DNA from: a virus
Direction: 5' to 3' (one strand)
Length of the DNA: 64,000 bases
Virus record (IMG/VR): IMGVR_UViG_3300017773_000002
Span: 1-64,000 of that record
The notes beneath the pieces were generated by a model. It did not search any database. It worked only from the letters and a program-made list of their open reading frames with translations, and was not told where the DNA came from. Both the position numbers and the translations under genes were made by a program. Within the stretch, counting starts at the first letter, position 1; each line of letters begins with the position of its first letter. Positions 1 through 64,000 of this stretch are shown here, piece by piece.

Positions 1-2460
1 ATCCTCTACCGAGGATATAAGGATGGTGTTCGTGTAAAGAAACGCGTCCCCTTTCAACCTACCTTGTTTATCCCCACACCCAAAAAGCAGACTCCTTGGA
101 AGGGTCTTGATCAAATAAATCTAGAGCCTATCAAACTAGAATCTATGAAGGAAGCTTCTGATTTTATAAAGCGTTATGACAACGTAGAAAATTTCCGAGT
201 CTATGGTATGAACAACTTCATTTACCAATATATTTCTGAAGAGTTTCCTAACAACATAAACTTCGATTCTAAGGATGTTGAGGTCACCTACATAGATATT
301 GAGGTTCACTCTGAGGAAGGTTTCCCCGAACCAACACTCGCACAACACCCTGTCACAGCTATAACTATAATCCAGAGAGACGGTATCCGTCGGGTATGGT
401 CTTGTATTGATTATGAGAATACCAGAGATGATGTTCTTTATGTTAAGTGTGAGACTGAAGCTGAGTTGATGACAAAGTTTATTGAACACTGGAAAGAGTG
501 GACCCCCGATATCATCACTGGATGGAACAGTACTTCTTTTGATATGACCTATCTTATTAATAGGACCATGCGTTTGTTCGGTGAGGAAGAGTCTAGGAAA
601 TTTTCTCCTTGGGGTGTGGTCAGACTTAAGAAGGGACGAGTCAATAAATTTGGTATGGACGAAGCTGACACATTTGATATTATGGGTGTGGCGCAACTAG
701 ATTACTTTGATCTATTCCGAAAGTTTACTTACAATACATTAGGTCAACAAGAATCCTATAGACTGGATCACATCGCAAATGTTGTTCTTGATGAACGTAA
801 GTTGTCCTACGAGGAACACGGAAGTCTGCATAATCTCTATATTGAGGACCCACAAAAATATATTGACTACAACATTAAAGATACTGAACTCGTACTTCGG
901 ATTGATGGAGTTCTTGGTCTTATTGACTTGGTTATGACAATGGCCTACCGAGCTGGTGTTAACTATTCCGACACCCTAGGTACGACCACTATATGGGATG
1001 TCATTATCTATCGTATGTTGAATCAATCAAAGATTGCATGTCCCCCCAAAATAGAGAAGTCGAAGACCCCATACCCCGGCGGATATGTTAAGGAACCTCA
1101 AGTTGGTCAACATAGTTGGGTAACGTCTTTTGACTTGAACTCACTCTATCCCAATCTAATCGTTCAATATAATATGTCCCCCGAAACTGTCCTTGATGGT
1201 ATTGTCCCTGATGTATCGGTAGAGAAAATACTAGAAGGCAAGTTGTTTAATGATGACTTTGATTACACAAAACTCTGTCACTCTATCGCTCCCACCGGAG
1301 TCAGATTCTCTCATGATCGAAAGGGTATTGTCCCAGAGATTATTACTCGTTATTATAATGATCGTAAAGTTATTAAGAAGGAGATGTTGAAGACCCAACA
1401 AGAGTTTGAGAATACCAAAGATCCTTCGCTTAAGAATAAGATATCTCAACTTGATAACCAACAAATGGCAATCAAGATTCTTATGAACTCACTTTATGGT
1501 GCTTTGGGTAACCGATGGTTCCGGTATTTCGATCAACGTGTTGCGGAGTCTATTACTATGGCTGGACAGTTAGCCATTAAGTGGGCAGAAAGAACCGTCA
1601 ACGACGAGATGCAAAAACTTCTTAAGACTGAGGAAGATTATGTTGTTGCTATCGATACCGACTCGGTATATATCCGAATGGAATCCTTGGTCGAAAAGTT
1701 CTCTCCTAAGAATCCTGTTAAGTTTTTAGATAACATTTGTAAGGATCATTTTGAACCTGTCCTGACTAAGTCGTATCAGGAGATGGCTGACATGACTGGT
1801 GCGTATGAAAACCGAATGGAGATGGGTCGTGAGGTAATCGCGGACAAGGGTATCTGGGTAGCTAAGAAACGATACATCCTCAATGTACATAATAATGAGG
1901 GTGTCCAGTACGCAGAACCTAAACTAAAGATGATGGGTATTGAAGCTATCAAGTCTAGTACTCCTATGACGGTCAGGGATAAGTTCAAAGAAATCTTCCA
2001 CGTTATTATAAATGGTAGTGAGAGTGATACTCAAAGTTTTATAAGAAACTTCCGCACAGATTTTCGTACTCTTCCCCCAGAGTCGGTATCCTTCCCTCGG
2101 TCTGTCTCTGATCTTAAGAAGTGGAGAGATGCCAAGAGTATATACTCAAAAGGTACTCCCATACATGTTCGTGGTAGTTTGTTGTACAATGATCAGATTA
2201 AAAAACTTTCCCTTGATAAAAGATATGAATATATTAAGAATGGTGAGAAGATCAAATTTTGTTATCTTAAGATGCCTAATCCTATCAGTGAGAACGTAGT
2301 ATCCTATCCTCAGTTCTTACCGCCCGAGGTCAATCTACATAAGTACATTGACTATGATAAGATGTTTGATAAGACTTTCCTCGATCCATTGTTACCTATA
2401 CTGGAGGCAGTTGACTGGTCAGCTGAACCTCGCGCATCACTTGAGGATTTTTTCTGTTGA
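1..2460 (+). CDS. 43: Family B DNA polymerase (T4 gp43-like), 5' end lies outside the window
   Basis: ExoI DIE, Exo[30 protein letters not shown] and KKRY motifs; frame is open from base 1 (ILYRGYKDG...). Confidence 0.97.
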
Positions 2461-2485
2461 CAAATACCCCTAAGTATGTTATAAT
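2457..2485 (+). promoter_or_regulatory. sigma70-type promoter
   Basis: TTGACA-17-TATAAT overlapping the gp43 stop codon. Confidence 0.8.
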
Positions 2486-2491
2486 ATCAAC

Positions 2492-3436
2492 ATGAATTAC
2501 GAATTAACTATATTCAAAAATCAGTTTGATAACAAGACTCATAGAAAAGTTTCTTACGATACTTGGGATGAATTCGTCCAAGAACTTTATAAATTGAGCA
2601 AACAAAAAGGAAAGAAAGGTGGAAATAATTCTAGTCCTCTTATTAGCCCTGCTGTTTTTAAAACCGATAGTACGCGTTCTAATGACAATACTTTATATTG
2701 GGGTGGTTGGTGTGCTGTTGATGTTGATAGTCATAGGTTTTCTAACAGTGTGGACGATCTAAATGAACAACTTTCTAAACAATTGGGAGATGTCGATTAT
2801 GTGGTTTATAGCACTGCTTCTAGTCGTATGGATTATCTTAAGTTTCGTATTGTATTTAGGATTGACGAACAGATACAGAGAGATAATATTAAAGCGTTCT
2901 GGCACGCCCTCAATACCGAACTGGGGGAAATGGGAGATCCGCAAACTAAAGACTTGGCGCGTATGTATTATGTACCAGCTGATTATCCTGACGCCTATGG
3001 TTTTATTTTTCATAATACATCTGGTAAGGCATTAAACACTTCAGAACTTATTGCTAAACACCCTTATGTCCAGAAGACGGGAAATTCCTTCCTTGATAGA
3101 TTACCTATAGAAATGCAAAGTGCGGTCATAGAACATCGTAAGAATAGTCTAAATAATACTGAGTATCGATGGACTGGTTTTAGAGATTGTCCATTCTTTC
3201 CAAAAAGAATGGCGATGGAATATCAAACTATAACTGGAACTGGATGGTACGCAAAAATGTATCAGATAATGATAGCGATAGCTGGAAACGCTATAAAGAA
3301 AGGATACCCAATAACTGCAATTCAGATTGCTGAATTGTGTAAAGATTTTGATGCTTGTAATGGTAATTGGTATGAGAATCGTCCAATTATTGTAGAAGCT
3401 GATAGAGCGCTAGAATACGTTTATAGGAAAGGTTAA
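2492..3436 (+). CDS. Primase/prim-pol-like protein (AEP-type)
   Basis: AVDVD (DxD), YSTAS, KFRIV and DPQTKDLARMYY resemble prim-pol motifs; helical C-terminal domain. Confidence 0.55.
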   Translation: MNYELTIFKNQFDNKTHRKVSYDTWDEFVQELYKLSKQKGKKGGNNSSPLISPAVFKTDSTRSNDNTLYWGGWCAVDVDSHRFSNSVDDLNEQLSKQLGDVDYVVYSTASSRMDYLKFRIVFRIDEQIQRDNIKAFWHALNTELGEMGDPQTKDLARMYYVPADYPDAYGFIFHNTSGKALNTSELIAKHPYVQKTGNSFLDRLPIEMQSAVIEHRKNSLNNTEYRWTGFRDCPFFPKRMAMEYQTITGTGWYAKMYQIMIAIAGNAIKKGYPITAIQIAELCKDFDACNGNWYENRPIIVEADRALEYVYRKG

Positions 3437-4383
3437 TGAAAATATTAGTAACTGGAGCCGCAGGATTTATCGGTTCACAATTAACAAATAGACTAAGGAA
3501 TAGTGGACATAATGCTCGTGGTTTAGACAACTACAACAATCATCTTTATGAACCAGATTTGAAAAGAGATAGAGTAGAACATTTTGAATTAGATATTTCT
3601 GAATGTGATCTGAGAGATAGAGATGGATTACGAATTGTGTTAGGTGATTTCGAACCTGAGATCATAGTTCACCTTGCTGCACACGCTGGTGTTAGAGATT
3701 CTTTCGGAAAGGAATCTGAATACCATGCAAACAACATTGATGGAACTCAAAACCTTATTGAAGTGTGTAAGGAAGTAGTCCCTAATGTTAGAGTCATTTA
3801 TGCATCAACTTCTGGTGTGTTCGGTGGAACTGAGATACCCGAAGATGGTTGGAAAGAAAATCAGATACTTGGAAAACAGTTAAATGCCTACACTTATACC
3901 AAGTACATTAATGAGATCCAGTTTGAGATATCTGGACTGAATAATACAGGACTTAGATTCTTTACTGTATATGGCCCTTGGGGAAGACCCGATATGGCTT
4001 TGTTTGATTTTACTAAAAATATACTTGACAAAAACGAAATAAAAGTGTATAATTATGGTAATATGAAAAGAGACTTCACATACGTTGAAGATATCTTAGA
4101 TGGTATTGAAATCGTTATTCACAATAATGAAATTGCGAATAGTGAAATCTTTAATATTGGTCGTGGTAAACAAGTCGACCTTATGCATTTTGTAAGAGAG
4201 ATTGAAAAGAACTGTGGTATAGAGGCTATCATTGATCTGGCTCCTAGACATCCAGCAGATTCTTTAGAGACTTGGTCTAACACAACTAAATTAGAGGAAC
4301 TAGGTTATGTTCCTAAAACTAATATCGAAGACGGTATTGCAAACTTTTATGCATGGTACAAAGATTACCATAAGGTTAAATAA
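3436..4383 (+). CDS. NAD-dependent epimerase/dehydratase (UDP-glucuronate 4-epimerase-like)
   Basis: GAAGFIG, HLAAHAGVR, YxxxK, RFFTVYGPWGRPDMA, RDFTY. Confidence 0.92.
   Translation: MKILVTGAAGFIGSQLTNRLRNSGHNARGLDNYNNHLYEPDLKRDRVEHFELDISECDLRDRDGLRIVLGDFEPEIIVHLAAHAGVRDSFGKESEYHANNIDGTQNLIEVCKEVVPNVRVIYASTSGVFGGTEIPEDGWKENQILGKQLNAYTYTKYINEIQFEISGLNNTGLRFFTVYGPWGRPDMALFDFTKNILDKNEIKVYNYGNMKRDFTYVEDILDGIEIVIHNNEIANSEIFNIGRGKQVDLMHFVREIEKNCGIEAIIDLAPRHPADSLETWSNTTKLEELGYVPKTNIEDGIANFYAWYKDYHKVK
4025..4053 (+). promoter_or_regulatory. Intragenic perfect sigma70 promoter
   Basis: TTGACA-17-TATAAT inside the epimerase gene. Confidence 0.55.
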
Positions 4384-5354
4384 TGAATAATAAACCATTA
4401 AGTCCTAAGAACCAATTTCGACTTGCTATAGTAGGTCATGGGTTTGTTGGACAAGCTGTAGAATATGCCTTCACCCACCCCTTAGTAAAGTCTTATGCTG
4501 TAGATCCAAAGTATAACACTTCAATTGATGACTTAAAGGAATTTTCTCCTCATCTAGTGTTTGTGTGTGCACCTACACCACAAGGTGAAGATGGAAAGGT
4601 CGATGCTACTATTGTTATTGATGCGGTACAAAAATCTCTTATCCATACAGATGCTTTAGTTGTTGTTAAATCAACAATTACTCCAGATGTTGTGGATAGA
4701 ATATACAGTTCTATGGATAGGAAACATATTGATAGATTTGTATACAATCCAGAGTTTCTTACGGAGTCCAATGCTAAGGCAGACTTTGTGAATGCTGACT
4801 ACCATGTTATGGGAGGATCAGAATCTGCTACACAAGAACTAAGTGAGATATATGATATCTTTAGTGGATGCTCTTCTAATGATTATCACTATATGACAGC
4901 ATTCGAAGCCTCATTTGTGAAGTATACAATAAATTCTTATCTTGCAACTAAGGTAACATTTTTCAATCAGATATATGATTTGATCAATGCATATGGATGT
5001 AGTTATAATATCATATCCCGTACTGTAGGATTGGATCCTAGAGTTGGAATCGGTCATACACGTGTGCCCGGCTTTGATAAGAAACGTGGTTTCGGCGGTG
5101 CATGTCTGCCGAAAGATACTAACGCTTTACTTAAATTCTCAGAACAAACTGATAAAGATGGTGAAGTTGTGTCAATGGACATATTAGAAAGAGTCCTAGA
5201 CATCAATACTCGATATAGAAAACATTACGAGTTAGATGAACGTGAAAGAGTTAATAATATTACATTCGTGAATTTTGGAGATAGAAATGAACATAATGAA
5301 CAAACTAAAAAAGAACAGCAAACTCAAGACGACGGAGATCCTATCGAAGAGTAA
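4383..5354 (+). CDS. ugd: UDP-glucose/GDP-mannose dehydrogenase family protein (short form)
   Basis: GHGFVG, CAPTP, KSTI, NPEFL, K..N, GFGGACLPKD. Confidence 0.88.
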   Translation: MNNKPLSPKNQFRLAIVGHGFVGQAVEYAFTHPLVKSYAVDPKYNTSIDDLKEFSPHLVFVCAPTPQGEDGKVDATIVIDAVQKSLIHTDALVVVKSTITPDVVDRIYSSMDRKHIDRFVYNPEFLTESNAKADFVNADYHVMGGSESATQELSEIYDIFSGCSSNDYHYMTAFEASFVKYTINSYLATKVTFFNQIYDLINAYGCSYNIISRTVGLDPRVGIGHTRVPGFDKKRGFGGACLPKDTNALLKFSEQTDKDGEVVSMDILERVLDINTRYRKHYELDERERVNNITFVNFGDRNEHNEQTKKEQQTQDDGDPIEE

Positions 5355-6351
5355 GTTCTTCACAGAAGAAGATATGGTACCTACTGATGTTCCTATGGTA
5401 AACGTAGCGTTAAGTGGTTCCGTAGATGGTGGTATTATGCCGGGACTTACTGTCTTAGCCGGTCCATCTAAACATTTTAAGACTTCGTTTGCTTTGTTGA
5501 TGGCATCGTCATATTTGGAACGTAAACCTGAATCAGTAATTCTCTTTTACGATTCTGAGTTCGGTTCCCCCCAGACATACTTTGAACAGTTCGGTATCGA
5601 TACTGATCGAGTTCTTCATACACCAATTACCAATGTCGAAGAATTAAAGTTTGATCTTATGAGTCAACTAGAAAATCTAGATAGGGAAGATGATGTCATT
5701 ATAGTTATCGACTCTATAGGTAATCTAGCTTCAAAGAAAGAACTAGAAGATGCTTTGAATGAAAAGGGTGTTGCAGATATGTCTCGTGCGAAGGCACTGA
5801 AAGGTCTGTTCCGAATGGCTACTCCACCTTTGTCTATGAAAAATATTCCTATGATCGCAATCAATCACACTTATAAAGAGATTGGTCTGTTTCCAAAAGA
5901 TGTAGTAAGTGGTGGTACTGGTATCATGTATAGTGCGGACAATGTTTGGATTATCGGTCGTCGTCAAGAGAAACAGGGTACTGAGGTAGTTGGTTATGAC
6001 TTTGTGATCAACGTAGAGAAGTCTCGTTATGTTAAAGAGAAGTCTAAGATTCCTATCGGTGTATCTTGGGCTGGTGGTGTACAGAAGTATTCTGGTCTTC
6101 TTGATGCCGCACTTGCTGGAGGGTATGTCGATAAACCATCTAATGGTTGGTACCAGAGAGTGGACTTGACTACAGGAGAAGTTCTAGGTTCCAAATTAAG
6201 ATTAAAGGAAACTCTAACAGCAGATTTCTGGGAACCTATTTTGGAAACAACAGACTTCCCAGAGTTTTTGAAGAAGACTTACAAAATAGGTTACAATTCT
6301 CCGGAACTTGTAGAACCTATTGTTGAAGAAGCTTCAGTTGCATATAGTTGA
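5287..6351 (+). CDS. uvsX: UvsX RecA-like recombinase
   Basis: AGPSKHFKT, YDSEFG, DSIGNLAS, SGGTG; ATG 5287 follows GGAG. Confidence 0.96.
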   Translation: MNIMNKLKKNSKLKTTEILSKSKFFTEEDMVPTDVPMVNVALSGSVDGGIMPGLTVLAGPSKHFKTSFALLMASSYLERKPESVILFYDSEFGSPQTYFEQFGIDTDRVLHTPITNVEELKFDLMSQLENLDREDDVIIVIDSIGNLASKKELEDALNEKGVADMSRAKALKGLFRMATPPLSMKNIPMIAINHTYKEIGLFPKDVVSGGTGIMYSADNVWIIGRRQEKQGTEVVGYDFVINVEKSRYVKEKSKIPIGVSWAGGVQKYSGLLDAALAGGYVDKPSNGWYQRVDLTTGEVLGSKLRLKETLTADFWEPILETTDFPEFLKKTYKIGYNSPELVEPIVEEASVAYS

Positions 6352-6360
6352 AAATAGGGG

Positions 6361-6389
6361 TTTACAAACCCCTTCGAATAGTGTATAAT
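6361..6389 (+). promoter_or_regulatory. sigma70-type promoter with a palindrome over the -35 box
   Basis: TTTACA-17-TATAAT; AGGGGTTT-AC-AAACCCCT at 6356-6373. Confidence 0.65.
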
Positions 6390-6400
6390 AGGGTATTATT

Positions 6401-6760
6401 ATGAATGAACAATATAATCAAACTGAGAATGTAGATTATGAGTTAGTGCCTGTTGGTGAAGCAAGTAACCAACAAGCCTGGCACGTAAGAATTCTTACTG
6501 GAGATTTTGTTGAAACTGTAATTGTGTATGGTAACATACAATTTGACGGAGAGATAGATAGACTGAAATTTAGTTTCTCAGTAGTCTCCTCTCCCATTGA
6601 TGGTCTTACATCTGAAGATGTTGATTTACAAAACAAGACCACAAAAATACTTGAGAATATTCTTGAGGTAGCATATAATGAAGGCAGCTTAGTTACAGGA
6701 GATGATGAAGTTGGAGATAACACTGGAACAGACGATTCTGAGGAATCTGTTAACGAATGA
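6401..6760 (+). CDS. Hypothetical protein at the T4 gp40 position
   Basis: Acidic 119 aa ORF between uvsX and 41; assignment by synteny only. Confidence 0.5.
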   Translation: MNEQYNQTENVDYELVPVGEASNQQAWHVRILTGDFVETVIVYGNIQFDGEIDRLKFSFSVVSSPIDGLTSEDVDLQNKTTKILENILEVAYNEGSLVTGDDEVGDNTGTDDSEESVNE

Positions 6761-8111
6761 TGATTACGCAAGAAAGGTTGCTGCATTTTTACAACCCGAA
6801 TACTTTGAGGGGGTCTATAAGGGCCTCTTTAAAGAGTTCACGTTATTCATTGCAAAATACAATAAACTTCCTAGTATGGAAGCTTTCAAAATTGAAATCG
6901 ATTCTGGCGACAGACTAAACGACGAACAGTATAGACACGCAATAGAAATATTGCCAAATATATTTACTCCCCAAAAAGAAAACTTAGAATGGTTAATTGA
7001 CTCTACTGAGAAGTGGTGTCAAGATCGTGCCGTGTTTAATAGTGTGATGGAGTCAATTCAGATAATTGATGGAAAACATCAGACACTATCAAAGAATGCT
7101 ATTCCTGATGTCCTGAGTAAGGCACTGGCTGTAACATTCGATACAGCAGTTGGTCACGATTACTTAGAGAACATAGACGAGAGATTTGAGTTTTACCATA
7201 GACAAGAGGAACGCATTCCTTTTGATCTAGATTACTTTAATCGTATTACTAAGGGTGGACTTCCTAACAAGACTTTGAATATTGCTCTCGCTGGAACTGG
7301 TGTTGGTAAATCTTTATTCATGTGTCACTGTGCAGCTTCCGCTTTATCACAGGGTCGTAATGTCCTATATATTACTATGGAAATGGCGGAAGAACGTATC
7401 GCAGAACGTATTGATGCGAACCTTCTGAATGTTGACATAGGTTCTCTTGAGTATATGCAAGAGGACAAGTTCAAGGATAGAGTTAAGTCAATTGCAGATA
7501 AGACTCAGGGTAAACTTATTATTAAGGAATACCCGACGGGTCAGGCGAATACTTCACATTTTCGTGCATTATTAAATGAGTTGAAACTTAAGAAGAATTT
7601 TGTACCAGAACTTATTTATATTGACTACCTGAATATTTGCGCCTCATCTAGAATGAAGTCTATGGGAGGTTCTATTAATTCTTATACTTATATTAAGTCT
7701 ATCGCGGAAGAGATGCGAGGTCTTGCAGTAGAATTTAACTTACCAATTATGTCCGCGACTCAAACCACAAGATCTGGTTATAGTAATGATGATGTTGGTC
7801 TTGAAGATACTTCAGAATCTTTCGGTCTGCCTGCGACAGCTGACTTAATGTTTGCTTTAATATCTAATGATGAACTTTCTAACAACAATCAGATATTAGT
7901 TAAACAATTAAAAAACAGATACAATGATCCCAGTGTGAATCAAAGATTTACTATAGGTGTAGAAAGATCTAAGATGCGCCTTCATGATGTTGATGAAAGT
8001 CTTTGTGTATTAAACAAACCTGAAGAAGATACAGGTCCAGTTTTTGATAACAGTGCTTCTGGACAAAGAATAAAATCTGAGAAGGGAAATTTCTCAAACT
8101 TCAAAATGTAA
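6702..8111 (+). CDS. 41: DnaB-like replicative helicase
   Basis: AGTGVGKS Walker A, ITMEMAEE, IDYLNI, SESFGLPATAD, KNRY. Confidence 0.96.
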   Translation: MMKLEITLEQTILRNLLTNDDYARKVAAFLQPEYFEGVYKGLFKEFTLFIAKYNKLPSMEAFKIEIDSGDRLNDEQYRHAIEILPNIFTPQKENLEWLIDSTEKWCQDRAVFNSVMESIQIIDGKHQTLSKNAIPDVLSKALAVTFDTAVGHDYLENIDERFEFYHRQEERIPFDLDYFNRITKGGLPNKTLNIALAGTGVGKSLFMCHCAASALSQGRNVLYITMEMAEERIAERIDANLLNVDIGSLEYMQEDKFKDRVKSIADKTQGKLIIKEYPTGQANTSHFRALLNELKLKKNFVPELIYIDYLNICASSRMKSMGGSINSYTYIKSIAEEMRGLAVEFNLPIMSATQTTRSGYSNDDVGLEDTSESFGLPATADLMFALISNDELSNNNQILVKQLKNRYNDPSVNQRFTIGVERSKMRLHDVDESLCVLNKPEEDTGPVFDNSASGQRIKSEKGNFSNFKM

Positions 8112-8121
8112 GGAAAGTTTT

Positions 8122-8283
8122 ATGACTAGTTACGAATTCACTCTTACCTGTTTAGTCTTAATGGCTGTATCATATTATACAGGTAGGTACTATGGAAACC
8201 AACAGGGTATAAAATCCACTTTAAGTTTTTTTGAGTCTCAAGGAATAATCGATGTCGAATATGACAGTGATGAAGACCATTAA
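8122..8283 (+). CDS. Small membrane protein (53 aa)
   Basis: AGGA RBS; MTSYEFTLTCLVLMAVSYYTG hydrophobic N-terminus; below the ORF-track cutoff. Confidence 0.55.
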   Translation: MTSYEFTLTCLVLMAVSYYTGRYYGNQQGIKSTLSFFESQGIIDVEYDSDEDH

Positions 8284-8290
8284 AAAATTC

Positions 8291-8319
8291 TTGACTTTTT
8301 CTTTTGATTAGTGTATAAT
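8291..8319 (+). promoter_or_regulatory. sigma70-type promoter
   Basis: TTGACT-17-TATAAT. Confidence 0.75.
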
Positions 8320-8347
8320 ACACTTTATATTATTAGGTTTTATTATT

Positions 8348-9478
8348 ATGATTCTAAACAAGACTGACGCCTACTTCGCTGCAAATGTATTCGAAGAGTT
8401 CTTTGATACCTTCAATCGCATTGATGATTATATGCGTCAAATAAAAATGGAAAGAATGGAAACATTTCCTTATTCTTTGCCCGGCATGGGTCCAGAAAAC
8501 GATTTATTTGATAAGTTTGATATGCATCCTAATGATATGGATTTTGTGGTATCTCCTTGTCGACAAGATCAGTTTATGTCCTACATGGAGATAACAACTT
8601 CAGCTCCGGTCGAGAAGAGTATTCCCGGCAAACAAATGTTGTGGTTGGTCAAAGAGAAAAACTCCGGAATGGTTATGGGAATGATTCGTTTCGGTTCTCC
8701 TACAATAAATTCTCGTCCTAGAAATGAGTGGTTAGGTAAACCTTTAAACACTCTTGACCCTTCTACGATGAAGAGATTTAATGATTCCGTTATAATGGGT
8801 TTTAATATTGTACCTTCACAACCATTTGGATTTAATTACCTAGGCGGTAAACTTCTCGCAGCTATATGTTGTTCTCATACAGTTAGAGAAACTTTGAATA
8901 AAAAATACAATGCAAATATCTGTATGTTCGAAACTACTTCATTGTATGGTTCATCCAAGTCTTCATCTATGTACGATGGTATGAAGCCTTTATTACGATT
9001 TAACGGTCTGACAGACTCAAACTTTGCTCCATTAATAAATGATGATAACTTCAGAAAACTAAATGATTGGTTTATAAAGAAGAATGATGGTATGTCTCTG
9101 GTTCCGGTTGATGCCAGTTCTAGAAAATTGAAGACGCAAACTAAAATGGTATCTATTATCAAATCCTCTCTCAAGTCATGTGATGAAGATGCCTATGCGA
9201 AGTTCTGTCAGACCTTCCTAGACGCTAAAGGATTAACGGAAAAGAAACGTTCCTTTTATTCTACTTACGGTTATGATAATGTTCCTCAATATCTTAATGG
9301 AGAAACTGATACTTTAATAAAGAAAGAGAACTTTGATAGATTCGAACTTGAGAATGTTATTGAATGGTGGAGAAAGAAAGCTTCTAAACGATACGAGAAT
9401 CTTAAGTCAGATAACAGACTACGTCACCAAGTTGAGACTTGGAATGTTAATGCTGAAGATATTGATATCATTCGATAA
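8348..9478 (+). CDS. DUF4338/DruA-like protein
   Basis: FNYLGGKLLA and ETTSLYGSSKSSSMYD resemble the LGGKLV / TTSLYG..SS.Y motifs of DUF4338. Confidence 0.6.
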   Translation: MILNKTDAYFAANVFEEFFDTFNRIDDYMRQIKMERMETFPYSLPGMGPENDLFDKFDMHPNDMDFVVSPCRQDQFMSYMEITTSAPVEKSIPGKQMLWLVKEKNSGMVMGMIRFGSPTINSRPRNEWLGKPLNTLDPSTMKRFNDSVIMGFNIVPSQPFGFNYLGGKLLAAICCSHTVRETLNKKYNANICMFETTSLYGSSKSSSMYDGMKPLLRFNGLTDSNFAPLINDDNFRKLNDWFIKKNDGMSLVPVDASSRKLKTQTKMVSIIKSSLKSCDEDAYAKFCQTFLDAKGLTEKKRSFYSTYGYDNVPQYLNGETDTLIKKENFDRFELENVIEWWRKKASKRYENLKSDNRLRHQVETWNVNAEDIDIIR

Positions 9479-9497
9479 ATTATTTTTAAAATAAGTG

Positions 9498-9535
9498 TTG
9501 ACAAAACTATTCCTTTATGTTATAATACTTGTATT
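9498..9535 (+). promoter_or_regulatory. Early promoter with conserved downstream element
   Basis: TTGACA-17-TATAAT followed by ACTTGTATT. Confidence 0.8.
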
Positions 9536-9564
9536 AAAACTGAGAAAACATATAGGATTATATT

Positions 9565-10533
9565 ATGAGCATGAATGATGTACTACAAATAGAAACTTCT
9601 GCGACTGTGGGTAAGTGCCCTTGGGGTATTGGGACTCAGGTCTCTAATGACTTATCTCCACAACAAATGATGGAGAAGTCTGGAACTAATTGGACCGTTG
9701 AAAAATGTCCTACCTTTGCTGCAAAGGAAGGCGTAGATCTTATACCTACTGGTAAGGAAGCTCTCGTTCGATCTTCTGACAATAAGGTCCTAACCCAAGT
9801 GGGTGGTAATTGGGAACCCTGTCAAAACGAAACTGCATTTGAATTTTTCAATGAGTACTGCTTAGAGGGTGGTATGGAAATGTCTACTGCCGGTTCTCTG
9901 AAAGGCGGTAAGATGGTTTATGCGATGGCTCGAATCAAAGAGTCCTTCGATATACTTGGTGGTGATCAAGTCGACTCTTATCTTTTATTCTCCAATCCCC
10001 ACGAGTATGGAAAATCAATTGATATTCGATTCACTCCAGTTCGTGTAACATGTATGAACAGTCTTGCGATGGCTCTAAAGGGTCGTGCTATAAATGGTGC
10101 GAAGATTAATCATCGACGTGCGTTTGATGCTGATCATGTCAAAGTGACTATGGGTATCGCACACCGAAGATTTGAGGAATATAAAGAAGTTGCGAAGTTC
10201 CTTGCGAGTAAAAGATTTACTCCGGAATCTTTGATCAAATACTACAACGAAGTTTTCCCTAGAACTTATCAGGGAAAAAATCAAGTTACTGTCAATGAAT
10301 ACAAAGACTTGACCACTAACGGTCAGAAGGCCTTTGATGTTCTTCAGACTCAGCCTGGCGCAGAGTTTGGTAGAGGTTCTTGGTGGCAAGCACTTAACAG
10401 TGTAACTTACTTGACTGATCATGAGATGGGTCGTAGTGCAGATACTCGAATGACTTCTGCTTGGTTTGGTTCTAATCAAAACCGTAAACAAGTCGCACTA
10501 TCTCAAGCAATTGATTTCGCGGAGGCAGCATAA
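9565..10533 (+). CDS. DUF932 family phage/plasmid-like protein
   Basis: TAGSLKGGK, YLLFSNPH, TPVRVTCMN, SWWQALNSVTYLTDH. Confidence 0.85.
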   Translation: MSMNDVLQIETSATVGKCPWGIGTQVSNDLSPQQMMEKSGTNWTVEKCPTFAAKEGVDLIPTGKEALVRSSDNKVLTQVGGNWEPCQNETAFEFFNEYCLEGGMEMSTAGSLKGGKMVYAMARIKESFDILGGDQVDSYLLFSNPHEYGKSIDIRFTPVRVTCMNSLAMALKGRAINGAKINHRRAFDADHVKVTMGIAHRRFEEYKEVAKFLASKRFTPESLIKYYNEVFPRTYQGKNQVTVNEYKDLTTNGQKAFDVLQTQPGAEFGRGSWWQALNSVTYLTDHEMGRSADTRMTSAWFGSNQNRKQVALSQAIDFAEAA

Positions 10534-10895
10534 TGAAATTTTTAGATTTTGTAGTAAATTCTTGGAGGTCTGTTATGGACCTCCGATTCAACCCTTTGAG
10601 ATATATTCCTGATCCTGTACTTCAGTCTTATCTTATGTTAGCTTTATTCACTATGTGGAGTGGTTTTTTTGGGTTGATTGCTATCTACTATTTTGGGTGG
10701 CTTGGTTATAGTATTCCTGTTAGTATAGGAGTTCATCTCGCAATACTTATTCCTACAGTTATTACTAATGCAGTATTTTATGATGCAGAAAGGAATAACG
10801 CTCCGTGGTTAATCAAGTGGAAAAATAAGAAAAGCTTACTCAGTTATTTAAAAGGAAAGAATATAGTAAGGTGGGATTTAGACAAAGAAGGATAA
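10533..10895 (+). CDS. Membrane protein (2 TM)
   Basis: Two hydrophobic helices; translationally coupled to the upstream gene. Confidence 0.7.
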   Translation: MKFLDFVVNSWRSVMDLRFNPLRYIPDPVLQSYLMLALFTMWSGFFGLIAIYYFGWLGYSIPVSIGVHLAILIPTVITNAVFYDAERNNAPWLIKWKNKKSLLSYLKGKNIVRWDLDKEG

Positions 10896-10923
10896 TAAAA
10901 ATATATATATTATAGGATAAATT

Positions 10924-11235
10924 ATGAAGTATGATAACGGTAAACCCGATTTAAGTTTAATACCACCGGAGGCCTTAGTGGAGATTGCCCACGTAATGAC
11001 ATTCGGTGCGGAAAAGTATGATAGAGATGATTGGAGACATGATGGTGGTAACACCGAGTGGTCTCGAACCTATGCGTCTATCCAAAGACATCTGACATCT
11101 TTTTGGTCGGGTGAGGACTTAGATCCTGAGTCTGGTAGAAATCATTTAGCTCATGCCGCTACTCAACTTCTTATTCTTATGACACACATAAGTGATGGTC
11201 ATTCGGAATGTGATGATAGGTATAAACAGAGATGA
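10924..11235 (+). CDS. dATP/dGTP diphosphohydrolase-domain protein (DUF5664-like)
   Basis: KYDNGKP.LSLIP, VMTFGAEKY, RHL, GEDLDPESG.NHLAHA. Confidence 0.85.
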   Translation: MKYDNGKPDLSLIPPEALVEIAHVMTFGAEKYDRDDWRHDGGNTEWSRTYASIQRHLTSFWSGEDLDPESGRNHLAHAATQLLILMTHISDGHSECDDRYKQR

Positions 11236-11576
11236 AAATAAAAAGATTGTTGTGGAAAATATTTTCTAGTACTGGAGTTATCTGGTTATGGATTGATTTC
11301 CTAAATGAGAATAGAAAATATAACAGAAAGAATTTAATTTTTTATTCTGGTATGTGTTGGTTGTCTTTATTTTCTATTCTATTATCTACAATTCATTCTC
11401 CAATATACGGTTTTATAGCCTGCATCTTACTTATTATGTGGATGTTATTTAACACTCTTTATAGGATATCAGAATCTCTTGGATCTTACTTTATTACTTT
11501 ATTTTGGGTAAGTATTTTTGTGGGTATCTGGTTTTTCCTTGTTATAAATTCTCATATATTTGTGAACTTACCGTAA
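11232..11576 (+). CDS. Multi-TM membrane protein
   Basis: Three to four hydrophobic segments; AT-rich. Confidence 0.6.
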   Translation: MKIKRLLWKIFSSTGVIWLWIDFLNENRKYNRKNLIFYSGMCWLSLFSILLSTIHSPIYGFIACILLIMWMLFNTLYRISESLGSYFITLFWVSIFVGIWFFLVINSHIFVNLP

Positions 11577-11577
11577 T

Positions 11578-11748
11578 ATGGAACTAGACTTTAAATTTAA
11601 ATCCGTTAGTAGAGTAGAAGTTATTGATGGTTCTGGTAGGTCCTATACTAACCTTAAGGTTAAGGATCTTGTTATGTTGTCTCAAGATGAAGGCAAAACT
11701 TTAAAATTATTTATAGATGAAAGGAAAGATTCAAATGAAAAAAGGTGA
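11578..11748 (+). CDS. Small hypothetical protein (56 aa)
   Basis: MELDFKFKSVSRVEVIDGSGRSY... fills the gap between genes. Confidence 0.55.
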   Translation: MELDFKFKSVSRVEVIDGSGRSYTNLKVKDLVMLSQDEGKTLKLFIDERKDSNEKR

Positions 11749-12007
11749 AGTGGTATCAGTAGTAAATATGGCTGGAGAGTATGTAGGAAGAATTAAAGAG
11801 GAGTCTTCTACGAAACTTGTATTGGAAAATCCTAGGATGGTTGTTAATGGTGACCAAGGTATGGGATTCGCTATGGGAGTGTGTGTCACTGGGAAGGAAA
11901 ATCCGGAAGAAGTTTCTTTCTATACAGCTGGAATAGTTTTTGTCACTCCGGTAAATGAAGATATAGAGAAGGCATACATAACATCAACAAGTGGGATCAT
12001 AATCTAA
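11735..12007 (+). CDS. Sm-like fold hypothetical protein
   Basis: GEVVSV..AGEYVGR..LENPR..YITSTSGII pattern. Confidence 0.5.
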   Translation: MKKGEVVSVVNMAGEYVGRIKEESSTKLVLENPRMVVNGDQGMGFAMGVCVTGKENPEEVSFYTAGIVFVTPVNEDIEKAYITSTSGIII

Positions 12008-12684
12008 TGGCTGAAATCACTATCCGAAACAAGGAACTTCTTTCTACTTTAGATGGATTTGTTGAAGATATGTTCAGCAATTCTACATACAAAGATCCCA
12101 AATGCTTTACTTACCATGAAGAGTCTGATATGGAAAGAGGAGAGTACTATTGTTCAGAAGAGTATCTTCAAGATTGTCTAAGTAGATTCCCCACACTGGT
12201 CGGTCCTCCTGATAGATACTTTGCTATTCCTATTGCGAAGTTGGTTAGAGAGTATCCTGACCAGTGGACAGATTATATGCAGAAAGTGAAGTATGACTTT
12301 GCCGCAGACTTGGGTGCTCATACTTCAGCATTATTATCATACTATCCGCCAGGTGGTTTTGTGGGATGGCATACTAACTATGATGCAAATGCGTATCAAG
12401 TTTTATTCACTTGGTCCAAAGATGGTAATGGTTTTTTCCGGTACCGAGACAGTGACGGAAAAATTGTGACGGAACAGGATGTGCCGGGCTGGCAAGCACG
12501 TCATTATTATTTTGGTGCAGAACATGAAGTCGAAGATCATTGTTGGCACTCTGCTTATGCTGGTGGTGAACGTCTTACTCTAGCATATAAGTTTGTTAAT
12601 GATGGTGGTAAACAAAATACAGTAAAGGACGAACAGGCTAGATACCTTAGAGATTTGTTGATAGAAGATATTGAAACCGAATGA
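12007..12684 (+). CDS. 2OG-Fe(II)/cupin-like oxygenase
   Basis: YYPPGGFVGWHTN ... WHSA ... RLTL. Confidence 0.6.
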   Translation: MAEITIRNKELLSTLDGFVEDMFSNSTYKDPKCFTYHEESDMERGEYYCSEEYLQDCLSRFPTLVGPPDRYFAIPIAKLVREYPDQWTDYMQKVKYDFAADLGAHTSALLSYYPPGGFVGWHTNYDANAYQVLFTWSKDGNGFFRYRDSDGKIVTEQDVPGWQARHYYFGAEHEVEDHCWHSAYAGGERLTLAYKFVNDGGKQNTVKDEQARYLRDLLIEDIETE

Positions 12685-13391
12685 ATTATGACATAGAAAA
12701 TTTTAATGAATTGGGTTATGTTATAGTTACAGACTTTATGTCTAAAGAAGAACACTTTAATATAAATCAAGAATGTCATATTCAAACAGCATTAGCAACT
12801 TCCCTTAAAGAAAACAAGAATGGTTGGGTGATGAACTCACCAAATAATCCATGTAAGTTAGACGGTGCCTTTAAGTCTAACGATACTTTTAGAGGTGTAG
12901 CATCAAACACCACACTAAAATCTATTGCCAAAAAACTATTAGGAAAGAAAGATATTGATACCTATATATCTAAATTTTTCCCTATGGTCCCGAAGGAAGG
13001 TTTCTCTGTAGATTGGCACCAAGATAACTATTACATTAGAGCAGACTCTTCTAAATTAATAAGTTGTGATTTTTTTGTTAATGGTGCGACTAAAGAAAAC
13101 GGATGTCTCAGAATAATTCCTGAGTCTCATAGAAATATACATGATCATGAGAAAGAGTCTCATGGTTTTTTTAGATGGATGAATGTAAACGAAACTCACC
13201 CCTCTATAATCGATATAGAAATGGAACAACCCTTTGCGGTATTTTTTGATGTCAATTTAGTTCATGGTTGTTATCGTAATACCAGCGAGGCTTCGTATAG
13301 ATATAGTATTGCTTGGGAATATATTGATAGGAAGTATATTCCAAAAACTCATAATGGACATCAATCACAAGATAGGTTAAGAGTACAATGA
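12681..13391 (+). CDS. Phytanoyl-CoA dioxygenase family 2OG-Fe(II) oxygenase
   Basis: WHQD, ENGCLRIIPESH, LVHG..N.S...R. Confidence 0.88.
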   Translation: MNYDIENFNELGYVIVTDFMSKEEHFNINQECHIQTALATSLKENKNGWVMNSPNNPCKLDGAFKSNDTFRGVASNTTLKSIAKKLLGKKDIDTYISKFFPMVPKEGFSVDWHQDNYYIRADSSKLISCDFFVNGATKENGCLRIIPESHRNIHDHEKESHGFFRWMNVNETHPSIIDIEMEQPFAVFFDVNLVHGCYRNTSEASYRYSIAWEYIDRKYIPKTHNGHQSQDRLRVQ

Positions 13392-13594
13392 AAACACCAA
13401 TGACGCAATTTAGAATAGCGCCTGAATTAAAGGAAAGGTTCAGAAAAGTTTGTGAAAAGAAGGGAATATCTATGAGTGATGTTGTCAGAGAGATGATAGA
13501 AGATTATGTTAATCTCAATACAGTGGGATTAGATCAAGATACTAGTGTGGTTATTAATGATGATGTCGATGATGATTGGAGAAGAGTGTTATGA
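13388..13594 (+). CDS. Ribbon-helix-helix DNA-binding protein
   Basis: TQFRIAPELKERF...KGISMSDVVREMI. Confidence 0.75.
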   Translation: MKTPMTQFRIAPELKERFRKVCEKKGISMSDVVREMIEDYVNLNTVGLDQDTSVVINDDVDDDWRRVL

Positions 13595-13815
13595 GTTTAA
13601 CTATGTTGGACGCACACAAGATATTAGATGATATGGTAGACCCTAATGTAGAATCTGTTATGGATTCTTATAGGTCTAGAGCTAAAGCGGGATTTGATAA
13701 ATATGGAACGGATACCACCAGAACAGATATAGATTTGATGGGTTGGTTAACGCACCTACAGGAAGAACTGATGGACGCTACCATCTACATTGAAAGATTG
13801 AAAAAGGAAATTTAA
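13591..13815 (+). CDS. Small all-alpha NTP-pyrophosphatase-like phage protein
   Basis: GFDKYGT...WLTHLQEELMDA. Confidence 0.5.
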   Translation: MSLTMLDAHKILDDMVDPNVESVMDSYRSRAKAGFDKYGTDTTRTDIDLMGWLTHLQEELMDATIYIERLKKEI

Positions 13816-14582
13816 TGTTACTTACTTCTGGTTGTAGTTTTGTTTGGGGTGATGAGTTGCCTGGGTTTGATGAAAATCCTCCTTCCCATTGGGATTATAC
13901 ATTCACACATTTATTATCAGAAAAATTAAATACTAACTACATTAACCTAAGTTCTTGCGGCGGTTGTAACGATAAAATATTTCGTGATGTTATTGATTAC
14001 CTATCAAACCCTAAAAATATTGTTCCGACACATATGGTAATCATATGGACCGCTTGGCAGAGAAGAGAAGTTTCTGAAAACATTCCGTTATCGGAAGAGA
14101 TATCTAGAGGACTGAAAAGAGATCTGAATATGAGTCAATATTCTGTTTGGAGGTTAAGAAATGTTTATAATAGAGATATTCGAAATGCATTAAAAATTTA
14201 TTATGGTTCAAGTTATGACTTTAAAACAGATTTAATTCATGGATTGTCAAAAATAAAGGCTATGGAAATTATATGCGAGTCAAAGGGAATAAATCTTGTT
14301 CAGGGGGTATTCCATAGGAATTGCTGGTCTAATTTACTTTCAACATTAGAATGTACTGAGGATGATAAAGAATACCCAGGCAAAAAAGAACAGATAGAAT
14401 GGATAAAAGAATCTCTCGGAAATTTAAAACCTAATAGTAGATTAGGTATGGGAAAATACAAAGATTTTTATACTCTCGCAGAAGAAAATGATGATGTTCT
14501 AAGATATGGCCATCCGGGCATAAAAAGTAATAAAAAATTTTCTGAAATACTATTCGAAATATTTTCAGAAAAAGAGATTTAA
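13815..14582 (+). CDS. SGNH-hydrolase-like protein
   Basis: GCSFVWG block I, G..N block II, C-terminal HP. Confidence 0.6.
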   Translation: MLLTSGCSFVWGDELPGFDENPPSHWDYTFTHLLSEKLNTNYINLSSCGGCNDKIFRDVIDYLSNPKNIVPTHMVIIWTAWQRREVSENIPLSEEISRGLKRDLNMSQYSVWRLRNVYNRDIRNALKIYYGSSYDFKTDLIHGLSKIKAMEIICESKGINLVQGVFHRNCWSNLLSTLECTEDDKEYPGKKEQIEWIKESLGNLKPNSRLGMGKYKDFYTLAEENDDVLRYGHPGIKSNKKFSEILFEIFSEKEI

Positions 14583-14583
14583 A

Positions 14584-14591
14584 TATAAATA
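14584..14591 (+). promoter_or_regulatory. T4-type late promoter
   Basis: Intergenic TATAAATA. Confidence 0.7.
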
Positions 14592-14656
14592 GGTTTATAT
14601 CCCTTGATGCTACCTTGGGATCTAAACCACCTGAGTATGTGGAAAACTGCTCTTTT
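14592..14656 (+). ncRNA. Candidate small structured RNA (hairpin plus H-type pseudoknot)
   Basis: ATCCC/GGGAT stem; CCAC/GTGG stem whose loop GAGTA pairs with downstream TGCTC; T-tract follows. Confidence 0.5.
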
Positions 14657-14680
14657 ATTTAATTTAGAGATCGATTCTGT

Positions 14681-14688
14681 TATAAATA
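14681..14688 (+). promoter_or_regulatory. T4-type late promoter of the curli-like operon
   Basis: TATAAATA 37 nt upstream of ORF 14726. Confidence 0.7.
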
Positions 14689-14725
14689 GTAGTATAATTT
14701 ATTTGACATATACGATACTACTAGA

Positions 14726-15004
14726 ATGAACTTTCTTACAATGGTAACTGATGTAGGTTTTCCTATTGCCTCCGCTCTCGCTGGGGGTTTCTTTGTATTC
14801 CTAACTTTACGATTTATTCTTGATGGTGTTCTTAGTGACATAAAAACCCAACGTGGGTTTGCAAAATCCTTAGACAATCGTGTCAAAACTATGAACAATG
14901 AACTTGTTCGTGTCGATGTTCTTATGTGTCAAGCATTTGGAGTTGCTCCGGATGTAGATAGAATTGCGCGAGCTGACGGACAAAAGGATGCGAGAAAGGA
15001 TTGA
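14726..15004 (+). CDS. Small membrane protein A (GFPI motif)
   Basis: VGFPI-TM followed by a coiled coil; paralogue of the next ORF. Confidence 0.75.
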   Translation: MNFLTMVTDVGFPIASALAGGFFVFLTLRFILDGVLSDIKTQRGFAKSLDNRVKTMNNELVRVDVLMCQAFGVAPDVDRIARADGQKDARKD

Positions 15005-15267
15005 TGGAAGAATTGACTATTGCTGATGCTATAAGTAAATATGGGTTTCCCATTATTGCAGCATTTGGATTGGGTTACTTTATATTTTATATCTGGAAGT
15101 GGGTTACGACAGAAGTTGACCCTGTAGTTTCAGAATCTCATATGACATTGATAGCACTTATTGACAGGGTTAGAATGTTGGATAATGATTTGATTCGTAT
15201 GAAAACTAAATTGGACATGATAATTCAGGAGAAAGAGAATGAAAAAAATAACCGGAACATTGATTAG
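15001..15267 (+). CDS. Small membrane protein B (GFPI motif)
   Basis: YGFPI-TM; DRVRMLDNDLIR aligns with NRVKTMNNELVR of protein A. Confidence 0.75.
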   Translation: MMEELTIADAISKYGFPIIAAFGLGYFIFYIWKWVTTEVDPVVSESHMTLIALIDRVRMLDNDLIRMKTKLDMIIQEKENEKNNRNID

Positions 15268-15709
15268 TTTATTACTATGTGCAACTTACTCTTACTCAGA
15301 TCAAATTACTCATAAGTTTAAATCTCCTTCTTTTAGTGGTATAGGAACTTCTTCACATTATCTTACTATCGAGAATCAAGAAAGATCTCGTAGGGAAGAA
15401 ATAAAGGATGATATAGAATCGGCAATCGCACAAGCTGAAAGAGATGCAAACAATACTACGCAAGCAAAGTTCTTGCGTAATTTAGAAAGTAGAATATACG
15501 CACAGATTGCCAAACAATTGGTAGACAATATGTTTGGTAATACAGATTCCTCGGAGTCTGGTTTTTTTGAGATTGAAGGAAACTCTATCACCTATGAAAC
15601 TATATACGGTGGTGGAGCTGATGGTACTGATGTGATAAGAATCACGGTAGTCAGTGAAGATGGAACTGTTACTACTTTGGATGTTCCTATCGGTGCTGGT
15701 GGATTTTAA
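15239..15709 (+). CDS. csgF: Curli assembly protein CsgF
   Basis: Signal peptide, FKSPSFSG, F.RNLESRI.AQ...QL, immediately upstream of csgG. Confidence 0.8.
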   Translation: MKKITGTLISLLLCATYSYSDQITHKFKSPSFSGIGTSSHYLTIENQERSRREEIKDDIESAIAQAERDANNTTQAKFLRNLESRIYAQIAKQLVDNMFGNTDSSESGFFEIEGNSITYETIYGGGADGTDVIRITVVSEDGTVTTLDVPIGAGGF

Positions 15710-16596
15710 TGAGACTAATTTTATTATCTCTTATTATTCTATCGGGTTGCGCTGGAATACCTAAACCATCCATAATAGATTGTGAAGATCGAGTAGGTCT
15801 TCTAAACAAATATGTTTATGAGTGTAGAGAAAGTGCTGAGGTTGTGACTTTACCGGCTTCGGAGAAACTTGCGAATCTTCCGGCAGCTAAGGTTAAACCT
15901 ATAGTTGCGGTTTACAGTTTTAAAGACTTGACGGGTCAAAGAAAAAGTCGAGATAACATTGCGGACTTTTCTACTGCGGTAACCCAAGGAGCGGAAGCGT
16001 TTGTAATAGACGCATTAAAAACTGCGGGCAAAGGTTCGTGGTTTCGGGTTGTCGACCGAGTAGGGTTAGACAACCTTGTTAGAGAGAGACAGATTATAAG
16101 ATCTGCGAGAGAAGAGTGGGAGAAAAAAGATAAAAACAATAAACTCGACCCTCTTTTGTTCGCCGGTATTATTATTGATGGAGGGATCATAGGTTATGAT
16201 ACTAACATCGAAAGTGGTGGTAGGGGAGCTAGGTACCTAGGTCTGGGGAAAAGTTCTCAATATAGGAGGGATTCGATTGTCATAAGTCTTAGGGCAACAT
16301 CGACTCTCACTGGTGAAATATTGCTTAATGTACAGACAAGGAAATCTATATTGTCTGCTGGCGGTGGTTATGATGTCTTTAGGTTTGTTGATATGGATAC
16401 CAAACTTATAGAATTCGAAGATGGAAATGGTTTCAACGAAAGTGTCACATATGCAACACGTGCCGCAGTAGAAGAAGCTGTATTAGAACTAATTTACCAA
16501 GGTCATGATAGAGGATATTGGATTTTAGAAAAGAACCATAGACATCCACACAATAGTGATGGAACTAATAATAAACACTCTTTAAAGGGAGAATAA
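15709..16596 (+). CDS. csgG: Curli secretion channel lipoprotein CsgG
   Basis: LSGC lipobox, VAVYSFKDLTGQRK, FSTAVTQGA, LVRERQIIR, GGIIGYDTN, QYRRD. Confidence 0.93.
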   Translation: MRLILLSLIILSGCAGIPKPSIIDCEDRVGLLNKYVYECRESAEVVTLPASEKLANLPAAKVKPIVAVYSFKDLTGQRKSRDNIADFSTAVTQGAEAFVIDALKTAGKGSWFRVVDRVGLDNLVRERQIIRSAREEWEKKDKNNKLDPLLFAGIIIDGGIIGYDTNIESGGRGARYLGLGKSSQYRRDSIVISLRATSTLTGEILLNVQTRKSILSAGGGYDVFRFVDMDTKLIEFEDGNGFNESVTYATRAAVEEAVLELIYQGHDRGYWILEKNHRHPHNSDGTNNKHSLKGE

Positions 16597-16597
16597 T

Positions 16598-17452
16598 ATG
16601 AAGAGAAACAAAAAGTTGTTAGGGTTGGTTGTCAGTCTTATCATGACTAATGCCTATGCTGGCGACGCTAACGACAATGAGATTTTTATTGCACAGAGTG
16701 GTGATAATGTTGAGTTGACTATACAACAAATCGGTGCTGGTAACAAATATGGTGGAGATGATTTCACTGGTACATCTATTGATATGACCATGACAATTTC
16801 CAACTCGTACTTAGATTTAAAACAGGATGGTGACTACAACAAAATGTTTGGTACTATCGTAACTACTGGTTCGACTATCAACAATTTCACTGTAGGTAAC
16901 TACAACATATGGAATCAGAAGATAGGTGTTGCTAATGATGCAGATACACTAACTATAGATTCTGCTATAACGGGTAATACTAACACAGTTATTCTAAGAG
17001 CTGGTAATGCGGATGATGTTTATAACATATCCACCCCTCTCTGGAATCAGTCTAACGCAGAACAATTTTGGACAGTTAGTGGAAGTACTTGGTCTAGGAC
17101 AAATAGTGGTCAAACTGCATACTGGGGAACTTGGGATCCTACTGAAGGTACAGCTGATACTTTAGATATGGATCTAGATGTTACTGGTTCGGATAACACA
17201 TTGAATGTTTTCTTCAATTCAGACAACGCCACTTGGAACTGGGATGTTACTGGATCTAATAACTGGATTCAGACAAGTATGGAAGACGGTTCGGATAACA
17301 GACAAACGGTCGGTGTGACTGGTGATTATAACTTTGTTTTCGTGGGTCAGAATACTGGTTCCACAACTGGAGTTACTAACAATGCAATACTCGATGCGAC
17401 GTTTGCTACCACTCATTCAGATATTAATATTATTCAGTCTGACGCTAACTAA
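16598..17452 (+). CDS. Secreted curlin-like beta-solenoid protein 1
   Basis: Signal peptide; NEIFIAQSGDN and repeated (Q/T)xGxxN units; G/N/D/T-rich. Confidence 0.7.
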   Translation: MKRNKKLLGLVVSLIMTNAYAGDANDNEIFIAQSGDNVELTIQQIGAGNKYGGDDFTGTSIDMTMTISNSYLDLKQDGDYNKMFGTIVTTGSTINNFTVGNYNIWNQKIGVANDADTLTIDSAITGNTNTVILRAGNADDVYNISTPLWNQSNAEQFWTVSGSTWSRTNSGQTAYWGTWDPTEGTADTLDMDLDVTGSDNTLNVFFNSDNATWNWDVTGSNNWIQTSMEDGSDNRQTVGVTGDYNFVFVGQNTGSTTGVTNNAILDATFATTHSDINIIQSDAN

Positions 17453-18536
17453 TATATCTCTGGGATCTACCGATCCTATTGGTGATATAGTAGAAAGAAA
17501 TGGAGTTGCCTCACTAGTTCGAAAGGGTGGTGAGGAACTCTCTGTTTCTGAAAAAAATGTCCCAGAAATAAAATTGTTGGATACTGCGGTAACAGGTAAT
17601 GGAAGAATGCTCATTCAGTTTAAGGATGAGGAAGAACTTTCATTGATAGAACACACAAAAATATATATTGACGAGGCATATTACGATCCTGATCCATCCA
17701 AGTCTAGGATGGCTATCCGCATGGCTCAAGGTACCGCAAGATTTACTTCTGGACGCGGTAAAAGAATAAAAAAATCTAATATAAACCTCACTACTCCCAC
17801 CGCACAGATCGCAGTTCTTGGGACAGACTTCACCACCACTATCGATGAGATCGGAAGATCTCTTATAATATTATTGCCTGACGAAAAGACTGGTAAGTCT
17901 TCTGGAAAGATAATGATAAGCAATAATGGTGGAACAACTTTATTGGAAGAACCTTATCAAGCTTCTGTGGTGTCCTCCTATGATACTGCTCCGACAAAAC
18001 CAGTCGTCTTGTCAGGAATCAACACCACTATGATTAGTAATATATTCATCATAGTAGAACCGAAAGAAATTGAAGAGGTAAAAAGGGAAGAGGGATTGTC
18101 TTCTGAAAATTCTTCGGACAATATATTAGATGTAGATTTTCTAGAGTTCAATGAACTTGAAAATGATTACTTAGAATATGATGATCTAGAATTTACTGAA
18201 CTGGATATTGATTATCTAGATGTAGATTTTCTCCAAGATGTCTTAGATATTATTGCTGACTTGGATAAGATGACAGGACTAGATAAAGATAAACTAAATA
18301 CAGGAATAGATCTTACCGGAACCACATTAGGTTTTAATGTCGACACTCAGTACAACACTATACTCGACACTGGTCTAGGAACTGTAAAATTTTATAGAAA
18401 CATTGATGGTATAATAAGCCTTACATTGTTAATGTCTCAGAACGCAACCATAAGAACTATATCTAATCAGAAAGAATCTGAAATAGTTTTGGGTGACGGA
18501 CAGAGTGTTATTATAAACATCACTCAGGTTAATTAA
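17394..18536 (+). CDS. FecR-domain exported protein
   Basis: Signal peptide from ATG 17394; DTAVTGNG, TTPTAQIAVLGTDF; acidic linker. Confidence 0.8.
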   Translation: MRRLLPLIQILILFSLTLTNISLGSTDPIGDIVERNGVASLVRKGGEELSVSEKNVPEIKLLDTAVTGNGRMLIQFKDEEELSLIEHTKIYIDEAYYDPDPSKSRMAIRMAQGTARFTSGRGKRIKKSNINLTTPTAQIAVLGTDFTTTIDEIGRSLIILLPDEKTGKSSGKIMISNNGGTTLLEEPYQASVVSSYDTAPTKPVVLSGINTTMISNIFIIVEPKEIEEVKREEGLSSENSSDNILDVDFLEFNELENDYLEYDDLEFTELDIDYLDVDFLQDVLDIIADLDKMTGLDKDKLNTGIDLTGTTLGFNVDTQYNTILDTGLGTVKFYRNIDGIISLTLLMSQNATIRTISNQKESEIVLGDGQSVIINITQVN

Positions 18537-18537
18537 T

Positions 18538-19287
18538 ATGAAAAACATATTCTTTATAATTATAATGTTTAGTATCGAATTGTGCGCTGATAATGAGATA
18601 TATATCAATCAGTCCGGTGATAACCTTAACTTAAAAATAAGACAATTTGGTGACAACAACAAAGTCGATACTGCGATGAGTGGATACCAACTAACTATGG
18701 ATGTCCTTCAAGAAGGAAATAGAAATGAGTTGTTGAAGTCTGGGTCAGGAATATCTGGAGATGGAAATTCTATTACCACACAACAATGGAATAACACGAC
18801 TAGTTCTGATGTAAATAAGATGTACATTGATGTTAACGGAAATAATAATACCGTAAATGTAGGTCAAGGATGTAAATTTGCTGGAGGAATGTCAGACACA
18901 TCTTGTGATAGGGATACCCATGAGGATGCTGGACATACACTTTATGTTGATATTCAAGGTGGTAGTAATACTATCAAGGGCGGTCAGAAATCTGGTACAG
19001 CTAACCCCGATCACAACTTGTCCATAGATGTTGATTCTGATAGTAATGATGTCTTTTACACACAAGCTGGAAGTGGAGAAAAAAATCTAACACTTAATAT
19101 AGATAATGATTCTAATGATGTTACGGTCAACCAATTGTATGGAACTCATACGGCTAATGTGACTTTAGATGGTTCAGACCCAACCACATTAAATCTTACA
19201 CAACAAGGTAGTGGCGTTATGAACTACACCTTAACACAGAACTGCGTAACTTTGGGCGGTTGCACAATTACGGTAACACAACAATGA
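18538..19287 (+). CDS. Secreted curlin-like beta-solenoid protein 2
   Basis: Signal peptide; NEIYINQSGDN, QxGxxN repeats, ends C..GGCTITVTQ. Confidence 0.72.
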   Translation: MKNIFFIIIMFSIELCADNEIYINQSGDNLNLKIRQFGDNNKVDTAMSGYQLTMDVLQEGNRNELLKSGSGISGDGNSITTQQWNNTTSSDVNKMYIDVNGNNNTVNVGQGCKFAGGMSDTSCDRDTHEDAGHTLYVDIQGGSNTIKGGQKSGTANPDHNLSIDVDSDSNDVFYTQAGSGEKNLTLNIDNDSNDVTVNQLYGTHTANVTLDGSDPTTLNLTQQGSGVMNYTLTQNCVTLGGCTITVTQQ

Positions 19288-19451
19288 AAAAATATTGGCA
19301 GATATGGAAACATTCCTTGGGAGCATTCGATGAAGAGGATGGCTACAACCCAGATTCCGAGAATGCTATAGCGATAATAAGAACTGTCATAGTAGGAATA
19401 AATATTCTCTGTGGCATATTGATAATGGCCAATATCCTAAAGGACTGGTAG
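19284..19451 (+). CDS. Small membrane protein
   Basis: MKKYWQIWKHSLGAF... with a C-terminal TM. Confidence 0.6.
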   Translation: MKKYWQIWKHSLGAFDEEDGYNPDSENAIAIIRTVIVGINILCGILIMANILKDW

Positions 19452-19455
19452 TACA

Positions 19456-21276
19456 ATGTATAATTGGAAAGTTGTTATCATAACAATACTTCTATTATGT
19501 ACAGTAAGAGTAATGGACCCCAAGTTAGTCGAACAATTCCGACTAAATTATTTTGATTCTCTTCAGTCATATCAAGAACCTATACAATCTGACAACATAG
19601 TCATTGTCGATATCGACGAGAAGGCTTTAGATAAGTACGGTCAGTTTCCATTTAGTCGAGACATATATGCAGACTGGTTAATGTCTTCTCCAGAGAATAG
19701 TGCCTATGTTTTCAATATGGGTTTTACTGAAAAGGATAGGTTCGGTGGGGATGAAAAACTTATATCTTCTATGTCTAATAGGGATGTCATCTTATCCTCA
19801 TTAACAACAAATCAGTTAGAGAGCAACGAGGCGCCTCCTAGGGGGTTCGGCAAACTCGGTAATGGAAATCCTTCTGACTGGTTGTATTCCTACAACGGAA
19901 TAAGAAATCCTATAATGGGAAAGGACTCTGCCGGAGTCGGAACTGTTACTGTCGCCCCTTCTGTAGATGGTATTGTTAGGGAGTCTCCTTTAGCAGTACT
20001 ATCTAACGACCACCTCTATCCTTCTGTTGCTTTAGAGATACTTCGTGTCTGGGAGTTCCAACCCAACCTTGCAATAAAAATAAAAGAAGCTGGAGTGGAG
20101 TGGGTGAGAATGGGTTCACTTCCTCCTATGTACACCACACCAAACTCAAATGTACAAATAGCCTATTGGAACACCTACGAAAGAGTATCCTTTGGAGACC
20201 CTCTACCAGACGAAAAAATAATCATACTGGGTTTGAGCGCCGGAGGATTAGTCAATCCTGTAGCAACTCCTACGGGTGCTATGTTGCCCCATGATATCCA
20301 AGCACACCTAATATCTACTGTGGTGAACGGTATTCAAATACAAAGGCCTTGGTATGCAGATCAGTTAGAAATACTAGTCATCATTATGTCTTCATTTCTT
20401 ATCCTTCTCATAGTCTACAAAACACCGACATGGTTTTCTGCTCTCGGTTCATTAGGAATAATGTCTAGTTGGGTTGCTGTGGGTCATTACTATTGGATGG
20501 AATCTCTTATACTACTGGATGTATTGTATCCGGTGATGTCATCCTTTATAGTATTTGCGCATTCTTCTTTTAATAGATTCTATGTTACTTTCCAACTCAA
20601 AGAGCAGATAAAGAAACAGTTTGGAACTTATCTATCTCCAGACATGGTCTATATGCTTCAGAAGGATCCTTCACTCCTAAAACTTGGAGGAGAGAAGAAA
20701 GAGATGTCCTTTCTTTTTATGGACATATGTGGATTTACTCCTATCAGTGAACACTATAAAAATAAAGACGACCCTGAAGGATTAGTAGAGTTGGTAAATG
20801 AATTCTTAGACGCTATGACAAAAATTATATTATCTAATGGAGGAACTATTGACAAGTATATGGGGGACTGCATAATGGCATTTTGGAATGCACCATTGCC
20901 CTGTGAAAACCATGCTGAAATGGCAGTTAAATCAGCTATTGAAATAGAAGAAAAAACAAATGAACTTAAAGGGATCTATAAAGCCCGCGGCCTTCCTGAC
21001 ATTAATGTTGGTACTGGGATTAACACCGGCGATTGTATTGTTGGCAACATGGGTAGTGAATCCAGATTTGACTATTCGGTTATTGGAGATGCGGTCAACT
21101 TGGCAGCTAGACTAGAAGCTACGGCAGCACGAGGAGATTACTTAGAACATAAGACTATTATATCTAGTTATACACAAGAACAACTGAGTGATAGTTTTAG
21201 ATGTCAAGAAATAGGAAACATAAAGGTTAAAGGTAAGGAAGAACTAATAACCATTTATAAACCCAAACTTATATAA
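19456..21276 (+). CDS. CHASE2-domain class III adenylate cyclase
   Basis: VIVDIDEKAL..GQFP and DGIVR (CHASE2), three TMs, FMDICGFT, DKYMGDC, GDAVNLAARLE. Confidence 0.93.
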   Translation: MYNWKVVIITILLLCTVRVMDPKLVEQFRLNYFDSLQSYQEPIQSDNIVIVDIDEKALDKYGQFPFSRDIYADWLMSSPENSAYVFNMGFTEKDRFGGDEKLISSMSNRDVILSSLTTNQLESNEAPPRGFGKLGNGNPSDWLYSYNGIRNPIMGKDSAGVGTVTVAPSVDGIVRESPLAVLSNDHLYPSVALEILRVWEFQPNLAIKIKEAGVEWVRMGSLPPMYTTPNSNVQIAYWNTYERVSFGDPLPDEKIIILGLSAGGLVNPVATPTGAMLPHDIQAHLISTVVNGIQIQRPWYADQLEILVIIMSSFLILLIVYKTPTWFSALGSLGIMSSWVAVGHYYWMESLILLDVLYPVMSSFIVFAHSSFNRFYVTFQLKEQIKKQFGTYLSPDMVYMLQKDPSLLKLGGEKKEMSFLFMDICGFTPISEHYKNKDDPEGLVELVNEFLDAMTKIILSNGGTIDKYMGDCIMAFWNAPLPCENHAEMAVKSAIEIEEKTNELKGIYKARGLPDINVGTGINTGDCIVGNMGSESRFDYSVIGDAVNLAARLEATAARGDYLEHKTIISSYTQEQLSDSFRCQEIGNIKVKGKEELITIYKPKLI

Positions 21277-21319
21277 ATAATAAATAGTATTTGACAAACA
21301 CATATTTCTGTGTTATAAT
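21272..21319 (+). promoter_or_regulatory. Tandem late and sigma70 promoters
   Basis: TATAAATA 21272-21279; TTGACA-17-TATAAT 21291-21319. Confidence 0.7.
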
Positions 21320-21355
21320 AAGCAAACTGCCACTCTGGAATATAGGAGAAGAAAA

Positions 21356-21607
21356 ATGAGTAATGATATAGTAGTTATGGTAATCTTTTTTTCGGTTATC
21401 GGTGTTTTATTTTGGTTATCTAATAAGGATAAAAAAGTAAAAACAAAACCAATGAACAAAAAAGAATTGGACGAAAAGTATTCTGAACTTTCAAAGATGA
21501 AAGTTAGCGAACTAAAAACTTTCGTTCTTGAGTCAGGAACTTCAGAAAAACTTCCTACTAAAAAGAAAGATCTAATTGAAGCAGCTATTAAAACCTTGGA
21601 AAAATAA
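21356..21607 (+). CDS. TM-anchored HeH (Rho-N/SAP-like) protein
   Basis: N-terminal TM; LSKMKVSELK...KKKDLI. Confidence 0.55.
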   Translation: MSNDIVVMVIFFSVIGVLFWLSNKDKKVKTKPMNKKELDEKYSELSKMKVSELKTFVLESGTSEKLPTKKKDLIEAAIKTLEK

Positions 21608-21610
21608 ATC

Positions 21611-22306
21611 GTGAAAAAGTTTAAACAATTCTGTGAGGAACTGGAACATCTCGAAGAAGGTGTAAATGATCCCGCTATATTTAAAGCGGTGTTCCTTGCT
21701 GGAGGGCCGGGTTCAGGTAAATCTTTTATTGTCGGAAAGACTGCTCTAACTTCATTTGGTTTTCGTGTAATAAATTCGGATGACGCTTTTGAGAATGCGA
21801 TGAAGAAGGCTGGAATGGAGATGAGTCCGGATAATATATTTTCTGTAAAGGGCCAAGAACTCAGAGGAAAGGCTTCAGATCTTACAGCAACTAAGAAAGA
21901 GATGTATCTCAAAGGTCGTCTTGGTATTGTTATCGATGGCACAGGTAAGGATGCTGATAAGATGTTAAAACAGAAGAAAGAACTTGAAAAAATGGGTTAC
22001 GAAACTGCCATCATTATTGTTAATACTAATCTTGATACAGCTGTAGATCGTGATGCACAACGTAAAAGATCTATCGGTAAAAAAATGTTGTCTCCTATGT
22101 GGCAGGCTGTACAAGATAATATTGGAAAGTTTCAACAGATGTTTGGAAAATCTAACACATACATAGTTGATAATAGTGATGGAAAAGATTTTAAGAAAGA
22201 AACTATGGCAGCATATAAAGGTGTGGGACAATGGTCAAAGAAACCTCCATCATCTAGACTTGCTAAGAAATGGGTATCACAAGAAAAGAAAAATAAGACT
22301 AGATAA
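21611..22306 (+). CDS. P-loop kinase (zeta toxin/Pnk-like) with CTS-like N-terminus
   Basis: AGGPGSGKS, INSDD, VIDGT, RxxxR lid; starts MKKFKQFCEE. Confidence 0.8.
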   Translation: MKKFKQFCEELEHLEEGVNDPAIFKAVFLAGGPGSGKSFIVGKTALTSFGFRVINSDDAFENAMKKAGMEMSPDNIFSVKGQELRGKASDLTATKKEMYLKGRLGIVIDGTGKDADKMLKQKKELEKMGYETAIIIVNTNLDTAVDRDAQRKRSIGKKMLSPMWQAVQDNIGKFQQMFGKSNTYIVDNSDGKDFKKETMAAYKGVGQWSKKPPSSRLAKKWVSQEKKNKTR

Positions 22307-22322
22307 TTAAGGAATATATATT

Positions 22323-22502
22323 ATGAAAGAATGGAGTATTGACATCAAGGAAGACCGAAAGGTTTTTGTTGACGGAGATAAACTTGATACTTACGGAATA
22401 AAACTGGAAAGAGAGATAAGACTCTTATCTAATAAGGGTCCTAGGTATAGCAAAAAACTTAATCGACTTAAGAAGTTGCTTAAATTTCATAAAGGATTGT
22501 AG
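22323..22502 (+). CDS. Small basic hypothetical protein (59 aa)
   Basis: AAGGA RBS; open frame fills the gap. Confidence 0.55.
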   Translation: MKEWSIDIKEDRKVFVDGDKLDTYGIKLEREIRLLSNKGPRYSKKLNRLKKLLKFHKGL

Positions 22503-22504
22503 TT

Positions 22505-22786
22505 ATGTGGGAAAATATTGAACGTATGTTTGGTGACACTTTGTGGATCTACACCGCTATAGGTGGAAGTATTCTAGGTGCATTGTTTATTGCTTACATG
22601 AGAGACACTAAGGTTGCTATGTGGGCATTTGGTAAGTGGGACACTCTAATAGATAGTTTAGTTGAGAAGTATGAATGGACTTGGTTAACCCAAGATCCCA
22701 ATGCTTGGAAGAAAGTAAATCCCAATATTGCCAGAAAAATAGATCAACTAGAAGCTAGAATTATAGAATTGGAGAAAGAACTATGA
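22505..22786 (+). CDS. Membrane protein
   Basis: N-terminal TM, C-terminal coiled coil. Confidence 0.65.
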   Translation: MWENIERMFGDTLWIYTAIGGSILGALFIAYMRDTKVAMWAFGKWDTLIDSLVEKYEWTWLTQDPNAWKKVNPNIARKIDQLEARIIELEKEL

Positions 22787-23553
22787 GTATATTATTAAAC
22801 AATGTCCGAGAGAGAAGTTCTCTGTTCGCAAAACTTAGTGCTATCGCTTACCTACCTTTGAAGGAAGCTAAAAAAGAATCTAAGAAACTTGGTTTTACTC
22901 AAGTAGAATTTTATGATAAGGATGGTGCTCAGGCATATCGTTTTCAGAATAAAAAAGATTTGGTTATTGCTTGTAGGGGAACGCAACCCACAGAGTTTAA
23001 TGATATTAGTGCTGATCTTAAAGCAATACCTGTTATTTCCGAAACTATAAGTAGGGTTCACCGAGGATTTAAAGGAGAGGTGGATGAACTCTGGCCTATG
23101 ATAAAAGAAGATCTAGTACCTAAAGTTTTCGCAAAGAGAACTTTGTGGGTGACTGGTCATAGTCTGGGTGCTGCAATGGCAACTATCATAGCTGCAAGAT
23201 GTACTTTGGACGAGGATATGCCCAATGTTGAGGAACTTTATACATACGGTTCCCCTAGAGTTGGTTGGAGAAGATACTGTCAAAGTCTTCCGGTAAAACA
23301 TTACCGATGGAGAAATAATAACGATATTGTTACTACGGTTCCTTTGGTATTGATGGGTTATACTCATCATGGAGATTCTTGTTATATCAATGCCTATGGA
23401 CAGGTTCGTGATCTAACTACTTGGCAAAGAGTCAAGGACAAGTTGAGAGGAATGTGGATGGGTATTAAGGTTGGTCGCATTGATAATTTTAGTGACCATA
23501 ACATTGGTGCTTATATTGAGCATCTGGATAATTGGATAGAAGAGGATAAATAA
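22783..23553 (+). CDS. Class 3 lipase
   Basis: RGT, VHRGF, GHSLGAA, YGSPRVG, NDIV..VP, DH. Confidence 0.92.
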   Translation: MSILLNNVRERSSLFAKLSAIAYLPLKEAKKESKKLGFTQVEFYDKDGAQAYRFQNKKDLVIACRGTQPTEFNDISADLKAIPVISETISRVHRGFKGEVDELWPMIKEDLVPKVFAKRTLWVTGHSLGAAMATIIAARCTLDEDMPNVEELYTYGSPRVGWRRYCQSLPVKHYRWRNNNDIVTTVPLVLMGYTHHGDSCYINAYGQVRDLTTWQRVKDKLRGMWMGIKVGRIDNFSDHNIGAYIEHLDNWIEEDK

Positions 23554-23718
23554 ATGTCATACTTAAAAAAGTTAATGGGTGAAAGAACATCTTGGGACGG
23601 AATCACTTTGGTTGGTATCTGCGGATCGGTTATTTTGTTTGGTGGTATCGCTAAACTTATCGCTTGGGTAGGCCTTGGTTACGGTCTTTGGACATTGTTT
23701 AAGTCTGAAGATAAATAA
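23554..23718 (+). CDS. Small 2-TM protein (54 aa)
   Basis: MSYLKKLMGERTSWDG followed by hydrophobic helices. Confidence 0.6.
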   Translation: MSYLKKLMGERTSWDGITLVGICGSVILFGGIAKLIAWVGLGYGLWTLFKSEDK

Positions 23719-23729
23719 AAAAAAAAGAC

Positions 23730-23758
23730 TTGACATTCCTCTCAGTATGTGGTAAAAT
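23730..23758 (+). promoter_or_regulatory. sigma70-type promoter
   Basis: TTGACA-17-TAAAAT. Confidence 0.7.
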
Positions 23759-23785
23759 GTCTACTTACTACTGAGAGATGTTCAT

Positions 23786-24181
23786 ATGAATTTGTTATAT
23801 ATTTCAGGTCGTATTAAAAACAAAAAACGTGTGGAATCTTACATCCATGCATTATCTAAAGAGTTAGGTATTCACCGACTCCGAACAAAAACAATTACTG
23901 TTACATTTAAAAATGAATTGGATTCCGATGCCCAAGGATATTGTCTGGGTGATAGAGAAGAAGTTGAAATTGATATTGCAAGAAACAGTTGTGGTAATCC
24001 ATTGGATATGGAATCCATGATGAAAACCTTAGCTCATGAGATGGTTCATGCAAAGCAATGGTTGAGAGGAGAAATAAACGATCAAGGTGATACTTGGAAA
24101 GGTATGGAGACTAGTGGAGAAGAACCTTGGGAAGTTGAAGCATACGATCTTGAAGATAGTCTCTATGAAAAATGTTGGTAA
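23786..24181 (+). CDS. HEXXH zinc metallopeptidase-like protein
   Basis: LAHEMVHAKQ...PWEVEA. Confidence 0.8.
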   Translation: MNLLYISGRIKNKKRVESYIHALSKELGIHRLRTKTITVTFKNELDSDAQGYCLGDREEVEIDIARNSCGNPLDMESMMKTLAHEMVHAKQWLRGEINDQGDTWKGMETSGEEPWEVEAYDLEDSLYEKCW

Positions 24182-24187
24182 AATAGG

Positions 24188-24225
24188 TTGACAATACTTG
24201 TTTAATCTGTTATAATACTTGTATT
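24188..24225 (+). promoter_or_regulatory. Early promoter with conserved downstream element
   Basis: TTGACA-17-TATAAT-ACTTGTATT. Confidence 0.8.
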
Positions 24226-24242
24226 GATAATAAGGAGAAGGT

Positions 24243-24425
24243 ATGACACCGTTAGCTATAGCGCATAAAGAATTGTCAGAAGAACTTGAAGGTTTTATTC
24301 TTCTTATGCAAGATGAGGATTTTGATAATTTGCCTGACTATATGTCGGAAAGGATAATTAAAGAAAGAAACCGACTCGAAATGTTACTCGAAGTACTGGA
24401 GGAAGACGATGAATTTATTGAATAA
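24243..24425 (+). CDS. Small acidic hypothetical protein
   Basis: AGGAG RBS downstream of the promoter. Confidence 0.65.
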   Translation: MTPLAIAHKELSEELEGFILLMQDEDFDNLPDYMSERIIKERNRLEMLLEVLEEDDEFIE

Positions 24426-24538
24426 AGTATTACACTTTTTTATGTTGATTACTGGTCATTATGAAATAGAAGCTATAAAAAAATTAAGAAATGACCCAAA
24501 TTATGATTATTATGGAAATTACATTGGAGAAAATATAA

Positions 24539-24760
24539 ATGATGAATACGAATGAAAATTTAAAAACTGTTCTACTAGGATTTCTGTTGCTTTTTGTAAC
24601 ATTCTTATTTTTTGTAACACTAATAAACTCTATAACTATACCTGACGTTTATGTTAGCAACTCTACTGAGGAATGTGTCAAGGTTATTAATTATGATTCT
24701 AATGATAATTATTCATGTGATAATCTTCCTAGTAAGTACCACAAAGTATGGGTGAAATAA
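24539..24760 (+). CDS. Small exported or membrane protein with a Cys pair
   Basis: TM segment then ECVKV...YSCD. Confidence 0.6.
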   Translation: MMNTNENLKTVLLGFLLLFVTFLFFVTLINSITIPDVYVSNSTEECVKVINYDSNDNYSCDNLPSKYHKVWVK

Positions 24761-24761
24761 T

Positions 24762-24974
24762 ATGACCATGGCCTACTGCGACTACATCGCTTACACTATA
24801 CTTCAACCAGCACTAGAAAAAGATAGGATTGGTGAAGGTGTTGTTAAATCTGTTGGTAAGGTTAATATGGATCTTGAACCAGAAGAGGGTTATATGGTAT
24901 CTACATCAAAATGGGTAGATGTTGTCGATGTAAATGGAAAGACGTACAGAGTAACTGTAGAGGAAATCGACTAG
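24762..24974 (+). CDS. Hypothetical protein
   Basis: ORF track; tight packing. Confidence 0.6.
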   Translation: MTMAYCDYIAYTILQPALEKDRIGEGVVKSVGKVNMDLEPEEGYMVSTSKWVDVVDVNGKTYRVTVEEID

Positions 24975-25210
24975 TGACACCGCAAGAGATATCAGACTTC
25001 AAACAATCTTGGATGGGTGAGACGACTTATACGTACTCCACTATGGCGTATTGGACGGCTACATACTTTTGTAAGAATAACTTCGAATCCCAAAACTACC
25101 ACCGTCAAAGACACGCTAACCCAGATGACTCTCACAAATTTTTATTCTTTAAAGTCGAAGACTACCGAGAATTCGTAAACTTCTTTGAAGGATTCGAGTT
25201 CGAATATTAA
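24974..25210 (+). CDS. Hypothetical protein
   Basis: GTG start after AGGA, coupled to the previous stop. Confidence 0.5.
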   Translation: MTPQEISDFKQSWMGETTYTYSTMAYWTATYFCKNNFESQNYHRQRHANPDDSHKFLFFKVEDYREFVNFFEGFEFEY

Positions 25211-25238
25211 TTTTTTTCACTTATTTTGAAAATAATAC

Positions 25239-25276
25239 TTGACAATACTTGCCCAATGAAGTATAATACTTGTATT
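25239..25276 (+). promoter_or_regulatory. Early promoter with conserved downstream element
   Basis: TTGACA-17-TATAAT-ACTTGTATT. Confidence 0.8.
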
Positions 25277-25304
25277 GATTATGAGAACTGAGAGAGAAAA
25301 TATT

Positions 25305-25475
25305 ATGAAAGTTATTAAAGTAGATATAAAAGATGTTAGAGAATTTCGTTCTGGTTATGAACTAGTAGAATATGAAGCTGGTACTGATCCTTTAGATGGT
25401 TTCTGTCTTTTAGGTTTTGACGAAGTTGGAATGTTCTGCGAAAATCCTCGATATGCTTTTGTTGGAGGTCAGTAA
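25305..25475 (+). CDS. Small hypothetical protein
   Basis: First ORF after the promoter; GAGAGAG leader. Confidence 0.55.
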   Translation: MKVIKVDIKDVREFRSGYELVEYEAGTDPLDGFCLLGFDEVGMFCENPRYAFVGGQ

Positions 25476-26164
25476 TGTATAATTACTTTGACTACCCTGA
25501 CTACGACTCTGATGAATATAAGTATAATCAGTACTTAGGGAACCACATAAACAAACAAAATAAAGGCAGTCGTGGTAGAGATACTGAACGAAGTAAGACC
25601 TATAGTGCTGAGTGGGCCTTTCAGAGAAAGATCGAAGACATCGAGTTCAGTACTATCGAAGAAGCTAAAAAATATGCAAAGCGAATATACAAGTCTAAGA
25701 CTTGGAGAAAGCTTTGGATGGAAAGTGTCGAAGAAGACGTGTTGTCATTGATTAGAAGTCAACCTAAGATAGTTGAGATGCAAAGAAAGAGCACTCGATT
25801 TAGTGGTAAGACTGATGGATTCACTGTAGTACTAAACTCTGATGGTGGATTCAATAGGTACACTCTCATTCATGAACTTACGCACTGCCTAGGTCATATG
25901 CATCATGGTAGATCTTTTCGAAGAACTCTTCTGAAATTAGTTGGTACCTTTATGGGAACCAAAGAAAGAGATATTCTTAAGTCCCAATTCAAACGAAGAA
26001 AGCTGTCCGTAGGAAAATCTAGAACTCCTCTCACATTTGATGCGTGGATGGAGTCTCGAAAACGTATGGAGAAGCTTCGAGAAGAGAAAGAGTTCCGTGC
26101 CGAGTGTCTTGCAATGCACGAGAAACTAGAAAAAAGAAGACTAAGAAAATTAGAAAATGCTTGA
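25475..26164 (+). CDS. HEXXH metallopeptidase-like protein (SprT-like)
   Basis: LIHELTHC..HHGRSF. Confidence 0.75.
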   Translation: MYNYFDYPDYDSDEYKYNQYLGNHINKQNKGSRGRDTERSKTYSAEWAFQRKIEDIEFSTIEEAKKYAKRIYKSKTWRKLWMESVEEDVLSLIRSQPKIVEMQRKSTRFSGKTDGFTVVLNSDGGFNRYTLIHELTHCLGHMHHGRSFRRTLLKLVGTFMGTKERDILKSQFKRRKLSVGKSRTPLTFDAWMESRKRMEKLREEKEFRAECLAMHEKLEKRRLRKLENA

Positions 26165-26189
26165 CAATGAATGAAAAGTGTGTTATAAT
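26161..26189 (+). promoter_or_regulatory. sigma70-type promoter
   Basis: TTGACA-17-TATAAT. Confidence 0.75.
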
Positions 26190-26224
26190 TCCCCCTACAT
26201 TAATGATTAAAGTGAGAACTTGTT

Positions 26225-26905
26225 ATGTTCAATCATGTTGATATTGAATTGAAAGAGATGACTGCGGTAACTACCGATAAAGGTCGTCAGTACAGAACAC
26301 CCGAAGGTGTGAACTTACCTTCTATAACTACAGTCCTATCTATTCTAAGTAGGGACTCTATTGCCAAGTGGCGAGCTCGAGTTGGTGAGAAGGAAGCTAA
26401 TAGGATTTCCTATCGTTCATCTACTCGTGGAACTGCCGTTCACGAAATCATTGAAAAGTATATCGACAATGATCCAGATTATCGTTTGGGTTATACTCCC
26501 GATATTGTCGCTTCTCTTAATGATGTCAAACCAATTCTCGATAGTAATATCGATAATGTCTATGCCCAAGAGGCACCCCTCTACAGTAACCATCTTGGTG
26601 TTGCTGGCCGAGTCGACTGCATTGCAGAATATAACGGAAAACTTTCCATCATCGACTTCAAAACTTCTATGAAACCAAAGCGAAAAGATTGGATCAATAA
26701 CTACTTCATGCAAGAAGCTGCTTATGCTATTATGTTTGAAGAAAGAACTGGTAGACCAATAACTCAGTTGGTTACCATTATATCGGTTGATGGTGCGAAT
26801 GAACCACAAATATTTGTCGAACATCGTGACAATTGGGTTCGTCCTCTCAGAGAAACTATCGCAAAATATAATAAGGAACAAGAATCCACTTGCGTTTTAT
26901 TATAA
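26225..26905 (+). CDS. PD-(D/E)XK exonuclease
   Basis: PSITTVL, RGTAVH, AGRVDC, IIDFKTS, Q..AY. Confidence 0.88.
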   Translation: MFNHVDIELKEMTAVTTDKGRQYRTPEGVNLPSITTVLSILSRDSIAKWRARVGEKEANRISYRSSTRGTAVHEIIEKYIDNDPDYRLGYTPDIVASLNDVKPILDSNIDNVYAQEAPLYSNHLGVAGRVDCIAEYNGKLSIIDFKTSMKPKRKDWINNYFMQEAAYAIMFEERTGRPITQLVTIISVDGANEPQIFVEHRDNWVRPLRETIAKYNKEQESTCVLL

Positions 26906-26908
26906 ATA
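26901..26908 (+). promoter_or_regulatory. T4-type late promoter
   Basis: TATAAATA upstream of speD. Confidence 0.6.
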
Positions 26909-26949
26909 GTGGTATAATAATCCACTATAATAAAATAAGGCGTTAGACA

Positions 26950-27318
26950 ATGTTAGTACATAAACATTTGATAATACGTGCTGAGTGCATGGACCCTCCT
27001 ACATGTCCTGAATATGTGGAACGGTGGTTGAAAAATATGGTAGAATTGATAGGTATGAAAGTATGTAGGGGTCCTATCAGCGCATATGTCGATGTAAAGG
27101 GCAACGAAGGAGCTACAGGAGTTGTTATTATAGAAACTTCTCATATCGCAATTCATGTCTGGGATCACAGATCTCCCGCTCTAGTGCAACTTGATGTGTA
27201 TACTTGCGGTGATTTTGAACCACAGAAGATTTTCAATGCACTTAAAGAGTTTGATGTCACTAAACTAGAATACAAATATTTGGATAGAGAACACGAATTA
27301 GTTGAAATACCATTATAA
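26950..27318 (+). CDS. speD: Pyruvoyl-dependent S-adenosylmethionine decarboxylase family protein
   Basis: G.TGVVIIETSHIAIHVW, LDVYTCG. Confidence 0.88.
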   Translation: MLVHKHLIIRAECMDPPTCPEYVERWLKNMVELIGMKVCRGPISAYVDVKGNEGATGVVIIETSHIAIHVWDHRSPALVQLDVYTCGDFEPQKIFNALKEFDVTKLEYKYLDREHELVEIPL

Positions 27319-27323
27319 AGGGC

Positions 27324-27352
27324 TTGACAATTTTTATTTCATAGTGTATATT
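27324..27352 (+). promoter_or_regulatory. sigma70-type promoter
   Basis: TTGACA-17-TATATT. Confidence 0.55.
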
Positions 27353-27387
27353 ATGATTATAAATTAAATTTTACAGGATATTTTAAA

Positions 27388-28455
27388 ATGGCTTATAATT
27401 TTTTTCCAAAAAACGGAGTTGAGCTTTCTGAGGGCATAAAAAATCTTAGTGGTAAGGAACAATCTGAAATTACTACATTGTTTCACTATCTTAAGGAGAC
27501 CACTGGAATGGAGTCTCCAATCAATATAGATAAAAATAAACCTAGAAATGTTAATGTTTCTCGTGCTATTGATGGTACTATAACTTTACAACAAATAAAA
27601 AGAAACGCAAAATTAGATAAAATAAAAATTAAATTCGGAAATGGTAGTTCGGGAAATCGTGGAGTAAACAACCGAGGAAATCTCTTTGAACCTCAGTTTG
27701 CTGATGCTATATTAAAATGGTGGGAAGGTGATACTACAGGTATTAACAAAGAAATGTTAGATGCTATTGAGGATATCGATAATACATATAATCTTCGAGG
27801 AAGTTCTACATTAAAAATTGATGTTGTTGGTGGGGAAAATACCAAAAGGCCTTTAAAATTCTCTCCAACTATATTGTTGACTAACACTAAGGGTACTGGT
27901 AATGATATAGGAAAATCTGTTACTGATATTACATTGCACACAGACTCCGAAAAAATATACCTTTCTCTTAAACTAGGTACAACTACCACCTTTTTCAATG
28001 TTGGGGTTAGAAAAATTTTAACTCCTACCGAAATAAAGAATAATAATATAACAAATGTTAATGGTCTGAAATTATTAAAAACCTTTGGGATAGATTCCGA
28101 TATATTTTGTTCGGTATTTAATCAAACTTTTGATGGGAGAAATTTTCAGAGAAAAATTATTAAATATGACAATAATGCTGTAAAAAAACTTTTAGAAAGT
28201 GGTGTCGGTTACGGTTATCATATCATTCATAAGATGCGTGGAAAGATATTATCTAAACAGATGAATAAAAAATCTATGCAGATAGCATCCAAACCGCAAT
28301 CTCTAACAGTATTTTATGGTGGAAAAACTGGTCGAGGCAGAAGAGTTGACATGGTATTAGAAACTCCAACCTACACCATGAAACTTAATATAAGAGACAC
28401 TCAGGGTGGTGATGGTTATCCTACGCGAATGATGTGCGATTTTACTTATAAGTAA
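27388..28455 (+). CDS. Restriction-endonuclease-like PD-(D/E)XK protein
   Basis: GNLFE...VTDITL....YLSLK; AT-rich. Confidence 0.5.
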   Translation: MAYNFFPKNGVELSEGIKNLSGKEQSEITTLFHYLKETTGMESPINIDKNKPRNVNVSRAIDGTITLQQIKRNAKLDKIKIKFGNGSSGNRGVNNRGNLFEPQFADAILKWWEGDTTGINKEMLDAIEDIDNTYNLRGSSTLKIDVVGGENTKRPLKFSPTILLTNTKGTGNDIGKSVTDITLHTDSEKIYLSLKLGTTTTFFNVGVRKILTPTEIKNNNITNVNGLKLLKTFGIDSDIFCSVFNQTFDGRNFQRKIIKYDNNAVKKLLESGVGYGYHIIHKMRGKILSKQMNKKSMQIASKPQSLTVFYGGKTGRGRRVDMVLETPTYTMKLNIRDTQGGDGYPTRMMCDFTYK

Positions 28456-28460
28456 CTATT

Positions 28461-29681
28461 ATGCAATTTAATCAATTTATAACAGAACAAAAGAACACTC
28501 ACATGACCCACATAGAGGATAAGGTTCTCTATGGGGGCGTGAATGGTACACGTCAGGCTATCTTTGCATTAAGGAGTTTGCGAGATATGTTGGCTGGGAA
28601 GAAGTCTTCCAAACTCTCAGTAAAATGGGATGGCGCACCCGCTGTGTTCGCTGGACAAGATCCTTCGGACGGCAAGTTCTTTGTAGCGAAGAAAGGAATC
28701 TTCGCCAAGAACCCAAAGGTTTATAAGACAGACGAAGAAATTGATAAGGATATGTCTGGAGACTTGGCTTCAAAGATGAAAGATGCATTAAAGTATCTTC
28801 CAGAATTAGGAATCAAAGGAGTTGTCCAAGGTGACTTCGTATTTTCAAAACAAGATTTATCTAAGAAAAAGATTGACGGTACAAGTTATGTTGTGTTTCA
28901 TCCAAACACTATTGCATATGCGGTTCCGGTAGAACAAGCTAAAGAAATACTTCGTGCTAAGATTGGTATTGTATGGCACACTACTTATACCGGAAACACC
29001 TTCGAGTCTATGAAGGCTTCATACGGGGTTGATGTTTCTAGGTTCAAAAAATCTACCAATGTATGGTCACAGGATGCAATGTTGCGTGATGTCTCTAGTG
29101 CCACAATGAATGAGAAGGAAACTGAGGAAGTTAATAAACACCTAAGTACTTGTGGAGTCTTGTTTAATAAGATATCTGGAACTACTTTACGACAACTGGA
29201 GAGTAACCAAGATCTCGCACAACTACTGGAACAATACAACAACACTTTAGTGCGCAAAGGAATGATCATAGGTAACACTTCTATGCACGTAAAAGGATTG
29301 TTGAAATGGATAGAATCTAAGTACCAGAAAGAGATAGATAAGAGGAAGACTGAGAAGGGTAAAGGTGTTCAGCAGAAGAAGTTAGACGAAATACTAAAAT
29401 TCTTCTCTCCTCAGAACAGAAAATCTCTTATTAGTATGTACGAATTACAGAAAAGTATCGTACTTGCGAAGTTAATTCTTATAAATAAACTTAACAGATT
29501 GAAGAAAATTGACACATTTGTCAAAACACCCAATGGTTACAAGGTAACTGGAGAAGAAGGTTACGTAGCTATTGATGTAATTGGTGGTGATGCGGTGAAG
29601 TTAGTTGATCGTATGGAGTTCTCATACAATAACTTTTCACCTGATATACTTAAAGGATGGGATAAACCAACTAGGAACTAA
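28461..29681 (+). CDS. KxDG covalent nucleotidyltransferase/ligase-like protein with CTS-like N-terminus
   Basis: SVKWDG, QGDF, EEGYV and VKLVDR occur in the order of ligase motifs I, III, IV, V; starts MQFNQFITE. Confidence 0.6.
   Translation: MQFNQFITEQKNTHMTHIEDKVLYGGVNGTRQAIFALRSLRDMLAGKKSSKLSVKWDGAPAVFAGQDPSDGKFFVAKKGIFAKNPKVYKTDEEIDKDMSGDLASKMKDALKYLPELGIKGVVQGDFVFSKQDLSKKKIDGTSYVVFHPNTIAYAVPVEQAKEILRAKIGIVWHTTYTGNTFESMKASYGVDVSRFKKSTNVWSQDAMLRDVSSATMNEKETEEVNKHLSTCGVLFNKISGTTLRQLESNQDLAQLLEQYNNTLVRKGMIIGNTSMHVKGLLKWIESKYQKEIDKRKTEKGKGVQQKKLDEILKFFSPQNRKSLISMYELQKSIVLAKLILINKLNRLKKIDTFVKTPNGYKVTGEEGYVAIDVIGGDAVKLVDRMEFSYNNFSPDILKGWDKPTRN
29480..29487 (+). promoter_or_regulatory. Possible intragenic late promoter
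   Basis: TATAAATA about 200 nt upstream of ORF 29683. Confidence 0.45.
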
Positions 29682-29682
29682 A

Positions 29683-30147
29683 ATGGCCAAGAAAATTCTA
29701 GGATTAAAGGATTTTATTGCTGTTGATTACACCATGACTGGTGACGAACAGTTAGCAAAAAAATCAAAGAAAAGAAAGAACGAAGAGGTAGAAGATACCA
29801 ACGAAGTTCTTGACATTGCCCAGAGACGTGCGCGTGGTAGAATGATGAAGCGCATGAAGTCTAAAATTGCTATGGGTAAAAGACGTGCCGCACGTAAAGT
29901 GGCATCCATTGACAAACTCAAGGTTCGTGCTAGAAGACAAGCACGAAACATGATGGTCAAAAAAATTACTAAAGATATTCCTAAAGCTGACCTCTCAATG
30001 GCCAGAAAGAAGGAAATTGAAAAGAGATTAGAAAAACCTGCCTTTAAGAATCGTATAGATAGAATTGCACGTAAATCATTACCCAAGGTAAGACGTGCAG
30101 AGATCGAGAAAAAACGAGGAAGTAAGAATAAGGAAGGTAATAAGTAA
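29683..30147 (+). CDS. Very basic Arg/Lys-rich protein
   Basis: RRARGRMMKRMK... composition; AGGA RBS before ATG 29683. Confidence 0.7.
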   Translation: MAKKILGLKDFIAVDYTMTGDEQLAKKSKKRKNEEVEDTNEVLDIAQRRARGRMMKRMKSKIAMGKRRAARKVASIDKLKVRARRQARNMMVKKITKDIPKADLSMARKKEIEKRLEKPAFKNRIDRIARKSLPKVRRAEIEKKRGSKNKEGNK

Positions 30148-31961
30148 TGCCAATTAAGAATTTTTCTCAATATCTAGTTGAAGAAGAACGATCGGTATTT
30201 TTTACGTTTGGGAGAATGAATCCTCCTACTATTGGTCATGGGAAAGTCATGGACACTCTTGCCGCAAAGTCTGGTAAGAATGACTATAAAGTATATGTGT
30301 CTCAATCACAAAACTCCAAGAAAGACCCACTCTCTTATGGAGACAAGGTAAAACATATTCGAAAGATGTTCCCAAAACACGGTAGGAACATCATGATTGA
30401 CAAGAAAGTTAAGACAGCATTTGATGCGGTTGTATCTCTTTATGATCAAGGTTATAAGAGTGTAACTATGATTGTTGGTGCTGATAGAGTTCGTGAGTTT
30501 GATGTACTCCTAAAGAAATACAACGGAGTCAAAGCTCGACACGGATTCTACAACTTTAAGAATATTAACATTGTTTCTGCTGGTGCAAGAGACCCTGACG
30601 CTGAAGGTGTCGAGGGTATGTCCGCATCTAAACAAAGAGAGAACGCCAAAAAGAATGACTTTGTCTCATTCTCTCAAGGTGTTTCTAAGTCTATGTCTAA
30701 TTCGGACGCACGTAAGTTATTCAACGATGTTCGTTCGGGTATGGGACTAAAAGAAACTACCGAATTCCGAAATCATGTGTCACTTACTCCTCTTTCAGAA
30801 GAAAGAGAAGCGTTTGTACGTGGAGAATTATTCTCCGTTGGCGATATGGTTGTCATCAAAGAATCTGAAGAAATCGGTAAGGTTATTCAATTAGGCGCTA
30901 ACTTTGTTATAGTCGAGTCTAACGGTAAGGAATACCGAAAGTGGTTGAATTCGATTGAAAAACTGGATGAAGCTTGTTGGAAAGGTTACAAACAAGTTGG
31001 AATGAAGAAGAAAGGTGCTAAGATGGTACCTGACTGCGTACCAGAAGAGTCTGGTGCTGGTGAAGAAGGAACTGATAAGTTAGTTAAAAAGTATAAGAAA
31101 GATACGCCTATGCAAGAAAAGAAACGAAAGGTTTCTGAGGGATTATCTATTAGGAGTATGATGGAAGAAGTTTCTCAAAAAGAGTTAAATGACTTAGAGA
31201 AATTTGCTGACAGACTACTAAATAAGTTTGATGTTGATATAGAATTCACTCGTCACTTTGCTGATCGAATGAATGATAAAAGAAACAAACCATCCATTAC
31301 TATCGCTGAACTACAGCGTCTGTTTAAGAAGATGGCGATGAACAAAGGTAAAAAGATAAAGAAACATGGTAACAGAGAAGCAATCCTAAAGGATATGCAG
31401 TCTGACCTAAATTTACCTGTCGTGGTTAACTGGAAGAATGGTGAGTTTGAAGTTGTAAATAAAACGATTATGCGGAAGAAGGCATTCAAATCTCCTGATC
31501 CACAAATTAAATACGAAGCACAAGACCCAGATATTAAGGATCGTGAAGGTACACAACCAGCACGATACCATAAAGGATTGAAGAAGTCTACAAAGGCTAA
31601 GAGAGACGCCCATTTTAAGAAGCATGGTAAGAAAGCGGACGATGATTCATCTGCATACAAACCAGCTCCGGGCGACAAATCTGCCGAAACTAAACCTTCA
31701 AAGTACACTAAGGCTTTCAGAGATATGTACAACGAAGAACATAGTATGGAAAATGTTAATGAATCTTCTTTTGAAGACAAGTCAAAGAAGAGTGGAATAT
31801 CAGTTGCGACACTTAAGAAGGTATATCGACGAGGTGTTGCTGCATGGAAAACTGGCCATAGGCCCGGCACGACTCCGGAACAATGGGGTCATGCAAGAGT
31901 GAATGCGTTTATAGTAAAGAAGAAAAAGGGTGGTCTTAACCACGATAAAGACTTAGCATAA
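30147..31961 (+). CDS. HxGH-family (cytidylyltransferase-like) nucleotidyltransferase with multiple C-terminal modules
   Basis: FGRMNPPTIGH, VGADRV, GMSASKQR; starts MPIKNFSQYLVEE. Confidence 0.82.
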   Translation: MPIKNFSQYLVEEERSVFFTFGRMNPPTIGHGKVMDTLAAKSGKNDYKVYVSQSQNSKKDPLSYGDKVKHIRKMFPKHGRNIMIDKKVKTAFDAVVSLYDQGYKSVTMIVGADRVREFDVLLKKYNGVKARHGFYNFKNINIVSAGARDPDAEGVEGMSASKQRENAKKNDFVSFSQGVSKSMSNSDARKLFNDVRSGMGLKETTEFRNHVSLTPLSEEREAFVRGELFSVGDMVVIKESEEIGKVIQLGANFVIVESNGKEYRKWLNSIEKLDEACWKGYKQVGMKKKGAKMVPDCVPEESGAGEEGTDKLVKKYKKDTPMQEKKRKVSEGLSIRSMMEEVSQKELNDLEKFADRLLNKFDVDIEFTRHFADRMNDKRNKPSITIAELQRLFKKMAMNKGKKIKKHGNREAILKDMQSDLNLPVVVNWKNGEFEVVNKTIMRKKAFKSPDPQIKYEAQDPDIKDREGTQPARYHKGLKKSTKAKRDAHFKKHGKKADDDSSAYKPAPGDKSAETKPSKYTKAFRDMYNEEHSMENVNESSFEDKSKKSGISVATLKKVYRRGVAAWKTGHRPGTTPEQWGHARVNAFIVKKKKGGLNHDKDLA

Positions 31962-31983
31962 AAATTTAAGGAATTTAAAACAA

Positions 31984-34900
31984 ATGGCAAATCAAATTTT
32001 AGCGGGTGCTGTATTTCAAGCTGGTCAGGTAATTGCTGGTGTCGATGCAGATACCATCCTAGACACATTCATTGCACCATCATCCTCATCTAGTACTGTA
32101 GCAAATAAAATCTTCATGTGGAGTTCAGATGCTGCTGCTTACCAAAATGGTGTTGGACGTTCAGATGTAGGTGGTCTGGTAATGACGGATGGTGACTTCA
32201 GTAATCCTACCACTATACAGTTAGACTCTCCACAAATGGTAGTTGGTGGAGAAGGTAAAGTCGTAACTATCGCTCAACTTGGTGAAATTAAAGTTTATGA
32301 CGAATCTACTGGACAATTAGAACAAACATTCAATGACTCATACCTTGATTCAGCAAAAGCAAATGGACCATCCGCTCCGTGGGATTCCGCAAATGATGCT
32401 GTCATTGGAGCAGGAAAGATATTCATTAGTGCACCTGAATACAATCCTCAAGGAGTTGGTTCAATAATTGTTGTCGATCTATTGGATCGTAATGTAGCTA
32501 CATATTTAATTACACCGACATTGGGTAACTATAGTCGACTGAGCGCAACTGGTTGGGGTGGAATTAGATTCATTGATGGTAGAATATATGGTCATACAAG
32601 TCAGTGGTCTTCTGCTGATCAGGGAATATGGCATTTTGCCCCAGATGGTTCGGATGAACAGTTTATTCCTGTGCCAGGATTGAGTAATGCTTCAGGATTT
32701 GTGAAATGGGGAGATAACTTTGTAGTGCCAAAAGACAACACTATTGAAGTAATTGATTCATCAGGTACAACTTTACATAGTGTTACTAAAACTTATGCAT
32801 CTCAAACATATCAGTTCGGTAAAGATATTGGTCTCACCTCTACTGGTAAATTAGTTGTTTCAAACAAAATACATTATAACCCAGAAGAGTACTCGATTTT
32901 CTTATATGATGAAGGTCTGACCAATGAAATTGAGTTTAAACCGGCAGATATATCAAATGGTATTGCTTCAAAGTGGGGTTATGGAACTACAGAAAATAGT
33001 GGTAGTTTTGAAGTCTTCGGTGAATATATCTTAGTATCTGCTAAAGAAACGGATTATAATGGTATCACTAATTGTGGTGCGGTATATCGTTATAATGACT
33101 CTGGTGTTCTACAGGATATATTCTATGGAACTGTCGCCGATCAAAAGATTGGTACCAACATATCAGTAGGTACTGCAACAACAACTACTGCACTACCAAC
33201 ATTCATTGCACCATCATCAGTCACAACTTCACAAGAAGTTATTGTTAGAGGTCAAAGTCATTATAATAGTGATATGGGTCGAGTTATAGTTTATAGTGCT
33301 GTAGATAATTCTATAATATCAACTATCGACGGTACTGATGCTGGAAGAAAACTGGGTACTCAAGTTTTAGTAACAGATGATTATATTTTAGCATCAACCA
33401 CTAAAGGTGTTTGGGATGATGATACCACTAGTAGTATTCATGCATATTCAACAAGTGATCTGACAGCGGATCCAATAATTATTGGTCACCCACTGGGTAA
33501 AGGTCATAGAGAATTTGGTCAGGCTGAAGGACAATTAGTAGTAGGTAATGGAAAATTATTTATTAATGAGGGTAATAGACTTTATATTTGCGATTTATCC
33601 AATCTTTCTGCTGCTCCTGTTCCATTCGAATTTAATTCCTCTGACGGTGGTTTTGATTCAACTGGAAATCTCAATCTCGCTCAAGCAATTCTAGTATTTA
33701 ATCCATACGACAATTACTTATATGTTGGTCAAAAGAATGCTTATGGTGGAGATGGTGCAATTACTCGTTTAGATACTAATACTATATTAACAACTGGTGG
33801 ATCTCCTGAAACCATCTATAGTGTTGATGCTGCTTCAATTAGTTCTATGAATTTCGGTAGAAACATTGCTATATTCGAAGACTGTCTGTATGTTTCAGCT
33901 AAACATGCTGAAGGTTCACCCCTTCAAGCAGTCTATAAGTACAATACTTCATCCTTTGTTTCCGGTCATACTGCCGTACCTTACTTAGCGAAATGGTCTG
34001 GATCAACACAAAGTCTTGGTTCAAATGATGATTTTGGTTCTTATATTGGTTCTATATCAGCAAGTTCTAAGGGTACTATAATTGGAGCACCTAATTACGG
34101 AGCTTCAGATTGGAATGGTGGTTATGTTAATACAGGTCGTGTTTATTACATGCAAAATTACTCAAATGGAACAAGTAGTGGTCTAACTCAATTAAATACG
34201 AGTTCCATGAATTTACAACATAATGAATGGGCAGGTGACGAGGTTTACACTGACGAAAACTATGTATATGCTAAATTCACTGGAAGAAGTTTCTCTGGTG
34301 CAAGTGCTGTTGCAGTATGGTCGTGGGATGATATATCTGCGGCTCCTACTATACTACAGACTGAATCTGGGTCTCTTGATATAGGTTCTTTAGTTTCCAG
34401 AGAAGCACTACCAACATTCATTTCACCGCCATTACCGCCTACGCCTGCGACATGGGTAGCTGTGGGCGCATGGGCTGACGACGACAATGGAGAGACCTCT
34501 GGTTCAACATATGTTTATGACATAAATAATTTAACCGCACAACCAACTAAACTAACCGCATTTGATGGTGCTGGTGGTGATTACTTTGGATGGTCGGTAT
34601 CTGGTAATAATGATAAGATCGTTGTGGGCGCAAAGTATGACGGTGATAATGGACTTTACTCAGGTTCGGTTTACGTCTTTGATGCCAACGACTTATCTGC
34701 ACAACCAACTAAACTAACCGCATTTGATGGTGCTAGTGGTGATCAATACTCACTTTGTACCGTTACTACCAATGATAAGGTAATTGTTGGTTCTGCGTAT
34801 GATGATGACGATGGGACTAATTCGGGTTCAGTATACGTTTATGATGCAAATGATCTATCCGCTGCACCGACTAAACTGAAAGCATTTGATGCTGCTTCGG

Positions 34901-35589
34901 GTTCTTGGTTCGGACAAGCAGTAGCATCTAATGATGATAAAATTCTTGTTGGTGCACCATCTGATAGCAATATTGGTGCATACTCTGAAAATGGTGCCGT
35001 ATACGTTTATGATGCAAATGATCTATCTGCGCAACCAACTAAACTAACTGCATTTGATGCGGCTAATGTCGATCTCTTTGGATCTTCTATATCTGCTACT
35101 GCTGATAAGATAGTAGTTGGTGCATATAGTGACGATGACATGGGAAATACTTCGGGTTCGGTTTATGTCTTTGATGCCAACGACTTATCTGCGCAACCTA
35201 TTAAGTTAACTGCTTTCGATGGGGAATCGGATGATTACTTTGGATGGTCGGTATGTGTTAATTCTGATAATATATTTGTTGGTGCACATGGAGACGACGA
35301 TGAGGCAAATGCTGCCGGTGCGGTTTATGTCTATGATTTAAGTGACCTATCTGCACAACCAACTAAACTGACAGCGTTTGATGGTGCTAGTAGTGATAAC
35401 TTCGGAAGATCTTTAACCGTTAGTGAAGATAATCTATTTGTTGGTTCATATCTTGACGATGACAATGGAGGTGAGTCTGGTTCAGTATATGTCTATGATT
35501 TAAGTGATCTATCTGCACAACCAACTAAACTGACAGCTTTTGATGCCGCTAGTGGTGATAGATTTGGTGCTTCAGTTGCAGTAGGTTGA
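31984..35589 (+). CDS. Large multi-beta-propeller protein with FG-GAP repeats
   Basis: Three modules of about 390 aa; the last has seven FG..VGA..GSVYVYD blades. Confidence 0.85.
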   Translation: MANQILAGAVFQAGQVIAGVDADTILDTFIAPSSSSSTVANKIFMWSSDAAAYQNGVGRSDVGGLVMTDGDFSNPTTIQLDSPQMVVGGEGKVVTIAQLGEIKVYDESTGQLEQTFNDSYLDSAKANGPSAPWDSANDAVIGAGKIFISAPEYNPQGVGSIIVVDLLDRNVATYLITPTLGNYSRLSATGWGGIRFIDGRIYGHTSQWSSADQGIWHFAPDGSDEQFIPVPGLSNASGFVKWGDNFVVPKDNTIEVIDSSGTTLHSVTKTYASQTYQFGKDIGLTSTGKLVVSNKIHYNPEEYSIFLYDEGLTNEIEFKPADISNGIASKWGYGTTENSGSFEVFGEYILVSAKETDYNGITNCGAVYRYNDSGVLQDIFYGTVADQKIGTNISVGTATTTTALPTFIAPSSVTTSQEVIVRGQSHYNSDMGRVIVYSAVDNSIISTIDGTDAGRKLGTQVLVTDDYILASTTKGVWDDDTTSSIHAYSTSDLTADPIIIGHPLGKGHREFGQAEGQLVVGNGKLFINEGNRLYICDLSNLSAAPVPFEFNSSDGGFDSTGNLNLAQAILVFNPYDNYLYVGQKNAYGGDGAITRLDTNTILTTGGSPETIYSVDAASISSMNFGRNIAIFEDCLYVSAKHAEGSPLQAVYKYNTSSFVSGHTAVPYLAKWSGSTQSLGSNDDFGSYIGSISASSKGTIIGAPNYGASDWNGGYVNTGRVYYMQNYSNGTSSGLTQLNTSSMNLQHNEWAGDEVYTDENYVYAKFTGRSFSGASAVAVWSWDDISAAPTILQTESGSLDIGSLVSREALPTFISPPLPPTPATWVAVGAWADDDNGETSGSTYVYDINNLTAQPTKLTAFDGAGGDYFGWSVSGNNDKIVVGAKYDGDNGLYSGSVYVFDANDLSAQPTKLTAFDGASGDQYSLCTVTTNDKVIVGSAYDDDDGTNSGSVYVYDANDLSAAPTKLKAFDAASGSWFGQAVASNDDKILVGAPSDSNIGAYSENGAVYVYDANDLSAQPTKLTAFDAANVDLFGSSISATADKIVVGAYSDDDMGNTSGSVYVFDANDLSAQPIKLTAFDGESDDYFGWSVCVNSDNIFVGAHGDDDEANAAGAVYVYDLSDLSAQPTKLTAFDGASSDNFGRSLTVSEDNLFVGSYLDDDNGGESGSVYVYDLSDLSAQPTKLTAFDAASGDRFGASVAVG
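34490..35586 (+). repeat. Seven tandem 162-168 bp FG-GAP blade repeats
   Basis: Recurring core GCACAACCAACTAAACT(A/G)AC encoding SAQPTKLTAFD. Confidence 0.9.
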
Positions 35590-35630
35590 TATTAATTTAA
35601 CAATAGAGAATTAGAAAATGGTTATTATAT

Positions 35631-36206
35631 ATGAAACCTGAAGTTTGGATGATACAGATACCCAGTAATCCAATATCAATGTACTACCGTGGTAGAGTTG
35701 AAAATTCTTGGTCAAGATATAATTTAAATTTTTTTAATGCAGTAACTCCCGAAGATTTGAAAAATAAAAAAATTTTAAACTTTGGAAAGAAACGAGGATT
35801 GGTTGAGTTTAGTCTTACTGAAAAGGCTACTTGGTATAGTCATTTTGAACTTTGGCAAATGGCACTAAAAAGGCCTATATTAGTAATAGAACATGATGCT
35901 TTGTTAACTAAAGAAATTTCGGAAAAATTTTGGAAAAAATCTATGGTTTGTTTGGGTTACGCTAATGTTAAAAATCATCCTTTAGGGAATAATCATAAAG
36001 CTAAACTTGCTGGACTTGCATATTACATTACGCCAAATGTTGCAAGAAAAATGATCAAAAGTGCTGTGGAAACTAACATTATAGAATTTAATTCTGATGC
36101 TGTTATACATGATTTTTGTAGGAAGAATGGGGTACTTGAATGTACGCATGTTTTTCAATTTGAAAATAAACTAATAGGAAATACAATAGAGCATTATAAA
36201 AAATGA
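35631..36206 (+). CDS. Glycosyltransferase family 25-like protein
   Basis: FNAVTP, EKATWYSHFELW, VIEHDA, AYYITP. Confidence 0.75.
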   Translation: MKPEVWMIQIPSNPISMYYRGRVENSWSRYNLNFFNAVTPEDLKNKKILNFGKKRGLVEFSLTEKATWYSHFELWQMALKRPILVIEHDALLTKEISEKFWKKSMVCLGYANVKNHPLGNNHKAKLAGLAYYITPNVARKMIKSAVETNIIEFNSDAVIHDFCRKNGVLECTHVFQFENKLIGNTIEHYKK

Positions 36207-36838
36207 AAACATTTAAAGAAATAAGAGAAGGTGCAGAAAACTACACCATGAAGAAAGGACCTTACACTCGTAAGGTTGATGGTAAGACTGCTGACCGAAT
36301 GAAAAGACAGGGTTGGAAACTAGTTGCTCGTGAAGAGGTTGAAGAAGCCCGACAGATGAAAGATCCTAAGAAGGACTCTATGGTTCAGAAGGGTGGTAAG
36401 ACAATCGTAATCGATAAGTCCAAAGAAAAGGAATACCTAAGAAAAGGTTGGTCTTTGGCAGAGGCTTTCGAACCTCACAGTTACTCTCACGAAAATCCAG
36501 AAGTGAAGGAATCTGTTGAAGAAGCAATCTCATATGGTCGTCCTAAGAAATCTACAGAAAAGGACTCTGCTGATGTTGATGATTACAAAGCAACTTCTGA
36601 TGATCGTAAAGCTGCGGATAAGAATGTGATTATGCAGATTCGTCGTGGTGTTGATATGCCTAAGGGTTGTACTGTAACTTTTCAGGATGGTAAGACTCAG
36701 AAGTTTCCACAAAAGGCTTGTCAATTAGTTGCCAAGAAATTTGATTCTTTCAAGAAACCTGCTGTACGTAAGAAGTTTCAAGATGAGATTAATAAGTCAT
36801 TGCCTTCTATGAAGAAAGCAATGAATATGAAAGGATAA
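36203..36838 (+). CDS. Putative internal head protein
   Basis: Starts MKTFKEIRE; basic blocks separated by VEE sites. Confidence 0.6.
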   Translation: MKTFKEIREGAENYTMKKGPYTRKVDGKTADRMKRQGWKLVAREEVEEARQMKDPKKDSMVQKGGKTIVIDKSKEKEYLRKGWSLAEAFEPHSYSHENPEVKESVEEAISYGRPKKSTEKDSADVDDYKATSDDRKAADKNVIMQIRRGVDMPKGCTVTFQDGKTQKFPQKACQLVAKKFDSFKKPAVRKKFQDEINKSLPSMKKAMNMKG

Positions 36839-36842
36839 TACC

Positions 36843-37196
36843 ATGAAAAGATTTTCACAGTTTCTATCAGAATCTTGTTGTGACGATTGTTCTACCTTAG
36901 ATGAAGAACTTGTCATTGAGGATGCGGAATACGTATCTGAAGAGGGTAAGAAAGAAAACGTCAAGTTGAATAAGATTCAACGTGGTGGTTCTAAGAAGTT
37001 TTATGTGTATGTAAAGAACGATAAGGGTAATGTTGTAAAGGTATCTTTTGGTGATCCTAATATGGAGATCAAAAGAGATGACCCTGAAAGAAGAAAAAGT
37101 TTCCGCGCAAGACATAATTGTTCAGATCCAGGCCCTAAGTGGAAAGCTAGGTACTGGAGTTGTCGTCAGTGGCGTGCTAGTGCAAAGGTAGAGTGA
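36843..37196 (+). CDS. Conserved basic phage protein with CTS-like N-terminus
   Basis: MKRFSQFLSE; KVSFGDP, RRKSFRARHNC, ARYWSC. Confidence 0.7.
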   Translation: MKRFSQFLSESCCDDCSTLDEELVIEDAEYVSEEGKKENVKLNKIQRGGSKKFYVYVKNDKGNVVKVSFGDPNMEIKRDDPERRKSFRARHNCSDPGPKWKARYWSCRQWRASAKVE

Positions 37197-37456
37197 TGAA
37201 ATCTTTTAGAGAGTATACCTCTTCAGATGTTGTAACTGAAGCGCCTACAGGTAAACTGATAAAAAGAATGATGGCGAATACAGTTCAAAAGAAAAAATAT
37301 GATGCAGCTCTTAAAGTTTTGAGAGATATATGGACCAGAAAGAGCAAAGAAAAACCCGGCAGACATGGTCTTCCGTATTATGCCAGCGGTGTGGCTAATC
37401 AGTATAATATCGATACTAGAGTTTTGGTCGGTATCGCAAAAAAAGCAGGACTTTAA
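37196..37456 (+). CDS. Putative internal head protein
   Basis: MKSFREYTSSDVVTE resembles the T4 IPI leader. Confidence 0.6.
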   Translation: MKSFREYTSSDVVTEAPTGKLIKRMMANTVQKKKYDAALKVLRDIWTRKSKEKPGRHGLPYYASGVANQYNIDTRVLVGIAKKAGL

Positions 37457-37459
37457 TAT

Positions 37460-37467
37460 TATAAATA
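37460..37467 (+). promoter_or_regulatory. T4-type late promoter
   Basis: Intergenic TATAAATA. Confidence 0.7.
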
Positions 37468-37500
37468 GAATAATAAATTTAATTTAGATGGAACTTTTTA

Positions 37501-37800
37501 ATGTCGGAATCACAAGAAAATTGGAGAGATGATCGTCTCAGTAGAATTGAAGAGAAGATAGATAAACTATCCGATGCAATGATATCTTTGGCTAGAGCTG
37601 AAGAAAAACTCATTGCGATAGAGACTTCAAATCAGAATCAGTACAAAAGAATTAATAGAATGTCTGAAAAAATAGACAATCTAGAAAGTAAAGCCGATGA
37701 ATCTCATCGTGCGGTAAAAATCCTATACGGTATTATGTATGTTGTTGCTACTGCCGCGTTAGGTACAATGTTTAAAATTTTAACAATGAATATACACTAA
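37501..37800 (+). CDS. Coiled-coil protein with C-terminal TM
   Basis: RLSRIEEKIDKL heptads followed by a TM. Confidence 0.7.
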   Translation: MSESQENWRDDRLSRIEEKIDKLSDAMISLARAEEKLIAIETSNQNQYKRINRMSEKIDNLESKADESHRAVKILYGIMYVVATAALGTMFKILTMNIH

Positions 37801-37809
37801 GAGGCTAAA

Positions 37810-38547
37810 ATGTCAAATAATAAATTAATCGGTGCGATAGAGGCATATAAGTCAATGGTCTCTAAAGAAGAAGCACTAGAAGAAAAGAAAACTCTCGACC
37901 CTGTCGATGATAAAGCGAACGATAAAAAGTTCAAAGATCGAAAAGATAAGGATATTGATAACGACGGAGATGTTGACTCTTCTGACGAGTATCTACACAA
38001 GCGTCGTAAAGCTACCGATGATGCTATTGATGGCGGTAAGAAACCAGCAAAGAACGAAGCTGTAGATGATACTGAAGCGGAAAAGGACGATAAAAAGAAA
38101 CCTTTCCCGCCCAAGAAGAAGGGTAAGGAAGATGATGGAGAGACTGAAGTTGAGAAGGATGATGATGAAGCAGATCCAGTTGATACCGATAAAGAACCTG
38201 AAGTAGATGGCGGTTCTGATATGAAGAAAAACCCTAAGACTGCGGACAAGAAAGCGGAGATATCAAAAATCAAAGAATCTTTTGATGCTATGTGGGATCA
38301 GATTGTAGAAGCTCATGGTAAGAAAGCTCCTGAGTCTGCCGCTAAACCTGAAGGTATTATGGACAAAGAGTCTCCTAAGTCCAAAGAATTCGCAAAGCAA
38401 CATGACGCGGACACCCCAGAAGTTGTTGCTGATGGTGAAAAGGCTGCGGAGACAGCGTCTAAAGCTGGAAAGGGTGGACCCTCCAAGAAGAAGAGACCTA
38501 ATGATAACGAGATTGGTGATAAAAAACCAGTAAAAGGTTCTAATTAA
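37810..38547 (+). CDS. Highly charged protein with a DxDxDG loop
   Basis: DKDIDNDGDVDSSD; K/D/E-rich. Confidence 0.7.
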   Translation: MSNNKLIGAIEAYKSMVSKEEALEEKKTLDPVDDKANDKKFKDRKDKDIDNDGDVDSSDEYLHKRRKATDDAIDGGKKPAKNEAVDDTEAEKDDKKKPFPPKKKGKEDDGETEVEKDDDEADPVDTDKEPEVDGGSDMKKNPKTADKKAEISKIKESFDAMWDQIVEAHGKKAPESAAKPEGIMDKESPKSKEFAKQHDADTPEVVADGEKAAETASKAGKGGPSKKKRPNDNEIGDKKPVKGSN

Positions 38548-38569
38548 GGGTAAACTTTGAGATTTTATT

Positions 38570-38839
38570 ATGGAAATTGATACTTTATTTACATACGTAT
38601 TAATATCTTTGGTTATTGGTATCATAGGGTATATAATGTTATTTAAGAAAACTGATCCTAAAACTGGACAATTGACCTCAAGATTTTTGACGGAATCTCC
38701 CCCTAAAAAATCCATCGATAAGATGACTAAAAGAGAACTTATCGAACTCGCCAGTCATCATGGAATAGATATAGTAAAGGATTTGAAAAAGGGAGATATG
38801 TTGACCACATTGAAAAACTGTGGTCTTAAGTCAGAATAA
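38570..38839 (+). CDS. TM-anchored HeH (Rho-N/SAP-like) protein
   Basis: N-terminal TM; IDKMTKRELIELA...LKKGDML. Confidence 0.55.
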   Translation: MEIDTLFTYVLISLVIGIIGYIMLFKKTDPKTGQLTSRFLTESPPKKSIDKMTKRELIELASHHGIDIVKDLKKGDMLTTLKNCGLKSE

Positions 38840-38845
38840 ATTTCT

Positions 38846-39718
38846 GTGAAGTTTTACATTCTCACTTCTAATCATATAGAGTGCCTAAAAAGACACTTTT
38901 ATAAAATACCTACTGGTGAAGCCGTAGTCGTCATTAATTCTTTGGATGAGAATTATATAGATGCTGCGGTTTCTTTTTGTGTAAAACATAAAATAGAACA
39001 CTATGTTACTGAATCGGATGGAACTCCAGCAACTGGTAAAAACTCTGTACTAAAATTATTCCTAGAAAGCGATAATGAATACATGGTGCATATTGATGGA
39101 GATGATATATTAACTGAATATGGAATAGACCTTTACAAACGCATGTCTATGTGGTATAATGCACCAGATTGTTTGGTTTTATATCGACAAAAAGCAGTAA
39201 AAAAATCTAAAAGGGGAGACTGGTATGTACATTATTTCCCATTTGATAAGTCTTCTTCAGAAAATCAAAATATATCTAAAGAAGATCTTATAGATTTTTT
39301 TATGGACAAAGAATATGGAAACTACTCAAAAAGTAAGGCACAAAAATTAACTGAAGAAAGATTAAAATTTAATGACACTGTAAAAAAATATAGTGAATCT
39401 CACGAATCTATGTGCAGAATAGTTTTCTTCTCTAGAAAATGTGCGGAAATGATGAATTATGATAACTCTTTAGTTATTGGTGAAGATACAATACAATTTT
39501 TAAAACTTAAAAGGATCGCACTTAGTGGTGGTCTAAATATGGTAAGATACAGAGAAAGAACTAAACCCACATATTTCTATATGCAAGACTATGAGGGAAC
39601 TGTTAAAAAAAATAATTGGGACTGGGTTGGACCATTTAATAAAATGGTAGAACAATTGGGGACTTTACCGGAATATCAGAGCTTACCAGAGTTTTTAGAT
39701 GATGGAACTAACAAGTAA
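38846..39718 (+). CDS. GT-A glycosyltransferase-like protein
   Basis: GTPATGKN, HIDGDD, GED. Confidence 0.7.
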   Translation: MKFYILTSNHIECLKRHFYKIPTGEAVVVINSLDENYIDAAVSFCVKHKIEHYVTESDGTPATGKNSVLKLFLESDNEYMVHIDGDDILTEYGIDLYKRMSMWYNAPDCLVLYRQKAVKKSKRGDWYVHYFPFDKSSSENQNISKEDLIDFFMDKEYGNYSKSKAQKLTEERLKFNDTVKKYSESHESMCRIVFFSRKCAEMMNYDNSLVIGEDTIQFLKLKRIALSGGLNMVRYRERTKPTYFYMQDYEGTVKKNNWDWVGPFNKMVEQLGTLPEYQSLPEFLDDGTNK

Positions 39719-40064
39719 AAATTTAATATTATATGCAGCACAACATTATTATAATCCAACATGTATAGACAGTGAAGAATTCTTTTCTGATTTAAAAAGA
39801 TTCAAGTACGTAAAAAGATTATTAAATAAATATGTATCTTCTAATGAATTGTCCGAAAGACTTATATTGAATCATCTCATCGTGATTTTTAATGTTTTCG
39901 GGAATGAAGCTGGAGTAGAGATGTTAGCATTAAAAATAGAAGGTATTGAACAGTGGAACGCATTAAAACCTTTCCTTATATTTTTAAAGGCGATAAATAA
40001 TGATGATCTGACTGGTATTAATATGGACAAAAACGTAATAAAGACACTAAGAGATATGAGATAA
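39699..40064 (+). CDS. Conserved T4-like phage hypothetical protein
   Basis: YYNPTC, EEF.SDLKRFKY, ERLILNHLIV. Confidence 0.75.
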   Translation: MMELTSKNLILYAAQHYYNPTCIDSEEFFSDLKRFKYVKRLLNKYVSSNELSERLILNHLIVIFNVFGNEAGVEMLALKIEGIEQWNALKPFLIFLKAINNDDLTGINMDKNVIKTLRDMR

Positions 40065-40663
40065 TGGGACTATTAAAATCAGCAGCAGATTTAGTTTATA
40101 CGGTAAGATTTTTAAAACTATTGGTCACACCCATAGAAGAAACCGAAACTTTTAAGGCTGGAATTATAGACAAGGATGGTAAAAAACGTAAAGACTATAG
40201 TATGAATACTATGGACGAAAGAGAAGCTTACCGAAACTATTACACTCCTTTTCATAGACTTGTTTTCAATATAAAGAAACTTATGGCAAAGGCTCCGGGC
40301 GGAAGTAGTCGTTTAGCATCATACGCAGCTGCGTTATATTTGATCAAAGAACATGGAGAGTTAAACGACAAAGGAATAACGAAAATTCATAAGGATACTG
40401 GGATAGATATTCTAGACATCCTACAGGAACAGTCTGAATGGTTTATGTTAGAAAATCATCAGGTATCTCCTGGCGTTTACAGAATAAAGGAAGAAACTGT
40501 AACTTCAAATTTTGTAGAGTTAGTTTCCTCTAATGACCAGATAAGAATAACTGAAGATAATTCTCAACCTTGTGGTGAGATTTTTGGTATAAACATATAT
40601 GAGGCAATACACATAAAATCTCAACAACCCATGTATGTAACCACAGGTGAACTAAAAAAATGA
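40064..40663 (+). CDS. Conserved T4-like phage hypothetical protein
   Basis: DLVYTVRFLKLL, GIIDKDG, FHRLVFNIK. Confidence 0.75.
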   Translation: MGLLKSAADLVYTVRFLKLLVTPIEETETFKAGIIDKDGKKRKDYSMNTMDEREAYRNYYTPFHRLVFNIKKLMAKAPGGSSRLASYAAALYLIKEHGELNDKGITKIHKDTGIDILDILQEQSEWFMLENHQVSPGVYRIKEETVTSNFVELVSSNDQIRITEDNSQPCGEIFGINIYEAIHIKSQQPMYVTTGELKK

Positions 40664-41244
40664 ATCTCGTCGAAGACTGCGAGTTTCTCACCGAAGGTTG
40701 GCCTAAAAGAGAGGGTCATGTTGTTCCTAGTGAGGTAACGTGTCTTATTTTTTCTGCAATACTAAAACAAACTAACTGCAATAACTTATTTGAGATTGGT
40801 TTTAATTATGGACATAGTGCTTATACCTTTATGAGTGTTATGAAAGAACTGAATTTACATTCCGTGGATATCGGTCAGTATGATCATACCCTTGTAAATG
40901 CGGAAAAAATTAAGAATATGTTCGGAGAGAGATTTACTTTTTCTCACAGAAATTCACATTCTATAGAACCCCACGAGATAGAAAATTACGATATGGTTTT
41001 TATTGATGGTGATCATAGAACAGACGCAATGTCTAGAGATCTTAATTTATGTAATAATGCGAAAGTAAAATATATATTGGTCGATGATTATGTACGGTGT
41101 ATGTCAGAAACAGATAAGATATATCCAAGAGATTTGGTCGATCACTATCTTACAAAACTAGATTTTCCGTATCATAAATTAAAAGAGTATATATATCCAG
41201 CAACAGACAGACAAAATCACATGATTTTATTGGAGAGAGATTAA
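40660..41244 (+). CDS. Class I SAM-dependent methyltransferase
   Basis: EIGFNYGHS, VFIDGDH, VDD. Confidence 0.85.
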   Translation: MNLVEDCEFLTEGWPKREGHVVPSEVTCLIFSAILKQTNCNNLFEIGFNYGHSAYTFMSVMKELNLHSVDIGQYDHTLVNAEKIKNMFGERFTFSHRNSHSIEPHEIENYDMVFIDGDHRTDAMSRDLNLCNNAKVKYILVDDYVRCMSETDKIYPRDLVDHYLTKLDFPYHKLKEYIYPATDRQNHMILLERD

Positions 41245-41435
41245 TGAGAACATTTAAACAGTGGAAAGATAATTTTGAGGAAACAGCCTCAACATCTACG
41301 ACTTCGGTTGTAGGAACTGGAGACGATAGTTCTACAGTTGTCGTTAGAAAAAAATATGACAGAAAAAAGAAAAGAAAAGATGTACCACCTATATTACAAA
41401 GAATGATTGACAGAAGAGAAAATCCTGAAATTTAG
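41244..41435 (+). CDS. Small protein with CTS-like N-terminus
   Basis: MRTFKQWKDNFEE followed by a basic tail. Confidence 0.6.
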   Translation: MRTFKQWKDNFEETASTSTTSVVGTGDDSSTVVVRKKYDRKKKRKDVPPILQRMIDRRENPEI

Positions 41436-41436
41436 C

Positions 41437-41465
41437 TTTACAAAATTATTTTTTTATGTTATAAT
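41437..41465 (+). promoter_or_regulatory. sigma70-type promoter
   Basis: TTTACA-17-TATAAT. Confidence 0.65.
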
Positions 41466-41492
41466 GTAGTAATATTATTTTGGAGTATTGTA

Positions 41493-41864
41493 ATGTCAAT
41501 TTTAAACATGGAACTGGTCTTGATGACCATAGAAGAAAAATCTGTAGTATTTTTTAATGGTAATCAAAAAAGTTTAGATGACGTAAAAAAAATATTTAAG
41601 TCTCAAGATTATGATGAAAATTCTATAGTACTTGTTAATATAGAAGGTGTTTGTGACACAGATCTACCCAAAAATATATTTTTGTTAGAGAATCCGGAAA
41701 GTTCTCTTAGAAATCATATTTTATGGCAAGGTATTTTTGAGGATGTTGAATCTAATAAGTATATAATGAATAAAGTGAAAGATTTTATTTTAAATGGAAA
41801 TCAACTTCTAGTGGAGAATTATGATTTTGAAGAAAGTGAACCATTTTATGACTATAGTAAGTGA
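41493..41864 (+). CDS. Hypothetical protein
   Basis: GGAG RBS; ORF track. Confidence 0.6.
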   Translation: MSILNMELVLMTIEEKSVVFFNGNQKSLDDVKKIFKSQDYDENSIVLVNIEGVCDTDLPKNIFLLENPESSLRNHILWQGIFEDVESNKYIMNKVKDFILNGNQLLVENYDFEESEPFYDYSK

Positions 41865-41873
41865 AGATTGATA

Positions 41874-43862
41874 ATGTCTATAAGAATAAATAAAAAAAGA
41901 GACGAGTTACTGACAGACTACGCTCTATCAATGTTACAAGACTTCTACATGCAAGAAGGTGAAGTTAGTCCACAAAATGCATATGCCCGTGCTGCCACAG
42001 CGTGGTCGACCTATAATGGAGAACTCGAAGAGGGTCTCGCACAGAGACTCTATGAGTATGTGAGTCAGAAATGGTTCATGTTTGCCTCTCCAGTATTATC
42101 TAATGCCCCTAATCCCAGAATAAAAAAGAAAAACAAGGGTCTTCCGATATCTTGTTTCCTCACCTATGTGCCTGACACAGTCGAGGGACTCATAGAGCAC
42201 TCTTCCGAACTAAGATGGTTGTCTATTATGGGTGGTGGAGTAGGAGGTCATTGGTCGGATGTCAGATCAGTTTCAGATATAGCTCCCGGCCCTATGCCCT
42301 TTTTACATACTGTCGATGCGGATATGATCGCATATCGTCAAGGTAAAACTCGGAAAGGTTCTTACGCGGCATACATGGATGTCTCCCATCCAGAAATAAT
42401 CGAATTCCTTAATATGCGTATCCCCACTGGGGATGTTCAACGTAAAGCTTTGAATCTCCATAACGCCATCAATATCAGTGATGATTTTATGGAAGCCGTA
42501 AAAAATAACAGAAACTTTCATCTAGTTTGTCCTAAAGGAAATACTATAAAAGATACTGTCAACGCTCGTAAATTGTGGGAACGTATTTTAGAAACGAGAT
42601 TTCGAACAGGGGAACCTTACCTAAATTTTATAGATACCGCCAATAGAGATCTCCCTCAACCATTAAAAGACTTGGGTTTAAAAATTCAGGGAAGCAATCT
42701 ATGTAATGAAATACATTTACCCACAGACAAAGATCGTACTGCGGTTTGTTGTTTGTCCTCCCTCAACCTTGAGTATTATGAAGAATGGAAAGATACTAAT
42801 ATCGTTAGGGATTTGGTTCGTATGTTGGATAATGTTTTAGAACATTTTATTCAGAATGCTCCAGATAGTATAAAGAGAGCCAGATTCTCTGCGTATAGAG
42901 AAAGATCCATAGGCCTTGGTGCAATGGGTTTTCACTCTTTATTACAGAAACATGGTGTAGCTTGGGAATCGGAGACCGCCAGAAATATAAATAATGCGGT
43001 CTTTAGTCATATCAACTCTGAGGCTGTTGCGGAGACAAAACATCTTGCAGAAATAAGAGGAGAATATCCGGATGGTCTGGGTAGTGGTCGCAGAAACGCC
43101 CACTTAATGGCTATTGCTCCTAACGCATCTTCTGGTGTTATTTTGAGTACAAGTCCTTCTATAGAACCATCAAAGGCGAATGCTTACACACACAGAACTC
43201 GTGCTGGTTCTTTTTTAGTTAAGAATAATTACCTTATAAAATTACTAGAGGAGAAGGGGGAGAATAACGAATCCAATTGGACATCAATTATAACCAATAA
43301 AGGTTCGGTACAACATTTACCATTCCTCACAGAAGGAGAGAAAGCGGTATTTAAAACCGCACAAGAACTTGATCAGACTTGGGTTGTTCAACATGCTGGA
43401 GATCGACAAAAATATATTTGTCAAGGACAATCCGTTAATATATTTTTCCCAGCTGGGGCAGATAAACATTATGTCAATAGGGTTCATCTTATGGCTTGGA
43501 AAATAGGTTTGAAGGGATTATATTATTTAAGAACTGAAGCTAAGAGTCGTGCAGAAAATGTTTCGGAGAAGGTAGAACGAGTTGCTCTTGGGGAGGATAC
43601 AAGAACTCTTGTTTATGGTATACCCAATTGTCCTTTCTGTCAGTTAGCGAAAGATGAATTAAAATTACGTGGCATATATTATGATTATATAAACCTAAAA
43701 GAAGTGGGTAAGACTGCGGCCGAAGTCACTGGTCGAAAGGTAAAAAGTGTACCTCAAATATATGTCTCCGGAAAATATGTTGGTGGGTACGAAGATTTAA
43801 TGAAGTTCTTGGACAATCCGGTCCAAGAAGAATCCGAAGAATGCAGAGCTTGTGAGGGATAA
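41874..43862 (+). CDS. nrdA: Class I ribonucleotide reductase alpha subunit with inserted glutaredoxin
   Basis: PISCF, SNLCNEI, APNASS, LYYLR; CPFC...SVPQI...VGGY; terminal CRAC. Confidence 0.96.
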   Translation: MSIRINKKRDELLTDYALSMLQDFYMQEGEVSPQNAYARAATAWSTYNGELEEGLAQRLYEYVSQKWFMFASPVLSNAPNPRIKKKNKGLPISCFLTYVPDTVEGLIEHSSELRWLSIMGGGVGGHWSDVRSVSDIAPGPMPFLHTVDADMIAYRQGKTRKGSYAAYMDVSHPEIIEFLNMRIPTGDVQRKALNLHNAINISDDFMEAVKNNRNFHLVCPKGNTIKDTVNARKLWERILETRFRTGEPYLNFIDTANRDLPQPLKDLGLKIQGSNLCNEIHLPTDKDRTAVCCLSSLNLEYYEEWKDTNIVRDLVRMLDNVLEHFIQNAPDSIKRARFSAYRERSIGLGAMGFHSLLQKHGVAWESETARNINNAVFSHINSEAVAETKHLAEIRGEYPDGLGSGRRNAHLMAIAPNASSGVILSTSPSIEPSKANAYTHRTRAGSFLVKNNYLIKLLEEKGENNESNWTSIITNKGSVQHLPFLTEGEKAVFKTAQELDQTWVVQHAGDRQKYICQGQSVNIFFPAGADKHYVNRVHLMAWKIGLKGLYYLRTEAKSRAENVSEKVERVALGEDTRTLVYGIPNCPFCQLAKDELKLRGIYYDYINLKEVGKTAAEVTGRKVKSVPQIYVSGKYVGGYEDLMKFLDNPVQEESEECRACEG

Positions 43863-44864
43863 ATGTCACTATTAGAATTTAGTAAATCGTACAAACCTTT
43901 CGCCTATCCTTGGGCGGTAGATATGGTAAAAAAACATGAAGAGATTCATTGGGTAGAAGATGAAGCCGAACTTTCTGAAGATATTCAGGATTGGAAGACT
44001 AAACTTTCTGAACAAGAAAAGGAATTCATAACTCAGATATTGAGACTGTTCACGCAGTCAGATGTTCAGGTAGGAGAAAACTATCACGAACTTCTTATAC
44101 CCAAATTCAAGAATAATGAAATAAGAAATATGTTAGCGTCTTTTGCTAATCGTGAAGGTGTTCATCAACGTGCTTATGCGTTGTTAAATGACACTCTAGG
44201 TTTACCTGATGAAGAACATCACGCATTCCTAGAATATAGTGAAATGGCAGATAAGTTAGACTTCATGAAAGAGGGGAATATAAACTCCCATACCGGACTA
44301 GCACTTGTTCTAGCTCAGTCCGTATTCAATGAAGGTATGTCTCTGTTTGCATCATTCGTGATGCTACTAAACTTCCAACGTTTCGGTAAGATGAAAGGTA
44401 TGGGAACTATTGTAGAGTGGTCTATCCGTGACGAGACTATGCACGTACAGGGTAATGCAAAACTATTCCGTGAGTTCTGTGAAGAACACCCACGTATTGT
44501 TAATGACGAACTCAAGTCTAAGATCTATGAGATGGCAAAGAACGCTGTTAAGTTAGAAGACCGATTCATCAAACTTGCATATAAGTCGGGTACCATTGAA
44601 GGTCTAACTGAAACAGATGTTAAACAGTACATTCGTCACATCGCTGATCGTAGGCTTCTTCAACTCGGAATGAAACCAAAGTTTGGAGTTAAGGATAACC
44701 CATTGACTTGGTTAGATTGGGTCCTTAATGGTGCCTCGCATGATAACTTCTTTGAAAAAAGAGTGACAGAGTATTCCGTAAATGGCATGGATGGAGAATG
44801 GGGATGGGAAGAGGAAGAAGAAAGTCCGGTTTGTGGCCTAGATGGTAAAGGTTGTTTAGCATAA
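43863..44864 (+). CDS. nrdB: Ribonucleotide reductase beta subunit
   Basis: FTQSD, EGVHQRAY, NEG, RDETMH, NFFE.RVTEY. Confidence 0.96.
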   Translation: MSLLEFSKSYKPFAYPWAVDMVKKHEEIHWVEDEAELSEDIQDWKTKLSEQEKEFITQILRLFTQSDVQVGENYHELLIPKFKNNEIRNMLASFANREGVHQRAYALLNDTLGLPDEEHHAFLEYSEMADKLDFMKEGNINSHTGLALVLAQSVFNEGMSLFASFVMLLNFQRFGKMKGMGTIVEWSIRDETMHVQGNAKLFREFCEEHPRIVNDELKSKIYEMAKNAVKLEDRFIKLAYKSGTIEGLTETDVKQYIRHIADRRLLQLGMKPKFGVKDNPLTWLDWVLNGASHDNFFEKRVTEYSVNGMDGEWGWEEEEESPVCGLDGKGCLA

Positions 44865-45004
44865 TGTGGGAGATAGAATGCCCAATATGCGACATTTTTA
44901 CAATAGTAAAGATAAGGTACGAAATAGATGAGGATGAAGTCCCTCGTTTTTGTCCTATGTGTGGTTCTGATATAGACGCTGAAGAGGTAGATGATTACGA
45001 GTAG
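44864..45004 (+). CDS. Small zinc-ribbon protein (46 aa)
   Basis: CPIC...CPMCG; coupled to the nrdB stop. Confidence 0.7.
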   Translation: MWEIECPICDIFTIVKIRYEIDEDEVPRFCPMCGSDIDAEEVDDYE

Positions 45005-45028
45005 TTAATATAGACATATATAATTGTT

Positions 45029-45451
45029 ATGTGGATATATGAAGATAAAGAATTTAAACCCGACGATGAGTTCCTCAAAACTTATGTCGGGTTTGTTTAT
45101 ATGGTGACCGAAAAAGATAGTGGTAAAAAATATATTGGTAAGAAGTTATTTTGGAAACCCAAGACTTTGCCCGTCACCAAAAAGAGAAAGAGAAGAGTTA
45201 AAACTAAAGTTCAATCTGATTGGATGGATTATTATGGTTCAAGTGAGAATGTTAAATCTTTAGTTGAACAGAAAGGTGGTGAAGCTTTTAGTAGGGAGAT
45301 ACTTAGATTATGCAAATCTAAAGGAGACTGTTCTTACTATGAAGCTAAGTACCAATTTCAATACGAAGTACTAGAGTCTTCGGACTTTTACAATGAGTTT
45401 ATTGGGTGTAAGGTACATTCCAAACACCTATCTATTAACATGAAAAAATAG
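45029..45451 (+). CDS. GIY-YIG-type nuclease domain protein
   Basis: GFVY..KYIGKK, YYGSS, REIL, E..YN. Confidence 0.75.
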   Translation: MWIYEDKEFKPDDEFLKTYVGFVYMVTEKDSGKKYIGKKLFWKPKTLPVTKKRKRRVKTKVQSDWMDYYGSSENVKSLVEQKGGEAFSREILRLCKSKGDCSYYEAKYQFQYEVLESSDFYNEFIGCKVHSKHLSINMKK

Positions 45452-45461
45452 GAAATTTATT

Positions 45462-45656
45462 ATGCCAATCAAATGGAAACCCGATACAAAAGACAGGAAA
45501 AGAAATATTACTCGGTATTATATACACACTGTTCCTACCGAAGAACTCCAAGAATCTATTGCCAAAGATAACACTACGGGTAAGAAAAAACAAAAAGCCA
45601 GAAATGAACTGGTTCGTCGGAAGGCACCCCTAGTAGCGGAAACTGTTGAAGATTAA
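45462..45656 (+). CDS. Small basic hypothetical protein
   Basis: AGGA RBS; ORF track. Confidence 0.6.
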   Translation: MPIKWKPDTKDRKRNITRYYIHTVPTEELQESIAKDNTTGKKKQKARNELVRRKAPLVAETVED

Positions 45657-46522
45657 TGAAAATTGCTTTACTTATAAATGGAAATTTTCATCCATATTTA
45701 AGACGAGAAATACTTAAAGAAAATTTAAGTTCTCTTCAAAAAATATTTTCCGGTTGTGATATATTTTATCAAACTTGGGATAGTGATGAAGATCGACATA
45801 TATTTAAGGATATAAGGAATATTGTTGATATAAAGTGGGTACCTAAACCTCCTTTAGCTACTTACGATCCTTATCTTAAGGCTGTAGAAAATCTTCCTAA
45901 AAAAGATTTTTCCGGAATTAATAGAATAAAGAACTCTTCAGAGTCCGGAAAACTTATGAGAGCTCACGGTTGTTTCCAACACATATCTCTATTGGAACAG
46001 TTCAATTCTATTCCTAAAGATTATGATTTTTATATAAGAACTAGGTGGGATGCTTATTTTAATAATGAATTTCCTCTTTCCGATATTTTAGAATTAGCTA
46101 AAGATAATGTCATAGGGATAGCTACTATACCTAATCATAGTAGTGTTTTAGGAAAAACGGTTCGTAATCAAAATGATAATTACCTTCGAGTTAGGTCTAG
46201 AAGAGAATCCGTAAAAAAACAGGTAGATGGGGGCATCTATTGTATCATAGATGAAGTCGGATCTAATAATGATTATTCTCCATGCAAATGGAACAACTAC
46301 CTAAAAGATTTTTGTATAGTATTTAAAAAGGATGACATAATAGATTTTGACATAATGGATCACTATGTGAAAGAAAATTTGTATGGAGCTGAATATGGTT
46401 GGCATCAAATTCTATGTAGAAAAAGAAAACATATTAATATAGATGGACTTGTTTCAATATATAGAAATATAGATACGAGTAAAAGGAGTTATGATAGATT
46501 AAATAGAGCTAATATGTTATGA
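45656..46522 (+). CDS. Glycosyltransferase-like hypothetical protein
   Basis: KIALLING, DIFYQTWD, IRTRWD. Confidence 0.5.
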   Translation: MKIALLINGNFHPYLRREILKENLSSLQKIFSGCDIFYQTWDSDEDRHIFKDIRNIVDIKWVPKPPLATYDPYLKAVENLPKKDFSGINRIKNSSESGKLMRAHGCFQHISLLEQFNSIPKDYDFYIRTRWDAYFNNEFPLSDILELAKDNVIGIATIPNHSSVLGKTVRNQNDNYLRVRSRRESVKKQVDGGIYCIIDEVGSNNDYSPCKWNNYLKDFCIVFKKDDIIDFDIMDHYVKENLYGAEYGWHQILCRKRKHINIDGLVSIYRNIDTSKRSYDRLNRANML

Positions 46523-47877
46523 ATCGTCCTATAAAATTAATTCTTTTTGATTTAGATGGAGTATTAGTAGATGCTAAAAGTATACATTATAAGGCTTTAA
46601 ACAAAGCTTTAGGTGAAAAATATTCTATAACCGAAAGGGAACACCTTTCAATTTATGATGGATTAAAAACTATACAAAAATTAAATATGTTAACAGAACG
46701 TAAAGGTTTAGATCCAAAACTACATCCACAAATAAGTGAAAATAAACAAAAACTCACTAGAGAAATGTTATCCGAACAAAAACCAATAGAAGAAATATGT
46801 GAGTTATTTTTAGAGTTAGAAAAACTCGGATATAAAATTGGAGTATGTTCAAATTCAATAAGAAGGACGGTTTTAACTTCACTTTCACAAGCAAAAATAA
46901 TACAACATTGTTCAGTAATTCTTTCCAATGAAGATGTCAAAAATGCTAAGCCTCACCCAGAGATATATTGGAAGGCTATGTCTATGATGGGGGTTTTGCC
47001 GGAAGAAACTGTAATCGTTGAAGATAGTCCAGCTGGATTACTATCTGCACAAAGATCTCGCGCTAATTATATACGAGTGGACAATCCTTATAATACAAAT
47101 ATAAATAATATAATCCCAAAAATTGAGGGTGCACCTATGATAAAAAAGTGGAAAAATGATAAATTGAATGTTCTTATACCAATGGCTGGAGCTGGTAGTC
47201 GTTTCAAAGAGGCGGGTTACACTTTTCCTAAACCACTGATAGATGTAAATGGTAAACCTATGATCCAGAATGTTGTTGAAAATCTGGGATTAGATGCTAA
47301 TTATATATTTGTAGTACAAAAAGAACACAGAGAATATTATAACCTAGATACTATGTTAGGACTAATATCCCCAAAATGCAAAATTATTGAGGTGGATAAG
47401 ATGACTGAGGGAGCGGCATGTACCGCACTTTTAGCAAAAGAATATATAAACAATGAAAATCCACTATTCTTTGCCAATTCTGATCAGTATGTTGAATGGG
47501 AAGTTATGGAGTTTATGTATTCAATGAACGAAAAGAATGCTGACGGTGGTATTGTCACATTTGAGGCTACTCATCCAAAATGGTCTTTTGCCAAAATAGA
47601 TAATTTTGGTCTTGTAACAGAAGTTGCGGAAAAAAATCCTATAAGTAATCTTGCTACAGTCGGTTATTACTATTGGAAGAGTGGTAGTGATTTTGTTAAA
47701 TATGCTGAACAAATGATAGAAAAAAATATTAGAGTAAATAATGAGTTTTATGTGTGTCCAGTTTTTAATCAGGCGATCGAAGATTGTAAAAAAATATATA
47801 CACATAATGCTTCCAAAATGTGGGGATTGGGAACCCCAGAAGATTTGAAATATTTTTTAGAAAATTATAAAAAATAA
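46519..47877 (+). CDS. HAD phosphatase fused to a sugar nucleotidyltransferase
   Basis: FDLDGVL, KPHP, VEDS; IPMAGAGSRF..PKPLI, GLGTPEDL. Confidence 0.9.
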   Translation: MNRPIKLILFDLDGVLVDAKSIHYKALNKALGEKYSITEREHLSIYDGLKTIQKLNMLTERKGLDPKLHPQISENKQKLTREMLSEQKPIEEICELFLELEKLGYKIGVCSNSIRRTVLTSLSQAKIIQHCSVILSNEDVKNAKPHPEIYWKAMSMMGVLPEETVIVEDSPAGLLSAQRSRANYIRVDNPYNTNINNIIPKIEGAPMIKKWKNDKLNVLIPMAGAGSRFKEAGYTFPKPLIDVNGKPMIQNVVENLGLDANYIFVVQKEHREYYNLDTMLGLISPKCKIIEVDKMTEGAACTALLAKEYINNENPLFFANSDQYVEWEVMEFMYSMNEKNADGGIVTFEATHPKWSFAKIDNFGLVTEVAEKNPISNLATVGYYYWKSGSDFVKYAEQMIEKNIRVNNEFYVCPVFNQAIEDCKKIYTHNASKMWGLGTPEDLKYFLENYKK

Positions 47878-47880
47878 TAT

Positions 47881-47909
47881 TTGACAAATATTTTTTATTG
47901 TGTTATAAT
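47881..47909 (+). promoter_or_regulatory. sigma70 promoter of the tRNA cluster
   Basis: TTGACA-17-TATAAT 12 nt before tRNA-Thr. Confidence 0.8.
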
Positions 47910-47921
47910 ACACGAATTAAT

Positions 47922-47997
47922 GCTCGGATAGCTCAGTTGGTAGAGCAGCTGACTTGTAATCAGCAGGTCGCAGGTTCGACTCCTGTTCCGAGCTCCA
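47922..47997 (+). tRNA. tRNA-Thr(UGU)
   Basis: Cloverleaf, GCTGA-CTTGTAA-TCAGC, GTTCGA, CCA end. Confidence 0.95.
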
Positions 47998-48001
47998 TTT
48001 T

Positions 48002-48077
48002 GGGGGTATAGCTCAGCTGGGAGAGCGTCGCCCTTGCACGGCGAAGGTCTGCGGTTCGATCCCGCATACCTCCACCA
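48002..48077 (+). tRNA. tRNA-Ala(UGC)
   Basis: Anticodon loop CTTGCAC, G3:U70 pair, CCA end. Confidence 0.95.
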
Positions 48078-48158
48078 AACGAGTCCTATGATTGAGGACT
48101 AGTAGTTATTTGTTTCTCCTATGATGAGAATGGGATTAATCATCCCAAATAGAAACAC

Positions 48159-48254
48159 GACACCAAGTAGGTCGGTAGCTGGTACCGTTAGTCAGAAGGC
48201 TTGGAGACTATGCACGTGCAACGTATAAGGTCAAAGAAGAGTTTTGTGTCACCA
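48159..48254 (+). ncRNA. Candidate tRNA-like RNA ending in ACCA
   Basis: GACAC/GTGTC terminal stem plus ACCA, two internal 5-bp hairpins, no T-loop. Confidence 0.45.
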
Positions 48255-48265
48255 GACAAATTTAT

Positions 48266-48341
<76 letters not shown>

Positions 48342-48348
48342 TTAACTA

Positions 48349-48425
48349 GGACTGGTAGTTCAGTTGGTTAGAATGCCGGCCTGTCACGCCGGAGGTCGCG
48401 AGTTCGAGTCTCGTCCAGTCCGCCA
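48349..48425 (+). tRNA. tRNA-Asp(GUC)
   Basis: Anticodon loop CTGTCAC, GTTCGA, CCA end. Confidence 0.95.
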
Positions 48426-48440
48426 ATATAGGAAAACATC

Positions 48441-48557
48441 ATGGACCCTATAAATATTTGGGAATCACTCAGTTACCTAGACGGAATACTCTTCTCTGTT
48501 TGGTTGGGAATTTTGTACTATGGTAAATGTTGGATTGATAACAAGTTTAAAGATTAA
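48441..48557 (+). CDS. 38-aa membrane peptide inside the tRNA cluster
   Basis: AGGA RBS; MDPINIWESLSYLDGILFSVWLGILYYGK... Confidence 0.5.
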   Translation: MDPINIWESLSYLDGILFSVWLGILYYGKCWIDNKFKD

Positions 48558-48566
48558 TCTAATCGG

Positions 48567-48650
48567 GGGGGGATTCCCGAGCGGCCAAAGGGATCAGACT
48601 GTAAATCTGACGCGAAAGCTTCGGTGGTTCGAATCCACCTCCCCCCACCA
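48567..48650 (+). tRNA. tRNA-Tyr(GUA)
   Basis: CAGA-CTGTAAA-TCTG, long variable arm, CCA end. Confidence 0.95.
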
Positions 48651-48660
48651 TAAAATTTTC

Positions 48661-48751
48661 GGAGAGGTGGCAGAGCGGTTGAATGCACCAGTCTTGAAAA
48701 CTGGCATACGTTAATAACGTATCGTGGGTTCAAATCCCACCCTCTCCGCCA
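48661..48751 (+). tRNA. tRNA-Ser(UGA)
   Basis: CCAGT-CTTGAAA-ACTGG, long variable arm, CCA end. Confidence 0.95.
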
Positions 48752-48791
48752 CCTTTCTCATAAAAAAACTTCATTTAATTTCAAGAAACGC

Positions 48792-48820
48792 TTGACAAAC
48801 CTTGTTGGCTGTTGTATAAT
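48792..48820 (+). promoter_or_regulatory. sigma70-type promoter
   Basis: TTGACA-17-TATAAT; GAGAGAG leader. Confidence 0.8.
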
Positions 48821-48852
48821 GGTTACATAAATTGATAAAGAGAGAGTATGTT

Positions 48853-49206
48853 ATGGGAATTCATGTTAGTGTTTACAAACAAGTTCCGTATGGAAACAGT
48901 TTTTTAGATAATGTCGACTGCACCGCTGGTGGTGAGTCTTCATATAGTAAGGGTTTTACTATAGTTAATGCAGAGGGTCCTTTCGAACCGTGTTCAGATT
49001 ACCCAGCTGCGGAATTAATTATGGAAGAACCTATCGGTGGTCGTAAGTGTCTTAGAGTTGTTCCCTCATCGAAGAAGGATAAATGGACAATGTTCGGTGG
49101 TAACTATGCCGCAACATCTGACTCACGATTTTCTCAACTTTGTGACCGATTGATTGGTGGTCACTTCTATGGTGCTGTTGCTGTCTTTGACCGAGTGGAG
49201 TTTTAA
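48853..49206 (+). CDS. Early hypothetical protein
   Basis: MFGGNYAATSDSRF motif. Confidence 0.7.
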   Translation: MGIHVSVYKQVPYGNSFLDNVDCTAGGESSYSKGFTIVNAEGPFEPCSDYPAAELIMEEPIGGRKCLRVVPSSKKDKWTMFGGNYAATSDSRFSQLCDRLIGGHFYGAVAVFDRVEF

Positions 49207-49207
49207 T

Positions 49208-49444
49208 ATGACTTTTGATGAAGCCTGTCACTATTTGTGGCGAGAAGAGTTGACCGATTGGGGTGAGTACAAAGTCCCCAATCACGTGTATATAACTAAG
49301 GGTACGGACCTTGTGGGTTATGTTCCTTATGGTACAAAGGATGTTAAAATATTTAATTCTCCTATGAAGTCTTGGAGTGCAAGTAGACGAAAGTTTCGCA
49401 AGTTTAACAAGAAAGATATTAAATATTATTTTGAAAATAAGTAA
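49208..49444 (+). CDS. Hypothetical protein
   Basis: GGAG RBS; PNHVY, W..SRRKF. Confidence 0.65.
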   Translation: MTFDEACHYLWREELTDWGEYKVPNHVYITKGTDLVGYVPYGTKDVKIFNSPMKSWSASRRKFRKFNKKDIKYYFENK

Positions 49445-49452
49445 TAAATGTG

Positions 49453-49481
49453 TTGACAAAGTGTGTAAAATATTGTATAAT
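49453..49481 (+). promoter_or_regulatory. sigma70-type promoter
   Basis: TTGACA-17-TATAAT. Confidence 0.8.
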
Positions 49482-49516
49482 ACCTATGTATTGATAATTG
49501 AGAGAGAGTGTTTATT

Positions 49517-49849
49517 ATGAGTTATTTTGTTAAAGAAGATTTCCAATGGGACGGTATGTACTTGACATACAAAGGTGATTTCGAAGGTGCCAAGTTTATG
49601 CAAGATGTTCATCCTAACTGTCACGTAGGTTGGCACGGTAAGTTAAAGCCTGCTTTTGTCGCGAGATTCAAACATGGTTACAAACCTTGGAAAGCATGGG
49701 TTAACTTCCTAGTGAAAAATGTTCATGTTGAGGAGTATATGTATCTTTCTGACCACAACAACAAATTCTTCGATGAAGATTATGGGTACGAAGTCGGAGG
49801 TTCTCCGGTCTTCGCGATGGAAACTCTTGGATATAAGGGGAAGACATAA
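49517..49849 (+). CDS. Early hypothetical protein
   Basis: First ORF after the promoter. Confidence 0.65.
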   Translation: MSYFVKEDFQWDGMYLTYKGDFEGAKFMQDVHPNCHVGWHGKLKPAFVARFKHGYKPWKAWVNFLVKNVHVEEYMYLSDHNNKFFDEDYGYEVGGSPVFAMETLGYKGKT

Positions 49850-50046
49850 TGTACGGTATAGTTGGTGAGACAATTCAATGGGACACTCCTAGTGGTGTCC
49901 TTTCTGGTGAAATAATGTTTGTGCACACTCCTGAAGATATTGATTACTACAGTATTGCTACTGGACCCAATCTAATGGACAGACATTTTCTTGATAGTGA
50001 TACAATGAAAGAACTTAATGTAAAAAACTTAGGAGAAATAAAATGA
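49849..50046 (+). CDS. Hypothetical protein
   Basis: Translationally coupled ORF. Confidence 0.6.
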   Translation: MYGIVGETIQWDTPSGVLSGEIMFVHTPEDIDYYSIATGPNLMDRHFLDSDTMKELNVKNLGEIK

Positions 50047-50183
50047 GTAAAATGAGTACGGTAGTTTTTGAAGTTCAAGAGTTATATGAACAAGCAGTTT
50101 CAGTACAGGATATTTCTAATAAGTTAGACCTCCCTTTAGAATTTGTTAAAGATATTGTTTCTTGTATTTGGGATTACGAATGA
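50043..50183 (+). CDS. Small HTH-like protein (46 aa)
   Basis: AGGAG RBS; SVQDISNKLDLPLEFV. Confidence 0.5.
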   Translation: MSKMSTVVFEVQELYEQAVSVQDISNKLDLPLEFVKDIVSCIWDYE

Positions 50184-50725
50184 ATATTTTTAGATTACAT
50201 GACGACCCTGTTATATCAGCTCAAATGATGTGTGACAAACATGTGGTCAAAATGGTCATTGAATATGCCCAGTTACTATCAACCGCTCATCGCGTTATTG
50301 ATGGTGAAGAATATACTGATAGAACTAAAAGTGGTCGTAGAATAAAACGATGGAGACTCAATGGTGATGCTCAAGAAAGACTCCTATACAAAGCTTGTCA
50401 TGTTAACCATCCCTCCGCTATCTGGACAAGAGAAAACAAAAGAAACTACCGATGGTTGTATGATCATTTTGTAGCTTGCGCTAAAGAATATACGCACCGT
50501 TATGGAAGAATACACGCTACCTATGATAAACTATCTAGTCAGTTGTGGTTCGCCCCTAAGAATATTAATCAAGTAGGACCTGAGACTGTTATGCCACAAT
50601 GTATGCCCGAATATTGCAAAAATGATAATGTTACTGAAGGTTACCGTAAATACTATCGAGAAGAAAAAAAGTACTTCGCTAAATGGTCTAACCGAGAGGT
50701 ACCAAAATGGTTTCAAGAAAAGTAG
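50180..50725 (+). CDS. Pyrimidine-dimer DNA glycosylase (DenV-like family)
   Basis: MNIF.L, DKHVVKM..E.AQLLST, HVNHPS, PQCMP. Confidence 0.75.
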   Translation: MNIFRLHDDPVISAQMMCDKHVVKMVIEYAQLLSTAHRVIDGEEYTDRTKSGRRIKRWRLNGDAQERLLYKACHVNHPSAIWTRENKRNYRWLYDHFVACAKEYTHRYGRIHATYDKLSSQLWFAPKNINQVGPETVMPQCMPEYCKNDNVTEGYRKYYREEKKYFAKWSNREVPKWFQEK

Positions 50726-50896
50726 GCGTTTGGATACTAAGAATAATGCTTATATTTTGGTTAAGTTTTTCTCAGAAAGCTGACGATGAATTGTTTGGTG
50801 TTTTAACAAGTATTCGTAGATTTAACGAATGTCGTAGATTAGTAAAAGATAAACCTAATAAAAAGTATATATAATATTAACAGAGGCAATTAAATT

Positions 50897-51334
50897 ATGG
50901 CATATACTACAAGAAATCCTGAAGTTTTTGAGATACTTGAAGAGTTCAGTAAATCTAAAAATAAAAAATCTCGATTAGAGGTTCTAAGTAAATATTCTGA
51001 TGTTCAGGCACTTAAGGATGTTTTAAGAGGAACTTTTGACGATTCTTTAGAGTTTCTTTTACCCGAAGGAAAACCTCCATTCACCCCGAATAACGAAAGA
51101 AGTGTTCCCTCCACTCTATTGAGAGGGCATAAAATGTTTGGTATTTTTGTAAATGGTGGGCCTGGCACTGATCTCCCTGCCTACAAAAGAGAAAACAAAT
51201 TTATAGAACTACTAGAGTCTATCCATCCTAAAGATGCTGATTTAGTTCTCTCTATGATAGAGAAAAAATCACCAATAAAATTCTTAACTAAAAAACTTGT
51301 ACAGGAGGCATTCCCCGATTTGATCCGTAAGTAA
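50897..51334 (+). CDS. Conserved T4-like phage hypothetical protein
   Basis: LPEGKPPF, KRE..FIELLESIHP.DA. Confidence 0.75.
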   Translation: MAYTTRNPEVFEILEEFSKSKNKKSRLEVLSKYSDVQALKDVLRGTFDDSLEFLLPEGKPPFTPNNERSVPSTLLRGHKMFGIFVNGGPGTDLPAYKRENKFIELLESIHPKDADLVLSMIEKKSPIKFLTKKLVQEAFPDLIRK

Positions 51335-51379
51335 CCCAAGGTAGCAGCTTAAACCCACTCGACCTATAAGGAATCTACT

Positions 51380-51523
51380 ATGTCGAATAATAAAGTAAGT
51401 AATAAAACTGCAACAATTCATAGAACGTCCATGTCACTCTCCCAAACGACATACAATTATTATTGTAATTCGAATGTGACAACGGATAATTATTATACTA
51501 CAACAAAGGGTTCCAACTGCTAA
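51380..51523 (+). CDS. Possible 47-aa S/T/N/Y-rich peptide (or a structured RNA)
   Basis: AAGGA RBS; MSNNKVSNKTATIHRTSMSLSQTTYNYYCNSNVTTDNYYTTTKGSNC. Confidence 0.4.
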   Translation: MSNNKVSNKTATIHRTSMSLSQTTYNYYCNSNVTTDNYYTTTKGSNC

Positions 51524-51605
51524 ATAGGGGGTGATCATATCTCTTCAGGATCAGATCTCGCGTATCCTGTCGTATTGATCTACTTTATGACCAGTGAATT
51601 TTATT

Positions 51606-51842
51606 ATGGCAATTTACAACTTTAAAAATAAAGAAACCGGAGAGATCTTTGAAAAGACTCTTCGGATTTCTGACTTAGACGAATTTAAAAAAAATAATCC
51701 GGAACTGACTCAGGTTATATTATCTGCGCCTAAACTCGTTTCTGGACATACTACAGCTCGTCAGTTGGCCGGTTCAGAATGGAATGACCATCTGAAAAAT
51801 ATCAAGAAGGGTGCTGGTAAGCACTCAACAATCAACACTTAA
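51606..51842 (+). CDS. FmdB-like small regulator lacking the Cys ligands
   Basis: MAIYNFKNKETGEIFE...W.D.LK.IK. Confidence 0.6.
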   Translation: MAIYNFKNKETGEIFEKTLRISDLDEFKKNNPELTQVILSAPKLVSGHTTARQLAGSEWNDHLKNIKKGAGKHSTINT

Positions 51843-51857
51843 TATAGGAATATATAC

Positions 51858-52304
51858 ATGAATAGAGAAAATGTCTTTGAGACGTTAAAAATAGATGAAG
51901 GCGTTAAGTATGAAATTTATCTTGACCATCTTGGTTACCCTACTTTTGGTGTGGGGCATTTGGTCACGGAAAATGATCCGGAATACGGACAAGATGTTGG
52001 AACAGAAATCTCTGAAGAGAGAGTCTGGGAATGTTTCGAAACCGATCTGGACACCGCGATTTCCGAGTGCGAAGCTCTATACGAAGAGCGGACTTATGGA
52101 GATTTCCCCGACGAAGTCAAAGAGATACTGGTTAATATGATGTTCAATATGGGAAGGACTCGTCTTAGTAAGTTTAAGAACATGACTGCTGCATTACTGG
52201 ATGGTGACTGGGAAAGAGCTGCTGTAGAAGGTAGAGATTCTCGTTGGCACAAACAAGTAACGAATCGAGCAGAACGATTAATGGTGAGACTAGAGAATGT
52301 CTAA
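51858..52304 (+). CDS. T4-lysozyme-like muramidase (GH24)
   Basis: DEG..Y.DHLGYPTFGVGH, NMMFNMG, DSRW.KQV..RA. Confidence 0.92.
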   Translation: MNRENVFETLKIDEGVKYEIYLDHLGYPTFGVGHLVTENDPEYGQDVGTEISEERVWECFETDLDTAISECEALYEERTYGDFPDEVKEILVNMMFNMGRTRLSKFKNMTAALLDGDWERAAVEGRDSRWHKQVTNRAERLMVRLENV

Positions 52305-53142
52305 AAACGCTATCTTCCAATATATGATAACAAGTAGTGTTGTCGACCAACGTGGAGACATCAAAGGAAGAAACCGATCAGAACTCTATCAAGAGTGCGC
52401 ATCAATATCTAGGAAATCTTTTGAAGCATATGCAGATTTGATTTGCGCTGACCATCACTACTCGGATAAAAGAGTATTCACTGAAGGACATGGTTGTTCG
52501 ACATCACTTCTTTATGAATGTCTTCGAGTGATTTATGATCCAATGTTTGACAAATATGATAACGTTCTATTTGTTGATACTGATATTGTAGTGAACACAA
52601 CAAAAAATATATTTGATGAATGTTGTGTTGGCGCAGAAGTCTATGGTGTATTGGAATCAGATATAGTTACATCAAATGGCGGTGGGTATAATTCTTGGGA
52701 CTATAAAGAAAGTACATACAATGACTTCTGTTCTAAGTTTGATATGCATAACTGTCCTATATTGCCGACATTACCTCCCAGTAGACCATCTAAGTTGACA
52801 ATCCTCAATACTGGAGTGGTTATCTGGACTAAGGAAGCCAGACTTCGTGCGAGAAAGGAGTTTGATTCTTGGGAAGATTGGTGTTATTCTCAACCATCTT
52901 TTCATATGTCTATAATGAACGATCAACCCTATATTTCCGCACAACTTGGAAAACATGAATTCGACCTAGAATGTTTGGGTCAAGAATGGAACGATTCTCC
53001 GCATTATAATACAGAAGAAGAATTCTTCGAAAAGGCTAACTTCTGTCATTATACCGGAGGAGACTGGAAGATAGATATGACTCGTCATTGGCATCAAAGA
53101 AAGTATAAAGTAATGCCTTGGGAAAGAACTTTAGTTCCATAG
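52297..53142 (+). CDS. GT-A glycosyltransferase
   Basis: FVDTDI, NTGV, DQ, WN, HYTG. Confidence 0.8.
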   Translation: MSKNAIFQYMITSSVVDQRGDIKGRNRSELYQECASISRKSFEAYADLICADHHYSDKRVFTEGHGCSTSLLYECLRVIYDPMFDKYDNVLFVDTDIVVNTTKNIFDECCVGAEVYGVLESDIVTSNGGGYNSWDYKESTYNDFCSKFDMHNCPILPTLPPSRPSKLTILNTGVVIWTKEARLRARKEFDSWEDWCYSQPSFHMSIMNDQPYISAQLGKHEFDLECLGQEWNDSPHYNTEEEFFEKANFCHYTGGDWKIDMTRHWHQRKYKVMPWERTLVP

Positions 53143-53147
53143 AACAC

Positions 53148-53185
53148 TTGACATTTCTTGTTCAATGGGTTATAATACCTGTATT
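53148..53185 (+). promoter_or_regulatory. Early promoter with conserved downstream element
   Basis: TTGACA-17-TATAAT-ACCTGTATT. Confidence 0.8.
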
Positions 53186-53199
53186 GAATGGAGATATAA

Positions 53200-53781
53200 A
53201 TGAAAGAAAAAGTAATATTAGTAGACTGTGATGGTGTTTTGTTGGATTGGGTCTACGCATTCACTCAGTGGATGGATCGTCACGGATATAAGTTAGATCC
53301 TAATGCTGACAAGATTTACAGTATCAACCAAAGATACAACATAGAAAAATTAGAAGGTAAAAGGCTCGTAAGAATGTTCAATGAGAGTGCGGTAATTCGT
53401 AAATTACCTCCTCTTAGAGACGCTATGAAGTATGTTAAGAAGTTGCATGAACAACATGGTTATGTTTTCCATGCAATAACTAGTTTGAGTAACGATCAGT
53501 ATGCACAACATTTAAGAACTAAAAATCTTATTGAATTGTTCGGTCCAACACCCTTCGAGAAGTATGTTTATTTAGATACTGGTGCTGATAAAGACGAAGC
53601 TTTAGAAGAGTATCGTGATACTGGATGTTACTGGATAGAAGACAAACCTGAGAACTGTGATGTTGGTTCTAAGATGGGTTTAGAAAGTTTATTGGTTGCT
53701 CATGAGCACAATGCAAATTACAAGGGACACGCAACACGTGTTCAAAACTGGAAAGAGATCTATAAGATCATAACTGAATAA
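53200..53781 (+). CDS. HAD-family 5'(3')-nucleotidase-like protein
   Basis: DCDGVL, ITS, K, WIEDK. Confidence 0.85.
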   Translation: MKEKVILVDCDGVLLDWVYAFTQWMDRHGYKLDPNADKIYSINQRYNIEKLEGKRLVRMFNESAVIRKLPPLRDAMKYVKKLHEQHGYVFHAITSLSNDQYAQHLRTKNLIELFGPTPFEKYVYLDTGADKDEALEEYRDTGCYWIEDKPENCDVGSKMGLESLLVAHEHNANYKGHATRVQNWKEIYKIITE

Positions 53782-53790
53782 GGAGTCAAT

Positions 53791-54066
53791 ATGACTATTA
53801 AAGCGCCTAACTGGTGTCCACATGCGGTACCTACTTCAAGAGGATGGGAGAATCCCGTTACTGGAGAAGTGTATAAAAAACAAGTTTTAACAACTGAACA
53901 AATCGCTGAATTTTTTACTGCGGCTGCTCCTTCAGAACCACCCGTGGTTCAAAAGGTTGTTTTCGATTCTTTTGACGTAAAACCAACTTCTTCTATGCAG
54001 TTAAATGAAGTTATGTACGACAATAAAATGGACGAGAACAATTCAAATAAGGAATGGGCAGATTAA
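53791..54066 (+). CDS. Hypothetical protein
   Basis: AGGAG RBS; PNW.P.AVPT.RGW. Confidence 0.65.
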   Translation: MTIKAPNWCPHAVPTSRGWENPVTGEVYKKQVLTTEQIAEFFTAAAPSEPPVVQKVVFDSFDVKPTSSMQLNEVMYDNKMDENNSNKEWAD

Positions 54067-54068
54067 AA

Positions 54069-54380
54069 ATGCTTAAACACAATGACTCCGCCACTGAACT
54101 ATTGACTATTCTTCAAGAAGAGTGTGCGGAAGTCATACAAGAAGCCTCTAAAGTTAAAAGGTTTGGTCAAGAACAATCCAATATAAGTAGACTCGCTAAA
54201 GAAGTGGGTGACTTAGTTTGTATGATTGAACTTTTACAAGAATGGGAAGTTGTTTCTCATAGTGCTGTAGAAAATTCTAGACAACAAAAATTAGATAAAT
54301 TAAAAATATGGTCTAATTTATTTTCAAGTGAAGAAGAAAGGTCCCTATATTATGACGACATTGTTGTCTCTGAGAACTGA
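54069..54380 (+). CDS. MazG-like NTP pyrophosphohydrolase
   Basis: EECAEVIQ...KEVGDL. Confidence 0.75.
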   Translation: MLKHNDSATELLTILQEECAEVIQEASKVKRFGQEQSNISRLAKEVGDLVCMIELLQEWEVVSHSAVENSRQQKLDKLKIWSNLFSSEEERSLYYDDIVVSEN

Positions 54381-54603
54381 TAAAAACATATCTATCCTTA
54401 AGTGGATAGGAACTATATTATTTTTCACAGCTGGAATTTTACTAAGTAGCAAGATAGGAATAAGTCGATGGGGGTATATTTTATTCTTTATCGGACACTT
54501 AATTTTTATCTATGTTTTTTGGAAAGATCGTCCCATGCTTACACAAAATATTATGTTTACGACAATAGACTTATGGGGAATTTATCGTTGGTGGTTGATA
54601 TAA
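54352..54603 (+). CDS. 3-TM membrane protein
   Basis: LKWIGT...GIYRW hydrophobic pattern. Confidence 0.65.
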   Translation: MTTLLSLRTDKNISILKWIGTILFFTAGILLSSKIGISRWGYILFFIGHLIFIYVFWKDRPMLTQNIMFTTIDLWGIYRWWLI

Positions 54604-54610
54604 AATAATA

Positions 54611-54618
54611 TATAAATA
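54611..54618 (+). promoter_or_regulatory. T4-type late promoter
   Basis: Intergenic TATAAATA. Confidence 0.7.
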
Positions 54619-54646
54619 AACATATCACCAATTTAAGGATAAATCG

Positions 54647-56098
54647 ATGAAGTATGTGGGTTTTAGTGAACATTATCATGATGCTGGTTTTGTAATTATA
54701 GATGAGTCCGGAAATGTAGATTTTGCTACACATTCAGAACGATATAGTAAGAAGAAAAATGATCCCAGAATAAACTCAGAAATATGGAAAAGAGTTTGTG
54801 AGGGGGATCATATTTCCTTTTATGAAGACCACTCCTTAAAATTTAATGTTAGGGGTGGTCTTGGTACCTCAAACTATAGACCAGAAAATAATAGACATTT
54901 TGATATCTCGTATCTTCATCATCAATCTCATTGCGCTACAGCTTTCTACACTCGTCCTTGGGATAGTGTGGATGATACTGTTCAGGTTTCTATAGATGGA
55001 GTTGGTGAACTTCAGACAGCCTGTATTTTAGATAAAGATTTTAATTTAATTAAAGAATGGCATTATCCTAAATCTGTGGGTTTGATTTACACGCTAGTAA
55101 CAACATTTTTAGGTTTGCGTCCCCTCGAAGACGAATATGTTGTAATGGGACTATCCTCCTATGGAGAGGATAAATTCAGTAATTGGATAATAGAACAATA
55201 TAAAAATTTTTCTGATACCGCTGATGAAGTTTCTATGGGAATTTTGGTTGGTGATCCGGAAAAATCCGACAGAGAAAAACAAAGAATAAATTTTCGTGAT
55301 GTTTTAAAACAAAAAGTCGAATCTAACTCTAGAGAAGATGCTGCAGCATCTTGTCAGGCATTTGCCGAATGGGCTATTATGGATATAATGCAAGAAGCCC
55401 GAAAACACGGTAGTAAGTTGGTGTATAGTGGCGGATGCGCACAAAATGTAATTATTAATTCATTACTTCCTAAAATATTTGATGAAGTTCATATCGCAGT
55501 ATCCCCCACTGATGCCGGTTCAGCTTTAGGTTGTGCCGCACTTTCTTGGGCAAAAGAAACTGGTAAGAATAAACTTATTTGGACCCCGTATTCCGGTTAT
55601 AATATCGAAAGAAAAATCAATCCCAAAAAAATTGTCGATCATTTAATAGAAAAAAAAATATGCGGTATAGCTAACGGTAAAGCTGAATTTGGACCTAGAG
55701 CTTTGGGCAATAGATCTTTGATTGCTGATGTCAGATACGATGTTAAAGATACGGTAAATAATATCAAACGAAGACAAATGTATCGTCCTTTCGCTCCAGC
55801 TATATTAGAGGAATATGTGGAAGACTACTTCCTTGGATGTACTAATGAATATATGCAATATACTTCTATTGCGTTACATGACTATAAGTCAGTTACTCAT
55901 ATAGACGGTACTGCTAGAGTACAAGTGGTAAAGAAAGACTGTAATTCTATATTTCGAAAAATAATTGAAGAGTATTATGAACGTACTGGAGTCCCCATGT
56001 TACTAAATACTTCTTTAAATATACGTGGAAGACCTATGGTCAACGACGAAAATGACGCTAAACTTTGGCAACAACAGTATAATGTAAAGGTATTTTAA
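54647..56098 (+). CDS. NodU/CmcH-family carbamoyltransferase
   Basis: HDAG, HHQSH, DGVGE, VMGL..YG, EFGPRALGNRS, RPFAP, LNTSLN. Confidence 0.92.
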   Translation: MKYVGFSEHYHDAGFVIIDESGNVDFATHSERYSKKKNDPRINSEIWKRVCEGDHISFYEDHSLKFNVRGGLGTSNYRPENNRHFDISYLHHQSHCATAFYTRPWDSVDDTVQVSIDGVGELQTACILDKDFNLIKEWHYPKSVGLIYTLVTTFLGLRPLEDEYVVMGLSSYGEDKFSNWIIEQYKNFSDTADEVSMGILVGDPEKSDREKQRINFRDVLKQKVESNSREDAAASCQAFAEWAIMDIMQEARKHGSKLVYSGGCAQNVIINSLLPKIFDEVHIAVSPTDAGSALGCAALSWAKETGKNKLIWTPYSGYNIERKINPKKIVDHLIEKKICGIANGKAEFGPRALGNRSLIADVRYDVKDTVNNIKRRQMYRPFAPAILEEYVEDYFLGCTNEYMQYTSIALHDYKSVTHIDGTARVQVVKKDCNSIFRKIIEEYYERTGVPMLLNTSLNIRGRPMVNDENDAKLWQQQYNVKVF

Positions 56099-56099
56099 A

Positions 56100-56456
56100 A
56101 TGGCAAAAGCAACAAAAGAAAAAGAAAAAACGCTCACGGTAGATAGTGATGGTTCTCTAGCCAAAGCTGATACCAATGGTGATGGTCATGTAACAGAGAC
56201 CGAACTGGAAATGCATATGGAGTTCAAAAGAAAAGAACTTGAAGATGCTGATGCGATGCGAGATGCACAACGAAAGATGGCTTGGTTCTCTCTATATGGA
56301 ATGTTGTTATATCCTTTCGCGGTTGTTCTTGCATCTGTCGTAGGTTTAGATGAAGCGACAAAGACACTGGGTTCTATGGCTCCCACATACTTCGTTTCGG
56401 TTGCTGCTATAGTTGCGGCATTTTATGCGAAGGAAGCAATGGGTACTAAAAAATAA
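56100..56456 (+). CDS. EF-hand plus 2-TM membrane protein
   Basis: DTNGDGHVTETE canonical 12-residue loop; two TMs. Confidence 0.7.
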   Translation: MAKATKEKEKTLTVDSDGSLAKADTNGDGHVTETELEMHMEFKRKELEDADAMRDAQRKMAWFSLYGMLLYPFAVVLASVVGLDEATKTLGSMAPTYFVSVAAIVAAFYAKEAMGTKK

Positions 56457-56466
56457 GGATTGATAG

Positions 56467-56946
56467 ATGTCACATAAAGATGTAAATCCACATATATTAT
56501 TTCCTTTTTTAATTTCTTGTGCGGCTGCTTTTATTATTTCCTTCGCATTTGATAACGTAAAACATAGAGGTCATAACCCCCAAAGTGCATGTATAAATGA
56601 GTGTTATGAAAAGTTGTTAGAAAGACGAGAAGTTGCTAGGGTCGCTAAAATAGAAGAAGAAAGACTTATCGCAGCAGGCGTTATTGAAGCTCCTGTAGTC
56701 GTGGAAGACCCCACCCCACCTATGTGGAATGGATGTGCTGGGTGTCATGGCACGAAGGGTGAAGGAATGGGAATGTTTCCAAAGATCGCTGGTCAAAGTA
56801 AAGAATACATTACAACTGCTTTACTGGAATATAAAAATAGACAAGAGAGGGGAAGACAGTCCATGATAATGTGGTCACAGGCATCTTTTTTGTCTGATAG
56901 AGATATTGACACTCTCGGAAATTTCATTAGTAATTTGGAAAACTGA
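56467..56946 (+). CDS. Membrane-anchored class I c-type cytochrome
   Basis: CAGCHG, PKIAGQ..YI..L..YK, distal M, LSD.DI; N-terminal TM. Confidence 0.88.
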   Translation: MSHKDVNPHILFPFLISCAAAFIISFAFDNVKHRGHNPQSACINECYEKLLERREVARVAKIEEERLIAAGVIEAPVVVEDPTPPMWNGCAGCHGTKGEGMGMFPKIAGQSKEYITTALLEYKNRQERGRQSMIMWSQASFLSDRDIDTLGNFISNLEN

Positions 56947-57806
56947 TGACTGAACTCGTTACTTGGAGAGGAACTCCGGGCGTAGGTGATTTTATGTGGG
57001 CACTTAACTGCTCTCATTTACACTCTTGGAGATCAAAAACACCAATAAATTTAGAGATGCATTGGTCTCACGACGAAAACCATCTTCATCATTTTGAAGA
57101 TCCAGAAACAATTATAGAAAGGATGCAATATATACATAATTTCTATGACAGAAAGAATGATGTAAGAATATCACATGTTATAAATGCTAAAGGTAGATAT
57201 AGTTTTTGGAAGTATGAAGACGATATAAAATTACTGGAAGACGGTTCAAAGGTTCAAGTGGCTAGAAATATAGAAAAAACAAGATTTTATTTTCAATCGG
57301 GAATATATTCTGATAAGAGAGGAAATAAAGCTCCAGAAAATGATTGGTTGTTTAGGAGTGATTCATTCCAAAAAACTATATCTAATAAAATAGTTTTTTG
57401 GAGACCCACATTTAATGCAGAAACGCCAAGAACATGGAAAAGGGGTTTAACAAACCGAGATTGGGAAATTATAATAGATAAATTAAAATCTCATGGTTTT
57501 CAGATGGTTGAACTGACATACAGAACTCCCATACGAGAAGCTATGTGGCATATTGCAACTTGTAGACAAGTTATATGTTATGATGGTATGTGGCATTATG
57601 TCGCTAAGAATTTTTGTAAACCTTTATTGGTAGTTAGTGAAGAAGGTATAACTAAATACCACACTAAATATGCGGTAAGGTCAAGTCACAATATCAAAAC
57701 TAACGCTAATATTTGGTTTTGGGTAGATAACCCTAAAATAATGTTGAAACACTCTCAAAAGAAGGCCGACAATTTTAGAGAGAAAATGAGAGAGATTAGA
57801 CAATGA
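56946..57806 (+). CDS. GT-B (GT9-like) glycosyltransferase-like protein
   Basis: GVGD N-terminal motif, YDGMWHY.A...KP. Confidence 0.55.
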   Translation: MTELVTWRGTPGVGDFMWALNCSHLHSWRSKTPINLEMHWSHDENHLHHFEDPETIIERMQYIHNFYDRKNDVRISHVINAKGRYSFWKYEDDIKLLEDGSKVQVARNIEKTRFYFQSGIYSDKRGNKAPENDWLFRSDSFQKTISNKIVFWRPTFNAETPRTWKRGLTNRDWEIIIDKLKSHGFQMVELTYRTPIREAMWHIATCRQVICYDGMWHYVAKNFCKPLLVVSEEGITKYHTKYAVRSSHNIKTNANIWFWVDNPKIMLKHSQKKADNFREKMREIRQ

Positions 57807-58795
57807 AATTACCATTACATATAGACAGAGCTGTAATAGAGATTGTGGGTGGCTGCAATTACTCTTGTAGTATGTGTCCACAAGATTTGCGTGAGGGTGG
57901 CAGAGACAAAGGGTTTCGTCGTATGATGAAACTTGAAGAGTTTGAAAGTTATGTAGCCGACTGTGCGAAATACGGAGTAAGAGTTATAAATTTAGACGGT
58001 TCCGGTGAAGCAACTATGCAAAAGAAACTTCCTGAGTTCATTAAAGTTGTTAAAAAATACGGAGCTAAATGTTTTATCTTTTCTAATGGATTTAAAATGG
58101 AAGGTAAGTACATGAGAGATTGTGTTGATGCCGGTCTTGATTTTTATAGATTCTCCTTCATTGGTTCAAACCAAGAAGACTACACTAAATGGATGCACAA
58201 TGCAGTAGGAGGGACATACGCTGGTATTCGTCAGAATATTGAGGAAATGGTAGAGTATGTTAATTCTAGTGGTTCTGATTGTGTAATTTCTACATATCAT
58301 CTCATCACTGATAATAAAAATATCGATCAAGAGTTAGAACAGTATAAAAGAATTGTCGATGAACTGGGTGTAAAAACTGAGATATGGAAAATGCACAACT
58401 GGTCTGGTGTGCAAGATATTGAGGATGTAGGTGTTAGGTCAGGTTCAGTAAAAACATGTGGTCGTCCATTTTCTCCTGATGTGGTCATTCGCGCTGGTGG
58501 ATTGGATGGTAAGAAGGGTGCGGTTCATCCTTGTTGTCAAGTTCTTGGTAGAGATACTGAGGCTGTATTGGGACATATGGAAGACAACACTATAGAAGAG
58601 ATATGGAATGGTCCTCAATATACTGAACTTAGAGAACAACATACTTCCGGAAACTACCCAGACTTCTGTAAAAACTGTGATTTCTTAATTGACGATCCAG
58701 AAGTTTTAGTGTATACTAACCATGAGAGAGATCTTATGAAAATGCATGGAACAGAATTTGATTTAAAAGATTTCCAAAACCCAGAAAACTTGTGA
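57803..58795 (+). CDS. Radical SAM/SPASM protein
   Basis: CNYSCSMC; C-terminal CGRP...PCC...C..C. Confidence 0.9.
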   Translation: MKLPLHIDRAVIEIVGGCNYSCSMCPQDLREGGRDKGFRRMMKLEEFESYVADCAKYGVRVINLDGSGEATMQKKLPEFIKVVKKYGAKCFIFSNGFKMEGKYMRDCVDAGLDFYRFSFIGSNQEDYTKWMHNAVGGTYAGIRQNIEEMVEYVNSSGSDCVISTYHLITDNKNIDQELEQYKRIVDELGVKTEIWKMHNWSGVQDIEDVGVRSGSVKTCGRPFSPDVVIRAGGLDGKKGAVHPCCQVLGRDTEAVLGHMEDNTIEEIWNGPQYTELREQHTSGNYPDFCKNCDFLIDDPEVLVYTNHERDLMKMHGTEFDLKDFQNPENL

Positions 58796-58822
58796 AAATG
58801 TTGATATATAGTTGGTTATTTT

Positions 58823-58830
58823 TATAAATA
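58823..58830 (+). promoter_or_regulatory. T4-type late promoter
   Basis: Intergenic TATAAATA. Confidence 0.65.
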
Positions 58831-58888
58831 GTATTAGAAAATACCTTTCTTAAAGGGCAAACGTAGAAGAACTAACGAGGAAAATTCT

Positions 58889-59542
58889 ATGAAAACACAA
58901 GAACAGCGTTCAAGATTTGCTGTAAGTTATCCAGAAGGAGGCGCCTTTTTGGTTGCTTCTTTGGTCGGTCAGTACATTATTGAAAAGTACAGAGTTACAG
59001 GTAAATCTTCAGTAGAAGCTGCTTTCAATAGTAGTGACTATGGATTCCATCCTCTAGTTCCTACGCACTTAAACTTTGATGGTAATGATTCTTTTACTAA
59101 TATAGACACTTTAATGAAGGTTTGTCCCGAACAAAAGTTTCTTATCAAAAGAGATCCTGTCGATTGTCTTGCTTCTAGGTACATTAAATACACAGAAAAT
59201 CATGGAGATCTTCCCTTAGAACACTTTTTGTCTGAGGATTATATGACAAAATCAATAAGAGATTTTGACGATAGTATTAAAGATATTGATTTTTGTGATG
59301 TATTTTATTATGAAAATTTAACAGAAAATCCAGAATCAGTTATTACAAAAATACTTCATAGATGCATAGGGGAACTAAATAACGACAGTGTAGATCTAGC
59401 TGTAGTTGATTTTATAATTAACTCGTCTAATATTAAAAGTTTTAGAAAGGATATATCTGTATTTTCTAGTGATAGTGTCGGAATTTCTGAGAATATTTTC
59501 ACGCCATTACAGATAGAACGTATAAAAATTAATTTAAGTTAA
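58889..59542 (+). CDS. Sulfotransferase-like protein (degenerate)
   Basis: SYPEGG in place of SYPKSG, RDPVDCLAS, YENLTENP. Confidence 0.6.
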   Translation: MKTQEQRSRFAVSYPEGGAFLVASLVGQYIIEKYRVTGKSSVEAAFNSSDYGFHPLVPTHLNFDGNDSFTNIDTLMKVCPEQKFLIKRDPVDCLASRYIKYTENHGDLPLEHFLSEDYMTKSIRDFDDSIKDIDFCDVFYYENLTENPESVITKILHRCIGELNNDSVDLAVVDFIINSSNIKSFRKDISVFSSDSVGISENIFTPLQIERIKINLS

Positions 59543-59579
59543 AACTAAAAATGAATTTTATATTATGAATAACAATTAC

Positions 59580-59616
59580 AAAGGACAGGTGGATATTTTC
59601 GTCTGTCCTTTTTATT
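59580..59616 (+). terminator. Rho-independent terminator
   Basis: AAGGACAG...CTGTCCTT stem followed by a T-tract. Confidence 0.7.
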
Positions 59617-59658
59617 ATCTGTAGAATAGTAATATTTATTCTATGTGTATATAGATGT

Positions 59659-60315
59659 ATGAATAATATATTTCTTACAGGTTGCGATAGAAATACAGAA
59701 TGGCAACTACCTTGGTTTCTAAATAATTATTTTAGAAACAATAGTACTCCCATAAGAGTAGCTAATTTTGGTATGTCCGAAGAAATGTTGGATCACCTTT
59801 CGTCCATCGACGTTGATGTGTATATTCCATACAAAGTAGATCAAGTTGGAAAGGGTCTGAAGGGTTGGTTCAAAAAACCTAGGACTATATACGAGGCAAC
59901 ATATCCAAACAAACTAGTTTGTTGGTTAGATACTGATTGTGAAGTTGTTTCTGATATAAGTTCTATATTTGACTACTACGTAGAGGATAAGATTGGTATG
60001 GTACATGATCGACCTTGGTCCAAAAGAAGACCCGATAATGGACCTTGGTACAATAGTGGTGTTGTACTTACCAACAGAAATTGGAATCTGAGAAATTGGG
60101 TATTGGCTTGTGAAAAAAACCCCGTCGAGAGTGATCAACAAGTCCTACATTACTCTATGTCGGAAATAGAGAAGATAGGGGTTATAGAACCCTTACCCCA
60201 TAAGTTTAACTCTCTTAGATTGGATTATGTGGACGGTATAGAGGTTAAAAACCCTCTTATTATCCATCACACCGGAAGTAAGGGTAATGATAAAATTAGG
60301 AGTATGATGTCATGA
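59659..60315 (+). CDS. GT-A glycosyltransferase (GT8-like)
   Basis: WLDTD, YNSGV, DQ, FN, HHTG. Confidence 0.8.
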   Translation: MNNIFLTGCDRNTEWQLPWFLNNYFRNNSTPIRVANFGMSEEMLDHLSSIDVDVYIPYKVDQVGKGLKGWFKKPRTIYEATYPNKLVCWLDTDCEVVSDISSIFDYYVEDKIGMVHDRPWSKRRPDNGPWYNSGVVLTNRNWNLRNWVLACEKNPVESDQQVLHYSMSEIEKIGVIEPLPHKFNSLRLDYVDGIEVKNPLIIHHTGSKGNDKIRSMMS

Positions 60316-60566
60316 GTAAGTATTCTGTGTTATTTTGTATTTTTATATGCGTTTGTTTTGGTATTCATTACAAGTATTCTCAATATAAAATAGAAACATT
60401 AGAAGAGAAAATCTCTATTCAAGAAAAGACTATGGGGACACAAAGAAAGACCATAGAAGCATTAATGATGACAACTGACAAAGCAACAAGAGCTTACAAT
60501 ATAGTACTACAGAATAATCGAAGAATTGGAAAGGAAAATAAATCATGTTCAACCAACTATTCATAG
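60312..60566 (+). CDS. TM plus coiled-coil protein
   Basis: N-terminal hydrophobic helix and heptads. Confidence 0.55.
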   Translation: MSKYSVLFCIFICVCFGIHYKYSQYKIETLEEKISIQEKTMGTQRKTIEALMMTTDKATRAYNIVLQNNRRIGKENKSCSTNYS

Positions 60567-60928
60567 GGATAATACTGATTCTCGGACTTGGGTCTTGGTG
60601 GTTGTATTCTGAGAATGAAACATTAAAAGAAAACGCAGTAAAATTAGAAACTGCATTCGAAGAACAAAAAGAAACTATAAATGTTCTCCAAAGGTCCTAT
60701 GAGAAACAGGGAGAATCTCTCACAAACCTACAAAGAAATTATAGCCAAATAGAACAGGAGAAAGATCAGTATCTTGCTATATTTTCGAGACATAATTTTG
60801 ATAAACTTTCACAGGTAAAGCCTGGTCTTATGGAGATAAGATTTAACAATGGAACAGCAGAAGTATTCGGGGATATAGAGAATGACAGTAAAAAAATTAG
60901 TGAGCTTGACGCTCCTGACACTCCTTAG
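60545..60928 (+). CDS. i-spanin-like protein
   Basis: N-terminal TM plus long coiled coil; overlaps the lipoprotein gene. Confidence 0.55.
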   Translation: MFNQLFIGIILILGLGSWWLYSENETLKENAVKLETAFEEQKETINVLQRSYEKQGESLTNLQRNYSQIEQEKDQYLAIFSRHNFDKLSQVKPGLMEIRFNNGTAEVFGDIENDSKKISELDAPDTP

Positions 60929-61406
60929 TGGTTGTAGTACTCTCCAAAATATGTTTGGGGAGAAAGAAATTCAGGTTATAACAAAACCTGTAAAGATTGA
61001 GATAATACAACCGACACTACCGAGACCAATTCAATTGGAAAATCCCAAGTGGTATGTTGTATCTGAGGTTGTTGTTGCGAATCCTTGTAAAGCTACATTA
61101 TCATTTGATCCAAAGAGATTTGATGATAAGGGTAACGAGAGATTTAAAAGACCGAAAGATTGTGACATGGATGAGAGAGAAAATCCCAGTTGGCCTGTGG
61201 GTTATACATACTTAGATAGATTCTTAGACGAGATGAAAGATAAGAATGATGGTAAAGTTGTGTTTGTCGCTATGACGGTTGGAGACTATAAAATGATGTC
61301 AACCAATACACAAGAATTAAGAAGATACATACGAGAGCTCGGAGAAGTGATTGTATATTATAGAAATGTCACTATTGATGACAACATAGAAGAAGGTGGA
61401 GAATAA
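60882..61406 (+). CDS. o-spanin-like lipoprotein
   Basis: LSGC lipobox, Pro-rich segment, overlaps the preceding gene by 47 nt. Confidence 0.55.
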   Translation: MTVKKLVSLTLLTLLSGCSTLQNMFGEKEIQVITKPVKIEIIQPTLPRPIQLENPKWYVVSEVVVANPCKATLSFDPKRFDDKGNERFKRPKDCDMDERENPSWPVGYTYLDRFLDEMKDKNDGKVVFVAMTVGDYKMMSTNTQELRRYIRELGEVIVYYRNVTIDDNIEEGGE

Positions 61407-61408
61407 TA

Positions 61409-61882
61409 ATGTATGAATACAGTGCGAAAATTATTAGAGTCGTTGACGGTGATACTGTGGATGTTGACATTAATCTTGGTTTTGGTGTCGTTTTTGCTAA
61501 TCAACGCGTTAGGTTATATGGTATCGATACTCCTGAGTCGCGCACGAGAGATCCTATCGAGAAAATCTTTGGAAAGACTGCATCAAAGTTTCTTACAGAG
61601 AAATTGGGGGAGAAATGCACACTCCGCACTAGACTGGACAACAAAGGAAAGTACGGAAGAGTCCTCGGAGAATTTGTTGTCTACGATCACGAAACTGATT
61701 CAGAAATGACAGTAAACAATATTATGATACGAGATCACTATGCTGTCGCATATTTTGGTCAATCTAAGGATGACATCGAAGATGAACATCTGGTAAATAG
61801 AGATTTATTGATGGAGAAACTCGGTCTTCCAAAATGCGAAGACGGAGAATATACCATGTTAGCTGAGAAGATGGGTCTGTAA
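61409..61882 (+). CDS. Thermonuclease (SNase-like)
   Basis: VVDGDT, RLYGIDTPE, GKYGRVL. Confidence 0.9.
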   Translation: MYEYSAKIIRVVDGDTVDVDINLGFGVVFANQRVRLYGIDTPESRTRDPIEKIFGKTASKFLTEKLGEKCTLRTRLDNKGKYGRVLGEFVVYDHETDSEMTVNNIMIRDHYAVAYFGQSKDDIEDEHLVNRDLLMEKLGLPKCEDGEYTMLAEKMGL

Positions 61883-62523
61883 TGAGAGTTAATGTTTTAG
61901 GTAATGGTGATTGGGCGGATATCTTTCAGAGAGGGACTGAAGGTAAATTGTTAGTATGTAATATGCCTCCAATGCAGTTAACTAAACAAGAAGTATACGC
62001 TAGTTGCATGGTAGACTTTAAGATGATGGCTGCCTTGCAAGAGGGTAGTGTGAATCTAGGAATGTATGATTGGATATTAGGGAACAGACCTAGAAGGTGG
62101 ATGGAACAAAATCCAACATTCTACTTAAAATACTCTCAGAATATTAAAGGATTTTGGACACATGTTCCTCCATATGCACAACTGCCGGGTCACGCTAAAT
62201 CTCAGGCAGCGACCAACTATAGTTGTGGTCATATGGCAGTAGATTATGCCTGTAGAAAGATGCGAGCAACCGAGGTACATCTATATGGATTTGATTCTAT
62301 GTTTGATCTAAATCTAAGAAGTTGTACAGATCTGGTATTAGAGTCCGATAGAAGTTCTTTAAACACTCACAGACTCGCCACAAACTGGAGACCTATCTGG
62401 TCAAACTTTTTTAAAGAATTTTCAGAAATAAGCTTTACAATTTATCACAGACATGATAAAATAAAGTTTCCTATTGGAAAAAACGTGAAAGTAATTGCTA
62501 CTAAAGAGGATAAAAATGATTGA
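61882..62523 (+). CDS. Hypothetical protein (GT29/Maf-like pattern)
   Basis: VLGNG, CN, SCGH.A, LYGFD. Confidence 0.5.
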   Translation: MRVNVLGNGDWADIFQRGTEGKLLVCNMPPMQLTKQEVYASCMVDFKMMAALQEGSVNLGMYDWILGNRPRRWMEQNPTFYLKYSQNIKGFWTHVPPYAQLPGHAKSQAATNYSCGHMAVDYACRKMRATEVHLYGFDSMFDLNLRSCTDLVLESDRSSLNTHRLATNWRPIWSNFFKEFSEISFTIYHRHDKIKFPIGKNVKVIATKEDKND

Positions 62524-62671
62524 TATTATGAAAGAATTTGCAGAAGATAATCTGCCTAAAGTGAAGAGTTTTATTGAATATACTTTACACGACTTTAAGA
62601 ACGTTTGGCTATATAAACCAAACGTCCTAATTTGGTGTGCAGTCGCTTTTATTTTAGCATTAATATACTGA
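62516..62671 (+). CDS. Small membrane protein (51 aa)
   Basis: GAGG RBS; C-terminal TM. Confidence 0.5.
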   Translation: MIDIMKEFAEDNLPKVKSFIEYTLHDFKNVWLYKPNVLIWCAVAFILALIY

Positions 62672-63529
62672 AATAATACGATCCATTAACATATACTCTT
62701 CCGGTCTACCACCAGAAGATTTTATATCAGAGTCCCATTCGCTACGATTTGAGAAGACTGTAGTCAGGGATTCTGTGTTGTCTTTCTTTCTAGCCAGAAC
62801 AAATTTCTCAGAATCTCCCTGATTATAGTACATATCTACTAAATCAAAATCCGGAGTACATATCGGAGAAAAACATTCTTTTACCGCAATCTCTGCGAAA
62901 GCTCCATCATTCTTAGGAACACCCAAGAAAACTACAGCGTCAAACTTTTCCTGTCCTTCAGATAAAGATACATTCCACTCAAACTTATCCATACCGTGAC
63001 GATATTGTTTGTTACTTTTTATAATATAATCCTTTAGTCCGTTGTTCCTATATAAAGAATGCATTATTCCTCTGTGACGACTTTCTGAAGGACTACAGAC
63101 CTTTATTTCTCCTTTGTATCCAAACATTTTCCATATCATAGGAATAAACTGTAATACTATATTGGGATCTGATACCTGATCTAAATGAGCTCTTTCTGGA
63201 GGCATTAGATCTACATTCCTATCGGCATCGAAAGGCATAAACCAAGATGTCTGATTATTATTAAAATGTCCCACAAAAAGAATATTTTTATAACCTTTAG
63301 TTTTTAAAAAGTTACAGTACATTGGACCTTTAGATATAGCTTCTTCCACCGTATTTACTTGACGAGAAGAATGACGAAGATAGACCTTGTTAGTTTTTAT
63401 ATTTTTGTTTATCAGGTCATTTAATCTTATTGACATATCCTCCTTTTCATGTCCCATAACATACTGATAGACCGGACCGTTCTCGTTGGTCTCTCTTAAA
63501 ATTGTTTCGTCTTTTGTATTGAAAAACAT
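62660..63529 (-). CDS. Hypothetical protein
   Basis: 289 aa ORF with no competing + strand gene. Confidence 0.75.
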   Translation of the reverse strand: MFFNTKDETILRETNENGPVYQYVMGHEKEDMSIRLNDLINKNIKTNKVYLRHSSRQVNTVEEAISKGPMYCNFLKTKGYKNILFVGHFNNNQTSWFMPFDADRNVDLMPPERAHLDQVSDPNIVLQFIPMIWKMFGYKGEIKVCSPSESRHRGIMHSLYRNNGLKDYIIKSNKQYRHGMDKFEWNVSLSEGQEKFDAVVFLGVPKNDGAFAEIAVKECFSPICTPDFDLVDMYYNQGDSEKFVLARKKDNTESLTTVFSNRSEWDSDIKSSGGRPEEYMLMDRIISVY

Positions 63530-63532
63530 TTA

Positions 63533-63799
63533 TTAATTTCCCTTGTAGATATTTTGGATATAGTTTTCAAATTCTTCGATTTTGTTTAATCGATTAGGCC
63601 ATAAAATATATTCCTTCTCAGGGTTCTGTTTTAGATTATTGAGAAGAGGTTGGATCGCATTAAACAAACTGTCTAACCGATCTTGTGTAGCGTCCACAGT
63701 AGAAGAAACGGATTCCAACTTAGAAGAAGCGTGTTGCACCGCCTCAAGTTCTTCCTCGTTTACTAGTGTGAAACCAAAGTCAAATAATTGTTCTGTCAT
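63533..63799 (-). CDS. Conserved phage hypothetical protein
   Basis: FDFGFT, PLLNNLK.NPEKEYI.WPNR. Confidence 0.75.
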   Translation of the reverse strand: MTEQLFDFGFTLVNEEELEAVQHASSKLESVSSTVDATQDRLDSLFNAIQPLLNNLKQNPEKEYILWPNRLNKIEEFENYIQNIYKGN

Positions 63800-63804
63800 G
63801 CGTA

Positions 63805-63812
63805 TATTTATA
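63805..63812 (-). promoter_or_regulatory. T4-type late promoter (minus strand)
   Basis: TATAAATA on the - strand, 5 nt before ATG 63799. Confidence 0.6.
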
Positions 63813-63823
63813 CAAATTAAACC

Positions 63824-63852
63824 TTGACTTTTGTTGTTTATGCGTGTATAAT
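63824..63852 (+). promoter_or_regulatory. sigma70-type promoter
   Basis: TTGACT-17-TATAAT. Confidence 0.7.
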
Positions 63853-63881
63853 GTACTTATTATTTAAATGGGAGCGTATAT

Positions 63882-64000
63882 ATGCAATATGGAAATATGA
63901 GATGTTACCCTAGTGGTCGAAAGAAATCCTTTAATGCTTGGACTACTAAGAAGAAACCCACCCCCAAATTTGTTCCTATGGAAGTGGTAAACGAACCTTA
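63882..64000 (+). CDS. Hypothetical protein, 3' end outside the window
   Basis: GGGAG RBS; MQYGNMRCYPSGRKK... open to the window end. Confidence 0.55.
   Translation, partial: MQYGNMRCYPSGRKKSFNAWTTKKKPTPKFVPMEVVNEP

Follow-up and report, generated by a model that had tools for sequence, protein, structure and literature searches.

We describe three enzymes encoded in a viral DNA stretch of 64,000 nucleotides (the window); the stretch belongs to a fragment of 88 kb from a pelagimyophage-like relative of T4. Because they bear a T4-type head-loading tag at their N-termini, the three enzymes are probably injected together with the phage DNA. Our preferred reading, to which we assign slightly less than even confidence, is that a marine T4-like phage carries them as head-cargo (internal) enzymes, with an ancient linked pair and an optional kinase, and that they act on nucleic-acid ends. 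An initial annotation had seen in them a pre-loaded counter-defence kit; its observation of three leader-bearing, motif-bearing enzymes is confirmed, and its interpretation is partly supported.

The enzymes and their leaders

The three enzyme ORFs are non-contiguous, lie on the plus strand and have the coordinates first assigned to them (Table 1). A gap of about 6 kb separates the kinase gene from the pair; it accommodates seven other ORFs, among these lipase_3, a SprT-like protein, a PD-(D/E)XK nuclease and SpeD. Every motif named in the initial annotation is present in the translations, and the enzyme classes were also correct: a Pnk/Zeta-type kinase, a ligase-like protein without OB domain and an NMNAT/PPAT-like protein.

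Table 1. Positions of the enzymes, their leaders and neighbouring elements in the window
Feature	Position	Strand	Remarks
Late-promoter-like TATAAATA, T4-type	21272..21279	+	upstream of ORF 21356 and kinase; at end of ORF 19456-21276
P-loop kinase, Zeta_toxin/AAA_33 type, 231 aa	21611..22306	+	GTG start 3 bases past ORF 21356 stop
Kinase leader MKKFKQFCEE, T4 capsid-targeting-like	21611..21640	+	strict/loose patterns
Late-promoter-like TATAAATA	26901..26908	+	at nuclease gene end; precedes speD, ORF 27388, ligase-like gene and later genes
Gene in variable slot, phrog_8438	27388..28455	+	directly upstream of ligase-like gene
DUF6267 protein, predicted RNA-ligase-like lysine nucleotidyltransferase, 406 aa	28461..29681	+	helical insert 218-347; no OB domain
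Ligase-like leader MQFNQFITE	28461..28487	+	residues 1-8 disordered in model
Late-promoter-like TATAAATA	29480..29487	+	within 3' end of ligase-like gene; precedes basic protein and adenylyltransferase genes
Small, very basic (K/R-rich) protein, internal-protein-like	29683..30147	+	between the two enzymes
HxGH-type adenylyltransferase domain, NMNAT/PPAT fold, residues 1 to ~205	30147..30761	+	Pfam, model, fold searches
Adenylyltransferase leader MPIKNFSQYLVEE	30147..30185	+	conserved in orthologues
C-terminal modules of ORF 30147	30762..31961	+	small beta-barrel ~230-275, low-confidence linkers, DUF5824 (471-602)
Three small ORFs with similar leaders (MKTFKEIRE, MKRFSQFLSE, MMKSFREY...VTE)	36203..37456	+	
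63-aa ORF, leader-like start MRTFKQW...FEE	41244..41435	+	loose match only

The kinase possesses the motifs GGPGSGKS, INSDD and RDAQRKR and matches the Pfam families Zeta_toxin (1.9e-10) and AAA_33 (2.1e-8) as well as phrog_12810 (1.8e-42) and the polynucleotide kinase family phrog_505 (1.9e-9). Its sole T4 match is the kinase domain of Pnk; a BLASTP alignment with Pnk residues 3-148 (E 7e-5, 21% identity) superimposes the P-loop, INSDD/INRDD and Arg motifs. Among PDB sequences, adenylate kinase (E 0.0028) and zeta toxin (E 0.098) scored best; there was no match at E <= 0.01 to the Pfam families of the NadR kinase (AAA_28) and CoaE, and no NCBIfam model scored above its cut-off.

ORF 28461 belongs to Pfam family DUF6267 (6.5e-105), of which we found no mention in the literature searched. 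It contains in order KWDG (K55), QGDF (123-126), EGYV (366-369) and VKL (379-381); residues K55, D57, G58, D125, E366, G367 and K380 are invariant in the family alignment (n=111, 34-60% identity). An invariant KNTHxxHxED core directly follows the leader. The model (pLDDT 94.5) ends about 25 residues past motif V, i.e. the OB domain is absent. With VIA-align, the top eight chains were all RNA ligases, at Z values of 6.9-7.8 over 167-200 residues, which lie below the value of 8 commonly reached, according to the tool, by models lacking a clear match; a fungal tRNA ligase LIG-KIN structure headed the list, tied with others. Neither profile searches against PDB sequences nor hhalign comparisons with T4 Rnl1 and Rnl2 were significant. 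RNA_lig_T4_1, found in 4 of the 111 members (best E 6.2e-4), is the sole recurring, biologically sensible Pfam family beside DUF6267, and we rate the match of the modelled protein to the ligase fold as only middling. The Foldseek check proposed in the initial annotation gave a best E of 0.22 for this protein; ORF 30147 matches NadD (8aih, E 8.9e-5) and PPAT (1od6, E 1.6e-4), with 23 chains at E <= 1e-3.

In ORF 30147 as a whole (30147-31961, 604 aa), TIGH (28-31) and SASKQR (159-164) were identified, and G22, R23, N25, P26, P27, T28, G30, H31, S159, K162 and R164 are invariant in 45 orthologues. The Pfam match is to CTP_transf_like (1.4e-4, 22.5 bits versus a cut-off of 21), and the pLDDT exceeds 90 over residues 10-200 of the model. 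VIA-align ranked NadM 2qjt and 3h05 (both Z 12.7) as well as archaeal NMNAT 1f9a and PPAT 4nah (both Z 12.1) highest, with NadR lower among the structural matches. PPAT, NadD and NMNAT tie within 1 Z; the substrate is not readable from the modelled fold. The C-terminal part matches DUF5824 (4.9e-25), and residues 342-454 are matched by phrog_23027 and phrog_14518.

The T4-type leaders postulated for the three enzymes are real: all resemble those of the T4 record (MKTYQEFIAE in IPII and IPIII, MKTFKEF...ITE in IPI) and are kept in most orthologues. When the first 15 residues of the 136 contig ORFs are compared with a strict pattern, F..[FYW]..E, four ORFs fit, where 0.5 would be expected from its internal frequency, and three of the four are the enzymes; ORF 36843 fits as well and is a neighbour of the pair in 31 of the 82 loci. 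Among kinase orthologues with covered N-terminus, the leader is present in strict form in 4/8 and in loose form in 6/8; for the ligase-like protein these values are 48/78 and 67/78 (with [LIVM]xE in residues 4-18 in 75/78), and 56 of 63 adenylyltransferase orthologues have the strict form. In 45 orthologues of the latter, F6 is invariant and E12 nearly so. The leader is an N-terminal add-on located exactly ahead of the conserved DUF6267 core, and it is optional across this family: 45 of 150 representatives carry it in strict form, and 17 of the 91 whose core was recognised by the pattern start at the core. According to PMC9026906, positions 4 and 7 matter for targeting in T4 and positions 8 and 10 for processing; in the leaders described here, these are aromatic, aromatic, aliphatic and Glu.

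The T4-type late-promoter-like motif TATAAATA is found at gene boundaries ahead of the kinase and ahead of the operon of the pair. In the window overall it is not enriched: it has 14 matches where 8.5 are expected, a count also attained in 7 of 100 shuffles.

Linkage and distribution of the genes

The initial annotation had treated the three genes as one obligatory kit and had proposed their phylogenetic co-occurrence as a check; it turned out that the pair travels together and that the kinase is sporadic. The genes of the ligase-like protein and the adenylyltransferase lie side by side in 77 of the 82 related loci; in the other five the sequence 3' of the ligase-like gene comprises at most 1,455 bases. 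A single PHROG profile spans both proteins. Among the best 120 of 386 long DUF6267 proteins, motif patterns signal fusions of the pair in either order (68 adenylyltransferase-ligase, 8 ligase-adenylyltransferase), and Pfam confirmed the fusion in three of ten long representatives tested. In 56 of the 82 loci the basic protein is encoded between the two enzymes or next to them; some of its orthologues begin with MLSFKQFVSE or MKSFKEF, and the same module constitutes the C-terminus of kinase fusion proteins. The slot directly upstream is variable: its genes in C48C1, HTVC008M, S-SZBM1 and Syn9 show no BLASTP similarity to ORF 27388 or to each other (best E 0.13).

Among phage records, DUF6267 matched 367 named 'Synechococcus' and 61 named 'Cyanophage'; the corresponding numbers for the T4-type prohead protease were 379 and 61, in a separate search, and the two record sets were not cross-checked. 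The pair appears near-universal in marine T4-like phages. It is core also to cyanophages whose ligase-like protein is leaderless, such as S-SZBM1; its function would therefore be independent of packaging.

The kinase gene lies within 10 kb of the pair in only 10 of the 82 loci and is present in one of four complete relatives; it is an optional extra outside any fixed kit. Of 120 long kinase forms, 80 are fused to basic cargo-like modules versus 37 to the ligase-like enzyme; kinase-ligase fusions are also seen in P0121 and at locus L028, and in L057 (730 aa) and L065 (689 aa) an adenylyltransferase precedes a kinase. The fusions, above all those of the kinase, may represent cargo polyproteins and reflect co-packaging rather than shared chemistry.

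Packaging, chemistry and alternative readings

The contig is about 53% complete and contains neither a prohead protease nor head genes; both the protease and the presence of the adenylyltransferase in virions are known from relatives only. A T4-type prohead protease (Peptidase_S77) is encoded by all four complete marine relatives. The adenylyltransferase, annotated as cytidylyltransferase, was detected in the virion proteomes of S-CREM2, together with two neighbouring ORFs (PMC10665884, Table 3), and of S-SZBM1 (PMC9146016, Table 1). These findings make the virion pre-loading proposed in the initial annotation plausible. The S-SZBM1 adenylyltransferase, which was detected, carries the leader MRFRQFIIEA, and the ligase-like protein of this phage, which is leaderless and starts at the core, is not among the virion proteins of Table 1 in PMC9146016; this difference favours packaging by the leader, and the missing ligase-like homologue at the same time counts against a packaged pair. 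The neighbouring ORF139 (457 aa) was detected in the virion and has no leader, and only 2 of 228 ORFs of this phage have a strict one, so leader and virion detection are loosely coupled in S-SZBM1. The opinion that no such packaged set had been described holds only in part: PMC10665884 proposes that kinases and cytidyltransferases are virion-borne and enter the host, calls the cytidyltransferase an NMNAT homologue and suggests that its delivery conditions the host. Packaging is thus already partly in print, the protein having been detected in two proteomes and injection suggested in one paper; the authors of the latter add that abundant late proteins may co-purify with virions.

According to our preferred reading, each enzyme would be made late with its leader of about 10 residues, which would bring it into the prohead core. 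A gp21-type protease would cut the leader off after Glu ([LIV]-x-E), and the mature enzyme would leave the capsid with the DNA and be active ahead of any phage gene expression. The cargo would comprise the ancient, tightly linked pair, i.e. DUF6267 as a lysine nucleotidyltransferase of RNA-ligase fold and the NMNAT/PPAT-fold adenylyltransferase, plus the optional Pnk/Zeta-type kinase. With respect to chemistry, we infer that the pair most likely acts on nucleic-acid ends: the ligase-like enzyme, charged on K55, would adenylylate or seal 5'-phosphate ends, the adenylyltransferase would produce or replenish the adenylate donor on the spot (NAD+ from NMN and ATP, for example), and the kinase, where present, would provide 5'-phosphates. 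An ATP-dependent ligase needs no adenylyltransferase; the coupling of the two is therefore a conjecture.

Alternatively, DUF6267 could stand in for gp30 or Rnl2 as the nick-sealing ligase that marine T4-like phages are missing, and serve replication, recombination or pre-packaging repair inside the infected cell, with its NMNAT-like partner supplying NAD+ to DUF6267 or to host LigA; the leader would have been added secondarily in particular lineages, and packaging would be beside the point. The four complete marine relatives lack a PF01068 or PF01653 DNA ligase domain, which T4 has, and homologues of g30, rnh, rnlA and pseT were not found in cyanomyoviruses according to the reviews PMC2984593 and PMC1079782. 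The record counts of DUF6267, from sets not cross-checked, are near those of the protease, Syn9 gp183 is a full-length member (hhalign E 5.3e-43), the pair comes after the primase-helicase, polymerase and MazG genes in HTVC008M, S-SZBM1 and Syn9, and many members have no leader. We nevertheless regard this reading as rather unlikely: in fold the protein comes closest to RNA ligases without an OB domain and not to DNA ligases, the leader is borne by most members of the clade represented in the window, the gene lies here downstream of a late-promoter-like site, and a host ligase could suffice, as argued in a review. That the enzymes are not packaged at all and act only inside the infected cell, their shared N-terminus being a translation-initiation or mRNA feature or a tag for another late assembly and no targeting signal in this lineage, would agree with the contig's lack of head genes, with the leaderless ORF139 and rare strict leaders of S-SZBM1 and with the co-purification caveat. 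This is very unlikely, as the leader agrees closely with the T4 sequence defined by experiment, targeting and cleavage positions included, sits on unrelated proteins and belongs to an adenylyltransferase found in virions by two independent proteomes.

The adenylyltransferase, with the kinase where present, might also rebuild or boost a dinucleotide cofactor at the start of infection, as NadR (NMNAT plus ribosylnicotinamide kinase) or CoA synthase (PPAT plus dephospho-CoA kinase) would, with the aim of overcoming defences that deplete NAD+ or of giving a slow host a quick start. In that case the cofactor would be consumed or transferred by the ligase-like enzyme, whose task would not be RNA repair. 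The top structural matches are indeed NMN/NaMN adenylyltransferases including NadM, NadR being lower and PPAT tied, and the fusions of L057 and L065 have the corresponding domain order. Characterised members of the Zeta_toxin family, to which the kinase belongs, phosphorylate nucleotide sugars or NAD. The naming as NMNAT homologue and the virion delivery suggested in PMC10665884 point in the same direction. On the other hand, the fold specifies no substrate, the kinase matches neither AAA_28 nor CoaE nor any NCBIfam model at the thresholds given above and is missing from three of four complete relatives, and the welding of the adenylyltransferase to a ligase-fold enzyme is left unexplained; we judge this proposal decidedly unlikely. 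The exact idea of the initial annotation, namely that the three enzymes are an obligatory heal-and-seal kit which, like T4 Pnk plus Rnl1, repairs tRNA cut by anticodon nucleases, profits from the similarity of the kinase to Pnk, the recurrence of RNA_lig_T4_1, the kinase-ligase fusions and the tied top match to a tRNA ligase. It is highly improbable, given the sporadic kinase, which is the kinase half of Pnk only, and a constant partner without a role in the T4 pathway. No 3'-end healing enzyme, i.e. no phosphatase or cyclic phosphodiesterase, occurs among the leader-bearing ORFs, the kinase included, a point that counts against our preferred reading as well.

Comparison with known systems

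With T4 Pnk (PseT) and RnlA, the system described here shares a P-loop kinase that aligns with the Pnk kinase domain and an OB-less ligase-like enzyme that is linked by structure, and weakly by sequence, to RNA ligases, Rnl1 among them. Unlike in T4, a 3'-phosphatase domain is absent, the obligatory partner is an adenylyltransferase and the kinase is optional. T4 Pnk and RnlA are not known to have a capsid-targeting leader. The best structural matches of DUF6267 are the OB-less, ATP-dependent RNA ligases fungal Trl1-LIG, T. brucei REL1, Naegleria NgrRnl (Rnl5) and T4 Rnl2 (Z 7.2-7.8, 175-200 aligned residues, rmsd 3.9-4.5), with which it shares motifs I, III, IV and V in order. It differs from them in lacking a connection by sequence profiles, in having about 130 residues inserted as helices between motifs IIIa and IV, and in a conserved N-terminal KNxHxxHxED element. 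In motif III it has Asp; ligases usually have Glu.

Like NadM, archaeal NMNAT, NadD, NadR and PPAT (CoaD), the adenylyltransferase combines invariant T/HxGH and SxxKxR motifs with the matching fold, and the adenylyltransferase-kinase fusions of relatives recall NadR or CoA synthase in the order of their domains. In contrast to these enzymes, its sequence is too dissimilar to be recognised with PDB or NCBIfam profiles, and it has a head-targeting leader as well as additional C-terminal modules, DUF5824 among them. S-CREM2 ORF154 and S-SZBM1 ORF140 belong to the same family and occupy the same position beside DUF6267. They were identified by mass spectrometry in CsCl-purified virions, and carriage into the host was suggested by the authors; the sections covered of both papers mention neither leader nor ligase-like neighbour, and the naming differs between NMNAT homologue (PMC10665884) and glycerol-3-phosphate cytidylyltransferase (PMC9146016).

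The closest parallel to the proposed packaging is offered by T4 IPI, IPII and IPIII (and Alt), with their capsid-targeting sequence, processing by gp21 and injection, a route that the enzymes described here would share. As in T4, a leader of about 10 residues, MK-x-[FY]-x-x-[FY]-[LI]-x-E, precedes otherwise unrelated proteins, and a T4-type prohead protease exists in the complete relatives. A review of T4 considers that the targeting sequence may allow T4-like phages to load varied proteins (PMC9026906). Unlike the small, basic internal proteins of T4, the putative cargo described here consists of sizeable enzymes of nucleotide-transfer classes, with 231, 406 and 604 residues.

Folds and motifs of the ligase-like protein and its partner

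All three ORFs of the initial annotation, together with every motif named there, were found in the translations of the window. ORF 28461 is a member of the Pfam family DUF6267 (E 6.5e-105), a name that occurs in no paper of the searched library. DUF6267 is very common in marine data, with at least 8,000 matching proteins after clustering at 90% identity and 2,570 matches (E <= 1e-3) among the representatives of 50%-identity clusters. Alignment A1 comprises the window protein and 110 of the 150 listed representatives (about 370-440 aa, no long extensions). Its invariant columns are H17, K55, D57, G58, G65, K78, D125, Y153, G169, H173, N261, E366, G367, K380 and F387, and these include, in canonical order, the residues KxDG, (D), EG and K that are characteristic of covalent nucleotidyltransferases. 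In motif I (KxDG), the position of the nucleotide-accepting lysine, all 111 sequences share K55, D57 and G58; Syn9 gp183, a full-length DUF6267 member with a shorter insert (E 5.3e-43) and gp184 next to it, reads KYDG. Judged from motifs and model, DUF6267 proteins are candidates for covalent lysyl-NMP charging. The AlphaFold2 model of ORF 28461 computed with A1 has a mean pLDDT of 94.5 and a pTM of 0.91. Its first eight residues are disordered, residues 218-347 form an all-helical insert, and motif V is followed by a single helix and not by an OB-fold domain, the model ending about 25 residues past K380.

Foldseek, suggested initially as a check of the fold, gave no significant match for this model (best E 0.22, nothing at E <= 0.001); DNA ligases and T4 Rnl1 are among its best rows, at E 0.2-0.4. 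VIA-align against 48,161 representative chains placed RNA ligases in all of the top eight positions, with Z-values of 6.9-7.8, a middling range, as Z < 8 is common for models without a clear match. These are Trl1-LIG-KIN (9r3w, Z 7.8, 200 residues), REL1 (1xdn, 7.8), NgrRnl (5cot, 7.8), a tRNA ligase (6n0t, 7.6), T4 Rnl2 (2hvq, 7.3; 1s68, 7.2), T4 Rnl1 (9do4, 6.9) and 9qw7 (6.9); DNA ligases rank next (Z 5-6). Because of this range of Z, we consider an RNA-ligase-like fold of the modeled protein probable, not proven. Sequence comparisons gave weak links: Pfam RNA_lig_T4_1 matches four of the 111 DUF6267 members (best E 6.2e-4), the window's own protein not being among them, and hhalign of A1 with single T4 Rnl2 and Rnl1 sequences aligned only motif IV (E 0.41) and motifs IV-V (E 0.11), respectively, both non-significant. 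Searching PDB sequences by phmmer and with the A1 profile returned nothing relevant, just low-complexity matches to the helical insert; in the ESM Atlas, ORF 28461 falls into unnamed viral clusters only. For six proteins, the kinase among them, no NCBIfam model reached its cut-off.

ORF 30147 (the ADENYLYLTRANSFERASE) exceeds the Pfam threshold for CTP_transf_like just slightly (22.5 vs 21 bits), carries DUF5824 at its C-terminus (Pfam, 4.9e-25) and matches 'cytidyltransferase' PHROGs at 2.4e-77 and 7.7e-68. In alignment A2, which consists of the window protein and 44 of 66 listed adenylyltransferase orthologues from IMG/VR loci (whole ORFs, no internal stops), the motifs GRxNPPTxGH and SxxKxR are invariant among the 45 sequences (T28, G30, H31, S159, K162, R164). 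The model is good over residues 10-200. For this domain, Foldseek found NaMN adenylyltransferase (8aih, E 8.9e-5) and PPAT (1od6, E 1.6e-4); at E <= 1e-3 there are 23 chains, and every listed one is a NadD or a PPAT. The VIA-align list is dominated by NMNAT-type enzymes: NadM (2qjt, Z 12.7, 160 residues, rmsd 3.0) and 3h05 (Z 12.7) are followed by archaeal NMNAT (1f9a, 12.1), PPAT (4nah, 12.1) and NadR (10.6 and 9.8). NMNAT, NadD and PPAT are tied within 1 Z, so that the list does not separate their substrates. Both invariant motifs and the Rossmann-like nucleotidyltransferase fold seen with Foldseek and VIA-align confirm the NMNAT/PPAT-like nature assigned initially. Phmmer and profile A2 found nothing relevant among PDB sequences, NMNAT 9rpk appearing only at E 2.1. 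Two runs of complex prediction for the DUF6267 protein and ORF 30147 (residues 1-290) each had a score of 0.00, which counts neither way.

The kinase, gene linkage and neighbourhood

The window takes up the first 64 kb of one viral contig of 88,453 bases, linear according to IMG/VR, with a GC content of about 36% and nearly all genes on the + strand. Megablast of the whole window against annotated phage records gave no match, hence none of these records is near-identical. The nearest annotated relative of ORF 28461 is found in Phage C48C1 (Kyanoviridae, 66% amino-acid identity); Pelagibacter phage HTVC008M follows with 38%. The contig also contains a curli-type operon of pelagimyophages, as described in the available text of PMC7029224. 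From these relatives and the operon, we deduce that the contig is a piece of the genome of a pelagimyophage-type, T4-like marine phage. CheckV estimates its completeness at about 53%; head genes are absent from this fragment, and no match to Peptidase_S77 (prohead protease) was found on it.

The likeness of ORF 21611 to the T4 Pnk kinase domain, noticed initially, is real. In a 150-residue BLASTP alignment with T4 Pnk (NC_000866; E 7e-5, 21% identity), the P-loop and Arg-rich motifs coincide, as does INSDD with INRDD; among T4 proteins Pnk alone matches (E 0.0045). However, the 231-aa ORF has no 3'-phosphatase half, the alignment being limited to Pnk residues 3-148 and a second Pfam domain being absent, and its Pfam families at E <= 0.01 are those of a broad kinase class, namely Zeta_toxin (1.9e-10), AAA_33 (2.1e-8) and AAA_17, and no others. 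As Zeta_toxin and AAA_33 match equally, we assign ORF 21611 to this wider class, which does not imply orthology to Pnk. In PHROGs, the best match is the unnamed phrog_12810 (1.8e-42), with phrog_505, polynucleotide kinase, being weaker (1.9e-9). Among PDB sequences, adenylate kinases (E 0.0028) and zeta toxin (E 0.098) come closest, and the ESM Atlas contributes viral Zeta/AAA_33 clusters only.

The three genes are not neighbours: 6 kb separate the kinase gene from the other two, which lie downstream of it. The interval contains genes for a class-3 lipase, an SprT-like protein, an HExxH protein, a PD-(D/E)XK nuclease, SpeD and one protein without assigned function; features with coordinates are compiled in the table. 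The GTG start of the kinase gene lies 3 bases past the stop codon of ORF 21356, which suggests translational coupling. The motif TATAAATA, considered as a late promoter, lacks enrichment over the whole window (14 matches vs 8.5 expected; 14 were reached in 7 of 100 shuffles); late promoters are suggested only by where three of the copies lie. The gene directly 5' of the ligase-like gene was rejected as a module member because the genes occupying this slot in five phages, namely that of the window, C48C1, HTVC008M, S-SZBM1 and Syn9, share no BLASTP similarity (best E 0.13). By appearance, the basic protein between the pair may be a DNA-binding internal protein. A protein of this kind, 154 aa long and extremely K/R-rich in the window, is encoded between or beside the pair in 56 of 82 loci, and some orthologues of ORF 29683 have a leader (MLSFKQFVSE). 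At the position equivalent to that of the 1201-aa FG-GAP protein, C48C1 encodes a protein of 420 aa with the same N-terminus (MANQILAGAV).

Features of the window and the pair locus of phage S-SZBM1
Feature	Coordinates	Match	Position or leader
83-aa ORF with hydrophobic N-terminus	21356-21607		between late-promoter-like site at 21272 and kinase
Kinase (ORF 21611)	21611-22306		
Class-3 lipase	22783-23553	PF01764, 2.5e-18	without leader
SprT-like metalloprotease candidate	23786-24181	24.5 bits, slightly below Pfam cut-off	without leader
229-aa protein with HELTH	25475-26164	no family match	without leader
Gene directly 5' of ligase-like gene	27388-28455		variable slot before conserved pair
154-aa very basic K/R-rich protein (ORF 29683)	29683-30147		sole separator of ORF 28461 and ORF 30147
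FG-GAP protein, 1201 aa, eight repeats	31984-35589	PF14312, 1.6e-88	directly 3' of adenylyltransferase gene
Family-25 glycosyltransferase	35631-36206	8.2e-10	among small leader-bearing ORFs
DUF7207 protein	39699-40064	5.4e-39	among small leader-bearing ORFs
Methyltransf_24 protein	40660-41244	4.7e-9	among small leader-bearing ORFs
S-SZBM1 pair locus	NC_070839 78988-82670		

Linkage was determined in 82 loci: those of C48C1 and HTVC008M, and 80 that a search of IMG/VR with the family alignment had yielded. In 77 of them an adenylyltransferase gene adjoins the ligase-like one, and in the other five the sequence downstream of the latter is no longer than 1,455 bases. The co-occurrence of all three genes, set as a test in the initial annotation, was therefore observed for this pair but not for the kinase, which occurs inside the examined flanks of 10 of the 82 loci and in one of four complete relatives: in HTVC008M it adjoins the pair, and it is absent from C48C1, a complete 146.6-kb IMG/VR genome and S-SZBM1.

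Fusions join the same partners, and a single PHROG profile, phrog_455, covers both the ligase-like protein (LIG) and the adenylyltransferase (AT). DUF6267 proteins longer than 711 aa number 386. Assigned by regular expressions rather than by HMM, the best 120 of these comprise 68 AT-LIG, 8 LIG-AT (4 of these with DUF5824) and 3 kinase-ligase (KIN-LIG) chains, the rest being 36 with other extensions, 2 LIG-DUF5824, 2 LIG-LIG and 1 unclassified. A Pfam check of 10 longer representatives confirmed the LIG/AT-type fusion in three and showed one kinase-DUF6267 fusion in addition. The commonest fused form (P0298 and similar proteins, 813 aa) has an N-terminal adenylyltransferase with the motif PGRFQPMGQHH, which we take to be nearer to the GRFQP-type NMNAT signature; ahead of the ligase-like part, fusions of this type contain an internal leader-like stretch, KELLTEAKANTH. 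Long kinase homologues number 1,463, and the best 120, classed by the same kind of expressions, include 37 KIN-LIG proteins and 80 with other C-terminal extensions, which lack ligase, adenylyltransferase and DUF5824 motifs. Eight of these 120 were compared with the contig. All three taken from the extension group contain modules like ORF 29683 (E 2.9e-7, 4.3e-8) or the small ORF 37193 (E 6.4e-6), and among the other five there is one with a module similar to the central part of ORF 30147 (E 1.2e-6). Further fusions are AT-kinase (L057, L065), DUF5824-kinase (L064) and a kinase-X-DUF6267 protein of 754 aa that reads through (L028). Since the kinase is fused mostly to basic modules resembling internal proteins, the claim that fusions prove a shared chemistry is weakened. 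Chains of head cargo that could be cut by a protease fit the pattern at least as well as a shared pathway, and the kinase fusions with basic modules suggest head-cargo polyproteins that a prohead protease may cut.

Leaders and proposed head packaging

In the T4 record NC_000866, the internal proteins IPII and IPIII start with MKTYQEFIAEA and IPI with MKTFKEFTSTTTPVSTITEA. Similar leaders begin the kinase (MKKFKQFCEE), the ligase-like protein (MQFNQFITE) and the adenylyltransferase (MPIKNFSQYLVEE), and further ORFs of the window start with MKTFKEIRE, MKRFSQFLSE, MMKSFREYTSSDVVTE and MRTFKQW. For the T4 capsid-targeting sequence, the review PMC9026906 assigns a role in targeting to residues 4 and 7 and one in processing to residues 8 and 10; at these positions the window leaders have an aromatic, an aromatic and an aliphatic residue, and Glu. 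Of the 136 contig ORFs, 4 have the strict pattern F..[FYW]..E within residues 1-15, where 0.5 are expected. Among IMG/VR orthologues whose N-terminus is covered, 48 of the 78 ligase-like proteins have this pattern (a looser one finds 67), as do 56 of 63 adenylyltransferases and 4 of 8 kinases. Comparison with the T4 N-termini, enrichment and conservation thus establish as real the T4-type leaders that had been noticed on the three enzymes. In the ligase-like protein, the leader ends directly before an invariant KNTHxxHxED element. Among the listed DUF6267 representatives, 45 of 150 have a strict leader, and 17 of the 91 with a pattern-recognised core start at this core; to judge from these N-termini, the ligase-like leader is a detachable add-on.

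A T4-type prohead protease is encoded in all four complete marine relatives examined. For two cyanophages, the available parts of virion proteome accounts list the adenylyltransferase: in S-CREM2 the cytidylyltransferase ORF154 occurs together with its neighbours ORF155 and ORF156 (PMC10665884), and Table 1 for S-SZBM1 contains the cytidylyltransferase ORF140 (362 aa) and ORF139 (PMC9146016). N-terminal processing is mentioned in these parts of neither account. The S-SZBM1 DUF6267 gene (397 aa) is, by the gene lengths in NC_070839, the next ORF after ORF140, and its product is absent from the published Table 1 as available (PMC9146016). The S-SZBM1 adenylyltransferase starts with the leader MRFRQFIIEA, whereas the DUF6267 protein starts with MAKNTHLEHLED, at the core and without a leader. 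As a single case, this pair fits the rule that a leader means packaging, in a phage where just 2 of 228 ORFs have a strict leader. ORF139 (457 aa) is a counter-case, as it was detected in the virion but has no leader.

A candidate for the missing ligase

We consider head cargo the best explanation for the three enzyme copies in the window. A rival reading is that no packaging takes place at all; the leaderless but virion-detected ORF139 speaks for it, the T4-like leaders and the adenylyltransferases detected in two virion proteomes against it. A fixed three-enzyme kit for tRNA repair, as considered initially, agrees with the Pnk-like kinase domain and the KIN-LIG fusions, but the kinase is missing from most loci and has no phosphatase half. 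As part of the head-cargo reading, we propose that the ligase-like protein and the adenylyltransferase would work together as one unit on the ends of nucleic acids, the adenylate donor being made locally and the kinase being an optional companion. The NadD and PPAT matches of ORF 30147 are in line with a rival, less likely reading as a cofactor module for NAD+ or CoA; for the DUF6267 partner, the motif series and the predicted fold point to covalent nucleotidyl transfer and RNA ligases.

In another rival reading, the ligase-like protein would be a replication or repair ligase which is packaged only secondarily. The four complete marine relatives, which all carry DUF6267, have no domain of an ATP-dependent (PF01068) or NAD-dependent (PF01653) DNA ligase; in T4, taken as the control, gp30 was found. 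For cyanomyoviruses, the available text of two reviews states that homologues of g30, rnh, rnlA and pseT were not found, and leaves distant, unidentified ones possible (PMC2984593, PMC1079782). DUF6267 occurs in 467 phage records (367 named Synechococcus, 61 Cyanophage) and the T4-type prohead protease in 379 Synechococcus and 61 Cyanophage records, these being separate searches whose record sets were not cross-matched. From these counts and from Syn9 gp183/gp184, we conclude that the pair is close to the core in this phage family, with leaders or not. This distribution and the members that lack a leader are in line with a ligase for replication or repair; the leader on most ligase-like proteins of the window's clade speaks against it.

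Head cargo and the missing ligase can be combined in one further proposal, which as a whole we rate as rather improbable. DUF6267 and its NMNAT-like partner, to which it is often fused, would be a two-enzyme sealing system in which the partner makes or recycles the adenylate donor of the OB-less ligase (NAD+ made from the NMN that is released on charging). Marine T4-like phages would then have the ligase that they have long seemed to lack. Pelagimyophage-type lineages would preload this system into the capsid, sometimes with a 5'-kinase, to seal broken phage DNA or host or phage RNA ends at genome entry. The hosts of marine T4-like phages are the ocean's most abundant bacteria, and reviews from 2005-2010 describe, in the text available, the gap left by ligase, RnlA and PseT homologues (PMC2984593, PMC1079782). 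With its ligase motifs and its probable RNA-ligase-like fold, a near-universal family of 'unknown function' whose members are regularly paired or fused with an enzyme of NAD-synthesis type is a concrete and testable candidate for filling this old gap.

Among known systems, ATP-dependent DNA ligases of the T4 gp30 type have an OB fold and a DNA_ligase_A_M domain, neither of which is present in the DUF6267 protein. NadR unites NMNAT and ribosylnicotinamide kinase activities by joining a kinase of AAA_28 type to an NMNAT domain; in the window, kinase and adenylyltransferase are encoded by separate genes 8 kb apart, and AT-kinase fusions occur in the relatives L057 and L065. The injected phage proteins known so far are small inhibitors and one ADP-ribosyltransferase. 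If the leaders act as in T4, this set would extend to a family of nucleotide-transfer enzymes, and the leader would provide a sequence rule for predicting the injected cargo of uncultured phages.
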